From Azolla caroliniana (taxonomy: Eukaryota > Plantae > Polypodiophyta): DNA of 64,000 nucleotides. Where the stretch lies: NCBI GenBank assembly GCA_043228905.1, contig JBHGNT010000007.1:11966001-12030000 (forward strand), written 5' to 3'. Made by a program: the position numbers and the translations under genes. Positions within the stretch are counted from its first letter, which is position 1; the number at the start of each line of letters is the position of its first letter. The notes below the pieces were generated by a model. It saw nothing but the letters and a program-made list of their open reading frames with translations, ran no database searches and had not been told where the DNA came from. Shown one piece after another: positions 1 to 64,000 of the stretch.

Positions 1-1381
1 AGGGGACAAAACCATGAAGGAATTCTTCCGCTCCAAAGGCCCGAGGCCCGCTAGAATAGTGATGCATAGCCTCAACCGAGAGGATGGAACGACCACTAAG
101 GATGGTGACGAAATGAGGAATATTGCCACAAGTTACTATAACCGCCTACTTACCAAAGATACTATGGCTACAGGGGAAGACATAAGAGAAGATATTATCC
201 TCCAAAGCATACCCGAGAAAGTCATTCCGGAAATGAATACATGGCTCGTGCGTCCCCTATCAATCATCGAGATATGGGAGGCCCTCTCGGATCTGGATGC
301 CGATAGTTGCCCTGGAATCGACGGCCTCACCCCGCACTTTTTCACATGCCTTTGGGACACTATTAAAGAAGACCTCCTCCAGGCATATGAGGAGATCATC
401 ACCTCTGGAAGCATGCCGGAGAAATTTGGCCAGGGGATGATACATCTCATTCCTAAAAGTGGTGGGAGTGCCAACGACATTAGCAAGTGTCGGCCCATTA
501 CTCTTCTCAATACTGTCTATAAGTTGCTCGCAAAAATTGTGGCACGCCGTTTAACACCACTTCTACCTCAACTCATTCATCCGTCCTAGACAGGGTTCGT
601 TAGAAATCGGAGCATCCTAGAGACATGGATCAAAGGCATTGCAGGACTTTATAGGAACGACAACAGTTGCGTTTCACTGGCAGGTGAAAGGGGCCCCTTT
701 TTCCGAATATTCCGACCTGTACAATAGGGATGTCCACTAGCTCCATCCTTATTTCTATTATACGCTGAAGCATTCTCTTGCTTTCTCAACTCACGGCATC
801 TCAACCTACGCGGTCTTCCTGTACCTCATTCTCACCATAGCATCTTGGATATAGAATTTGCAGATGACACAATGGTCTACCTGCAAGGGGACTTGGAAAA
901 CCTCCAAAAGCTAGAAAGTGGGTTAGTCGTATTTTGCAAGAGATCCAATGCCATGATCAATTGGCACAAATCCTGCACAATATGACTTTCTCATGAAACA
1001 CATCCAGCGTGGCACCCACATCCCGCTTTCAAATGGATCAATCAAGGAGCGAGCACCAAATATTTGGGCTTCCAAATTGGTTTCAACATACCGCCAGAGA
1101 CTATGATTGCACCCGTTATCCATTCATTCCATTCGACAAAAGCTGATACATGGGAGTTCAAAAAAACTGTCGCTAGCAGGTCACATCATAGTGGCAAACC
1201 TGGTAATACTCGCAATAGCATGGTACAGTCTATCTTGCTGGACAATCTCCAAGGAAAGTATACATAAGATTCAACGACTAGTCCACAACTACATTTGGTT
1301 TGGTAAGGAAGACCATGTAACTCGCGCCAAGGTGGCGTGGCCTATACTCACAGCGCCTAAGTCGAGAGGGGGATTGGGTCT
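1..1381 (+). mobile_element. Degenerate L1-like LINE ORF2 (reverse transcriptase) fragment
   Basis: ORF 14-589 has CPGIDGLT..FF, LIPK, RPITLLNTVYKLLAK. Downstream are EFADD, KYLG and AKVAW...RGGLGL, broken by stops and frameshifts. Cut by an LTR at 1382. Confidence 0.88.
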
Positions 1382-1776
1382 TGTAAAGAATCAGATATGA
1401 TTCTTGTGTAGCGGAATAGGTGAGAGATGTATGTTATGTGAGTGAGTGAGTGAGAGAGAGTGAGAGAGAGACAAGGAGTAAAACACAGAGAATACGCAAG
1501 GTTAAGTATATTAACAAAGGAGAAAGACTCAACATAATACAAGGTGGGAAGAGGGTGCTTTATATAGTCACCCTCTCTCTTCATTAACTACACGACTCAT
1601 GGAGCATGGGGAATGTGAAAGATCATAAGTTATGTGTCATAGAATATGATTCTATGACTCATACTAAATGCTAGAATACAAAGATGTGAGATAATGGTGA
1701 CTCTTGACCGTTGGAGTGTCTATTCACTCTCAAGGTGAGTTCACACACTATACCAAGTTGAGCTTGATTCTCAACA
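1382..1776 (-). repeat. 3' LTR of Copia family A
   Basis: TG...CA termini next to the PPT; similar to LTR 20281-20731. Confidence 0.88.
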
Positions 1777-2040
1777 CGCCCCCTCAAGCTCAAGTCGGGT
1801 CGGTTTCAGACGGTATCCAAAATCTGCTTCGACTCGCGTTCCGGAGTCCGCGTCGACTCACATTTATGTGGAGTTGCGGAATCCGTGCTCCAGCTTGCGT
1901 TGTGCGTAGTTGCGAAGTCTGTGCTTCGGCTTGCGTCTTTCTTCGCGGCTTTGCGCGGTAGATCGGCTCTTCGCGGCTTTGTTGCGCAGTTGCGGAATCC
2001 ACGCTTCGTGGCTTCGTTGCGCGGTTGCGGAATCCTCACA

Positions 2041-4137
2041 TTATTGCGTAGTGTCTTCAGTACTCCCCCTCAAGCTTGGCAAGTCAGGGGTCATCAATCC
2101 GAGGTCAGTCATGAATTGCCATAGCTTGTCGGCTCCTAAGGCTTTAGTGAAGATGTTGGTAGTTTGAAGATTGGTGCTAATGTGTTGTAGGTCGACATCG
2201 CTAGTTAGAACGCGCTCTCGGATGAAGTGATAGTGCACTTCAATGTGCTTTGTCTGTGCGTGGAACACCGGGTTCCAAGCCAGATAGATACTGCTCATGT
2301 TGTCGCAATAAAGGGAAGTCAGATCCTTGATGGGTACGCCCAGATCCTTGAGTATCCTTTTGAGCCATACAACTTCACATGCGGCCACTGCCGCGCTCCT
2401 ATATTCCGCCTCTGTGCTCGAAAGAGCGACGGTTGGTTGCTTTTTGCTGCCCCAGGATATTGTTCCGCTGTCGAGGGAGAAAACAAATCCGGAGGTTGAT
2501 CTTCTATCGGCTTTGTAGCCGGTCCAATCGGCGTCTGTGTACCCCTCGAGTCGTATTGGCATCGCGGTCTTGTAGAGGATGCCACAGTCCATTGTGCCAC
2601 TCACATATCGTAGAACTCTCTTAGCACAATCCAAGTGAGTATCATGCAGTGTTTGCATGAATTGACTAAGGAGACCGACCGGATAACTGAGATCGGGTCG
2701 AGTGATAGTGAGGTAGATGAGACTCCCGATGAGTTGCCGATACTGAGTCGGTTCACACGCTTTGGTGCCGGAGTTCACATCTAGTTTGAGATTGCGATCT
2801 AGCGGGGTTGCTGCGGATTTGCACTCAGCCATCCTGAACTTGTATAACAAGTTGAGGATGTAGTGCCGTTGAGAGATCATGATTCCGGCCGGAGTCCGAA
2901 TTACCTCGATGCCGAGGAAGTAGTGGAGCTCCTTCATGTTTGTCATCTCGAACTTGTCGGAAAGGAGGGATTTGAATTTATAGATTTCGACGAGATGCTC
3001 ACCTCCAATGACTAGGTCATCCACATATAAGATGATGACGATCGGACTTGCGGAATTGTTTCGTATGTAGAGGGAGTTGTCCGATTTTGACATACAGAAG
3101 CTGATTTGATGAAGATAATGCGTTATCTTCGAATGCCAAGCACACGGTGCTTGCTTGAGGCCGTAGAGTGGCTTCTTGAGTCGGCACACAACTTTTGGAT
3201 GAATGCGTGATTCGAAGCCGGGAGGTTGTACCATGTACACCTCCTCTTCTAATTCTCCTTGAAGAAAGGCGTTCTTGATGTCCATTTGGTGGAGGTGCCA
3301 CCCTTTTGCCGCTGTGAGTGCAATTATGGTCCACACCGTCGTTATCTTTGCCACCAGGGCAAAGGTCTCTTCGTACTCAACTCCGCGTGTTTGTGCGTAG
3401 CCTTTCGCTACGAGTCGCGCTTTGTAGCGGTTGATGGAACCGTCGGCATTGTACTTCACTTTGTAAATCCATATGCATCCTATCGCCTTTTTGTGTGGTG
3501 AGGTGGGAACGAGATCCCACGTCTCGTTCTTGTGTAGTGCTTGCATCTCCTCGTTCATAGCTTCGATCCATCGCGGATCCTTGGCTGCTTCGGAAAATGT
3601 TTCCGGCTCGCGTACCATCGCCACCTTCATCATAAAGGCATAGTGATATGCCATGTAGTCATTGTAGCCGAATCGGCTGACTGGATTCTTTTCATGGGTG
3701 GAGCGACAGAGCTTTTCATTTGCAGAGATGAGGGCTTTCTTAGCTCCGATTGGTACATCGAAGCCGTCGAACTCACTGTCGAGTGAGTGAGTCAACTCAT
3801 TGTCGTCGAAGTGATTGTCTGCATATTCCACCATTTTTGCCTTGCCTTTGTCCATCTTCGGGCTAGGCCGTGATGTGCTTTGATCGCTCAAAGGCTCTTG
3901 TGGTCCTCTTAGTCGGGTTGTGATCGGAATTTCTTCGAACATGCACATAAGGCGATCTTCATCCTTTATCTCTTGTTCGGTGGATTCTGGGTCAAGTGGA
4001 GTCAGAGTCGAAGTTGTCTTTGATGCGTACCAGGATGCGGACTTGTCAAAAACGACGTCTCGACTTGAGATTTTCGAGTTGAGGGGTTGTAGCACTTGTA
4101 CCCTTTTTGCTCCAATGAGTATCCTACGAGGATACAT
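2041..4137 (-). pseudogene. Copia pol: integrase C-terminal linker, RT and RNase H
   Basis: 698-aa ORF with YKARLVAKGY, QMDIKNAFLQG, LYGLKQAP, YVDD, YTDADW, CDN and TKHIEVHYHFIRE. Upstream part is frameshifted. Confidence 0.92.
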
Positions 4138-6115
4138 CTCTCCGACTTTGGGTCAAGCTTTTGACACTTCTCGTCAGGGATGTGCACGTACGCTATTGCG
4201 CCGAATATCCGGATGTGCAATAAGTCCGGCTTCTTTTCGAAGTATTTTTCGTGTGGAGTGACCTCGTGCACGCCGGATGTTGTGCACCGGTTCATTAGGT
4301 AGACGACCGTATTTGCAGCTTCGGCCCAATATGACTTGGGCATATGCTTCTTGTTCATCATGGCCCGTGTTACTTTGAGGATGTGCCGATTTTTGCGCTC
4401 GGCTACTCCGTTTTGTTGTGGAGTGTGTCGGCAAGTGAATTCTCGCCGAATTCCTTCCTTTCGGAGATACGGGGTGAAATCGTCCAAGAAGTACTCTTTG
4501 CTGCCATTCGATCAAAGACATCGTACATGTCGGCCCGTGGCTTTCTCGACTTCATTCTTGAATTTTTGGAAGTGTCCGATTTTGCTGCATCGGGTAGATC
4601 CAAGTGTGCCTGGAGAAGTCGTCGATGAAGAGCACGTAATATCGGCATCCGCTGAATGTAGCCGTCTGCGCCGGTCCCTATTTGTCAGAATGGACTACGT
4701 CGAGTAGACCTTTGCTCACGTTCCGCTCTTTCGGGAATGGGTGTCGATTTTGCTTGCCGAATTGACACGCTTCACATACGCCTTCAATCTCCTTCTCTTT
4801 AAATGTCAGGAGTCCGATGACGACTCCTTTCGATTTCATTGCTTTGAGTTTGTTGAGATTGATTTGGCCGATTTGCTTGTGCCATAGCTCTATGTCGGAG
4901 TTGGCTTTCATGCTTTTTGCGAACATGGCGGATTTCATCTTGTGTGAATCGAGAATGAACATCCGGCCCTCTCTTCTTCCGTGCGCGATGATTCGGCCCT
5001 CTTTTTCGATGAAGCACCCTTCTTGGTCGAATCGTACTTGCATCCCTTGCTCAACCATTTGGCCGACCGAGACCAAATTCTTCGTGATGGTGGGAACATG
5101 TATGTTTGCCAAACGGAACATTGCCGATGTGCCGAATCGAGTGCGTAGTGTCATCTCTGGTTTCAACATAACCGGGTCACTCTGGCTCTCGAAGTTCGAG
5201 AAACCATTCTTTATGAGATGTTATATGGTTTGAGGCTCCGGAGTCAACAAACCATACGTCCTCCGGATTGAGGGCACTAGTTGAGGTAGAGGCCGACATA
5301 GAGTTTGCTCTATGTTTCATCATGAACATTCCGCCACGGTCGGAGTTGTGTGCGTACATTCCGCCACGATCTTCGTAGTCGGAGTTGTGCCTGTACATTC
5401 TGCTATACTCTTCGTAGTTGGAATTGTGCGCGTAATTCGTGAGTTGTCGGCTTGTGGAAGCCGATTCGCACATCTTCTTTCAACACTCTTCTTCGTGGTG
5501 GCCGAGCTTTCCGCAATATCCGCATTCGGTTGCGTTTTGACGGCTCGGGCCGGAGTGAAAGCTCCCCCTTCTTGCGAAGGTTCCTCATTGGCTTCCGTTT
5601 TGTGGCCGAAATTGGGAGTTGTTGTCGTAGGTCGGACCTCATCCGCCTTGTCCTTGGCCGAATCGGCCTCTCGCTCGTCCGCATCCTCTTCCTTCGTTCG
5701 AGTGCGTGTAAAGCATGTGGCCTTCCGACTCGTTGCTCCTTGTACACACATGGTTTTCTTAGACCAATAGCATTGATTGGAGCTCGAAGAAGGAGGGAGA
5801 TTTCTTCCTTGCTAGAACGGCAGTTCGTATTGCGCCGAACCGTGGTGCGAGGCCACCAAGGCATATTTGCACCATCTCATCATCGCCAATACTTACGCTT
5901 ATCAAGCCGAGCGAGTCGCAAAGCTCCTTAATCTTCAAGGTGTATGTCGTGATGGACATATCCCTTTGTTGAATGTTGTTCAACTCTTGGCGGAGTTGAA
6001 GCCTTCTTGCGGTTGTGTTCGCCGTGAAAATCTTTCGTAGATTTTCCCATGCCTCCTTCGGCGTCTTGGCTTCGCGAATGTAGCCGAGCATGTGATCTTG
6101 AACACATGTCGCCAA
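4002..6115 (-). pseudogene. Copia gag-protease-integrase, disrupted
   Basis: Fragments: gag (KTPKEAWENL), protease WFVDSGASNH, GAG-pre/HHCC (WHKQIG..CEAC), integrase TPQQNGVAERKNR. Confidence 0.9.
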
Positions 6116-6306
6116 GCAATATACCTTGGGAATAGTAAAGGTATTTACTTCTCTTTGAATATATAAATTTGGTTCTTATTGATTCAGTCTTTTGAGCTTG
6201 GTTTTACCAAGTAGAGTGTAGTGCCACAATGGAGATGACTATTTGAATATGTAAATTGACTTGCAAACTTTGCACACGTAAACTCAATGTTCCGAATCTT
6301 TGAAAT

Positions 6307-9300
6307 TGTTAAGAGTCTATTATTAATCAATAGACCAATAAAGTAAAATAAATTGGATAGAAGAACTTGTTCCACCCAACCACCCCGAACTATGATCAAG
6401 ACATAGCCAACCTACCACCTACGTCCCACATTGTTGTCGTGGAGGATTCCGGCAAAGTGGAGAAAAGCTTGTCGACTGTGTGTGAATAGGTGTGTGTACA
6501 GATGCACATAAAAAGAGTCCTTGTATAAACAAATGCAAATAAGTAGAGTATAATAAGTACAAGACATTGTGATTTAAATAGGCACTTTATTATCCCACAA
6601 AAAGAGGGCAATTTAATAGAAGAACTTGATCCACACAACCACCCGAGCTATGATGAAGGAGGGGAAGAAGACCGTTATAAGAATCCATCATTTTGGAAGG
6701 GAGGGTGCTGCTAGTTTGCATGTGGAGTGTTTTGATTTTTTTATGTGTGCATTATGTGAGGGAAGGTGAGGCCTCTGCTCGCTTAGGAAGCTCGTGTGCT
6801 CCCGACTAGAGGCTCATCAATTTTGTGCGTGTGTCTGTAGAGCTCGAAGTTCCATCCCTACCCGAGGCCGCTAGTATTCCTGTCTGTCTTTGATACAGTA
6901 GTTGAATATTTTGGCATTGCTATATCTGGGTATTTTCCCTCTGTGTCCTCTGCCTTAGTCTCTCTGTGTAGCAATTGGATAGAAGAACCTGTTCCACACA
7001 ACCACCCCAAGCTATGATCAAGACACAACCAACCTACCACCTATGTCCCATACCGTTGTCATGGAGGATTCTGGCAATGGGAAGAAAAACTCAGCGACCG
7101 CGTGTGAACGGGGGTGTGCACGTATGCACATCAAAAGAATCTTTGTATAAACAAATGTAAATAAGTAGAGTATATTAAGTATAAGACATTGTGATTTAAA
7201 TAGGTTCGTTATTATCCCACAAAAAGAGGGGAATAATAGGATGTGATGGAAGGAAATCGGGGGAGAGAATCGTTGACAGAAGCGGTTGTCATGAATGGTG
7301 ACGTAACCAACCCTCCTTGGACTATGAAAGGAGGGGAGGAAGAACTTTATAAGAATCCATCGTTATGTAGGGGAAGGTGCTGTCGGCTTGCATGTGGAGT
7401 GTCTTGGTTTTTTGCTGCGTGCATTCGGTGAGGGAAGGTGAGGCCTCTGCTCACATAGGAAGCTTGTGTGCTCCCGACCAGAGGTTCATCAGTTTTGTGC
7501 ATGTGTTTATAGAGCTCGAAGCTCCATGCCGGCCCGAGAGCTCTTGTATTCTTCTCTATCTTTGATACATTAGTTAAATATTCTGGCATTGCTGTATCTG
7601 GGTATTTTCCCTCTGTGTCCTCTCTCTTAGTCTCTCTTTGTAGGAATTGGATAGAAGAACCCGTTCCACACAACCACCCCGAGCTATGATCAAGACATGG
7701 CAAACCGACGAGCTACGTCCCATACCGTTGTTGTGGAGGATTCTGACAAAGTGGAGAAAAGCTTGTCGACTGCGTGTGAACGAGTGTGTGTACAGAGGCA
7801 CATAAAAAGATTCTTTGTATAAACAAATGCAAATACGTAGATTATAATAAGTACAAGACATTGTGATTTAAATAGGTACTTTATTATCCCACAAAAAGAG
7901 GGCAATTGGATAGAAGAACCTGATCCACACAACCAACCCGAGCTATGATCAAGGAGGGGAAGACGACCGTTATAAGAATCCATCATTTTGGAGGGGAAGG
8001 TGCTGCCGGTTTGCATGTGGAGTGTTTTGGTTTTTTGATGTGTGCATTTGGTGAGGGAAGGTGAGTCCTCTGGTCGCATAGGAAGCCCGTGTGCTCCCGA
8101 CCAGAGGCTCATCAGTTTTGTGCGTGTGTCTGAAGAGCTCGAAGCTTCATCCTGGCCCGAGGCCGCTAGTATTCCTCTATGTCCTTGATACAGTAGTTGA
8201 ATATTTTGGCATTGATATATCCAAGTATTTTCCTCTCTGCCCTCTTTCTTGGTCTCTCTTTGTAGCAATTGAATAGATCAAGGACCACCTCGAGCTATGA
8301 TCAAGGAGGGGTGGAAGACCGTTATAAGAATCCATCGTTTTGGAAGGGAGGATACTGCCCGTTTGCATGTGGAGTGTTTTGATTTTTTTATGTGTGCATT
8401 TGGTGAGGGAAGGTGAGGCCTCTGTTCGCATAGGAAGACCGTGTGCTGCCGACCAGAGGCTCATCAGTTTTGTGCGTGTGTCTGAAGAGCTCGAAGCTTC
8501 ATCCTGGCCCGAGGCCGCTAGTATTCCTCTATGTCCTTGATACAGTAGTTGAATATTTTGGCATTGATATATCCAAGTATTTTCCTCTCTGCCCTCTTTC
8601 TTGGTCTCTCTTTGTAGCAATTGAATAGATCAAGGACCACCTCGAGCTATGATCAAGGAGGGGTGGAAGACCGTTATAAGAATCCATCGTTTTGGAAGGG
8701 AGGATACTGCCCGTTTGCATGTGGAGTGTTTTGATTTTTTTATGTGTGCATTTGGTGAGGGAAGGTGAGGCCTCTGTTCGCATAGGAAGACCGTGTGCTG
8801 CCGACCAGAGGCTCATCAGTTTTGTGCGTGTGTCTGTAGAGCTCGAAGCTTCATCCCGATCCGAGGCTACTAGTATTCCTCTCTGCCCTTGATACAATGG
8901 TTGAATATTTTGGCATTGATGTATCCAAGTATTTTCCCTCTGTGTCCTCTTTCTCGGTCTCTCTGTGTAGCAATTGGATAGAAGAACCTGTTCCACACAA
9001 CCACCCCGAGCTATGATCAAGACATAGCCAACCTACCATCTACGTCCCATATTCTTGTCGTGGAGGATTCCGGCAAAGGGGAGAAAAGCTCGCTGACCGC
9101 GTGGGAACAGGGGTGTGCATGTATGCACATAAAAAGAGTGTTTGTATAAACAAATGTAAATAAGTAGAGTATAATAAGTACAAGACATTGTGATTTAAAT
9201 AGGTTCATTATTATCCCACAAAAAGAGGGGAATAATAGGATGTGATGGAAGGAAATCGGGGGAGAGAATCATTGACAGAAGCGATTGTCATGAATGTTGA

Positions 9301-10121
9301 TGTAACCGACCCTCCTCGGACTACAAAAGGAGGGGAGGAAGACCGTTATAAGAATCCATTGTTTTAAGGGGGAAGGTGCTGCCGGTTGCATGTGGAGTGT
9401 CTTGGTTTTTTTGCTGCGTGCATTCGGTGAGGGAAGGTGAGGCCTTTGCTCGTATAGGAAGCTCGCATAGGCCCGGGACTGCTTGTATTCTTCTCTATCT
9501 TTGATACATTAGTTGAATATTTTGGCATTGTTGTATCTGGGTATTTTCCCTCTGTGTCCTCTGTCTTAGTCTCTCTATGTAGCAATTGGATAGAAGAACC
9601 TGTTCCACACAACCACCTTGAGCTATGATCAAGACATAACAAACCTACCACATATGTCTCATACCGTTGTCATGGAGGATTCCGGCAAAAGGGAGAAAAG
9701 CTCGCCGACCGCGTGTGAATGGGGGTGTGCATAGATGCACATAAAAAGAGTCTTTGTATAAACAAATGTAAATAAGTTGAGTATAATAGGTACTTTATTA
9801 TCCCAGAAGAAAAGGTGAATTGGATAGAAGAATCTGTTCCAGACAACCACCCCGAGCTATGATCAAGATATAGCCAACCACCCTAGCTATGATCAAGGAG
9901 GGGAGGAAGACCGTTATAAGCATCCATTGATTTGGAGGGGAAGGTGGTGCCAATTTGCATGTGGAGTGTTTTGGTTTTTTGCTATGTGCATTCGGTGAGG
10001 GAAGGTGAGGCCTCTGCTCGCGTAGGAAGCCCATGTGATCCCGACTAGAGGCTCATTGGTTTTGTGCGTGTGTCTGTAGAGTTTAAAGCTCCGTCTCTGG
10101 CCCAAGGCCGGTTGTATTCTT
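6307..10121. repeat. Complex tandem array (satellite) seeded by a Gypsy LTR end
   Basis: Recurrent modules such as GGATAGAAGAAC..CCGAGCTATGATCAAG and GACCGTTATAAGAATCCATC. Near-identical units at 352-bp offset (ORFs 8091/8443 and 8340/8692). The start matches the reverse complement of the LTR end at about 19527-19663. Confidence 0.85.
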
Positions 10122-11280
10122 TGTTAAGAAGGCGCTACAGCTCTTCTTAGTGTAGTGGCATATCGTGATGTGCAGGATTGTTTAGGCTTCAAAGGAAGAG
10201 AGAAAGGAAGGGGGAAGGAGACTCACGTCTGTAACAACCCAAAAAATGTTCTTTTTCATTACATAGAAAAACCTCTCTCTTCTTCTGACATTACTGTCCT
10301 ACTCACTCTTAGTTCTTTTACCTAAGTATATAAGTGATTTACATATTCAACTAATTGGTTGTGAGTAGCTAATTAGGAACGAGTAGCTAAATAGTTGTGA
10401 ACAGGTAAATAACTATTTTACTTATAACTATAGTAGTTAATTTCCTAATAGCTACTATAGAAGATCTAAGTTACCAATAAGCATCACATGCTTTTGTTGA
10501 ACATGTTTCTTAACCCTCCCCCTCAAGCTCAACTTGTCCATTCTTAAAATAATCTTCAGTCTTCTTTCCTTCATACTTTCCAACTATCATACCAATGCTT
10601 TTAACTCCCATCATGTCCCTGAACCGTGTATTTGTTTCTATGCTTAGTCCCTTCATAAGAATGTTAGCAACTTGTTGATTTGTACTTACATACAACAGAT
10701 CCACTTCTCTAACAAAGTGAAAATGCACTTTAATGTGCTTTGTTCTTGCATGGAACACTAGGTTTTTTGCGAGCTAAATACTGCTCATATTGTGACACCA
10801 AATTGTGCTTGCACCATCTATATACTCTCCCAAATAAGCAAAAAATTTTTTGATCCAAACTTCTTCATAAGTAGCTATTGCAACTCCTCTATATTCAGCT
10901 TCAATACTTGATAATGCGACAATAGCTTGTTTCTTGCTACTCCATGAAATAACTGCACTTCCCAATGTAAACATATATCCACTCGTGGATCTTCTATTAG
11001 TTTTGCTTCCAACCCAATTAACATTTGTATATCCTTCTAACTTTATGTCCACATCAGCCCTGTAAAATTGTTCATAGTTTTTAGTAGCTTTTACATACCT
11101 CAAAATTCTTCTAATACCGTTGGCAATTGCATAAACTGGCTGGCTAATCCAACTGCATAACTTAAATCAAGTCTTGTTATAGTCAAGTATATGAGGCTAC
11201 CCACCATAGACCTGTACATGTTCACATCTGCAATTTCTACTCCCAAATCAGCCCTAAATTTGCAGTTCTTATCCAACGAA
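10122..11280 (-). mobile_element. Copia family C fragment (RT end, RNase H, PPT, decayed 3' LTR about 10122-10515)
   Basis: Peptides RYVKATKNY, RRSTSGY and FHARTKHI closely match the pol at 34517-37609. The LTR resembles 32559-33123. Confidence 0.85.
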
Positions 11281-12027
11281 TACTGAAGCTACGTGGAAGG
11301 AGCGAATGTAGCAGCGCCGGATTCGGCACACAAGGGCTTCCCGGCATGGGAGGAAGGATCGAGCAGAGTGCTGTATTGCATTGCGTCCTATGTGCACGAC
11401 CAGATGGTCGGCTACATCAGGGATGCAAAAACGCCGAAAGAGGCATGGGAAAATCTCCGGAAGATTTTCTTCGCAAGTACGACGGCTCAAAAGTTGGAGC
11501 TCCGACAAGAGCTCAACAGTATCCGACAATGGGACATGTCGGTCATCGATTACACCATCAAGATAAAGGATATATGTGACGTGCTCGGCTCCATCAATGT
11601 GATGGTGCACGAAGATGAGATGGTCCAGATCTGCCTCGGTGGTCTAGCACAACTGTACAGGCCAATCTAGACGGCAGTTTGCACCTATGAGAAACCACCG
11701 TCCTTCTTCGACCTGCAATTGATGCTGATGGTCGAAGAAAACCACGCGAGTGGGTCGAGGACCACTCAATCAGAAAACCGGATGTTGTACACGAAGGCAG
11801 ATCGGCCCCGTGAATGTGGAGGATGAGGTGGGTTGGCACGCAATAGCGGTGGCTAGCAAGAGCAGAATCAGAGACACGGAGATAGTGCCGACAACAGTTC
11901 CAGACCCTCCACAAGCAGGGGGAGTCAAGGTGGAGCCGGAAACCGGCAATCGAAAGCCGGCATGGAATGCTGGTATTGTGGCAAGAAAGGCCACTGGGAG
12001 AGCGAGTGCTGGAAGAAGCGAGCTATT
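11281..12027 (+). pseudogene. Copia gag fragment with zinc knuckle
   Basis: ORF 11293-11670 (KTPKEAWENL, EMVQICLGGL) followed by CWYCGKKGHWESEC. Confidence 0.82.
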
Positions 12028-12599
12028 GTGATGTGGCGTGTCCAATGGGAGAAATTGTGAAATCGTGTGGTTCCACGCACATTACACAAACGATTTTAAA
12101 CATGAAAATTAGCCTAGGGTCTAGTGGCATTCAAGTGCATATAGAGGGGTACAAGCAAGATTTCAACCTTGCACCTCCAAGATAGAAGACATTTATCTTA
12201 CCATTAGGGCTACTACCAAGTACTTTACATACATATATTTTTCATATTCCAAAGGCATAGCAAACAACCGTACAAAACCGTGTGCACAAAACCATGGTTT
12301 TGTGCATGCCACAAGAAAAACTGTGTGCCCAAAAACTATGGGTCCAAGCCCATGGTTTTGTGCACGTTAGAAGCATGGATAGACCTATAAAAACCGTTGC
12401 AAGGCTAGTGTAACGGGGGGCTCAATATGTGATATCATTATCATCACCATTTGTCACATGACGACAAGATTTGAACTCTTGACCTCTTGTATATGGTCAA
12501 GTGTTGTGTTCTAACCAACACATCCAAATATATGGTCATGTTATGTATATCTTAGTACATTATTAGTAGATTATCTATTTCAAGTTCTAGGAGTTTTTA

Positions 12600-12686
12600 G
12601 AAAGTTCTAGAATGAGAAGGTTCTAGAGGGTTCTAGAATATTCTCCGGAATATTCTAATGCATGTACTTCGAATCACAGTATAAAT
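12600..12686 (+). promoter_or_regulatory. Heat-shock-element-like nGAAn arrays plus TATA box in the LTR U3
   Basis: GAAagTTCtaGAA at 12600-12612, TTCtaGAAtaTTC at 12631-12643, TATAAAT at 12680. Repeated in the 3' LTR. Confidence 0.6.
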
Positions 12687-13562
12687 ACTTGTAACCTCCT
12701 TGGTCCCTTTCAAGGGATTCAACATTAGTCATTGACACATCAATATAGTGTTCTCGTTTCACCCCATCTTGTCTCCTTGACTTCTATCTCTTTCTTCCTC
12801 GTCACTTCTAGCTCAAGTTCACAACCTGTTGCTCATAGTCCCATCATCCGTGCTCCGTCCTAGTCTGCACTTGGTGTGTTTGTGACAGTTTGAATCCCTT
12901 CAAACTAGAAGCATTACCCATCTTCATCATTGCCCTTGCTTCTAGAGTTACCATTGTCACTGTCATTGGTTCTAGCGTTACCATCATCAACATCCCTTCG
13001 TTTTCTCTCTTCCTCGCTATCTCTATCTCTTAGTTTCTTTTCGTCATCGTCTTTGTCTTTTCTCTCCTAGTTTCTTCTCATCTCTATCTCCTAGTTTTTT
13101 CTCATCCTTCACTTCTCTATCTCCTAGTTTCTTCTCACCATCATCTCTATCTCTGCACTTCTTATCATCTTCCACATCCCTATCTTGCATTTTTTGTCAT
13201 TGTTATCCTTGTCCTTGTGCTTCCTACCGCTTTCATCTCTATCTATGTGTTTCTTATTATCTTTGTCACTTTCCTTGCATTTCCTATCACCTTCATCCCT
13301 ATCTTTGTGTTTTCTATCATCCTTTGTATATGTGTCTTTGTGTTTCTTCAGAACCTCAACATCTCGATCTCTATGTTTCTTATCCTCTTCATCTCTTTCT
13401 CCGCTTCCATCATTGCCATAGTCAAAGTCATTGCTTCCAAAGTTGCTTCGTCAACATCATTGCCTTCATTGCTTCATGTTCGACATCATCATCTTCAACC
13501 CTCTTGTTGTCATCATCAACACTACTTTGCCTAGCCGTCATTGTTGTCAAGTGTTCCAGTTC

Positions 13563-14350
13563 TCGGTGAGGACCGTGCAGGGTTGCTCACATCCATTGGT
13601 GTTTGTGTCTCCGGTGAGGACCACACATGGTCGGTCATGCCCTTTGGTGTTCGCATCTCCGGTGAGGACCGTACATGGTCTCTCACGCTCGTTGGTGTTT
13701 CAGTTCTCGGTGAGGACCGCACATGGTCGCTCACATCCATTGGTGTTCGTGTCTCCGGTGAGGATTGCACATGGTTGCTCACGCCCATTGGTGTTCTAGT
13801 TCCCGGTGAGGACCGCACATGGTTGCTCCTTTCCATTAGTGTTCGTGTCTTCGGTGAGGACCATACATGGTCTCTCATGCCCGTTGGTGTTCGTGTCTCC
13901 GGTGAGGACCGCACATCGTCGCTCACACTCGTTGGTGTTCGTGTCTCCGGTGAGGACCGCACATCGTCGCTCACGTCCGTTGGTGTTCCAATTCCCGGTG
14001 AGGATTGCACATGGTCGCTCACGCCAATTGGTGTTGTTCTCTTTGGTGAGAACCGCACATGGTTGTTCACTCATGTTGGTGTTCCTATCTCCGGTGAGGC
14101 CCGTACATGGTCGCTCACACTCACGTTGGTGTTCTAGTCTCCGGTGAGGACTGCACATGGTCGCTCACACTCATGTTGGTGGCCCAGTTTCTAGTGAGGA
14201 CCAGACATGGTCGCTCACACTCACGTTGGTGTTCCATTCTCCGGTGAGGACCGAACATGGTTTCTCACGCTCACATTGGTGTCCAGTCTCCGGTGACGAC
14301 CACACATGGTTGCTTGTGTTCACCCGTGCTCCTATTTCTGGTGAGGACTG
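13563..14350. repeat. 48-bp tandem repeat (about 16 copies) inside the non-autonomous element
   Basis: Unit approximately CCGGTGAGGACCGCACATGGTCGCTCACGCCCGTTGGTGTTCGTGTCT; period 48 (13611 to 13659). Confidence 0.92.
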
Positions 14351-14989
14351 CTCATAGTCACTCACATCTCAACATACTTTGGTTTTCCCTTTCGGCTCAC
14401 CCCTACACCACACATTCGAAAAGGTGGCCGTAAAGAGGGGGATAATGTCACAGACATGACAGAAAGATTTGAACTCTTGTATATAGTCAATTGTTGTGTT
14501 CTAACCAACACACCCAAATATATGGTCATGTTATGTATATCTTAGTACATTATTAGTAGATTATCTATTTCAAGTTCTAGGAGTTTTTAGAAAGTTCTAG
14601 AATGAGAAGGTTCTAGAGGGTTCTAGAATATTCTCCGGAATATTCTAATGCATGTACTTCGAATCACAGTATAAATACTTGTAACCTCCTTGGTCCCTTT
14701 CAAGGGATTCAACGCCAGTCATTGACACATCAATATAGTGTTCTCGTTTCGCCCCATCTTGTCTCCTTGTGTTTTATCTCTTTCTTCCTCGTCACTTCTA
14801 GCTCCAAGTTCACAACCCGTTGCTCATAGTCCCATCATCCATGCTCTGTCCTAGTTTGCGCTTGGTGTGTCCGTGACACCATCAATATAATATTCTTCTT
14901 ATTCTTCTTCTTCTTGTTTATCTTCTTCTCGAGTGTACAAATTTCTGATCTTCTCAAATGTAACATTGTTTCCTCAAATCTTACATTCA

Positions 14990-15583
14990 CATCGAGGAGC
15001 GTAGAATTGTATGGGTTGCGGAAGGAGGAATTAGACCGGACGAGGAGCGCGAGTGAGGCGGGAGGATGCCCGAAGGAGCCGGACGAAAGAACCGGTTGCC
15101 CCAGACACTAACACCACGATTTGACCTCAAGTTGAGCTTGAGGGGGAGTGTTGAGCAAGCAAGCAAAACCGGATCCGGATTGGCTGGATAAGCCAAAGAC
15201 AGATCGGTGTCTGGATAGTATCTGGAACCAAGAGCCGGATCGGAGAGCCGGACCCACGTGTTTACCATTAGGCCGTTTAGAGGTCTTAGCTTCTAGACTA
15301 CTAGGTAGTCATGATCCTCGTAATTAGTTTCAGCCACTTGTATGAGCATTGAAGTACATAGTACTTTTGTCTTTCCCTTGTGGACTTGTATAAAAAGTGC
15401 TCACTAAGCACATTCTATGTACATAGTGTTGTTCTTGTGAATTGAGTTTTATGCTTTTTGCTCTCTCTTTCTCTCCTATGTATTCTCTGCTCTTAAGCTT
15501 CCATTAAACCTTCCTTCTCTAGTTTATTGTTGTAATCCGGTAGAGACGGTTTGTCTACAAGCTTCCACATGCTATTCTTTTCA
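14990..15583 (+). mobile_element. Copia 3' tail, PPT and LTR (15149-15583)
   Basis: GTTGAGCTTGAGGGGGAG followed by TGTTGAG. The LTR resembles the family B/D LTRs. Confidence 0.78.
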
Positions 15584-17100
15584 CCAAGAATGTGTCTTGC
15601 TGGACCGAGGTCCTTCATGGTAAACTTCAACCGCAATTGCTGAACGAGTTCGGCAAGCTCTCCGGCTTGCTAACTGGAGATTAGCATGTTGTACACGTAG
15701 ATAATGAGCAAGATTGGTGACCCATCTCGAGCTGTTTTCATGAAGAGACAGTGGTCCTCATTAATCTTTGAGAAGTTGACCGACTAAATGAAGTCATCGA
15801 ACTTCTTATACCATTGTCGCGGTGCTTGTTTCAAGCCGTATAGACTCTTCCTGAGTCAGCAGACTAGATGTTCTTGGCTGGGTGCCACAAAGCCTTTCTG
15901 CTACTCCATATAAATTTCCTCCTCTAGATCACCATGGAGGTATGCCGTTTTGACATCTAGCTAAATCAGCTCCACGTCCTCGGTTACCACAACGCTGAGC
16001 ATGAATCTAAGGGTTGTCATTTTCACCACTACTGAAAAGATTTCGTCAAAATCTACACTATATTGTTGTTGAAAACCCTTAACTACTAGTCTAGCCTTGA
16101 ATTTTGGCGGGCCGAATCAGACGTTTCTTTGACTCGATAGACCTACTTGCACGAAAGAGAACGTCGATTCTTCGGGAGTGCGACCAAGTTCCAAGTTTGG
16201 TTTGCTCGGATGGAGTTCATCTCAGACTCCATTGCCAGATGCCAGGTGGCCAAATCGGTAGATGCCGATGCTTCTTCATATGATGTCGGTTCTCCGGCAT
16301 CCGTAAAGAAGATTCTAGGAGAGTATCTCTTGGGGGGTTACGACAGTCTCTCGGATCTTCGAGGTATGGTTGGACTAGTCGCATCGGGTGTCGAAGTCGA
16401 ATAATCTAGAGCCGAACCATTCAGTTGTTCCGAGTCAAGCGTTGTCGAGTGAGGGCTGGAGGATTCGGCTAACAGTGAAGCCGATCTCGTGTTATGGGTT
16501 GGGGCTTCATGAAGGGTCGCCACTTCGGAAGAAGTTACCCTTCGGACTTCAATAAGACTTTCGGCCGTCTTATGCATAGCCGACTCATTGAACACTAAGT
16601 CCAAACTTCGAAAAATTTGTATGTGCTTGGGGTCCCAGAGTCGGTATCCGATTTCGTCATCTAATCCATAACCTAGGAAAATACATTTCCTAGACCTTGG
16701 TGCAAGTTTGCGGCGATCATCTTTCGGTATGAGGGCATATGCCTCGCACCCAAAGATCCTTAGCTTGTCGTAATTCGGTTTAATTCCTAAGGTATCTAAG
16801 TCCTAGAAGCCTACTCGGTGACATATTGATAATGTGTACTGTCGTAAGTAGGACCTCCACCCAGAAGCCATCTGACAGTCCGGACTGTTGGACCATGGAA
16901 ACTATCGTTTCTTGAATTGTCCGATTCATCCTCTCGACAATTCCGTTTTGCTCCGGACGATAGGGTGTCGTATATTCACGTCGAATGCTGCGTTGTCGGC
17001 AAAATTTGACAAATTCTTCAGATTTGAACTCTCCTCCATTATCGATCCAAAGACATTTGAGTTTTCAGCCAGACTGGTGTTGAAATTGAACCTTCTCATA
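15584..17100 (-). mobile_element. Degenerate Copia integrase-RT fragment of a different (Tnt1/Tork-like) family
   Basis: Minus-strand motifs QNGIVERMNR, KCIFLGYG, HGDLEEEIYME and SLYGLKQAPRQWYKKF, with many stops. Confidence 0.78.
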
Positions 17101-17104
17101 TTGA

Positions 17105-19663
17105 AAAGGTTAAACTTTGGCCCATTCCTCGTAATATTTGTGAACTGCGATCATTCTCAGGGAAAATCCAAAAATCAATTTGTAACTATTCGAAATTGAC
17201 TACGCCATTAATTGACCTTTTAAAAGGTCATCCACGTAAGTCTGTCAAACCAATTGCATGGAATGAACAACTTGACAAATCATTTGAGACACTTAAAGAG
17301 CATGTGTGTCTGGCTCTCACTCTTCTATTACCGGACCCTTCTAAGCCTTTCTCAATCGAAACCGATGCTAATGATTATGCTATTGGTGCCGTTCTTTATC
17401 AAGGCGGTCACCCTATTTCTTTTGAAAGTAAGAAGCTTGATGTTGCTCAATCTCGGTATTCAGTTCAAGAGAAAGAATTGTTTGCGGTAATACATGCACT
17501 TAAAACATGGAGGCACTATCTCTATGGAAATAAATTTGTGGTTACAATAGACCATCAATCATTGAAGTATTTTTGTGACCAGCCAGATCTTGTTGGTCGT
17601 TAAGGCCGTTGGGATGACCTTATGCAAGATTTTGATTTTTCCATACGGTATCGCAAGGGTTCTATGAACATTGTTGCGGATGCTCTTAGTTGCATTAAAG
17701 AAGTTAACATGCTAAGCTTCATGGAAATAAAATCTGATCTTTTAGATCACCTTCGAGGGAAATACCTTCATGACAGTTATTTTTCGAAATACTAGACGAA
17801 AGCCGAATCTGGTTTAGATGCCAATACTAGCACCCTACCCTCGAAGGCGACCTTTCACATTACAAACGGTTTGCTCTACCGTATTGGAAAGGTCTATGTT
17901 CCAGATTTACCAAACGTAAAATAGAAAATTCTTCATGAATGTCATGATGCACCATCTGTTGGTCATCCTGGAATACAACGCACACTCATTCTCATCTCGA
18001 GTACTTTTTTTTGGCCTAAGATGCACTCTAACGTGCATAAATACGTAACTCAATGCTTCCAATGTCAGATTAATAAGTCAGAACGACTTAAAGTTGTTGG
18101 TCTTTTACATCCCTTAGATATTCCCAACAACAAATGGGAAAGTATCTCGATGGATTTTATTGTTAGTTTACCTCGTACACAGAGGGGTCATGATGCCATT
18201 TGGGTTGTCATTGACAGAATAACAAAATTGGCCAGATTTATTCCTATGAAAACCGCTCAAAATTGGCTTATCAATTTGTTGATGAGTTATTTCTCTTTTA
18301 TGGATTACTGATGGATATTGTTAGGATCGAGATTCCAAGTTTACTAGTGACTTTTGGCCTCAGGTCTTTAAGAAACTAGAAACTACGTTGAGCATGAGTT
18401 CCGCAGATCATCCTCAGTTTGATGGACAAACTGAACTAGTTAATCAAATTATTGAGGACATGCTTTGAGCTTATGTAGCAAAAACCCCTTCTAAGTGGGA
18501 GCAATACCTTCCTATCTTAGAATTTGCCTATAATAGCTGTAAACATACATCCATTGGATATAGTCCTTTTATGTTGATGTATGGTTTTCAGCCACGTGCC
18601 CTAGTTGATGTCACGATTCATCGTGATACATTAGACAGTACACACAATTTTTTGCAAGACATGAACCAAATGTTGCATATTGCCAAAGAGAATGTCAACA
18701 CGGCTCAAGATCGTGCTCAATTTTATGCTGATCAGGATAGACGTCCTCGTGCATCTACTATTGGTCAAAAAGTTTGTTTGCATGTCCCTACTGACTCTAC
18801 GGGCAAGTGCGCTAAGTTAGCCCCACGATATTGTGGCCCATTTGAAATCCTTAAGCGGGTTGGGTCATCTACTTATCACCTTGCCTTACCCCGTAACGTT
18901 GGTATTCATCTTGTTTTTCACGTCAATCGTCTAAAACCATTTTTAAGCTCTGGTAATAACACCATGACAATCCAAGATCTTGTAACATTAGAGGATTTTT
19001 CTTACAAACCTCATGTTCCTGAACGAATTCTTGACTCTCACGTTTACGTTCTAAAGAGATTCGGCTATTCAAGATCAAATGGATGGATAAACTTATTGAT
19101 GATGCCACATGGAAACGCGAGCATACTCTTAAGCCGCAATTTCCTCACTTTATATTGCAAGAGTGCAATCTTCTGAAGTAGGGGGGAGTATGTTATGTGC
19201 ACATAATGCTGGTGAGGGTAGGTCACCAATATTTACATTAGTGAAGGGTATGTTCCCTAATGTTAAAAAGGGGACTAATGATTGGATAGAAGGAGTGATA
19301 GGTGCATGCACTATCATGATTTGGACAACCAATGAATGGAGAGCCTTTTAGAAAGGCACATCTATTCAAGGGGACTAGGAAAAGGTATAAATATGAGGCT
19401 TAGCTACCCTCATAATCACATTACGTCAGAAGGCTGTTGTCTTAGACACCGGTGGTGTGGGCTAGGCTTTCGTCTCGATCATCGTGTTTATCTCTTCCAA
19501 GGTATTAGTCATCCTAATATCCGGCGGTATGGGACATCGGTGGTAGGTTGGCTATGTCTAGATCATAGCTCGGGGGTGGTCGGGTGGAACAGGTTCTTCT
19601 ATCCATTCTATTTTCCTTCTTTTACTTTAGTTTGGTCTATTGATTTGTAATAGACTCTTAACA
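17105..19663 (+). mobile_element. Ty3/Gypsy chromovirus 3' half (RNase H, integrase, chromodomain-like end, PPT, 3' LTR 19191-19663)
   Basis: ETDANDYAIGAVL, WRHYLYG, KWESISMDFI, KLAPRYCGPF and PERILDS. PPT AGGGGGGAGTA then TGTTA...TAACA. Confidence 0.88.
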
Positions 19664-20268
19664 GTGTTGAGGATAAACATCCTCCCTTCACGGCGCCCTT
19701 GCGCAATAACTTTGCCTTCCTCTTTGATGTAGCACCCGAGGTGTGTGAATCGAACTTGCAACCCCTGGTCAACGATCTGTTCGACCGACACCAGGTTCTT
19801 GGTTATTGCCGGGATGTGCAACACGCTCATAAGTTTCCCTTTCTGCCCGACGTGGCTGAGAGGAAATTCTCTGTCTTATCGCAAGCTTTTCTGTCGGATG
19901 TAAAGGAGTCTCAACCCTCACACTCTGATACCATGTAAAAGAATACGTGTGCGGAACTGTATGCGTAAGAACACAGAGTACACGGTTCGGTAATATGAAA
20001 GTTCAGTGAAATGCAAAAATCACATAGAAAGAGAGGGAGAGGGAGAGAGAGAGAGAGAGAGCAAAAAATGTAACTATGTTCAAAATAATTCTCAGTATGT
20101 TCTCTCTGTGTATACTTCAAAAATTATTCCGTTCAAGGAATAACACTCTAACGGCCTCTCAGTTTAAACACCGCCACAACCATATTTTGCGTACGGTTTT
20201 ACGCACCCAGTCTACGCACTGGGTTACGTACCCGTTTACGCACCCAATGTTGAGCTTGTCTCTCAACA
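19664..20268 (-). mobile_element. Internally deleted Copia: 5' LTR 19934-20268, tRNA-iMet PBS and a short PR/IN fragment
   Basis: PBS TGGTATCAGAGT (19922-19933, minus). The leader is fused directly to VLHIPAITKNLVSV. Confidence 0.75.
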
Positions 20269-21097
20269 AATATGTAACTCTGTTGAGAATCAAGCTCAAC
20301 ATAGCACAACGTATGAACACACCTTTTGAGAATCTATGATTACTCAAAGGTCAAGAGTCACACCACTACTCTCTACACATTAACTATGTGTCATAGAATC
20401 ATATTCTATGACACAACTAATGAGTTGCATATTCCCCATGGCTATGAGTGTTCACATTCCCCAAGAGAGAGAGAGAGTGGTTGTTGTAAGTTAATGAAGA
20501 GAGAGGGTGACTCTATATAAAGCACCCTCCTCATACTTCATTAAGTCGGTTGTGACTCCTTATTATGCTACATTTTGTAATTCTTATTCTACTTGTGAAA
20601 TATACACCATCTTCTTGAGTATTCCTTTCTCTATCTATCTTGTGTTCTTTCATCTCTCCTCTAATTCCTCTCACACATACACATAACACACATCTCTTCT
20701 GTTACACAAGAATCACCATCGATTCTTTACATGGTATCAAAGCGATTTGGTAGCTCAATCTAGCCCACTCGCCTCATCGTGATCGTGTGTTGTGCTCTAT
20801 GCCAACGTTACAGAAAAACCGGCTCATCATTATCGTAGTACCACTACATAGCTCGTGTTCGAGAGAGAAGGAAAAGAAGAAAGGAAGCTTAATCGACAAT
20901 GAATACTCAAATAGGGAGCGTTCTCCCTAGCGAGAAGTTGGACCGAAACAACTTCGCATCTTGGGAATACAAGATGCACCAATACCTTGTCGGCCAAGGC
21001 TATTGGGGTTACATCAAGGGAGCACAAGAAAAACGACCCAACCCGGAAGACGCTGACTATGCAACATGGGAGCAAGCAGCAAGCCGAGTGATGTATT

Positions 21098-24000
21098 TGT
21101 AAAAACAAATAGCATGCGGAAGCAATAGGAAACCGAACACAGAAACACAGGTTTAAAGGAGAGCTTGACAGTACGCGGGAGAGACAGAGAAGGAGCAGAA
21201 TAAGTTTGATCCATTTCAAAACAATAATAGTTCTCTCTACATGAAACGTGCTCAACAACACTATTTATACAAGTTCTAAGAGGACTGACAGAAGTACCAC
21301 GTACTTCAATGCTCACTTGAGCGTCTGACACTAACTACGAGACTATTAACTACCTAGTAGTCTAGGCTACTAATAGACTTCCGATTATTGTTTGGTCTAG
21401 CTAACCGGCTCCCCAGCTCACCGGTTCAATTGCTCGCCGGCTCACCGATCCGGCTTCATCCTTCCGGATGTCGATCCGGCTCAGGCTTATTTAGCCGATC
21501 CAGATCCGGTTGAGCTTGCCGCACAACACTCCCCCTCAAGCTCAACTTAAGGTCGGATCATAGTGTCAGTCTCCATGGCCGCCGGTCCTTCCACCCGGCT
21601 CCTTCGAGCATCACTCCACCTCGATCGCGCTCCTCGTCCGGTCCGGTTCCGTTTGATGCGACCCTTCTGATTTTGCGCACCTCGACCTCCTCGATCGGCT
21701 TGTTTGCTCAACGGGCCCAATTAAACTCCCTTGCTGCTGTGACTTCGGCTCTTGTCAACCCGTTGGTTCCTTCATGTTGGCGTCAACTTCCGCCACCTTC
21801 TCGTCCGCTTGGCCTTCAGTTGATCCGGTTCTTCCAAATCCGTCTGTTGAACCGAATCGACTGTCTCCGATTTGTTCCAGCTCTTGTCCGAATCGGTCGC
21901 TCCTGATTCGTCTTTCGATTCCAGGCCCTTCACCACTCTGCATCCGCTGCCGCGAGTTCCGACTTTTTCAGATGTGTCCACTTCCTTTGTCGACTCGGTT
22001 CCTTTCTTCTTCTTGTCTCCCCCTTTGTTGGTTCTTCCCTCACCGGCCCAATCAGCAGTTTCTTTGCCTTTGCCCGTTCCAGTGTCTTTGCTCGTTCTTC
22101 CCCTCAAGTGTGGCATGTCGAGATGCTGAAAACCAAGCATTTCAGTGAAGTGCTGCAACTTGTCCAATCCGAGCGGTTTGGTGAAGATGTCGGCAACCTT
22201 CCGATCCGTATGAACATACCGAAATTCGACTTCACCGCTCAGGACACGCTCATGCACGAAGTGGTAGTGCACTTCTATGTGGTTTGTGCGAGCATGAAAT
22301 ACGAGGTTCTTGGTGAGCTGCATGCTGCTTATGTTGTCGCCGTAGATCAGGATCTGGGTCGGCACTTCGATCCGCAGGTCTTGCGGTAGTCGCCGTAGCC
22401 AAATGGCTTCACAGGTGGCAATGATAGCGCCCCGGTACTCAACCTCAGTGCTCGAAAGGGCCACTGTTGGCTGCTTTTTGTTGTTCCATGCAACAACCGC
22501 GCTACCAAGGGAAAACATATAGTTGGAGGTGGATCGGCGATACGATGCATCGCCGGCCCAGTGGGCATCGGTGTAGCCGACGAGCTCTTCGGTTCTACCA
22601 TGCCAGTATAACAGTCCCCGTTCGTTCGTGCCGCTCTCATATCACAAAATTTGATGCGTGCATAGAAGGTGCTCCACAGTCAGCTTCTGCATATATTGGC
22701 TAATCACGCCGACCAGATAACTGATGTTGGGTCGGGTGATTGTCAACTATTTAAGGCTTCCGACGATTTTCGGAACCGCTTCTCATCGCAGGCCGGTCCG
22801 GAGTCGGGGTAGCGCTTCTTGTTCTGGTCCAGGGGTGTGGAGATCGGTCGGCATTACGTCATGCCGAACTTGTACAGCATATTCAACACATAGTGTCTTT
22901 GTGAGAGCAATATGCCGTCGGGGGTTCAGATCACCTCGATCCCAAGGAAATAGTGAAGGTCCCTCAGGTCCTTCATCTCAAATGTGTCCGACAACTGGGA
23001 CTTGACTCGGCTGATTTCATCTAGTCTGGGTCCGGTGATGACTAGATCATCAACATACAACAAGATGCAAACCGGACCGTCCGGAACTTGCCGGATGAAC
23101 AACGAAGAGTCAAACTTGGAGGCTGCAAACCCCATCTTACGCAACTGGTGCGTGATCTTTGCATTCCAAGCTTGGGGAGCTTGCTTCAGCCCATAGAGTG
23201 ACTTCTTCAGTCGGCATACCACCGACTTGTTCATCTCCGTCTAGAAACCGGGGGGTTGGGTCATAAAGACCTCTTCTTCAAGATCGCCTTGAAGAAATGC
23301 ATTCTTTACGTCCATCTGGTGAAGATGCGACCCCCTTGCCGCACCAACTGCCAGTACCACACGAACTGTCGTCATCTTCGCTACCGGAGCAAAGGTCTCA
23401 TCGTAGTCAATTCCGTGGGTCTGCGAGTATCCCTTTGCCACTAACTGGGCCTTGTACCGGTTAACCGAACTATCGGCATTGTACTTTACCTTGTACACCC
23501 ACTTACATCCGATCGGTTTATAGTGTCGGGGAGAGTCAACGAGGTTCCATGTGTCGCTAGCATCAAGTGCCCGCATTTCTTCCTCCATAGCGGCACGCCA
23601 ATTTGCGACCTTTGCCGCTTCTGCGTAGCTCCCCGGCTCACGCAATTCCGCCAGCTTGGTCATGTACGCATAGTGATGCGCCATGTACTCATTGTACCCG
23701 TACCGCTTCACGGTGTTCTTCTTGCGGGAAGACCGGTGTAACTTATCGTCGTTACCTAGTTTGAGGCCCTTCTTGGCCGGTTCGGACTTCATTCTCAACG
23801 ATCCATCGTCATCCTTTCCGTAGTCGGATTTGCTTTGATTTGACTCAACGTTGCCGGTTTCGTATTCTGACATCTTCTTCTTCCCCATCTCTTTGCGCGT
23901 GAACCGTCTCCTCAGTTCCTTGCGCGGGGAGAGCACGGCAGAGTCTCCATTACTCGCCAGTTCCTCATCTGACTGGTCATCCCGACTCAGCCGCTCATTC

Positions 24001-26925
24001 GGTCCACTTAACTGAAATGAGATCGGACTCTCTTCTAGAGTGTCGAGGTCTTCATCTTCTATCTGGACCGGTTCAGGCTCACTAGCCTCATCGTGTAGTA
24101 TTGGGTCGGGGTCCGAAGTCGGAGCCGGAGCCGGTAAGGCATACCATGGTGTCGTTTCATCAAACTAATCATCCCGGCTAACTCAGACCTGCTTTGTCCG
24201 GAGGTTATAACACTTATACCCCTTTTGCTCATGCGAGTAACTAACCAGGATGCATTTCTCCGACTTTGCATCCAACTTCCTCCGCTTCTCATCCGGCACA
24301 TGCACATATGCGATGCTACCAAATATCCGAAGGTCACCCAAATTTGGCTTGCGTCCGAAATACAGCACATGCGCGGATACCTTGTCGCCGATCCGGTTTT
24401 GGATGCAGACGGCTATCCGGACCGCCTCCGCCCAGTAGAAGTGGGGCATGCTCTTCTCCTCCAGCATTGCCCTCGCCGCATTGACCATCGACCAGTTCTT
24501 CCTCTCGGCCACACCGTTTTGCTCCGATGTGTATCTGTAGCTGAACTCTCTCCAAATTCCTTTTTGCTACAGATAATTGATGAATTGGCCGGAAAAATAT
24601 TATTTTCCGCCATCCGACCGCAGGCACTTGATCTTCCTTTCAGTTTCCCATTCAACCAAGCTTTGCAGGTTTCGGAAACACTCAAAGACTTCGCTCTTCT
24701 GCTCAATGAGGTAGATCCATGTGTGCCGGCTGTAGTCGTCGATGAAGGAGACGAAATACCGACTCCCGCCAAGACTAACATTCTACGTCGGTCCCCATAC
24801 ATCTGAACGAATAACGTCGAGCTTGTTACGGCTACGGTTTCGATCGGTGGGGAATGGAAGCTGATGTTGCTTCCCGAGTTGGCAAGCTTCACATATTTGA
24901 GCCTTTCGGCCACTGAACTTCGGCAAACCGAAAACAACTTGTTTCGTTTGCAGGTCTTGAAGCCTCCGATAATTGACGTGGCCGATCTGCTTGTGCCACA
25001 GGTCTATGTCCGATTCGACTTTCTGTCCTTTGGTGAACAAAGCGGTGCCTATGTCATTGGTGTCAAGGATGAACATCCTCCTGTCTCTGCACCCTAGCGC
25101 AATAATCTGGCGCTCTTCCTGGATGAAGCACCCAAGGTGTGTAAACCGCACTTGCATCCCCTGGTCAACGATCTGACCGACTGACACCAGGTTCTTTGTG
25201 ATAGTCGAAACGTGTAATACGTTCATTAGCTTCCCCCTCTGTCCGACGTGGCTCAAAGGGACTTCTCTGACATGCACGATTGGGTGAGGAGTGTCGTCTC
25301 CGGTTTCGACGACTCCCGGTTGTTCCGGTTTCTCCAAGAAGGAGAACCACTCTTTGTGGCTAGTCATGTGATTCGATGCACCAGAATCAACGTACCACAC
25401 TTCCTCTGATTTGAAAGTGGTCTTCTTCTTCGAGTTAGGCTCGTGTTTCATCACCAAGGTTGGCCCTTTACCAGCTTTCCCGGTTTTGGATCCTCCCGAT
25501 CCATCTGTATAGTGCGAGTGTTGCCGGTTCTCTCTGTTGGCCTTGCCGGATCCGGATTTATCCGAATCGGCGCGCTTCTTCCAGCACTCGCTTTCTCTGT
25601 GGCCCTTTCTACCATAGTACTAGTATTCCGTGTCGGCCTTTGCTTGCCAGCCTCCGGCGCCACCTTGACTCCCCTTGCTTGTGGAGGGTTCGGAACTACT
25701 GTCGGCACGTTCTCTATGCCTTCGGTCCTGCTCTTGTTGGCCACTACCATTGCGGTCCGACCCACCTTGTCCACCACGCCCACGGGGCCGATCTGCCTCC
25801 GTGTACAACATCTGGTTGTCGGTGGGTGCACTTGTTAACGCACCGGCGTGCTTCTCCTCTACAAGGAGCATCGACTGTAAGTCGAAAAATGATGGTGTAT
25901 TCTCCCTCATACAAACCGCCATTCGGAAAGCTCCGAACTTAGACGCTAACCCGCCAAGACAAACCTGCACCATCTTGTCCTCCTTGACGTTCACGTTGAC
26001 GGAGGCGAGTGAGTCGCAGATTTCTTTAATCTTGGTGGTGTAGGCAGCCACCAACATATCTCGTTGTCGTACATTGCTCAAATCTTGCCTGAGTTGAAGC
26101 TTCCTGGCTATAATGCTTGCGGCGAAGACCTTTTTCAGATTTGCCCAAGCTTCTTTGGGCATCTTGGCGTCTCGGATATGGCTTAGTAGCTGGTCTCTGA
26201 CACTGGACGCAAAGCAGTATATCACTTTGCTTGTTGCTTGTTCCCAAATTGGGAAGTCCTTGTGTGTCACATCAGGTGCTATGTCGTTAGATCTGTCGAC
26301 ATAGCTCCAGTAACCATGCTCAAGCAGGTACTTGTGCATCTTGTAGGACCAAGATGCGTAGTTGTTTCTGTCGAGCTTCTCCGTCGGAAGCGAGCTACCC
26401 ATCCCTCTATCCATCGGTTATACCTGTTCTTCTTGGTTGGTTTTTCTCTCAAGCTATGTCGGCTGCAGAGGTTCTCCACCCTCGCACTCTAATACCATGT
26501 AAAAAGGAATAGCATGCGGAAGCAATAGGAAACCGAACACAGGAACGCAGGTTTAATGGAGAGCTTGACAGTACGCGGGAGAGTCAAAGAAGGAGCAGAA
26601 TAAGTTTGATCCATTTCAAAACAATAATAGTTCTCTCTACATGAAACGTGCTCAACAACACTATTTATACAAGTCCTAAGAGGACTGACAGAAGTACCAC
26701 GTACTTCAATGCTCACTTGAGCGTCTGACACTAACTACGAGACTATTAACTACCTAGTAGTCTAGGCTACTACTAGACTTCCGGTTACTGTTTGTTCTAG
26801 CTCACCGGCTCAATTGCTCGCTGGCTCGCCGATCCGTCTCACCGATCCGGCTTCATCCTTCCGGATGTCGATCCGGCTCAGGCTTATTCAGCCGATCTAG
26901 ATCCGGTTGAGCTTGCCGCTCAACA
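21098..26925 (-). mobile_element. Structurally complete Copia (family B), coding region disrupted
   Basis: LTRs 21098-21528 and 26498-26925, TSD GTATT on both sides, PBS 26486-26497, PPT 21529-21548. gag ATG at 26414; PR, IN, RT and RH fragments present. Confidence 0.94.
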
Positions 26926-26968
26926 GTATTGCTTGGAGACATATGTTCACGACCACATGCTCGGGTAC

Positions 26969-27746
26969 TGACGGGAACTCAAGGATCCTTATGTCCAATG
27001 CTCGGCCACAACCGAGATTCTTTTCATACACAGAAAATGGGAAACAAATGCACGACACAAAGGAGAGAAAAAGGTAGACAGGATGTTTACGTGGAAAACC
27101 CCAAACTAGGGGAAAAACCACGGCAGCCCACGGGCTGCAAATTGTCACTATGTAAGAATATACAATAGTGAGTTCACTGAGGCACCGACCTCGTGCTCAC
27201 AGATCTTCGCCACAGGCGGCAGTTACAACAGAGGTAACAACCTCTTTCTCTCTCTCTCTCTGTACACAGTTACGTGCTCTCTCTATATTCTTGCACCAAC
27301 AAGAATGACAACAACAACTAAAGTTTGCCCTAAGTCATATTTATACTAATATGACTTTTCGGCTATTTACAAATATAGCCTCAGTGGACTATCAGAAAAC
27401 ATATTTACGAATATGTCTCTTCATCCAGTTCTCCGTAGCCGGGTACTCCTCGTCCGGTTCATACCGGGTCTGCACCATCCGGTTCTCCGTAGCCGGGTAC
27501 TCCTCATCCGGTTCATACCGGGTCTGCACCATCCGGCTCTCCGTAGCCGGGTCCTCCTCATCCGGTTTCGTACCGGGTCTGCACCATCCGGCTCTCCGTA
27601 GCCGGGTCCTCCTCATACGGTTTCGTACCGGGTCTGCACCATCCGGCTCTCCGTAGTCGGGTCCTCCTCATACGGTTTCGAGAGGGACCTGTCTCCCTTG
27701 GCACTGTTCTTCTCCCTTCCCATCTGGAGGGACCTGTCTCCCAACA
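26969..27746 (-). mobile_element. Solo LTR (family of LTR 61489-62180)
   Basis: TG...CA with perfect TSD GGTAC, interrupting the host gag. Minus-strand start TGTTGGGAGACAGGTCCCT matches 61489. Confidence 0.88.
27424..27680. repeat. 54-bp tandem repeat (about 4.7 copies) in the solo LTR
   Basis: Unit TCCGGTTCTCCGTAGCCGGGTACTCCTCATCCGGTTCATACCGGGTCTGCACCA. Confidence 0.9.
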
Positions 27747-30700
27747 GGTACATTCGAGAAGCCGAGACGCCGAAGGAAGCGTGGGAGAATCTACAAAAGA
27801 TTTTTGCCGCCAACACTACCGCGAGAAACCTTCAACTCCGCCAAGAGTTGAACAACATCTAACAAAGGGATATGTCCATCACAAGCTACACCTTGAAGAT
27901 CAAGGAGCTTTGCGACTCGCTTGGCTCGATAAGCGTCAATGTGGATGATGATGAGATGGTGCAAATATGTCTCGGCGGCCTTGCACCACGATTCGGTGCG
28001 ATGCAGATTGCCGTACTAGCACGGGAGAATCCACCCTCCTTTTTCGATCTTCAATCTATGTTGTTGGTCGAAGAAAACCATGTTCGAACGAGGAGCAACA
28101 CCTCGGAAGGCCACATGCTCTACACACATTCGAACGGAGGAAGAGGACGCGGTCGTGCAAGAAGAGGGCGATTTGGCCAAGGACGAGGCGGACGAGGCCT
28201 GACTTATGAAAACAACTCACAATTTCGGCATCAAGACAGAAGCCATCAAGGAACCTTCGGAAGAAGGGGGAGCTTCCATTCCAGTCCGAACCGACAAAGC
28301 TCGGTCAAATGTAGATATTGTAGAAAAATCGGTCACCACGAAGAAGAATGTCATAAGAAGATACACGAGTTGGCTTCCACTAGCCGACAACTCACCAACT
28401 ACGCCATCAACTCCGTCTATGATGATCGCGGTGGAATGTTCGTGATGAGACATAGAGCGAATTCTATGTCAGCATCTACTTCTACTATTGCCTCTGGTCC
28501 AGAAGACGTATGGTTCGTCAATTCTGGTGCCTCGAACCATATGACGTCGCATCAAGAATGGTTTTGAGAACTTCAAGAGTCGGACCGACCCGGCTATGTC
28601 GAAACCGGAGACGACACTACGCACCTGATTTGGCACATTGGCAATGTTCCGTTGGGAGAAGAGGGTAAGCAAACTTATATTAAAAATGTCTTGCATGTAC
28701 CATCTATCACAAAGAATTTGGTCTCCCTCGGCCAAATTGTAGAGCAAGGAATGCAAGTTCGATTTAATAAAGGCGGTTGCTTCATCGAAAAAGAGGGCCG
28801 ACTCATCGCGCACGGACGGAGAGAGGGCCGAATGTTCATTCTCGACTCGCATGAGATAAAATCGGCCATGTTCGCAAAAGGCATGAAAGTCGATTCCAAC
28901 ATCGAGTTATGGCACAAGCGGATTGGCCATATCAACCTCCAAAAGCTCAAGGCAATGCAATTGAAAGGAGTCGTCATTGGGCTCCCGACATTCACGGAGA
29001 ACGAGATTGAAGCCGTGTGTGCCGCTTTCCAATTCGGCAAGCAACATCGGCACCCATTTCCGAAGGAGCGGAACGTGAGCAAAGGCATACTCGGCGTAAG
29101 TCATTCCGATGTATGGGGTCCGGCCCAGACGGCTACATTCGGCGGATGCCGATACTACGTGGCCTTCATTGACGACTTCTCCAGGCACACTTGGATCTAC
29201 CCCATGCGACAAAAGAGTGAAGTGTTCGGACACTTCCAAAAATTTAAGAATGAAGTCAAGAAAGCCACAGGCTGACATGTACGATGTCTTCGATCAGATG
29301 GAGGCAAGGAATATTTCTCGGATGAGTTTACTGCGTATCTCTGAAAGGAAGGAATCCGGCGAGAATTTTCATGTCGACATACGCCACAACAGAACGGAAT
29401 AGCCAAACGCAAGAATCGACACATCCTTAAAGTGGCACGAGCTATGCTTAACGAAAAGCACATGCCGAAATCGTATTGGGCGGAAGCGGCCAACATGGCC
29501 GTATACCTCATGAATCGGTGTACGATATCCGGTGTGCACGAACTTACTCCGCACAAGAAGTTTTTCGGAAAGAAGCCGATCACATGTTCGGATATTCGGC
29601 TCCATTGCGTACGTGCACATCCCCAACGAGAAGCGTCAAAAGCTTGACCCGAAGTCGGAGAAATGTATCCTCGTAGGATACTCATTGGAGCCAAAGGGGA
29701 ACAAGTGCTACAACCCCTCAACTCGAAAATCTCGAGTAAGTCGAGACGTCGTTTTCGACAAGTCTGCATCCTGGTACACACCAAAGACAACTTCAACTTT
29801 GATTCCGCTCGACTCGGATTCCGCCGAAATAGAGATAGAAGATGAAGATCGACTCACGTGCATGTTCAAAGAAAGCCCAATTATGACAAGGCTTAGAGGG
29901 CCACAAGAGCCCCCGAGCAATCAAAGCACATCTCGGCCAAGTCCAAAGATGGACAAAGGGAAGGTGAAAATGCTGGAGTATGAAGACGATCACTTCGACG
30001 GCAACGAATCGACTCACTCCCTCGATAGTGACTTCGAAGGCCTTGAGATCCGGACAAATGGAGCGGAGAAAGCCATATTGTCCTCAAACGAGAAGCGCCG
30101 CCGATCCGCCCGTGAAAAGAACCCCGTAAGCCGATTTGGCTACAACAATTATATGGCGTACCATTACGCCTTTATGATGAAGGTAGCAACAGTACGAGAG
30201 CCGGAAACCTTTTCCGAAGCCGCGAAGGACCCACGATGGATCGAAGCGATGAATGAGGAGATGCAAGCACTCTCCAAGAACGAGACATGGGATCTCGTTC
30301 CCCACTCACCGCACAAGAAGGCAATTGGCTGCAGATGGATCTACAAGGTGAAGTATAATGCCGGCAGCTCCGTAAACTGTTATAAAGCTTGACTCGTAGC
30401 GAAAGGATACGCACAAACACAAGGAGTTGAATATGAAGAGACCTGGTGGAAAAGATGACGACGGTGCGGACCGTGATCGCACTTGCAGCGGCAAAAGTGT
30501 GGCACCTCCACCAAATGGACGTCAAGAATGCCTTTCTTCAAAGCAAATTAGACGAGGAGGTGTACATGGTACAACCACCCAGCTTCGAATCGCACATTCA
30601 TCCAAAAGCTGTATGCCAACTCAAGAAGCCTCTCTACGGCCTCAAGCAAGCACCGCGTGCTTGGCATTCGAAGATTACACAATATCTTCATCAAATCGGC

Positions 30701-31122
30701 TTTCAAATGTCGAAATCCGACAACTCCCTCTGTCAGGAACAGTACTAAGACAGAGAAGGAATTAGTACTAAAAGAAGTATTAGTACTAAGAGAGGTGAAC
30801 AACTCTCGAGAGAAGGAAAGAGTGAATGAGAGGGAGGGAGGGAGAGAGAGAGAGAGAGAGAGAGACATGATAAGAAAAGATATATATATATTATGTGAAG
30901 AGAATGTATAGTAGTAGCTAGGAGGCTTAAGACTGGCGTTGAACCGATTTGGTTCGAAATAATGCCTTGTGCCTCCTTTTATAGTGTTCTAAGGAATACT
31001 CTTGAAGTTTCTAGAATGTTCTAGAGAAATCTGGAATATACATCAATTTTTCTATAATAAAAAATGAAAATAACATTTCTGTATAGTCTAATGGTCAAGA
31101 GCTCGACCCATGTAGCATAAGG

Positions 31123-32558
31123 TCATGGGTTCGAGTTTTGCCATATCATGACACTATCCCCCCCTTTAAAACAACGAGTGTTACGAGTCGTTTTGGATTG
31201 AGGACCCGGTTTGTCTGGATATTGACGATGGAAGTCTTCAAGAAGAGCATGATCATTGGTCACATTCTCTATTAGTTCCCAAGTACGCTCGTTGGGACTA
31301 TATCCTAGCCAATCGACTAGATAGTAGAGCTTGTTGCGAACAATCTTGGAATCAAGGATGGCGGCAACCTCGTACTCAGGTCCATCTTCAAGCTCGATCG
31401 GGGGTGGAAGCTGTGTAATACATCCTGGGATGGTGCTCTCTTGATAGGGTTCGAAGAGAGAACTATGAAACACCGGATGGATCCGAAGTTGCGGAGGTAG
31501 ATCGAGACGAAAAGTGACATCATTAATCTTTCCTATAATACGGAAAGGACCTAATCGCTGATAATCCAACTTCTCGCATGGGTGAGTAGTCTTGATGTGT
31601 CATCGTAGTAGTCATACCCGATCTCCAATGTTAAAACTGGATGGGAGTTGATGGTGATCCGCATAAACCTTGTGTGTTTGTTGAGCTTGTTGGAGATGAG
31701 TAGATAAATCGGCTTGTATCTTGCGTAACCGCTCTAAACGATCCTCTGCTCAAGGATTTGTGGACAACTTTAGGGTTTCAAAGACACACCACCGGGGTGA
31801 GAACCCGTATAAGCATATAAAATGGCGTAACTTTAGTCGATGCGTGGACAGAGTTATTGTAGGCAAATTCGGAAAAGTGGAGAATATCTACCTAGTCATC
31901 CTGATGATAACTTAGAAAGCACGAAGATACTGCTCCAGTGTTTGATTTGTTCGTTCTGCTTGGCCATCCGTTTATGGGTGGTAGCCAGAAGAGAGGTTAC
32001 ACGTGACCTTCAGCATTTTAAAAAGGTGCTTCCAGAATTTCGATACGAACTGGGCTCCACGATCGCTGATGATACTATCGGGAAGGCCATGATGCCGACA
32101 TACTTCACACATGACAATTTTAGCGGTTTCTTCACTGGATATCTCCTTAGTACATGGCAAGAAATGAACCATCTTCGTATATCGATCTATGACTGTTAGA
32201 ATCGCTTTGAACCCCTTAGAGACTGGAAGATCTGTGATAAAGTCTAGAGCAATGGATTGCCACAGCTTGATTGGAATTGGTAATGGTTCTAATAAACCAT
32301 ATGGATGATGCCTTGGCATTTTCGCTCTGCAACATGTATCACAAGTCTCAACAAAATCTTCGATAAATTGTTGCATACGGGGCCACTAAAATGACCGTTG
32401 TACTAAATCTAATGTTTTAGTACTACCAAAATGCCCAACTGTATATATGTCATGACAGTTTTGGACTACTCGAAGGCGGCAAGAACCATTAGGAACATAC
32501 AAGAGTTCATTAAAGAATAGTAATCCATCATGGTATTTGAATTGCCGATAGTCCGTAC
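31123..32558 (-). pseudogene. Chromovirus integrase, GPY/F motif and chromodomain
   Basis: CDTCCRAK, WQSIALDFITDLP, RLGPFRI and EYEVAAILDSK..YYLVDWLGY..ERTWE. Interrupted by stops. Confidence 0.9.
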
Positions 32559-32648
32559 TGTTGAGAAGCAAGCTCAACATGGTATGCGATGCTTATTGGG
32601 AAATAAGCTATAGTAGTTATTTAGCTACTTGTGAACATAAAGGAGAAA

Positions 32649-32810
32649 CAGCTAATTAGCTACTGACAGCTAATTAGCTACTGACAGCTATTTAGCGACT
32701 GACAGCTAATTAGCTACTGACAGCTATTTAGCGACTGACAGCTAATTAGCTACTGACAGCTATTTAGCGACTGACAGCTAATTAGCTACAGGCAGCTAAT
32801 TAGCTGCATA
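32649..32810. repeat. 18-bp palindromic minisatellite in the LTR (9 units in 5' LTR, 5 in 3' LTR)
   Basis: Units CAGCTAATTAGCTACTGA and CAGCTATTTAGCGACTGA. Confidence 0.92.
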
Positions 32811-33262
32811 CGTAAGTAACTTATTACTTAGGTAGAAAGTAAGAGAGTAAGAAAAAAGGAGAGAAGGAGATATACAGGAAGTAGAACTCTGTGAGAGAGA
32901 TAGAGTATAGTGAGAAAGAACTCAGAGAGTGAGAGCAAGAGAGAGAAACAAACGAGAGCAAGTAGAGCTCTGCGCATAATAAAATAGAAGAAGTTTTTGG
33001 CTGCTACAGAGGTAAGTCTCCTTCCCCCTTCCCTTCTGTGTTTGAGCAATAAACGATCTAGCACACCACGATCCGCCGCGCACATAAGAAGAGCTCGAGT
33101 GCCTTCTTCACGTTTTCTTAACATGGTATCAGAGCAGAGTTGCTCATAAAGAAGAGTACAAAAGTGCATAGATCTGAGAAAGGTATTTCTCTGTTTGCTG
33201 ATCTGAATCAGAAAGTTACTTGTTGAAGTAATTGTAACAGAAAACCTAGGTTGGAAGAGATA

Positions 33263-36200
33263 ATGGCTGCAGAGAATGCGGGCCAAATAGTTACAGAGAA
33301 ACTAGATAAAAACAATTTCCCGGCGTGGAAATTTAGAATGACAAATTTCCTAATGGGGAAAGGATACTGGGATTACATTGAAGGAGACCTAGAAGAGGCT
33401 CCGGAGATCCCAGAAGAAAATGCCACAGCAGCACAGATTAAAGCATTCAAAGATTGGAATCAAGGGGCAAGGAAGGTAATGCATTGGCTCTCACTTAGCA
33501 TCTCAGATTCGATGCTTGGGCACATACAGGATGCTATGCTCCCAAAAGAAGCTTGGGACAGTTTGGTAAAACTGTTTGCAGTAAACACAAAAGCTAGAAA
33601 GCTACAGTTGAAGACTGAGCTAAATACCTTAGAAAAAGGTAAGATGTCAATAAATGAGTATGCCTTGAAAATAAAGAGCATATGTGAATCACTTGCTTCT
33701 ATCAATGTAAAGATAGAAGATGATGATAAGGTAGAAATATGCTTGAGAGGCTTGGGACCCCAATACAAAAGCTTTAAAACCTCTATGCTTACAAGGGATA
33801 GTATCCCAAGTTTCTCAGATCTGATTTCAATGCTTGTAGTAGAAGAAAGGAATCAGATGGATGATGTAAATAAAGGAAATCTTGAGAATGAGGGGCAAGC
33901 CCTATATAATAGTGCTGGAAGAGGCCGAGGAAGAGGCCATGGAAGATTTGGCTCAGCAAGAACCCACAATAATGGTTATCAAGGAAGAGGACAACAAACC
34001 ATTAGAGGAAGAAACAACAACAGAGGCAGGGGGAGCAACCAAGGTAGAGGTAAGCAAACATATGTAAATGATGATGGCTGTTGGTATTGTGGAAAACCAG
34101 GCCACACACAGGCTGAATGTTACAAGAAGCAAAATGATGAGCAAAGAGGAAAGAGACAGCAGAATAACTATGCCCAAACTAGTGAAGATTGTGAAAAAGA
34201 TGGTGCATTTGTGGTACAACATGAGATAGCAGCAGTGGCTGAAAGCTCACAGAAATGTAATGAAGAGTTTACATGGTATGTAGACTCGGGGGCATCTAAT
34301 CATATGACTGGACATGCAAACTGGTTTGAAAGGTTGAGAGAACCAGAGATTCCTGGCTATGTACAGACGGGTGATAATAGTACTCACCAAATAGAACATG
34401 TTGGAGATATTCCATTGTGGGAAGTAAAAGGAAAGACTAAGTATATGTTGAATGTAATGCATGTTCCAAATCTTGCTAAGAATCTGATTTCTGTTGGATA
34501 GATAGTAGAGCAAGGTATGCAAGTAAAGTTTAAGCAAAGTGGATGCTATATAGAAAAGAATGGGAAGCTCATTGCAAAAGGAAAACGACAAGGAAGAATG
34601 TTTATTTTGGATGTTGACATGCCTAGACAGATTTCAGCTATGTTTGCAAATGGAATGAGTGTAGTCTCAGATGTGGAAATGTGGCATAAAAGGATTGGCC
34701 ACATAAGTATGCAAACCCTAAAGAATATGTTGAGAAAAGATGCAGTGGCTGGACTGCCAAAACTGAAAAATTGTGAAATGGGAAAGATATGTGAAGCATG
34801 TCAATATGGAAAGCAAAATAGGTTGCCATTCCCTCATGAAAGACATGTAAGTAAAAATTTGTTGGATTTGGTACATACGGATGTATGGGGACCAACTAAG
34901 AATGCATCTATCGGTGGCTGCAGATTTTATGTAACTTTTATTGATGATTGCTCAAGGAAAACATGGGTGTACTTCATGAAAGAAAAAAGTGAAGTGTTTG
35001 AATGTTTTCGTAAGTTTAAATGCATGGTAGAAAAGCAGGCAGGTACAAGAATAAAATGTTTAAGATCTGATGGAGGAGGAGAGTATTTCTCCAATGAATT
35101 TTCTGATTTTCTATGCAATCAGGGAATAAGAAGACAGTTCACATGTAGATATACTCCACAACAAAATGGAGTTGCTGAGAGGAAAAACAGAACATTGGTG
35201 AACATTGCAAGGGCTTTGATGACAGAGAAGAATATGCCATTGTACTATTGGGCAGAAGCTGTAAATACAGCAAATTATATTCTAAATAGATGTATAACAT
35301 CGGGAGTACATGAAACAACTCCTGAAGAGTGTTTCTACGGAAGGAAACCTAGTATAGAACACTTAAAAGTGTTTGGATGCCTTGCATATGTACATGTGCC
35401 TGCAGAAGTAAGAAGTAAGTTGGATCCAAAGGCAGAAAAATGTATTTTTGTTGGCTATTCAGAAGAACAAAAAGGGTATAGATGCTATAACCCTGTAACA
35501 AAGAAGATTGTGACAAGTAGGGATGTAATCTTTGATGAGTTAGCCAGCTGGTATAGTCCAAAACAGAATCCAGAGACTGATGAAGACAATGAGATTGAAG
35601 ACAAAGACAAATCTGAAAATGTAGAAGACTGCCACAGAGATGGAAGCAAGGTTGGACAGCAAAGTCCAACATCAACAGAATGTTCTGGACCATCAAAAAG
35701 CTCAGATGGTAAATCTGATTCAAATTCTTGGAGTGGAAAAAGTGGACACAAAAAATGTGATGATAAAAAAGGAAAACAGAAAATGCCAGAGTATGAAATG
35801 TTGGATGACTTGTCTAAAAACATGGAAGATGAGGATTCAGATGTGTCATTGGATGATCTTCTTGGTATAAGAGGATTGAAAATCCCTGGTATGGAAAAAG
35901 CATTGAAGGATGCAAATCAGAAACTGAGAAGATCAGATAGAGAGAAAAAAACTGTTGAAAGATTTGGTTATGATACATACATGGCTATGCATTATGCATA
36001 CATGTCTAAGGTGGTACAGATCCCTGATCCAAGTAGTTTTGATGAGGCTAAAACTGAGAAGAAATGGGTGGACGCAATGCAAGAAGAGATTGATGCATTG
36101 GCTGAAAACAAAACATGGGATTTGGTGAAGTTACCAAAAGGAAAAAATGTGGTAGGTTGCAAATGGGTCTACAAGACAAAGCATGATTCCAGTGGGAATG

Positions 36201-37609
36201 TAAGTAGACATAAAGCAAGATTGGTTGCAAAGGGATATGCCCAAATGCAAGGAATTGATTATGATGAGACATTTGCACCGGTTGCAAAGATGGCAACATT
36301 GAGGACATTACTGGCTGTAGGTGCAGCCAGAAGATGGTTTCTTCATCATATGGATGTAAAAAATGCCTTTTTACATGGTAACTTGGAAGAAGAAGTGTAT
36401 ATGTGTCAACCACCAGGTTTTGAAGATAGGAAGCATCCAGATTATGTATGTAAGCTGAAAAAGGCTCTCTATGGACTGAAACAGGCACCAAGAACATGGC
36501 ACAGGGAACTTTCAGATTATCTGAAAAAACTTGACTTCAAAATGTCAAAGGCTGATTCATCATTGTATGTTAAAAGGAAAGATGATTGTATGGTTGTGAT
36601 TCTGATTTATGTTGATGATCTCATCATTGGAGGTGATTTCATGGATGAGATAAGTAAGCTGAAAAGAAATTTGGAAATGAAATTTCATATGAAAGATTTG
36701 GGAGATCTGAGATATTTTTTGGGTATTGAAATCATCAGATCTGAAAGTGGTATATGTGTGTTGCAAAGACAATATGCAACAACTATGTTGAAAAAGTATG
36801 GTATGCTTGAATGCAAACCTATTGGAGTACCACTAGATAAAAACTGCAAATTGAGGGCTGATTTGGGAGCCAAAATAGAAGATGTAAACATGTACAGGTC
36901 TATGGTGGGCAGCCTTATTTATTTGACCATAACAAGACCTGATTTGAGTTATGCAGTTGGATTAGTTAGCCAATTTATGCAACAGCCAACAAAGCCGCAT
37001 TTGGACTGCATTAGAAGAATTCTGAGGTATGTAAAAGCTACTCAGAACTATGGATTGTTTTACAGGGCTGATTTGGACATAAATCTGGAAGGATATACAG
37101 ATGCTGATTGGGCTGGAAGCCAAACAGATAGAAGATCCACAAGTGGATATATCTTTACATTGGGAAGTGCAGGTATTTCATGGAGTAGCAAGAAACAGGC
37201 TACTGTTGCATTGTCTAGTACTGAAGCTGAGTACAGAGGAGCTGCCATAGCCACTTGTGAAGAGGTATGGATTAAAAGATTGCTTGTTGATTTGGGAGAG
37301 TATATAGATGGTATTGTCACAATCTGGTGTGACAACATGAGCAGCATTCAGCTTGCAAAGAACCCAGTGTTCCATGCAAGAACAAAGCACATTGAAGTGC
37401 ATTATCACTTTGTTAGAGAAAAAGTGATTGAAGGAGAAGTTGATCTGGTGTATGTGAATACAAATCAGCAGGTTGCTGATATTCTCACAAAGGGATTGAG
37501 TGTGGAAAAGCATACACAGTTTCGGAACATGATGGGAGTTGTAGACATTGATATGATGGCTGAAAAGCATCATGAAAAAGAAGCTGTAGATAACCCCAAG
37601 AAAGGATAA
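33263..37609 (+). pseudogene. Copia gag-pol polyprotein with a single in-frame TAG at 34499-34501
   Basis: ORFs 33251-34501 and 34517-37609 are in the same frame. All domains look intact (CCHC, DSGAS, HHCC, DDE, YVDD, RNase H). Related copies have Q at the stop position. Confidence 0.93.
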
Positions 37610-38120
37610 GTTGAGCTTGAGGGGGAGTGTTGAGAAGCAAGCTCAACATGGTATGCGATGCTTATTGGGAAATAAGCTATAGTAGTTATTTAGCTACTTG
37701 TGAACATAAAGGAGAAACAGCTAATTAGCTACTGACAGCTAATTAGCTACTGACAGCTATTTAGCGACTGACAGCTAATTAGCTACAGGCAGCTAATTAG
37801 CTGCATACGTAAGTAACTTATTACTTAGGTAGAAAGTAAGAGAGTAAGAAAAAAGGAGAGAAGGAGATATACAGGAAGTAGAACTCTGTGAGAGAGATAG
37901 AGTATAGTGAGAAAGAACTCAGAGAGTGAGAGCAAGAGAGAGAAACAAACGAGAGCAAGTAGAGCTCTGCGCATAATAAAATAGAAGAAGTTTTTGGCTG
38001 CTACAGAGGTAAGTCTCCTTCCCCCTTCCCTTCTGTGTTTGAGCAATAAACGATCTAGCACACCACGATCCGCCGCGCACATAAGAAGAGCTCGAGTGCC
38101 TTCTTCACGTTTTCTTAACA

Positions 38121-40315
38121 CATACCTGGTGGTTGCGACTGTGAACAAGATGCTCGAGAGGGATCAATTTGTGCTAGAATGGCTCGGGCGAAAGCATCGG
38201 TCTTCAAGTCCTCACATATAGTATCGATAACGTGGGAATCCATTGGCATGCCAAAGACCTGTATTGCTTGCAGTCGTGTCGGTCCCAAGATTACTTGCTT
38301 TTGGTTATCAAAAGCTGGCTCGCCGTGATGCGGTGCTAGGTACGAATGTCGTGATAATGCATCTGCCGATAGTCCGTGCTTCCTCGGACGATATGTAATT
38401 TTGAAGTCGAAACGCATGAGGAAGTGGGCCCACCGAGCTTGACGTCGATTTAACACACGAGCGTCCTGAAAGTAGGCAAGGTTTTTGTGGTCACTGAATA
38501 CAGTGACTTGATGAGAGGATCCCTCTAGAAAAGGCCTCCATTGTGTAAAAGAATCCACTATTGCCAATAGTTCCTTATCATGAATTTCGTAGTTGATTTC
38601 GGTGGCGTCAAACTTGCGTGACTGAAAAGCCATTGGATGTAGCTTCTCATCATTACCCCGTTGTGACAGAATGCTCCCCAATGCGAAATCCGATGCGTCT
38701 GCTTCGATAATGAATGGTTTTTCCAGATCGACATGAGCTAGAATTGGAGCCGATGTAAATACCTTTTTAAGACTCTCGAAAGCCATGTCCGCTTCTTTAG
38801 ACCAAACGAACGATTGTCCCTTCCTAGTAAGCTGTGTGAGAGGCAGAATGAGCTTTGAGTAATTCTGTATGAATTTCCGGTAAAAATTGGCAAAGCCTAA
38901 AAAGCATTGCACATCTCGCATCGAACGCGGAGTCTGCCACTCTACCACAGTTTTGACCTTAGATGGGTCCATGGAGATGCCTTCTGAGGAAATGACATAG
39001 CCCAAAAATTCCACCTGGTTGCACCCAAAACTACAGTTTTCCAGCTTTGCATAAAGACCATGTTCTCGAAGTCGTTTTAGTACTAATAGTACATGAGAAT
39101 CATGCTCTTCTTGGGTCTTCGAATAAACCAATAGATCATCCAAATAGATGATCAAACAAACATCCAAGAGATCTCGGAATATATCATTTGCCATGTGCTC
39201 GAAGACTGTTGGCGCATTAGTGAGGCCGAACAGCATGACTGTATACTCGAAGTGCCCATATCTAGTGCGAAACGCGGTCTTCCATTCATCTCCTGGTCGG
39301 ATCCGTACGAGGTTATAGGCTCCCCTCCCCGTAAGTCGATCTTTGTGAAGAACCTGGCACCATTGATCCGTTCTAAAAGGCTTGAGATAAGGGGAAGTGC
39401 ATACCTATTTCTGATTGTCACCTTATTCAAGCCACGATAATCTACAACGAGATGAAGTGATCCATCCTTTTTCTTGACGAAGAAAATGGGTGCGCCGGCT
39501 GGAGATTTCGAATGCCGAATGAAACCATTTTCCAAATTCTCCTCTATATAGGCTCGCGGGACTTCTAGCTCGGTTGGTGACAAACTGTAGATCGGTCCCC
39601 ATGGTGGCTCTTTCCCCGATTGTAAATCGATGGGGCAATCATACGGTCAATGGTGAGGAAGCATATTGGTTTGTACTTTATCGAACACATCGTCATAATG
39701 ATGATACTTCTTCGGAAGTTGAACAATGGACTCCTCTTTAATGGTGTCTAAGGGCTTTACGGATATTGCGAAGAGAAACATTTCTTCCTTGCGTCCTTCT
39801 TCCCGCAACTGATGTAGCGAAATGGTTGCAATCTCATGAGTAGATCCTCGGGCTTTTCGATACAGGATTTCTCTTGTTCTCCAATCTACGTCTGGGTTAT
39901 GTAATTCGAACCATGGTAATCCTAAAACAATGGGGTGTTCTGGGATGCTAATTATATTAAATGATACTACACATGCTAGATTATCTAGGACAATATTAAC
40001 GGGCTCTGACTCTTCTATGATATTTCCGGAAGCAATGGGACGACCATCAATGACTACTACAGAGGCTGGACACAGGAGTTTTCTGAGTGAAATTTGATGA
40101 GCTTGGGCAAAGTTCCTATCCATGAAGCAAGAATTAGCTCCAGAATCTAGAAGTGCTAAGACATGTACTAGAGGGGTACTTTTAGTACTAACTATTACTT
40201 GGGCTACGAACACATTGCTAACTTGCTTAGAGGGAATGGAGCCACTAATGGGTTGCACAGATCTAGGGTTGTCCAACCAAACGGCTCCTATTTTGGCTGG
40301 ACTTAGTCGTTTAAC
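38121..40315 (-). pseudogene. Chromovirus pol: protease, RT and RNase H
   Basis: [45 protein letters not shown] and EADASDFALG. Contains frameshifts and stops. Confidence 0.92.
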
Positions 40316-41443
40316 TCTTCTTCTAACTGACTAAGGACATCAAATTTGTTCGCTAGATTTGGGCTATTAGTACTATTAGGACTATCAGATATCCCTACTG
40401 AAATAGACTCGGGTTTAGTACAATCAGAACTAGCAACTATTTGGTTTACCTGCCTTCTTGGCCTATGGGGACAGTTTACTGCGATATGCCCTGGTCCACC
40501 ACAATAAAGACAGTCGGTTTGCTCGGCGTCATTGCTTTTCTTCTTCTGATAGCGGTCCACGACAACGTGTGGTATTAATTTCCATCGGAGTTGGAGTACT
40601 TACTGGAGGCGCATTATATGACTCCCTCGGAAAAGGTTTCACTACCACTGAGGCATAGGTAGGCTCTGATCTTGCCCTCAGAATCTGGAATTGTCGTTCC
40701 GAACGTCATTCGAAGAGGTGGTTGTCACATCTCACCGCGCGACTGATTGCTTCTGTTAATGACTTTGGCTCTTCGGGGAAGGTCAAGAGTAAATTCGTGA
40801 CATCGTTGCGTAAACCATAACGAAATTGCTCCATCAATGCGTGATCATCCCAAGGGATATCGGCAGCGAGTAGGCGGAAATCTGCAGCGTATGTGGAGGC
40901 TGGACGGTCACCTTGGCGTAATCGCCGAATTTTGTTGATTGTAGTCCTTATGATGTCAGTATCTCCAAAACAGGCCTTAAACTCACTTATAAATTCTTCA
41001 AAATTGTTTAGTAATGGAGATTCCTTTTCCAACAATGGAGCAAACCATGCTAACGCTGAGCCACTAAGGAGAGTGCCTACTAGTCCCACTCGTGATGCAT
41101 CGGTGGGATATTGAGAAGGATGCATTTGTATCACTAAATGTACCTAATTCAAAAACCCTCTAAACTGTGATCGGGTCCCATCAAACTTCGCAGGAAGACC
41201 GATCTTGGGTTCTTTGTGAATCCCTTGAGTGCTTGATCCTTGTTGTTGTAATGATAGGATAGTCGCTTCGAGTTGTTGTACACGTAACGTCAGCTCCCCA
41301 TGTTGTTGTTGTTTTTCCAACGCTATTTGATGAAGATCCCCCAACAAACGATGATTTTCTTGTTCTAGTGCTACAAATTTCTCTTTTAAGCACTAGAGGC
41401 TCGAGAAAACAGATTGGTATTCCTGAGCGCTAACAGTTTCCAT
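40303..41443 (-). pseudogene. Chromovirus gag (PEG10/Ty3-like capsid plus CCHC knuckle)
   Basis: EPKIGLPAKFDG, LRQGDRPASTYAADF and CLYCGGPGHIAVNCP, with premature stops. Confidence 0.88.
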
Positions 41444-41522
41444 TTTACTATGGAGGATAAGAGGATTAGTAAGAAGATAAAAGGAAGAGGAGGAAAGGAA
41501 GATATGGAAGGAAGAACGACCA

Positions 41523-41534
41523 AAATCGGTTCAA
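41523..41534 (-). promoter_or_regulatory. Self-priming-type PBS (TTGAACCGATTT on the element strand)
   Basis: Lies 2 nt after the 5' LTR and is the perfect complement of LTR 41751-41762, which starts 33 nt downstream of TATAAAA (41789-41795). Confidence 0.75.
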
Positions 41535-41639
41535 ACTATCAGGAACAGTACTAAGACAGAGAAGGAATTAGTACTAAAAGAAGTATTAGTACTAAGAGAG
41601 GTGAAGAACTCTCGAGAGAAGGAAAGAGTGAGTGGGAGG

Positions 41640-41686
<47 letters not shown>

Positions 41687-42019
41687 AGAAAAGATATATA
41701 TATTATGTGAAGAGAATGTACAATAGTAGCTAGGAGGCTTAAGACTGGCGTTGAACCGATTTGGTTCGAAATAATGCCTTGTGCCTCCTTTTATAGTGTT
41801 CTAAGGAATACTCCTGAAGTTTCTAGAATGTTCCAGAGAAATCTGGAATATACATCAATTTTCTATAATAAAAAATGAAAATAATATTTTATATATTACA
41901 ATGTATAGTCTAATGGTCAAGAGCTCGACCCATGTAGCATAAGGTTATGGGTTTGAGTCTTGCCATATCATGACACCCTCTACGTACACATTGCACTATT
42001 TTGAGCTTGATTCTAAACA

Positions 42020-43777
42020 ATATCAAGTCGAGCTTGTTACAGCTCTGGTTTCTTTCGATGGGGAATGGAAGGCGGTGGTGCTTCCCGAACTGCCAGGCTT
42101 CACATATTTGGGCCTTCTGGCCACTAAAGTTTGGCAATCCGAAAACAACATGTTTCGATTGCAGGTCTTCAAACCTCTGATAGTTGACATGGCCGATCCG
42201 CTTGTGCCACAAGTCGATATCCAATTCGACCTTCTATCCTTTTGCGAACATAGCAGTGCCGACGTCATTGGTGTCAAAGATAAACATCCTCCCATCCCGG
42301 CGCCCTTGCGCGATGATCTAGCCCTCTTCCTCAATGAAGCACTCGAGATGCGTAAATCCCACTTGCGTCCCCTGGTTGATGATATGTCCGATCGACACTA
42401 GCTTCTTTGTGTTTCATCACAAAGGCAAAGCTGAATCCATTTACGGAACCGGATCCTTCCGGTCCTTCCGAGCTTTGTCCGAATCGGCACGCTTTTCCCA
42501 GCACTCGCTCTCTTTGTGCCCCTTCCAGCCACAGTACCAACATTCTCTTGCGGTCTTCTCTTGCCAGCTTCCGTCACCACCTTGACTGCCCCTGCTTGTG
42601 GAGGGTCCGGAACTGTTGTCAGCATCATCATTGTGCCTCCAGTTTTGGTCTTGTCGGCCACTTCCACCGCATGCCGATCCGCCTCCGTGTACAACATCAT
42701 GTTGTCGGTGTGCATGCTCGTTGACGCACCCGCGTGGTTCTCCTCTATTAGGAGCATCGATTGTAGCTCGAAAAACAAGGGCATATTCTCCCTTGTACAA
42801 ACCGCCTTCCGGAATGCTCTGAACTTTGACGACAGGCCCTCGAGACAAACCTGCAGCATCTCATCCTCCGACAAGTGAGTCGTAGATGTCTTTGACTGGG
42901 GCCGTGTAGTCGGCCACAGACATGTCCGTCTATCGGACATTGCTCAACTCCTGTCAGAGTTACATCTTTTGGGCCATGGTGTTTGTGGCGAAGACCTTGT
43001 TTAGGTTTCCCCAAGCTTCCTTCAGCATCTTGGCGTCCCAAATATTGCTCAGCAATTGATCGCTGACACTGGATGCAAAGCAGTACATAACTCTACTTGC
43101 CGCTTGTTCCCAAGTCGGGAAGTCCCTGTGTGTCGCATCAGGTACCATATCGTTAGCTCTGTCGACATAACTCCAGTAACCGTGCCTGAGCAAGTATTGG
43201 TGCATCTTGTATGACCAAGATGCATAGTCGGATCTGTCGAGCTTTTCCGTCGGCATTGAGCTAGCCATTCCTCTGTCCATTCTAACCTTTGTTTTCTGTT
43301 CTCTATCGGGTGTCAGGGTTTGTCTTCGGAAATCACTCATCGGCTGCAGAGGTTCTCAACCCTCGCGCTTTGATGCCATGTAAAAGTGAATATGGGGAAG
43401 CTAAGACACAACCGGCTTAGCTAGATAGCAACAGAATACAGACACAGGTTTAATGGAAACCTTACACAAGAAAGAGAAACAGAGTTAGAGCAGAACACTC
43501 CTCATTTTCAAAATAATAACACTATGTACATATAGTGTACTCAGTGAGCACTTTTATACAAGTCCATAAAAGGACTGACACAAGTACTGATAGGTATTTC
43601 AATGCCCATACGAGCGACTGACACTGACTCCCAAAATATATGCCTACGTACTAGGCTAGAGTTGTAGGCCTCTAACGGCCTACCGGTTACAATCCAATCC
43701 AGTTCTCCATTCCGGATACCGATCCAGCTTTGGCTTATTCAGCCGATCTAGATCCGGTTGAGCTTGTCTGCTCAACA
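42020..43777 (-). mobile_element. Deleted Copia derivative (5' LTR 43379-43777, PBS, gag, GAG-pre fragment)
   Basis: gag MDRGMASSMPTEKLDR, degenerate iMet PBS, DIDLWHKRIGH. Confidence 0.85.

Positions 43778-43781
<4 letters not shown>

Positions 43782-43830
<49 letters not shown>
43782..43830. repeat. (CT)n microsatellite
   Basis: Uninterrupted TC run. Confidence 0.95.
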
Positions 43831-43831
<1 letters not shown>

Positions 43832-43907
43832 AGTTATACAAATCTAGCACAACCATCTCTTCTATCTACTCTCACAAAAGGAACCTCTCTATATTCATGG
43901 TGATTGG

Positions 43908-44067
43908 CATAGTTCTAGCCATACGCCCCATTCGTGCCATACTCATACGCCAATATTCGTATCATACTCATACATGAAAAGGCTCCGAGTAGGATTGAAA
44001 TCCATACGCGGTACATAGATATAATCATATATACATACGGTGTACATACTACATAGTGTGTGTGTGT

Positions 44068-44098
<31 letters not shown>

Positions 44099-44273
44099 CA
44101 TGTGTGGTCTAGAGAGAGAAGCCTTGTTTTGCATGTGTGAGGAGAAAGTGGTTGAGTGTATGTCTAGAGAGAGAGAGGAGCTAAGGGTTTTGTCAATGTG
44201 AGGGAGAGAGAAGCTCTGAGTGTGTATATTGGATTCTGTAGAGAGAGAAGATCTATCAGTTCTCGTGTGAGAG

Positions 44274-44309
<36 letters not shown>

Positions 44310-44473
44310 AGACGTCACTTCTGTTCGCAATGAAGTATGAATATCAGGAAAAAAAACTAAAAAAACAAAAAGGAAAAAAAAAATCCAAACGAGTGTTGCG
44401 TATCGTACGCGAACGTATGCAAACGTTCGCGTATGACCACCAAATTGGACGTACGCAAATATCAGGAACTATG
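43908..44473. mobile_element. Non-autonomous TIR element (MITE), hAT-like
   Basis: TIR CATAGTTC...GAACTATG, perfect 8-bp TSD GTGATTGG (43900-43907 and 44474-44481), subterminal ATACG/CGTAT repeats. Confidence 0.8.
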
Positions 44474-44880
44474 GTGATTGGTCACTCAAGCCTAATCAAG
44501 GAAGTATACGGCCAAGATAGACTCATGCAATTTGACACGTTCGACACAATAGGAAAAAATGCAATAGTGTGCAAACAAAGTTAATACACAAAATAGAAAT
44601 ATTGAGGCCAATATTTTGCAAGTTCGAAATCAAAGCTTACTTCAAAGATCTCTTGAAGGATTTACGAACTTGGTTATGTGAACAACTATGAAAAAATTAA
44701 TGATTGCATATATAAAAGCCAAGAAGGAGAGAGATGTTTGGACGCTCATTTGCCTCCTGAAAGTTCTCCCATCATAGTGAATAACCATAAGTCAACATTA
44801 GGTGTACATTAGTCGAAATATGAGCATGTAGAAAGTTAAAATAAGTGGTTAAAAATAATAGAAAATTGTATTCGATGATG

Positions 44881-45172
44881 TACCTCAGTTTTACAAGAGT
44901 TGGATGTCATAGGATTTCGTTACTATTGTAAATTACAAGTATATGATTGGCACAAAAAACTTCCCTTATAGAGCAAAGTTATAAATAACTTATCAAATAT
45001 GAGATATATCATATGACTTAGCAAATACCTCAATTTACAAGCGTTGGAATTGTAGGATTTTGTTATGGTTGTCGATTTTGACATGTTAATGAAAATGAAA
45101 CTAAGTTATATGATTGGCATAAATAACTTCCCTTACATAACAATGTTATAAACAACTTATCAAATGTGAGAT
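44881..45172. repeat. Degenerate direct duplication (about 146-bp offset)
   Basis: TACCTCA..TTTACAAG..ATATGATTGGCA..AACTTCCCTTA..AACTTATCAAAT occurs twice. Confidence 0.7.
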
Positions 45173-46813
45173 GGACAACTTTTTATTCTGTCAAACACAC
45201 ATGTGTGCGTAATCAAAACATAGAGACACCCAACGGTTGGTACTAGGCCCATGCACATCAATTAGCTTTTGTAAATTTGTTTCATGCATTAAACACATGG
45301 AAAAATTTTGAGCCTTTTTATGGTGTCAAAAAATTATATCTATATTTATTTGACCCCTAGTTTTTTTCTTAACTTTGTTTCTATTTTAAGCAGAGTATAG
45401 GTATCGCATGATTAGACGTATTTCAAAAGGTCTTTATAAAATAGAGAATTGTGGTGAGGATGCTTGCACTAATTATTCTTACGTTTCCACACATTCTCTT
45501 CGGTATGCCGTATAGAAAACAAATACTTTTTTCATTATGTGGATCGTTAAGATGTAATGTTCCATGGATTTTACATCTCAATGGATTTGTTGATGAAAAG
45601 CTTATAAACCTACATAATTTAACACAATCAAATAGTTGTTTCTTTTTCACAAATGTTTACATCATTTATCAACTTCATCTTATTGCTTTGTTTCATGTTA
45701 GTGCTTGTCGATTTCATGGATTCTTGCAAATAAAAAAAGAAATCCTTAACATAACTCACAATTTAGCAATCATCATCAAAGTTGTTATTAACAAGGATTT
45801 GATTCCTTTTTGCTTTTATATTTTCGAAGTTGTGATCTTTTAATTTAGTTTTATGTTATCATTAACCACCAAACTTGTATGCTACCTATTTGGTATAACC
45901 GTATATGTAAAGATAATGAATGTAACATATTTTCCCACATTCATGTGATTTCAACATTTTGAAAATTATTGTGGTGCTAGTACTTAATCAATATTGATAA
46001 ACAACATAATGTAGCATAACACTATAATATTGATGCAATCATTAAATTGACCCAACTTGGTTGAGAATATTGCTAGATGTATCAAAGGTGTACCAATGGT
46101 TCAATATTGTATTTCTCATCGCGTAAAAAAGGATCCTTGAGGTTTGTAATGTAATATATTCATGTTGAATGAACTCCTTGAACACGCACTTAATGTATCG
46201 AAACATCCTCATACGAGTCCATAGTCCAATGTTTAAGCCGACCAATGATGAAGAGGTCAAAAGCATTTCTTGCATGAGATAGAAAATGGCAATCTAGGTT
46301 TATTTCCCTCATATTTTGGAAGACAAATTTTTAAAACACTAACAAACTTGAAGGCATGTTAACTTAAGGTTCCAATAATGTAATCACTCTTTTGCTAGCT
46401 TATGAGATGATTCATCTACTTTGAAATGAGTTAGCATCAAACATAGCTTTTGATAACCAAAATATGGAATATAATGAACAATGGTGGAGCTTATCAAATG
46501 TCTAACAATGGGATTTTTCTTAATTTGTTGATTAATATTAAATAGATATAATAATGTGAGATTATACTATGGATTTAATTCTAGTTTATTGATCAAACTC
46601 CATGAAGTTTTATTATCTTTGATTTTTTAAAGCTGCCGAGTGAAAAACTTATTATATGTGCCTTAAATATAATATCCTTGTCCAACACCTCTTTAGCCAT
46701 CCTTTTCAAACCGTTTTTGCCAATATGATTGCCATCACATAAGATTTAAATTATTCATTCATGATCAAGTACTTGTACAATAGAACCATGAAGGAACCAT
46801 TTATGTTTTTAGA

Positions 46814-47030
46814 TTGAGAAGATGCAAACTGACACTTGTCCTAAAAATGTTGTTTTACAAATTCAACTTCCACAATTCAAAGGTTGAGATGATGCACACT
46901 GAAACTTTTCTCCTAAAAATGTTGTTTTACAATTTCAATTTCCACACGTCAATGGTTGAGATGATGCAAACTGAAACTTTTCTCCTAATAAGGTTGTTTT
47001 ACAAATTCAACTTCCACAATTCAATGGTTG
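46814..47030. repeat. About 72-bp tandem repeat, three copies
   Basis: TTGAGATGATGCAAACTGAAACTTTTCTCCTAAAAATGTTGTTTTACAAATTCAACTTCCACAATTCAATGG is repeated. Confidence 0.85.
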
Positions 47031-48202
47031 AAAACAATAGCTAGACCAGGCATAGACATTAATCACGATTTGAAGCATAGTGGCAATTATATCATTCGTT
47101 TCCTGGGAAAAAAGGGGAAGCTATAAATGAAGTTTAAATGCATGTAACATCCTAAACCCTACTCAACCAGAACTAGCAGACAGATATCTTAGATAAATAA
47201 CATAAATAGACCCCAATGAAAATCCTTTTATTTTCTCACCACGAACAGAAGAGAATGGTGGGTGTGATGCTCCTCGGTGTTGAGCACCCAAAGAAGCTAG
47301 ATTGCAATTTGCTCTTTGCCCATCAATGATAGGTGTGGCATCTGCACAGGCTCTTCTGCGGCTTCAGGATCACGAAATGTGACCTGGAGAGAGATATAGA
47401 TTCACACTTTTCATTATGAATCATATTGCCTCTCTAGTTGTTCCTCTAGATTTACTCAGTATATGAAATAAAACCGAATCCAAATTTTCAATGCTCAGAT
47501 ATATGACAAGAAGCTCTAGACATTTTTCCATGTGAAAAAGAGTCGTTTTTCCTCATGTTTCCAATATTTTGAGCTGCCACAGGCAAAGGTGGTAATCCAG
47601 GTGTGGTTTTGTTTTTATTTGGCGGGAGGGGGCACACATTGACATGAGTTCACTTTTCCTCTTGCTTCCCCATAGCATTCGATAATATAAGCCTCTTTTC
47701 TATGTAGGTAAGAGTGCACTTTCCCTTATGTTACCATATAAATATCAACGTTATGAGCTTTATTCCAATGTGAAGAAGAGCCCACTTTCTCACATGATTC
47801 AATGTCTTTAATAGAACTGTACATCATTAGCTTGTGTCCACTTTCCCCAATGTTTCCTTGCTATAATCAATGTTAAGTTTCTTCCCAAGTTCCAACGACA
47901 CATGATGTTAGACCAAAATCTGTGATGTGGAGAAAACATATCAGGAAAATGCCTACAATTCCATGGAAAAAACTTTTGACATTTTCCCCTTATGATTCGA
48001 GCCAACGTTTTTCCCAAGTAACCAGAGATATTTTCTGCCAATGATTCTGGCTTCATTATGGCTAATCAAGACCTGAGGTAATATATATATATATATATAT
48101 ATATACCAAGCAGCAAGAACCCACCCTTCTTGCATTGAATTGAAGAGCAGCACGTCTTTCTGAGATCTCCTTGCCAACATCGAATTTTAACTTATTTTAA
48201 TG

Positions 48203-49026
48203 TTATCTGAGTTGCAAGGTTTCCTCTGGCAATGACTGTGGCTTTGGCAGCGTAATGTTAGAACCTCCATTCAAAGTGGCAGCAGAAACTGCTGGTTTCC
48301 TTGCAGCTCGACCCCATTTGATAGCTGAGACCAGAGAATCTCCTTGGGATCCCAGTCCTCTTCGACCAACTAGTTTAACTCCAAGATTTTCACATAAGAA
48401 GACTAACCGCATCTTATCCCCTCCCCTAACCTCCATCAATTCTAAAGCTTGTTGTCGAGATATCATTGTGTAAAGGTGGAGCTGCTGCTGCTGATACATC
48501 TGAATTTGTTGAAATAAAAGCGTTTGTGGTAAAGGAGGCTGATCATTCATCCCGCTCTCATTGACCTTCTTCCTTGCACCCATACCAATCATCACCCGTA
48601 ATAGCACATGTGACTTAAGCTCACTAGTTCGAGGGTCAAAAAGTACAGCAAAGCATCCGAATTCGAGATCAGCTTCTCTGAACAAGTCTGCCAAAAGCGT
48701 AGCATAAGCCTGTGTGTCCTTCAGGATTGCTCGTTCAACTTTTGCAGGAACCAACCTGTTGGCAGCATGCGCGGTTATGTTACCAGCCTCCCTTAAACCA
48801 CTCAGCAATGCACCATGCATAGTTGCTGGGTACCTACGGTTTGTGGCCTCTCCAGCAAAAAATAGCCTCCCATCACCAACACTCTCTGCTAAAAGATCAT
48901 AGTCATCCCCTGATGCACCAACAGCAACGTGAGAATATGATCCAAAACTAAGAGGATCCCCTCCCCATCTCGTACATACAGTCTGGATAGGATCAGGAAC
49001 ACTAATTCCTTGAGGTTCATAAATGC
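48203..49026 (-). CDS. FLD: FLD-type demethylase, exon 2 (spliced protein about 1006 aa)
   Basis: An 85-bp GT-AG intron (49027-49111) restores [10 protein letters not shown]. Motifs [20 protein letters not shown] and the FLD-type C-terminus [14 protein letters not shown]...[22 protein letters not shown] follow. Confidence 0.92.
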
Positions 49027-49111
49027 CTGCCATTATAATAGAACTTAATTAAGTAACTAGGTGGTATCAATAAGGAATGCTCAAAAAAATTACAGTGACC
49101 ACTTTGCCAAC

Positions 49112-51308
49112 CTCTTAAAATCGTCAATACTCGTTGAATTGCCTCTGCTGGATGCATTAGTTCAAAATTGATCGCTGCCTCCCCTGCAACAAGTGCGAGC
49201 AAAAGCGGCCCTCCTGATACAGCTGCATAGCTATAGAACAGAAAAAACTCACCCCTTCTCTCTGAGCTTTCAGCAAGGTGCCCAAAGGTATCAAGTTCAG
49301 AACCCCAGAAAACTCTAGGAAAAAGCATGGCCACCTTGTTTAGCAATCCAAAACCAAGCCTTCGGATCGCATCAAGTTTTCTCTGTGGCAGCTCTGGCTC
49401 AAATTTAATCATCTTCTGCTTCAAAACCCCTAAGGGCACCGTGCATAGAGCCATATCTCCTTCAAAAACTTGATTGGTTGTTATTACCTGTACACCACTA
49501 CTGCCATAGCGAATTGTATGTACCTGTTTCCCGTAGAAGATAGGTATTCCTTCTGCAAGTGCTGAAACCAATCGCACATTACCTCCAGGAAGAAAACAAT
49601 GATCACCCCCCATCTCGTATGGATCATCCTGGTCCCAAAATGCAAGTGAAAGCTCTGAAAGTAGCCCTGCATTTGCATACTCAAGATTTGCAAGGTGCCA
49701 ATCAAACAACTGCCTTTCATCAAGAACTTCTGCAACCCCTGCGTCTTCACGCAAAGTCTCCAGAGTTTGTCCTAATGATATCCCTTCTGCAATCGGTCCC
49801 ATCTGCTCTCTCAATTGGCTAGCTCTATCCAAAAGTTTGTTGAACTGGGACTCAACTTTAGCATCCACATCCACTGCCAAAGGTGACCCATCGGGTTGAT
49901 AAAGGGGACATTTCTCACTTATCTTGTGCAAGGGGATGGAAAGTTGCCTAGCAAGGACACCCAAAGGGTTTCCATGCAATCCAGTTATAACACTACCTCC
50001 AAGATCTGCAGCAGCCACCTGGCCCCCTCCTTCCATTTTCCTGGTGTAAACCCGCCCTCCAGGCCTATTCCTTCCCTCTACAACAGCGACTCGGTGCCCA
50101 AATGCCAATAATTGTCTTGCAGCCGCAAGTCCTGCTAATCCCGCCCCAATGATAACGATTGTGGACTTTGTTCCCTCTTCTGGTATGACTGCTTTCACTG
50201 CTGGTGACACTCCGAAATTGATATAGCCATATGAAAAGAGAAATTTATATGCTGCAGTTACTAGTAACTTATGTTGGCTTCGAATACTTTCCATAACTTG
50301 GGCTTGATCCAACCATGTGTTAACACTCTCTCGCCATCGAGCTAAGATATGGTTTCTTACTTCTATATAATTATCTTGTTCCACATCTCCGATAGTCTGC
50401 ACAACTCCTGCTTCAATCTCTTCTTCTGTTAACGAATCTTTGGGAAAGCCAATGGATGCAGCGATCATCGCTTCTTTTTCTTTGTTTTTATCAAGGTCCA
50501 CTGATTTCTTCTTCTTACCTTTAGCTGGAGAAATCTCTGCACCTAGCTGAGATTGGATCATGACATCCATGAGATTCTCATCATAGCTCAAGGCCCTTGC
50601 CTGTTGCCGAAGGGCTCTCACATTCTTTTTACCGCCTCCTCTGAGCCTCTCCTGTGTTCGTTTTCTTCTCTTCTTTGCGAAGCCATCAGGAACATACTCA
50701 GATACAAGAGTCCTCTTCTTTGCAAAACCCTCTATACTTTTCTTCTTTACAAAGCCCTCAGGGCCATCCTCAGATTCAATACGTTTCATCTTTGCAAGGC
50801 CATCCTCAGATTCTACACATTCTCTTTTCGATGGACCATCTCCAAATTCTACTCTTTCTTTCTTTGAAAGGTCATTCTCGGATTCTAAACTTCTCTTCTC
50901 TGCAAATCCATCCACAGATTCCACACTTTCCTTCGTACCAAATTCATCCTCAGTTTCCAAGCGTTCCTCCTTATTCTCAACTCTATACTCGGATTCCACG
51001 TTTTTATTCTTTTCAAATACATCATCATCGGTGGTAATGTTTTCTTTCATTTCAAATACATCCTCAAATTCGGGTTTCTTATTTGGAAGTCCATCCACGC
51101 AGTCTACAGAGTTCTGCATTGCGATATGAGGAGCTTTTCCCACGGAAACACTACACGAATCTGATGCTCCTGTTTCAGTTATGATAACGGTACTCACAGG
51201 ATTATGCGAGTTGAGAGTATGCTCTGAGACACCACCACCACCACCACCACCACCCTTGTCACTCATGATTCTTTCATCTGCGCCGTCGATGCTTTCACCG
51301 TCTGCCAT
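49112..51308 (-). CDS. FLD: FLD-type lysine-specific histone demethylase (LSD1-like), exon 1
   Basis: SWIRM domain (YIEVRNHILARW..YGYINFG), FAD motif IIGAGLAGLAAARQL, WDQDDPYEMGGDH and catalytic-Lys motif GFGLLNKV. GT donor at 49111. Confidence 0.92.
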
Positions 51309-51424
51309 ACTTTATTCTTACTCTGCCTTTTTTCCTCCCAAGTGGCTGCGCTGCGAGCAGTGTTCAGAAAATAAATAAAAACGATGGGATGGATGGGCAA
51401 GATCGAGAGAAAAACGATATAGAT

Positions 51425-51575
51425 AGGCAAAAGGCAAGGCAAGGCAAGGCAAGGCAAGGCAGTGCAGAAGCAGAAGAAGAAGAAGAAGAAGAAGAAGGCA
51501 GGAAGGCAGGCAGGCCGGCCAACGAAAGTTTTGTTTGATCTGTATAACTTATAAGTTATTAAGTTATTAAGTTTT
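51425..51575. repeat. Simple repeats near the FLD 5' end: (GGCAA)n, (GAA)n, (TAAGTTAT)n
   Basis: Directly visible 120-270 bp upstream of the ATG. Confidence 0.8.
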
Positions 51576-51898
51576 AAGTAGAGTTATAAGAAGGGAGGGG
51601 TAAATTGGCATCATCATGACATGAGTGAAGTAAGTAAGCGCATTGCATTTCTACTACCCTCGTCCCCTCCCCTCCCCTCCCCTCCCCTCCCCTCTTGAAA
51701 TTGTCAAAATGTTCTCTAAAGCCCAAAAGCCAATCAATAATAACTTTGGTGTGTACGATGCAAGAACAAATGTTCATTTGTGTTCATCCTCAGAAGGAAG
51801 AGATGATGGGACCAATGTAAACGAATATCTGATTTTCACGTACAACTTATGAGAGTTAGGGACCCCATAAATGTAACAACATTCACAACTGAATGCAT

Positions 51899-51936
<38 letters not shown>

Positions 51937-52628
51937 GGGAGGGGTAGATCAAGGTTGAGAGTGCAAGGCAAGCAAACTTGAAAGTGAGTTAACGATAGAC
52001 CTTTAAAAATAGAGTTAACGATTTCTCACCTTACTAAATTATTTGGGGTAAGATATATGCATGCATACACATGTATATTATTAGTTAGAATCAAAGATCA
52101 TTAAAAAGAGAGAGTATACCTCATTAAATAAACCCTAAACGCATATCTTGTTTGTTGCATATGTTTTGGATCATTTACATCTTCCACATCATCGATGCAC
52201 TAGGTGACAATGGACATCCTTGCTTAACAAGCAAGGTGTTTCAATGTTCTCAACCATAGGTGTCCCTCCTTCATGCATACATATAAGTATGCATATTCTT
52301 GCATCTCTTCATTCATAAATTAACCTTTGATATCATATTTCTTAGCCTTAAGTTGTCTCTTCTATACATACTAATGTCACTTGGAGCTCAAACAATATTT
52401 ATTTTTCCTTTTCTTGCACTTGAAATTATTGTCTTTTATTTCTCCTCATTATTTCTAGGCTTGGGCCATAGATTCCTCCAAACACAAGTCAGGCCGCACC
52501 ATCCTCCTTCTATATATTGCTAAACATTGGGTATGTCCACATATTCCATCTTTAACTCCTCACACATAGCATTGAAGACAGATTTTGTAATGTAATGCAT
52601 GATTTGACACATCCATTCATAGAGGTGG

Positions 52629-54132
52629 TGTTGAGCGGACAAGCTCAACCGGATCCGAATCGGTGTCCGGAACCAGGAGCCGAATCGGATTGTAATCGGT
52701 AGGCCGTTCGTTAGAGGCCTATGAATCTAGCCTTAAGTCAAGTGAACTTCTCTGACATGCACGATTGGGTGAGGAGTGTCGCCTCCGGTTTCAACAACTC
52801 CTGGTTGCTCCGGCTTTTCCAAAAATGAGAACCACTCTTCATGGCTCGTCATGTGGTTTGATGCTCCGGAGTCAACGTACCACACTTCCTCCGATTCAGA
52901 AATGGTCCTCTTCATCGAGTTCGCCTTGTGCTTCATCACAAAGGTTGGCACTTTTCCGGTCGTACCAATTTTGGATCCTTCTCATCCTTTTGCGTACTGT
53001 GAGATTTGCTAGTTTCCTTTTCCGATTTTACTGGATCTGGATTTATCTGAATTGGAGGGCATCTTCCAACACACACACTCTCTCTCTCTGTGACCCTTCC
53101 GACCACAATACCAACATTCCATTGCGGTCTTCTCTTGCCGGTTTTCAGCGCCGCCTTGACTCCCCCTGCTTGTGGAGGGCCCAGAACTGCTGTCGGCACT
53201 ATCTTCGTGCCTCCGGTTTTGCTCTTGTGTTGCCGGTATTGCGTGCCGAACCACCTCATCCTTCACGCCCACGGGGCCGATCTACCTACGAGTACAACAT
53301 TTGGTTGCCCGATTGAGTGGTGCTCTACCCACTCATGTGGTTTTCTTCGACCATCAGCATCGATTGTAGGTCGAAGAAGGACGATGGTTTCTCCCGTGTG
53401 CAAATCGTCATTCGTATTGGCCCGTACCGTTGTGCTAGACCACCGAGGTAGATCTGGACCATCTTGTCCTCGTCCACCATCTCGTTGATGGAACCGAGCG
53501 CGTCGCAAATCTCCTTTATCTTGGTGGTGTAGTCAATGACCAACATGTTCCATTGCCGGATGCTGTTGAGCTCTTGATGGAGCTACAACTTCCGAGCCAT
53601 GGTGCTTGCGGCGAAAATCTTCCGGAGATTTTCCCAGGCCTCCTTCGGTGATTTTGCATCCAGGACGCGAGGTAGAACAACACCCTATTCACCCCTTACT
53701 CCCATACCGGGAAGTCCTTGTGTGCTGAATTTGGCGATGCTTCATTCGCTCCTTCCACGTAGTTCTAGTATCCATGCCATAACAGGTACTGGTGCATTTT
53801 ATATTACCAACATGCATAGTTGCTCCGGTCGAGCTTTTCTGTTGGAAGCGAGCTCACCATGCTTCTATCCATACCTTCTCTTTTCGGTCTATTCTTTTAC
53901 CGGTGGTTAAGGTTTGTCTTCAGGAAAAAAACACTTATCGGCAGCAAAGGTTCTCAACCCTCGCGCTTTGATACCATGTCAAAGTTAATACGCGAAAGCT
54001 TTGACAAACCGGTTTATCCGGATAGCAACAAAAATAGAGAATGAAGGTTTAATGGAAGTTTAAGAACAAAGAATACACAGGAGAGACAGAGAGAGCAGAA
54101 AGCATAAACTCAATTCAAAATAATAACACTCT
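52629..54132 (-). mobile_element. Rearranged Copia remnant: plus-strand LTR tip (52629-about 52735) joined to minus-strand PR-gag-PBS and partial LTR (53977-54132)
   Basis: TGTTGAGCGGACAAGCTCAAC start, WYVDSGASNH, gag, PBS before 53977. The LTR is cut by a new LTR at 54133. Confidence 0.78.
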
Positions 54133-54183
54133 TGTAAAAACGAAGGTGCGGAAGCTTTAGACAACCGGCTTACCCGAATAGCA

Positions 54184-54239
<56 letters not shown>

Positions 54240-57200
54240 ACACATAGAAGGTACGCAGGAGAGATAGAGAAAGAACAGAACAACTTAAATCTATTATCAA
54301 AAACTCTGTAAAATACTCTATACATACAACATGCTCAACAACACTATTTATACAAGTCCTAAGAGGACTGACAAAAGTACGGTGTACTTCAATGCTCACA
54401 TGAGCTTCTAACACTAACTACGAGACATTAACTACCTAGTAGTCTAGGCTGCTACTAGGCTTTCGGTTACTGCTGGATCCAGCTAACCGGCTCCCCAGCT
54501 CACCGGCTCACCGATCCGGCTCATCCTTCCGGATGCTGATCCGGCTCAGGCTTATTCAGCAGATCCGGATCCGATTGAGCTTGCCACTCAACACTCCCCC
54601 TCAAGCTCAACTTGAGGTCGGATCGTAGTGTCAGTCTCCATGGCAGCCGGTCCTTCCACTCGGCTCCTTCTGGCATCACTTCGCCTCGCTCGCACTCCAC
54701 GTCCGGTCCGGTCCCATTTGTCGCGACCCTTCTGATTCTGCGCACATCGACCTCCTCGGTCGGCTTGTTTGCTCAACAGGCCCAATTCAGCTCCCTCGCT
54801 GTTGTGACTTCGATGCTTGCCGATTCGCCGATTCCTTTGTGTTGGCGTCGACTTTCGCTGCCTTCTCGTCCTCTTGGCCTTGAATTGATCCGGTTCTTCC
54901 GAATCCGTCTGTTGAACTAAATCGAATATCTCCGATTCGTTCCAGCTCTTGTCCGAATCGGTTGCTCCCGATTCGTCTTCCGGTTCCAGGCCCTTCACCA
55001 CATCGGACCATGTCCGGGTCTTGGCCTTCTCCTTCTGGTTGGCTCTGTCCTTCTTGACTCTGCCACCGTTGCCGCTTGTTCGGACTTGTTCAGATGTGTC
55101 AACTTCCTTTGTCGACTCGGCTCCTTTCTTCTTCTTGTTTCTCCCTTTGTCGGTTCTTCCCTCACCAACGCAATCGACAATTTCTTTGCCTTTGCCCGTT
55201 CCGGTGTCTTTGCCCGTTCTCCCCCTCAAGTGTGGCACATTGAGATGCTGAACACCAAGCATTTCGGTGAAGTGCTGCAACTTATCCAATGCGAGTGGTT
55301 TGGTGAAGATGTCGGCAACTTGCCGATCCGTATGAACATACTGAAGTTCGACTTCGCCGGTTAGGACACGCTCACGCACGAAGTGGTAGTGCACTTTGAT
55401 GTGCTTTGTGCGAGCATGGAATACGAGGTTCTTGGCGAGCTGCATGCTGCTGATGTTGTCGCAGTAGATCAGGATCGGGGTCGGCACCTCGATCCGCAGG
55501 TCTTGTAGTAGTCGCCAAAGCCAAATGGCTTCATAGGTGGCAATGGTAGCGCCCTTGTATTAAGCCTCAGTGCTAGAAAGGGCCATTATTGGCTGCTTTT
55601 TGTTACTCCATGCAACAGCCACGCTACCAAGGGAAAACATATAGGTGGAATGGATTGGCGATTTGATGCATCGCCGACTCAATTGGCATCGGTGTAGCCG
55701 ACTAGCCCTTCGGTTATACCATGCCGGTATAACAGTCCCCGGTCCTTCGTGGTGCTCCACGGTCGGCTTCTGCATATATTGGCTGGTCACGCCGACCGGA
55801 TAATTGATGTCGGGTCGGGTGATTGTCAAAGATATAAGGCTTCTGACGATTGGTCGGAACCGCTTCTCATCGCAGGCTGGTCCGGAGTTGGGACAGAGCT
55901 TCTGGTTCCGGTTCAGGGGTGTGGAGATCGGTCGGCATTCCGTCATGCCGAACTTGTACAACATATTCAACACATAGTGTCTTTGTGAGAGCAATATGCA
56001 TCGGGGGTTCGGATCACCTCAATCCCAAGGAAATAGTGAAGGTCCCTCAGGTCCTTCATCTCAAATGCATCCGACAAATGGGACTTGACTCGGCTGATTT
56101 CATTGAGTCTAGGTCCGGTGATGACTAGATCATCAACATACAGTAAGATGCAAATCGGACTGTTGAGACCTTGCCGGCTGAACAACGAAGAGTCGAACTT
56201 GGAGGCCACAAACCCCATCATACGCAACCGGTGCGTGATACTCGCAATCCATGCTCGGGGGGCTTGCTTTAGGCCATAAAGTGACTTCTTCAGCCAACAT
56301 ATCGCCGACTTGTTCATCTCTGACTGGAAACCGAGGGATTGGATCATAAAGACCTTTTCTTCAAGATCACCTTGAATAAATGCATTCTTCACGTCCATCT
56401 CGTGAAGATGCCACCCCCTTGCCATTGCAACCGCCAGCACCACACGAACCGTCGTCATCTTCGCTACCGAAGTGCAGGTCTCGTCGTAATCGATTCCGTG
56501 GGTTTGCGCGTATCCCTTCGCCACTAACCGGGCCTTGTACTAGTTAATTGAACCGTCGGCATTGTACTTTACCTTGTACACCCACTTACATCCGATCGGT
56601 TTACAGTGTCGGGGAGGGTCTAGGTCCCATGTGTCGTTGGCATCAAGTGCTCGCATTTCTTCCTCCATAGCGGCACGCCAATTTGCGTCCTTTGCCTCTT
56701 CTACGTAGCTCTCCAGCTCACGCACTTCTGCCACCTTGGTCATGTACGCATAGTGATGCGCCATGTACTCATTGTACCCGTACCGCTTCACAGGGTTCTT
56801 CTGGCGAGAAGACCGGCATAATCTATCGTTACCCAGTTTGAGGCCCTTCTTGGCCGGTTCGGACTTTGTTCTTGAAGATCCACCGTCATCCTTTCCGAAG
56901 TCGGATTTGCTCCAATCCGACTCAACGTTGCCGGTTTCGTATTCTGACATCTTTTTCTTTCCCTTCTCTTTACGCGTGAACCGTCTCCTCGGTTCCTTGC
57001 GCGGGGAGAGCACGACAGAGTCTCCACTACTCACCGGTTCCTCATCCGACTAGTCATCCTGACTCAGCCGCTCGTTCGGCCCGTTCAACCGAAACGATTC
57101 CGGACTCACATCTAGAGTCTCGAACCCTTCGTCTTCTAACTGGACCGGTTCAGGCTCACTAGTCTCATCCTTCGGTATCGAGTCGGGGTTGGAAGTCAGA

Positions 57201-60200
57201 GTCGGTAAGGCATACCATGATGCCGTCTCATCAAACTGAACATCCCGGCTTACTCGGACCTGCTTCGTCCGGGGGTTATAACACTTATACCCCTTTTGCT
57301 CATGCGAGTAACCAATTAGGATGCATTTCTCCGACTTTGCATCCAACTTCCTCCGCTTCTCATCTGGCACATGCACATATGCAATGCTACCGAATATCCG
57401 AAGGTGTCTCAAATTCGGTTTGCGCCTGAAATATAGCTCATGCGCGGACACCTTGTCACCGATCCGGTTTTGGATATAGACGACCGTCCAGACCTCCTCA
57501 ACCCAGTAGACTTTGGGCATGCTCTTCTCCTCCAGCATCGCCCTTGCCACGTCGATAATCGATCGGTTCTTCCTCACGGCCACACCGTTTTGCTCCGGTG
57601 TGTATTTGCAGCTGAACTCTCTCCGAATTCCTTTTGGCTGCAGATTAGTGTTGAATTGACCGGAAAAATATTCTTTTCCGCCATCCAACCGCAGACACTT
57701 GATCTTCCTCTCCATTTCCTGTTCAACCAGGCTTTGCAGGTTCCGGAAACACTTGAAGACTTCGCTCTTCTGCTCAATGAGGTAGATCCATGTGTGCCCG
57801 TTGTAGTCGTCGATGAAGGAGACGAAATACCGACTCCCGCCAAGACTAACATTCTGCGTAGCTCTTCGGCTCACACACTTCCACCACCTTGGTCATGTAC
57901 GCATAGTGATGCGTCATGTATTCATTGTACCCGTACCACTTCACGGGGTTCTTTTGGTGGGAAGACCGGCATAACATATCATTACCCGGTTTGAGGCCCT
58001 TCTTGTCCGGTTCGGACTTCATTCTCAAAGATCCATCGTCATCCTTTCCGAAGTCGGATTCGCTCCGATTTGACTCAACATTGTTGGTTTCGTATTCCGA
58101 CATCTTCTTCTTCCCCTTCTCTTTACCCGTGAACCATCTCCTCGGTTCCTTGCGCGGGGAGAGCATGACAAAGTCTCCACTACTCGCCGGTTCCTCATCC
58201 GATTGGTCATCCCGACTTAGCCGCTCATTCGGCCCGCTCAACCGAAACGATTCCGGACTCACATCTAGAGTCTCGAACCCTTCGTCTTCTAACTAGACCG
58301 TTTCAGGCTCACTAGCCTCATCCTCCGGTATCGGGTCGGGGTCGGAAGTCGGAGCCGGTAACGCATACCATGATGCTGTCTCATCAAACTCAACATCCCA
58401 GCTTACTCGGACCTGCTTCATCCGGGGGTTATAACACTTATACCCCTTTTGCTCATGCAAGTAACCGATCAGGATGCATTTCTCCGACTTTGCATCCAAC
58501 TTCCTCCGCTTCTCATCTGGCACATGCACATATGCAATGCTACCGAATATCCGAAGGTGTCTCAAATTCGGTTTGCGCCCGAAATATAGCTCATGCGCGG
58601 ACACCTTGTCACCGATCCGGTTTTGGATATAGACGACCGTCCGGACCTCCTCAGCCCAGTAGAATTTGGGAATGCTCTTCTCCTCCAGCATCGCCCTTGC
58701 CGCGTCGATAATTGACCGGTTCTTCCTAACGGCCACACCGTTTTGCTCCAGTGTGTATCTGCAGCTGAACTCTCTCTGAATTCCTTTTTGCTGCAGATAA
58801 GTGTTGAATTGGCCGGAAAAATATTCTTTTCCGCCATCCAACCACATGCACTTGATCTTCCTCTCCGTTTCCCGTTCAACCAAGCTTTGTAGGTTTCGGA
58901 AACACTCGAAGACTTCGCTCTTCCGTTCAATGAGGTAGATCCATGTGTGTCGGCTGTAGTCGTCAATGAAGGAGACGAAGTATCGACTCCCGCCAAGACT
59001 AATGTTCCTGTGCCGGTCCCCATACATCCGAATGAATAAGGTCGAGCTTGTTACAGCTACGGTTTCATTCGGTGGGGAATGGAATCCAGTGTTGCTTCCT
59101 GAGTTGGCAGGCTTCACATATTTGGGCCTTTCGGCCACTGAACTTCGTCAAAACGAAAACAACTTGTTTTGTTTATACTTGAAGCTTCCGGTAATTGACG
59201 TGGCCGATCTGCTTGTGGTAGAGATCAATATCTAATTCAATCTTCTGTCCTTTGGCGAACAAAGTGGTGCCGACGTCATTGGTGTCGAGGATGAACATTG
59301 TCCCATCTTTGCACCTTTGCGTAATAATCTGGCCCTGTTCCTCGATGAAGGACCCAAGGTGCGTAAACCACACCTGCATCCCCTGGTCAACGATCTAACC
59401 GACTGACACCAAGTTCTTCGTGATAGTCGGAACGTGTAATACATTCATCAGCTTCCCCCTCTGTCCGACGTTGCTCAAAGGGACTTCTCCGACATGCACG
59501 ATTGGGTGAGGAGTGTCGTCTCCGGTTTCGACAACTCCCGATTGTTCCAATTTCTCCAAGAAAGAGAACCACTCTTTGTGGCTCGTCATGTGATTCGACG
59601 CACCGGAATCAACGTACCACACTTCCTCCAATTTGGAAGTGGTCTTCTTGATCGAGTTAGCCTCATGTTTCATCACCAAGGTTGGCTTGGCCCTTTACCG
59701 GCTTTTCCGGTTTTGGATCCTCCCGATCCTTCTGCGTAGTGCGAGTATTGCAGGTTCTCTCTGCCGCCCTTGCCGGATCCAGATCTGTCCGAATCGGCGT
59801 GCTTCTTCTAGCACTCGCTTTACTTGTGGCCCTTTTTGCCACAGTACCAACATTCTGTGTCGGCCTTTGCTTGCCGGCCTCCGGCGCCGCCTTGACTCCC
59901 CCTGCTTGTGGAGCGTCCGGAACCGCTGTCGGCACGTTCTCTGTGCCTTCGGTCCTGCTCTTGCCGGCCGGTACCATTGTGAGCCGACCTGCCTCATCCA
60001 CCATGCACACTGGGCCGATCCGCCTCCGTGTACAACATCTGGTTGTCGGTGGGTGCAATAGTGGACACACCAGCGTGGTTGTCCTCTAGAAGGAGCATCG
60101 ACCTTGTACATACCACCGTATTCTCCCTTGTAATACTGCCGTTCGGAATGCTCTGAACTTAGATGTTAGGCCCCCAAGACAGATCTGCACCATCTCATCT

Positions 60201-60710
60201 TCCTCTATAGTGACGTTGATAGAGGCAAGTGAGTCATAGATCTCTTTGATTTGGGCCATATAATCGGCTACCGACATGTCCTTTTGTCGGACATTGCTCA
60301 ACTCATGTCGGAGTTGCAGCTTCCGGGCCGTAGTGATTGCCACAAAAACCTTCTTCAGGTTTCCCCAAACTTCTTTTGGCGTCTTGGCATCTTGGACATG
60401 GCTCAGTAGCTGGTCTCCGACATTGGACGCAAAGCAGTACATCACTCTACTTGCCGCTTGTTCCCAGACTGGGAAGTCCTTGTGTGCCGCATTAGGTGCT
60501 GTGTCGTTAGCTCCGCCGACATAGCTCCAGTAACCATGCCCAAGCAGGTACTAATGAATCTTGTATGACCAAGATGCGTAGTTGGATCTGTCAAGCTTCT
60601 CCACCGGGATCGAGCTAGCCATTCCTCTATCCATCACTTATCTTTTTGTTCTAACCGGGTCTTAGGGATGCTGATGTCGGCTGTAGAGGTTCTCAACCCT
60701 TGTGCTCTGA
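54133..60710 (-). mobile_element. Copia (family B-like, D) with internal 1.15-kb tandem duplication, 5' LTR lost
   Basis: 3' LTR 54133-54593 and PPT, then RH, RT, two integrase copies (57050-57874 and 58293-59138), PR and gag to about 60634. PBS is truncated at about 60710. Confidence 0.9.
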
Positions 60711-61270
60711 AAATGAGATGGTGCAGGTTTGTCTCGGGGGCCTGGTGTCAAAGTTCGGAGCATTCCGGACGATGGTCTGTACAAGGGAGAATACACTCTC
60801 GTTTTTCAACTTACAGTCGATGCTCCTAATAGAGGAGAACCATGTGGGTGCGTCAACGAGTATGCACACCGACGACATGATGTTGGACACGGAGGTGGAT
60901 CAGCCCCGTGGTCATGGCAGATGAGGTGGATCGGAACGCGGTGGAAGAGACCGACAAGAGCAATATCAGAGGCACAATTATGGTGCCAACAACAGTTCTG
61001 GACCCTCCAGAAGCAAGGGGAGTCAAAGCGACGCCAAAAACTAGCAAGAGAAGACTGCAATGGAATGTTGGTATTGTGGCTAGAAGGGCCATAGAGAGAG
61101 CGAGTGTTGGAAAAAGCACGCCAATTCAGACAGTTCTAGATCCAACAAGGTCGGACAGGGAAGCCGACAAAGCTCACACTATGTGGAAGGACTAGAAGGA
61201 TCTGGTTCCGGAAATGAATCGGGCCCAGCCTTTGTGATGAAATACAAGGCTAACTCGGTGAAGACCTCGT
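60711..61270 (+). pseudogene. Copia gag 3' fragment
   Basis: EMVQVCLGGLVSKFGAFRT and CWYCG..GH..SEC. Confidence 0.78.
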
Positions 61271-64000
61271 GATGAACGCGACCTACCACTTTCGAACCAA
61301 CCACATCTAGAGGAGATATCATTGGCTCCGGAAGAAGGTAGAAGATAAAAATTTCTTGTTGACGAAGATCCACACGGAGGAGAGCGGATTGGACATGTTG
61401 ACCAAGGTGGTGTCAGCTGACAAGCTGGACGTGTGCTGGAGATGGATCGGAATGACGGGACATCCCATGCCATAGTGAAGGGGGAGTTTGTTGGGAAACA
61501 GGTCCCTGCGGATGGGATCCGGAGGAACCAGGCCGGACGGATCCAAAAGGTATTCGGATGGATCCAGTGTGAACCAGATCTAGGGACATATTTGTAAATA
61601 ATCCTAAAGTCATATAAGTATAAATATAACTTAGGGAAATCACTTTGTAGTGTAGAGATATGTTAGGAATTCGATTCCTCGGATGGGATCTGGATGAGAA
61701 CCGGAGGAGCCGGATCGGATGAGTTGGATGAAGGAACCAGATCCAGAAGGGTTCTAGATGAGACCCGGAAACCGGATCGAGTGAATCCGGATGGATCCGG
61801 TGCAAACCAGATTGAAGGACATATGTGTAAATAGCCCAAAAGTCATACAAGTATAAATATGACTTAGGGCAATCACTTTATGTATATATGGTGTAGTAGT
61901 GGTTGTATCATCATTGTACACAGAGTGAGTTAGTGAGAGAGAGATACAGAACTAGTTTCTGTTGTGACCGTCGACTGGCGAAGACATAGAACTTGAGGTC
62001 GTTGCCTCTGAGTCTCACATTGTATTCCTCCCCTCATAGTGATAGTTGGAGTCCCTGGGCTACTGTCGTCTTTCTTGTTTAGGGTTTTCCAGGTAAACAT
62101 CCTGTGTCATCTCGGTTTTAGTTTGTTCTCTTCTATTCCTTGTTGAAGACTCGGTTGTGGCTGAGCGTTATTTCCGCACAATCTAGTATCCGAGCGAACA
62201 AGAAAATAGAAGAGCCATTCACAAGCATGTTCAAGCTCATCGGCTCCAACTACCCAATGTGGAAGTCGAAGATGAGGGACGTGCTCGTGGTCAAAGAATC
62301 TGGTTGCTAATACTGTTTGGGGACAAGAAACCGGACAAGATCGATGCCATGACATGGGAGGTGATGAACATGAAGACAACGGCGTACATTCGGTGCTTCA
62401 TCAACATGAGCCTATATAACAACTTCAATGAAGAAAGTAAAGCTCATGTGCTCTAGGAGAAAATTGGCACCATGCTGGAGAGTAAAAATGTTGTAAATCG
62501 GGTTTCGGTATTCAGGAAATTAGTGAGACTCTGGTACCAAGACAGATCCAGCATGGCGGAGCACATGAACACATTTTAGGGGCTCATTAACCAAACAACT
62601 TCGCTCCAAGTACCTCTAGTCAACGAGGTCATTGCATTGCTCATGCTTGGGGGGTTCCCTCCCGGATAGTTGGGAGACACTAGTTGTCACTTTGGGCAAC
62701 GCCGGGCCGGAAGGAAAGCAGTTGTCCCTAGCAAGGGTAAAATCAATCTTGGTAGATGAAGAAGCTCGCCGAAAGGACCAGGAGTTCGGAACCGATCCGA
62801 AGGCCTTGGTCACAAAAGATGACCATAACCGGGGAAGAGGGTGGTATAGGAGTCCCCAAAACCTGGACAAATCGGGGACGAGGTCAAAGTCAAGGGGAAG
62901 ACCCACTTGCTTTAATTGCGGAAAGCCAAGGCAATTCAAGAAGAATTGTCGGCACTTCCAGAAATCCAAAGGGGGGGCCGATGAACCAGAACCGAAGAAG
63001 ATTTCGGAGAGAAGAGGAACATCGGCGATCGCGACAAGTGAAGAAGAATTGATGCTCATTACCGAGGAGAATGAGTTAAACCTTGTCGACGATGAAACAA
63101 CGTGGGTTGTCGATTCCGGAGCATTGTTCCATCTGACACCGGACCGGAAATGCTTCTCATCCTACACAACCGGAGATCACGGTTGTGTCCGGATGGGGAA
63201 TGAAGGGACCTGCCGAATCATTGGCATAGGAGATGTGTTGTTGACGACATCAACCGGATGCAAGTTGCTGTTGAAGGATGTCTGACACGTTCCGGAGGTT
63301 CAATTGAACCTGATATCGGCCGGTCGGCTAGATGATAAAGGCTACACAGGTAACATCCGGAACGGAGTCATGAAGTTTAGCAAGGGAACCTTGATTGTGG
63401 CTCGAGCTCGGAAGATCAACACACTGTACCTGATACATGCCCGGATATGCTAGGAAGAAATAAACATAGCATCCAACACTACCGATGAGCTGGCACATGA
63501 GACTGTGTCATATGAGCCAGAAGGGCATGAGAAGACTTACCGAAGACAACCTCATTCCGGAGGTGGAAGACGTGCATCTTGAGAAGTGCACCGATTGCTT
63601 GCCTGGCAACCAAAACCGAACCTCCTTCCGGTCAAGACCACCGATGAGACGGAATGCACCACTGGAGATGGTGCATACCGGTGTGTGTATGGTGGACACG
63701 AAGTCACATGCCGGATCGTAGTACTTCATGACATTCATAGATGACCATAGCCAGAGGCTGTGGGTGTCATCTTTGAAGACGAAGGATTAAGTGTTGTCTG
63801 TCTTCAAGGAGCTCCATGCGAGAGTGGAAAGAGAAACCGGTCGGAAGATGAAGGCAGTTCGAGCAGATAACGGAGGAGAATATCGGGGGCAGTTCGAGGA
63901 GTACTGCTGGTTGAAGGGAATTCGGCTCAAACTCACCATGCCAAAGACACCAGAATTGAACGGGTTGGTCAAACAGATGAGTTGGACCATAATGGAGAGA
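61271..64000 (+). mobile_element. Tnt1/Tork-like Copia: RNase H end, PPT, LTR 61489-62180, PBS, then degenerate gag-PR-IN running off the window
   Basis: DMLTKVV, PPT GAAGGGGGAG, PBS TAGTATCCGAGC at 62184-62195, SLPDSWETLVVTL, WVVDSGA, WHMRLCHMS and RADNGGEY. Confidence 0.87.

Follow-up and report, generated by a model that had tools for sequence, protein, structure and literature searches.

Priming of reverse transcription by an element's own RNA has been shown experimentally in fission yeast, and within the literature surveyed it has been predicted in plants only from complementarity. The S. pombe element Tf1 cuts its own RNA between bases 11 and 12 (PMC7175516), about 50% of its cDNA carries a copy of the primer-binding site (PBS) at the 3' end (PMC11042837), and its PBS is flanked by further duplexes in a three-duplex "pretzel" (bioRxiv 10.1101/2022.12.06.519325). 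In plants, self-priming was predicted by PBS complementarity for 83% of 1,500 Tcn1 elements, and also for 89% of 203 elements of the TAR lineage of Ty1/copia, which includes Houba and Osr-1 (Neumann 2019, PMC6317226). The sections of that paper used here give moss and club-moss as the only Tcn1 hosts, a size range of 5.5-9.4 kb, gag and pol in overlapping frames in 60% of Tcn1 elements, and an aromatic-cage chromodomain in 95% of them, which is also present in Chlamyvir and Galadriel. According to the sections used of a second study, PCR in 26 ferns and horsetails yielded no Tcn1-like clones (Novikova 2010, PMC2864245). The idea that the Tcn1 group self-primes is therefore not new, and the novelty implied by the initial annotation of the locus described here was overrated, since the same criterion had already led to this prediction (PMC6317226).

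We analyzed a stretch of 64,000 nucleotides of Azolla caroliniana DNA, which we refer to as the window. The element of interest occupies positions 41975-30731 on the minus strand; it spans 11,245 bp, or about 5.7 kb without a nested 5.56-kb copia element whose flanks read CGTAC and CATAC (Table 1). A 5-bp target site duplication (TSD), GAGGG, is present at 41980-41976 and 30730-30726, and alignment of the two LTRs gave 405 identical and 15 mismatched positions among 420 aligned bases. The 5' LTR has the termini TG...TA; because the 3' LTR ends in CA, the terminal base change of the 5' LTR is private to this copy. The domains are arranged in the Ty3/gypsy order gag, protease, RT, RNase H and integrase, followed by a C-terminal chromodomain (E = 1e-13), so that the chromovirus identity proposed in the initial annotation holds. 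All coding domains are interrupted by stops or frameshifts. The CCHC segment (40599-40306) and the protease frame (40330-39650) overlap in different frames, and the copy has private frameshifts. Its chromodomain has an aromatic cage formed by Y76, W97 and Y100 of window 31150-31599, positions that we take to be the cage by reference to HP1-type chromodomains. A degenerate U3/R pattern has 2,910 matches genome-wide, and the focal element is a decayed copy of a high-copy chromovirus of the Tf1/sushi type, likely Tcn1.

Table 1. Positions in the window of the parts of the focal chromovirus and of the family 2 element.
Feature	Position	Strand	Basis or remarks
5' LTR (439 nt; U3-R-U5)	41537..41975	-	matches 3' LTR; TSD GAGGG on both sides
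TATA box (TATAAAA)	41789..41795	-	sequence; begins at 41795, 33 nt upstream of the 12-mer
Predicted self-primer AAATCGGTTCAA, LTR nt 214-225	41751..41762	-	perfect complement of PBS; covariation; junction and arm-end mapping
Spacer GT, 2 nt, between LTR end and PBS	41535..41536	-	sequence; reads AC at all 37 junction loci
PBS TTGAACCGATTT, no complementarity to a tRNA 3' end	41523..41534 (41534-41523)	-	sequence; tRNA comparison
gag with CCHC knuckle, broken by stops and frameshift	40306..41443	-	PF03732, PF19259, PF16297, PF00098
pol, protease-RT-RNase H part, broken	38118..40330	-	PF13975/PF08284 (weak), PF00078, PF17917
Nested Ty1/copia inside pol, foreign to the chromovirus	32559..38120	+	LTRs 32559-33123 / 37628-38120; PF14223, PF00665, PF07727
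pol, integrase-SH3-chromodomain part, broken	31150..32558	-	PF17921, PF00665, PF24626, PF00385
Polypurine tract	31154..31167	-	sequence; adjoins 3' LTR
3' LTR (423 nt)	30731..31153	-	pair alignment; carries its own 12-mer at 30950-30939
Family 2 LTR element	12452..14878	+	TATA 12680, 11-nt primer 12712-12722, LTR end 12887, GT, PBS 12890-12900

In an RT-RH tree with a midpoint root, the focal element groups with fungal and vertebrate (fish, frog) elements, apart from those of Tanacetum and Closterium, with support of 100/98; besides the query, its 41 rows comprise 24 named and 16 unnamed database proteins picked from 120 listed ones, none of them a named Tcn1, moss or Selaginella element. Among the matches listed, the best named ones show RT-RH identities of 59% for a chytrid, 55-57% for frogs and 39-47% for seed plants. 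The focal element resembles Tcn1 in lacking a tRNA PBS, in having a self-complementary PBS no more than 5 nt from the LTR, in its aromatic-cage chromodomain, 5-bp TSD and size of 5.7 kb, and in its kinship to fungal and vertebrate elements. As judged from its sequence, it likely belongs to the Tcn1 clade in the strict sense. Unlike the Tcn1 elements considered in PMC6317226 and PMC2864245, its host is a fern; the predictions in those papers, in the sections used, draw on complementarity alone, without covariation or rearranged copies. A search for fern Tcn1-like elements in openly available papers found none. A fern host would widen the plant range of the Tf1/sushi group, and it bears on the question of a vertical versus a horizontal origin of Tcn1. 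The focal family also resembles TAR elements such as Houba and Osr-1, LTR elements of plants in which the PBS is likewise complementary to the element's own LTR, but these belong to a different superfamily and the likeness is convergent.

The PBS matches the R region of the LTR perfectly over 12 nt at an offset of 2 nt from the LTR end, within the limits used for Tcn1 (at least 10 nt, 0-5 nt). This perfect complement, 33 nt after TATAAAA, had been pointed out in the initial annotation; the sequence agrees, and when the LTR was resampled 3,000 times under a first-order Markov model, no complement reached 11 nt (best 10, observed 12). Folding of the region 41775-41480 gave a z-score of -6.5, and in an RNA folded from 41762 the helix between PBS and 12-mer has a probability of about 0.91. 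Transcription is predicted to start at 41762, after a CA dinucleotide, and RNase H to cleave between 41751 and 41750. The additional pairing beyond 12 nt that had also been suggested is not conserved, as position 13 pairs in only 4 and position 14 in 20 of 51 LTR-PBS pairs. On the minus strand, the 12-mer forms a short palindrome with the bases just upstream (41770-41751), which is nearly perfect in a sister subfamily; a transcript starting further upstream could therefore fold into a hairpin that hides the primer.

We compared the PBS with host tRNAs. As the initial annotation had stated, no TGG follows the focal 5' LTR, and the comparison with host tRNA 3' ends that it had proposed gave no 3'-end match: among 40 distinct ARAGORN calls of 12 isotypes, an incomplete set in which 30 of the 62 tRNA loci of one search were taken and one call is an overlong record, the longest 3'-anchored match was 2 nt. 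On this set, priming of the focal family by a tRNA 3' end was rejected. Rfam and ARAGORN searches of the LTRs found no RNA gene. Counted from the LTR end and with the spacer included, the first 9 nt can pair with the T-loop of the host tRNA-Asn(GTT), an internal part of the tRNA. This match would suit a PBS bound by a tRNA fragment whose end lies in the T-arm, or by some other host RNA, with the R match as a secondary copy. Such an origin is most improbable, given that the T-loop match is only 9 nt long and internal whereas the R match is 12 nt long and covaries; moreover, half-tRNA priming is confined to Ty1/copia lineages in the sections used of Neumann 2019 (PMC6317226).

The pattern formed by the LTR end, GT and TTGAA occurs 2,367 times in the genome, versus 99 times for a reversed control. 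For the analysis of covariation we used 51 LTR-PBS pairs from loci L001-L060 and the window; the rows are related to one another, some of them are duplicates (window, L001, L002), and the search pattern fixes positions 1-5. Positions 1-12 pair in 46-51 of the 51 rows. At position 8 from the primer 3' end, the pair is C-G in 25 rows, T-A in 17 and G-C in 4. Over the core positions 6-11, 288 of 306 cells pair, versus a mean of 249 and a maximum of 270 when the PBSs were shuffled among rows (5,000 shuffles). The spacing between TATA and the 12-mer is equal in 47 of the 51 pairs, the distance from TATA to the primer end being 42-43 instead of 45 in the other 4. The L037/L099 family, whose RT-RH is only 70% identical and whose LTR is different, keeps the same 12-mer at TATA+33, and a pyrimidine-A step is present at this position in four families. 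Among the first 30 pattern loci, three (L040, L041, L060) were without a match at a TATA and two (L049, L051) had poor matches.

Family 2, represented in the window and at L043, L047 and L059, differs from the focal pair at positions 6, 8 and 9 on both sides, which amounts to three compensatory changes. One base change in family 2 would break the match to the tRNA T-loop yet keeps the match to R, which argues against a tRNA fragment as primer. The interior of family 2 (window 12452-14878) is a 48-bp tandem array, and copies L104 and L108 are likewise tandem inside. In tblastn searches, focal gag, RT-RH, INT and CHD had no match in the window copy, L104 or L108; because of this lack of coding matches family 2 is probably a non-autonomous parasite of the same system. 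The pairing of PBS and R is thus kept with compensatory change in both the sister subfamily and family 2, as seen in the covariation test that the initial annotation had proposed. These changes amount to about two independent events.

A duplex between PBS and R might be structural only, with a role in packaging, dimerisation or transcription control, and priming might follow another route. SM-Tcn1, which is reported without a tRNA or self-priming signal in the sections used of Novikova 2010 (PMC2864245), would be in keeping with such a role, as would the failure to find, in the focal family, the flanking duplexes needed by Tf1. When 8 leaders were folded as single sequences, a long R/U5 duplex appeared in both family 2 copies but in neither the focal leader nor the other 5, and no third duplex was seen. 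Against this, in all families a gap of exactly 2 nt separates the duplex from the LTR end, the place at which minus-strand synthesis has to begin, and the antisense arms of the rearranged copies described below stop at the base after the 12-mer. We regard a purely structural duplex as improbable.

An opposite-strand joint between 41751 and 41535 was first met in a contig of sequencing run X2 (depth 3.5), which prompted a genomic search for junctions consisting of U3, the 12-mer and AC. The joint also appears as a loose end in run X7. All 9 runs consulted, X2 and X7 among them, consist of Logan contigs and are probably DNA, and small word shares in a run do not indicate expression. In the genome, U3 and the 12-mer are joined directly to antisense U5 at 37 loci, versus none for the control and 2,910 normal LTR matches. 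All 37 continue into the antisense U5 end, 30 of them by a strict expression and the others with point changes (L095 for only 7 nt), and in 35 the left arm starts at the first bases of the LTR. Family 2 carries the equivalent joint at 9 loci (control, 0). Small contigs duplicate chromosome loci in three cases (G000:C179, L002; C114, L097; C1097, L115), which means that the assembly contains some redundant haplotigs and that the counts are a little too high; dropping L097, a duplicate of L083, leaves 36 distinct junction loci, and L115 equals L113. The fusion may lie anywhere within the 12-nt homology, and a junction therefore shows that the duplex formed, not where the primer ends.

TSDs flank 16 of the 36 distinct loci: 3 are exact, and the other 13 were found among 18 extended loci (8 exact, 5 with one mismatch), the remaining 5 of which have none. 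No TSD was seen at the examined ends of five inspected units (L068, L070, L071, L091 and L096). Fold-back chimeras are well known as an artefact, and two loci are duplicated on small contigs (L097 and L083, L115 and L113), as might happen if the junctions were assembly or library chimeras. We consider this extremely unlikely, as 35 of the 37 loci lie on the 22 largest contigs with different flanks, 16 have TSDs, and the joint was seen in two other runs (X2, X7).

The antisense arm comprises the whole LTR in 6 of the 36 loci (L065, L069, L070, L089, L091 and L094). In L065 and L069 it ends at the U3 start, so that a U3 end is present on both sides, and the unit has an exact TSD; for these reasons the two units cannot be derived from normal integration. 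L089 and L094 have the layout PPT-3'LTR-GT-PBS-inverted U3, the form expected from a retained and copied primer. These four loci point to a primer that stays at the U5 end of the cDNA and is copied there, although L089 and L094 could have originated from tandem elements. The other 30 loci show a template switch of the antisense arm within the LTR, in most cases onto internal sequence that continues up to a normal 3' LTR; this class includes the extended loci and L072, which has an exact TSD. Taken together, the junction loci look like integrated reverse-transcription errors and, as such, like indirect in vivo evidence for self-priming.

Tf1 RNA is cut between bases 11 and 12, and minus-strand strong-stop DNA is therefore expected to end at the base after the primer, which in the focal family is LTR nt 226, and not at the transcription start. 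We mapped the ends of the 30 arms that switch inside the LTR. With a tolerance of 1 nt, 28 of them stop at or before nt 226: 3 lie within 1 nt of it (L072, L075, L084), 23 stop 3-187 nt earlier and 2 are too short to map. The other two pass nt 226, L077 by 7 nt at a PBS homology and L068 to about nt 141. Twelve arms stop in the 30 nt before nt 226 and one in the 30 nt after it; none of the 30 ends at nt 214. Under a uniform distribution, which is a crude null, P = 0.008 for the three exact ends at nt 226 and 2.5e-7 for the boundary. Decay with distance does not account for the accumulation at the far end, because it would not pile ends up there. Pattern searches at set positions showed no clear peak, with 5 hits (2 independent events) at nt 226, 1 at +1, 2 at +4, 0 at -4 and 2 at nt 214. 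L113 ends at nt 226 by eye and was found by a search aimed at this position, so that it is kept outside the arm-end statistics. Four further candidates were rejected as arm-end cases: L114 (a 6-nt deletion), L117 (no match to the element), L118 (a complex rearrangement) and L149 (a deletion at a microhomology). One near full-length copy, L160 (G000:C22, from about 8497195, + strand), starts exactly at nt 214, the predicted transcription start, and has a normal 3' LTR and neither microhomology nor TSD (n = 1). The pile-up of arm ends before and at nt 226 gives indirect support for RNase H cleavage just 3' of the 12-mer. A tRNA primer, by contrast, predicts strong-stop DNA that reaches the transcription start and not nt 226.

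The same data bear on the possibility that self-priming is real but that the copies were rearranged after integration, by template switching during replication or by inversion at the 12-bp inverted repeat, in which case they would be uninformative about reverse transcription. In every 5' LTR the 12-mer and the PBS form an inverted repeat with about 215 bp between its arms, and a TSD around a unit that runs from U3 to the 3' LTR is also expected after a later rearrangement; 13 of the 16 TSD cases, and L072, take that form. In a genomic template, however, nothing marks nt 226 as a boundary, and still 12 arm ends fall in the 30 nt preceding it versus 1 in the 30 nt following it. No simple inversion, in which an arm to nt 226 is followed by PBS and leader, came to light; the nt-214 pattern admits most leader types, and neither of its 2 hits is one. 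At most switch points there is no clear microhomology to the window copy. In addition, L065 and L069 (U3/U3 with exact TSD) and L089 and L094 (PPT-LTR-GT-PBS) need a molecule that existed before integration. Rearrangement after integration is thus an unlikely general explanation, and it may apply at single loci.

We conclude that in the focal family roughly the first 12 bases of the element's RNA very probably serve as the primer of reverse transcription, in the manner of Tf1. The initial annotation had made the same proposal, and covariation, the lack of a tRNA 3'-end match, the RT-RH placement and the copies joined through the 12-mer all speak for it. In the mechanism that we propose, transcription would start at 41762 and the 5' 12-mer of the RNA would fold onto the PBS. 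RNase H would then cut after the 12-mer, giving minus-strand strong-stop DNA of the structure primer-AC-U5-R that ends at LTR nt 226. The primer would often be retained and copied, which would place a PBS copy at the DNA 3' end. Because the start of R is the complement of this end in a self-priming element, the end is able to anneal to a sense LTR strand and be extended through U3. This would have happened, for about 1% of LTR-equivalents, at the 12-mer of a sense LTR strand, with U3 copied as far as its first base, and the product would have an integrase-competent left end and be inserted with a 5-bp TSD. Annealing of this kind would directly account for the extended 3' LTRs and the U3/U3 units; for the larger class, strong-stop DNA would first have mis-switched onto another strand. 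In an equivalent route, the 3' RNA copy of the 12-mer would act as primer, giving an identical junction.

A wider reading, which we favor with some reserve, is that the integrated errors preserve each step of Tf1-type self-priming, namely the primer joined to U5, the strong-stop end at the cleavage site and the copying of the retained primer. They would then be the first in vivo evidence of this priming mode in plants and a signature by which the priming mode of any LTR family could be tested from an assembly, and their carrier would be a Tf1/sushi lineage with non-autonomous parasites and thousands of LTRs in a fern.

In common with Tf1/Tf2 of S. pombe and the Tf1/sushi group, the focal PBS pairs with the predicted RNA 5' end, cleavage is predicted just after the primer, and a PBS copy appears to be kept at the cDNA end. 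Unlike the 11-nt primer of Tf1, that of the focal family is 12 nt long (11 nt in family 2), and here it is known only from sequence. A second difference is that insertion of PBS-copy DNA is integrase-independent in Tf1 (PMC11042837), whereas the products described here carry TSDs. The word "inverted" is absent from the main text of that Tf1 paper, and a search of openly available papers, including PMC11899658, PMC8282616 and PMC13469084, found no prior description of inverted junctions. What is new here is the fern host and, as indirect support for the duplex, the cleavage site and the retention of the primer, the genomic junctions. The rearranged copies make the prediction of self-priming checkable, as they place the likely cleavage site at one base and suggest retention of the primer as in Tf1. 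The junction signature is short and can be searched for in the moss and Selaginella families, in vertebrate sushi elements and in TAR/Houba families. Each rearranged copy also bears an inverted LTR segment and may be a source of dsRNA directed against the family.

Several other features of the window were noted. In all four LTR families examined, the first 60-70 nt of U3, read antisense, resemble a tRNA-derived A-box/B-box segment (window 41901-41965, +, and 12455-12520, -; L098, L099). A profile of 37 host tRNAs searched against five sequences matched this U3 head in the focal LTRs (E = 3e-4 and 8e-4) and in the family 2 5' LTR (E = 0.02) and had no match in the other two; the segment may be the captured head of a SINE or a Pol III promoter in antisense. 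Degenerate repeats with units of 250-670 bp form a 4-kb array at 6200-10200, and another decayed Ty3/gypsy element (RT-RH-INT, SH3) lies at 15600-19600 on the plus strand, followed by a PPT-like tract. A host gene encoding an FLD/LSD1-like SWIRM amine oxidase is located at 48203-51311 on the minus strand, with two overlapping frames around 49020-49048 that may reflect an intron or a frameshift. In agreement with a fern host, this one gene has identities of 89% (Ceratopteris richardii), 78% (a liverwort) and 65% (Physcomitrium).
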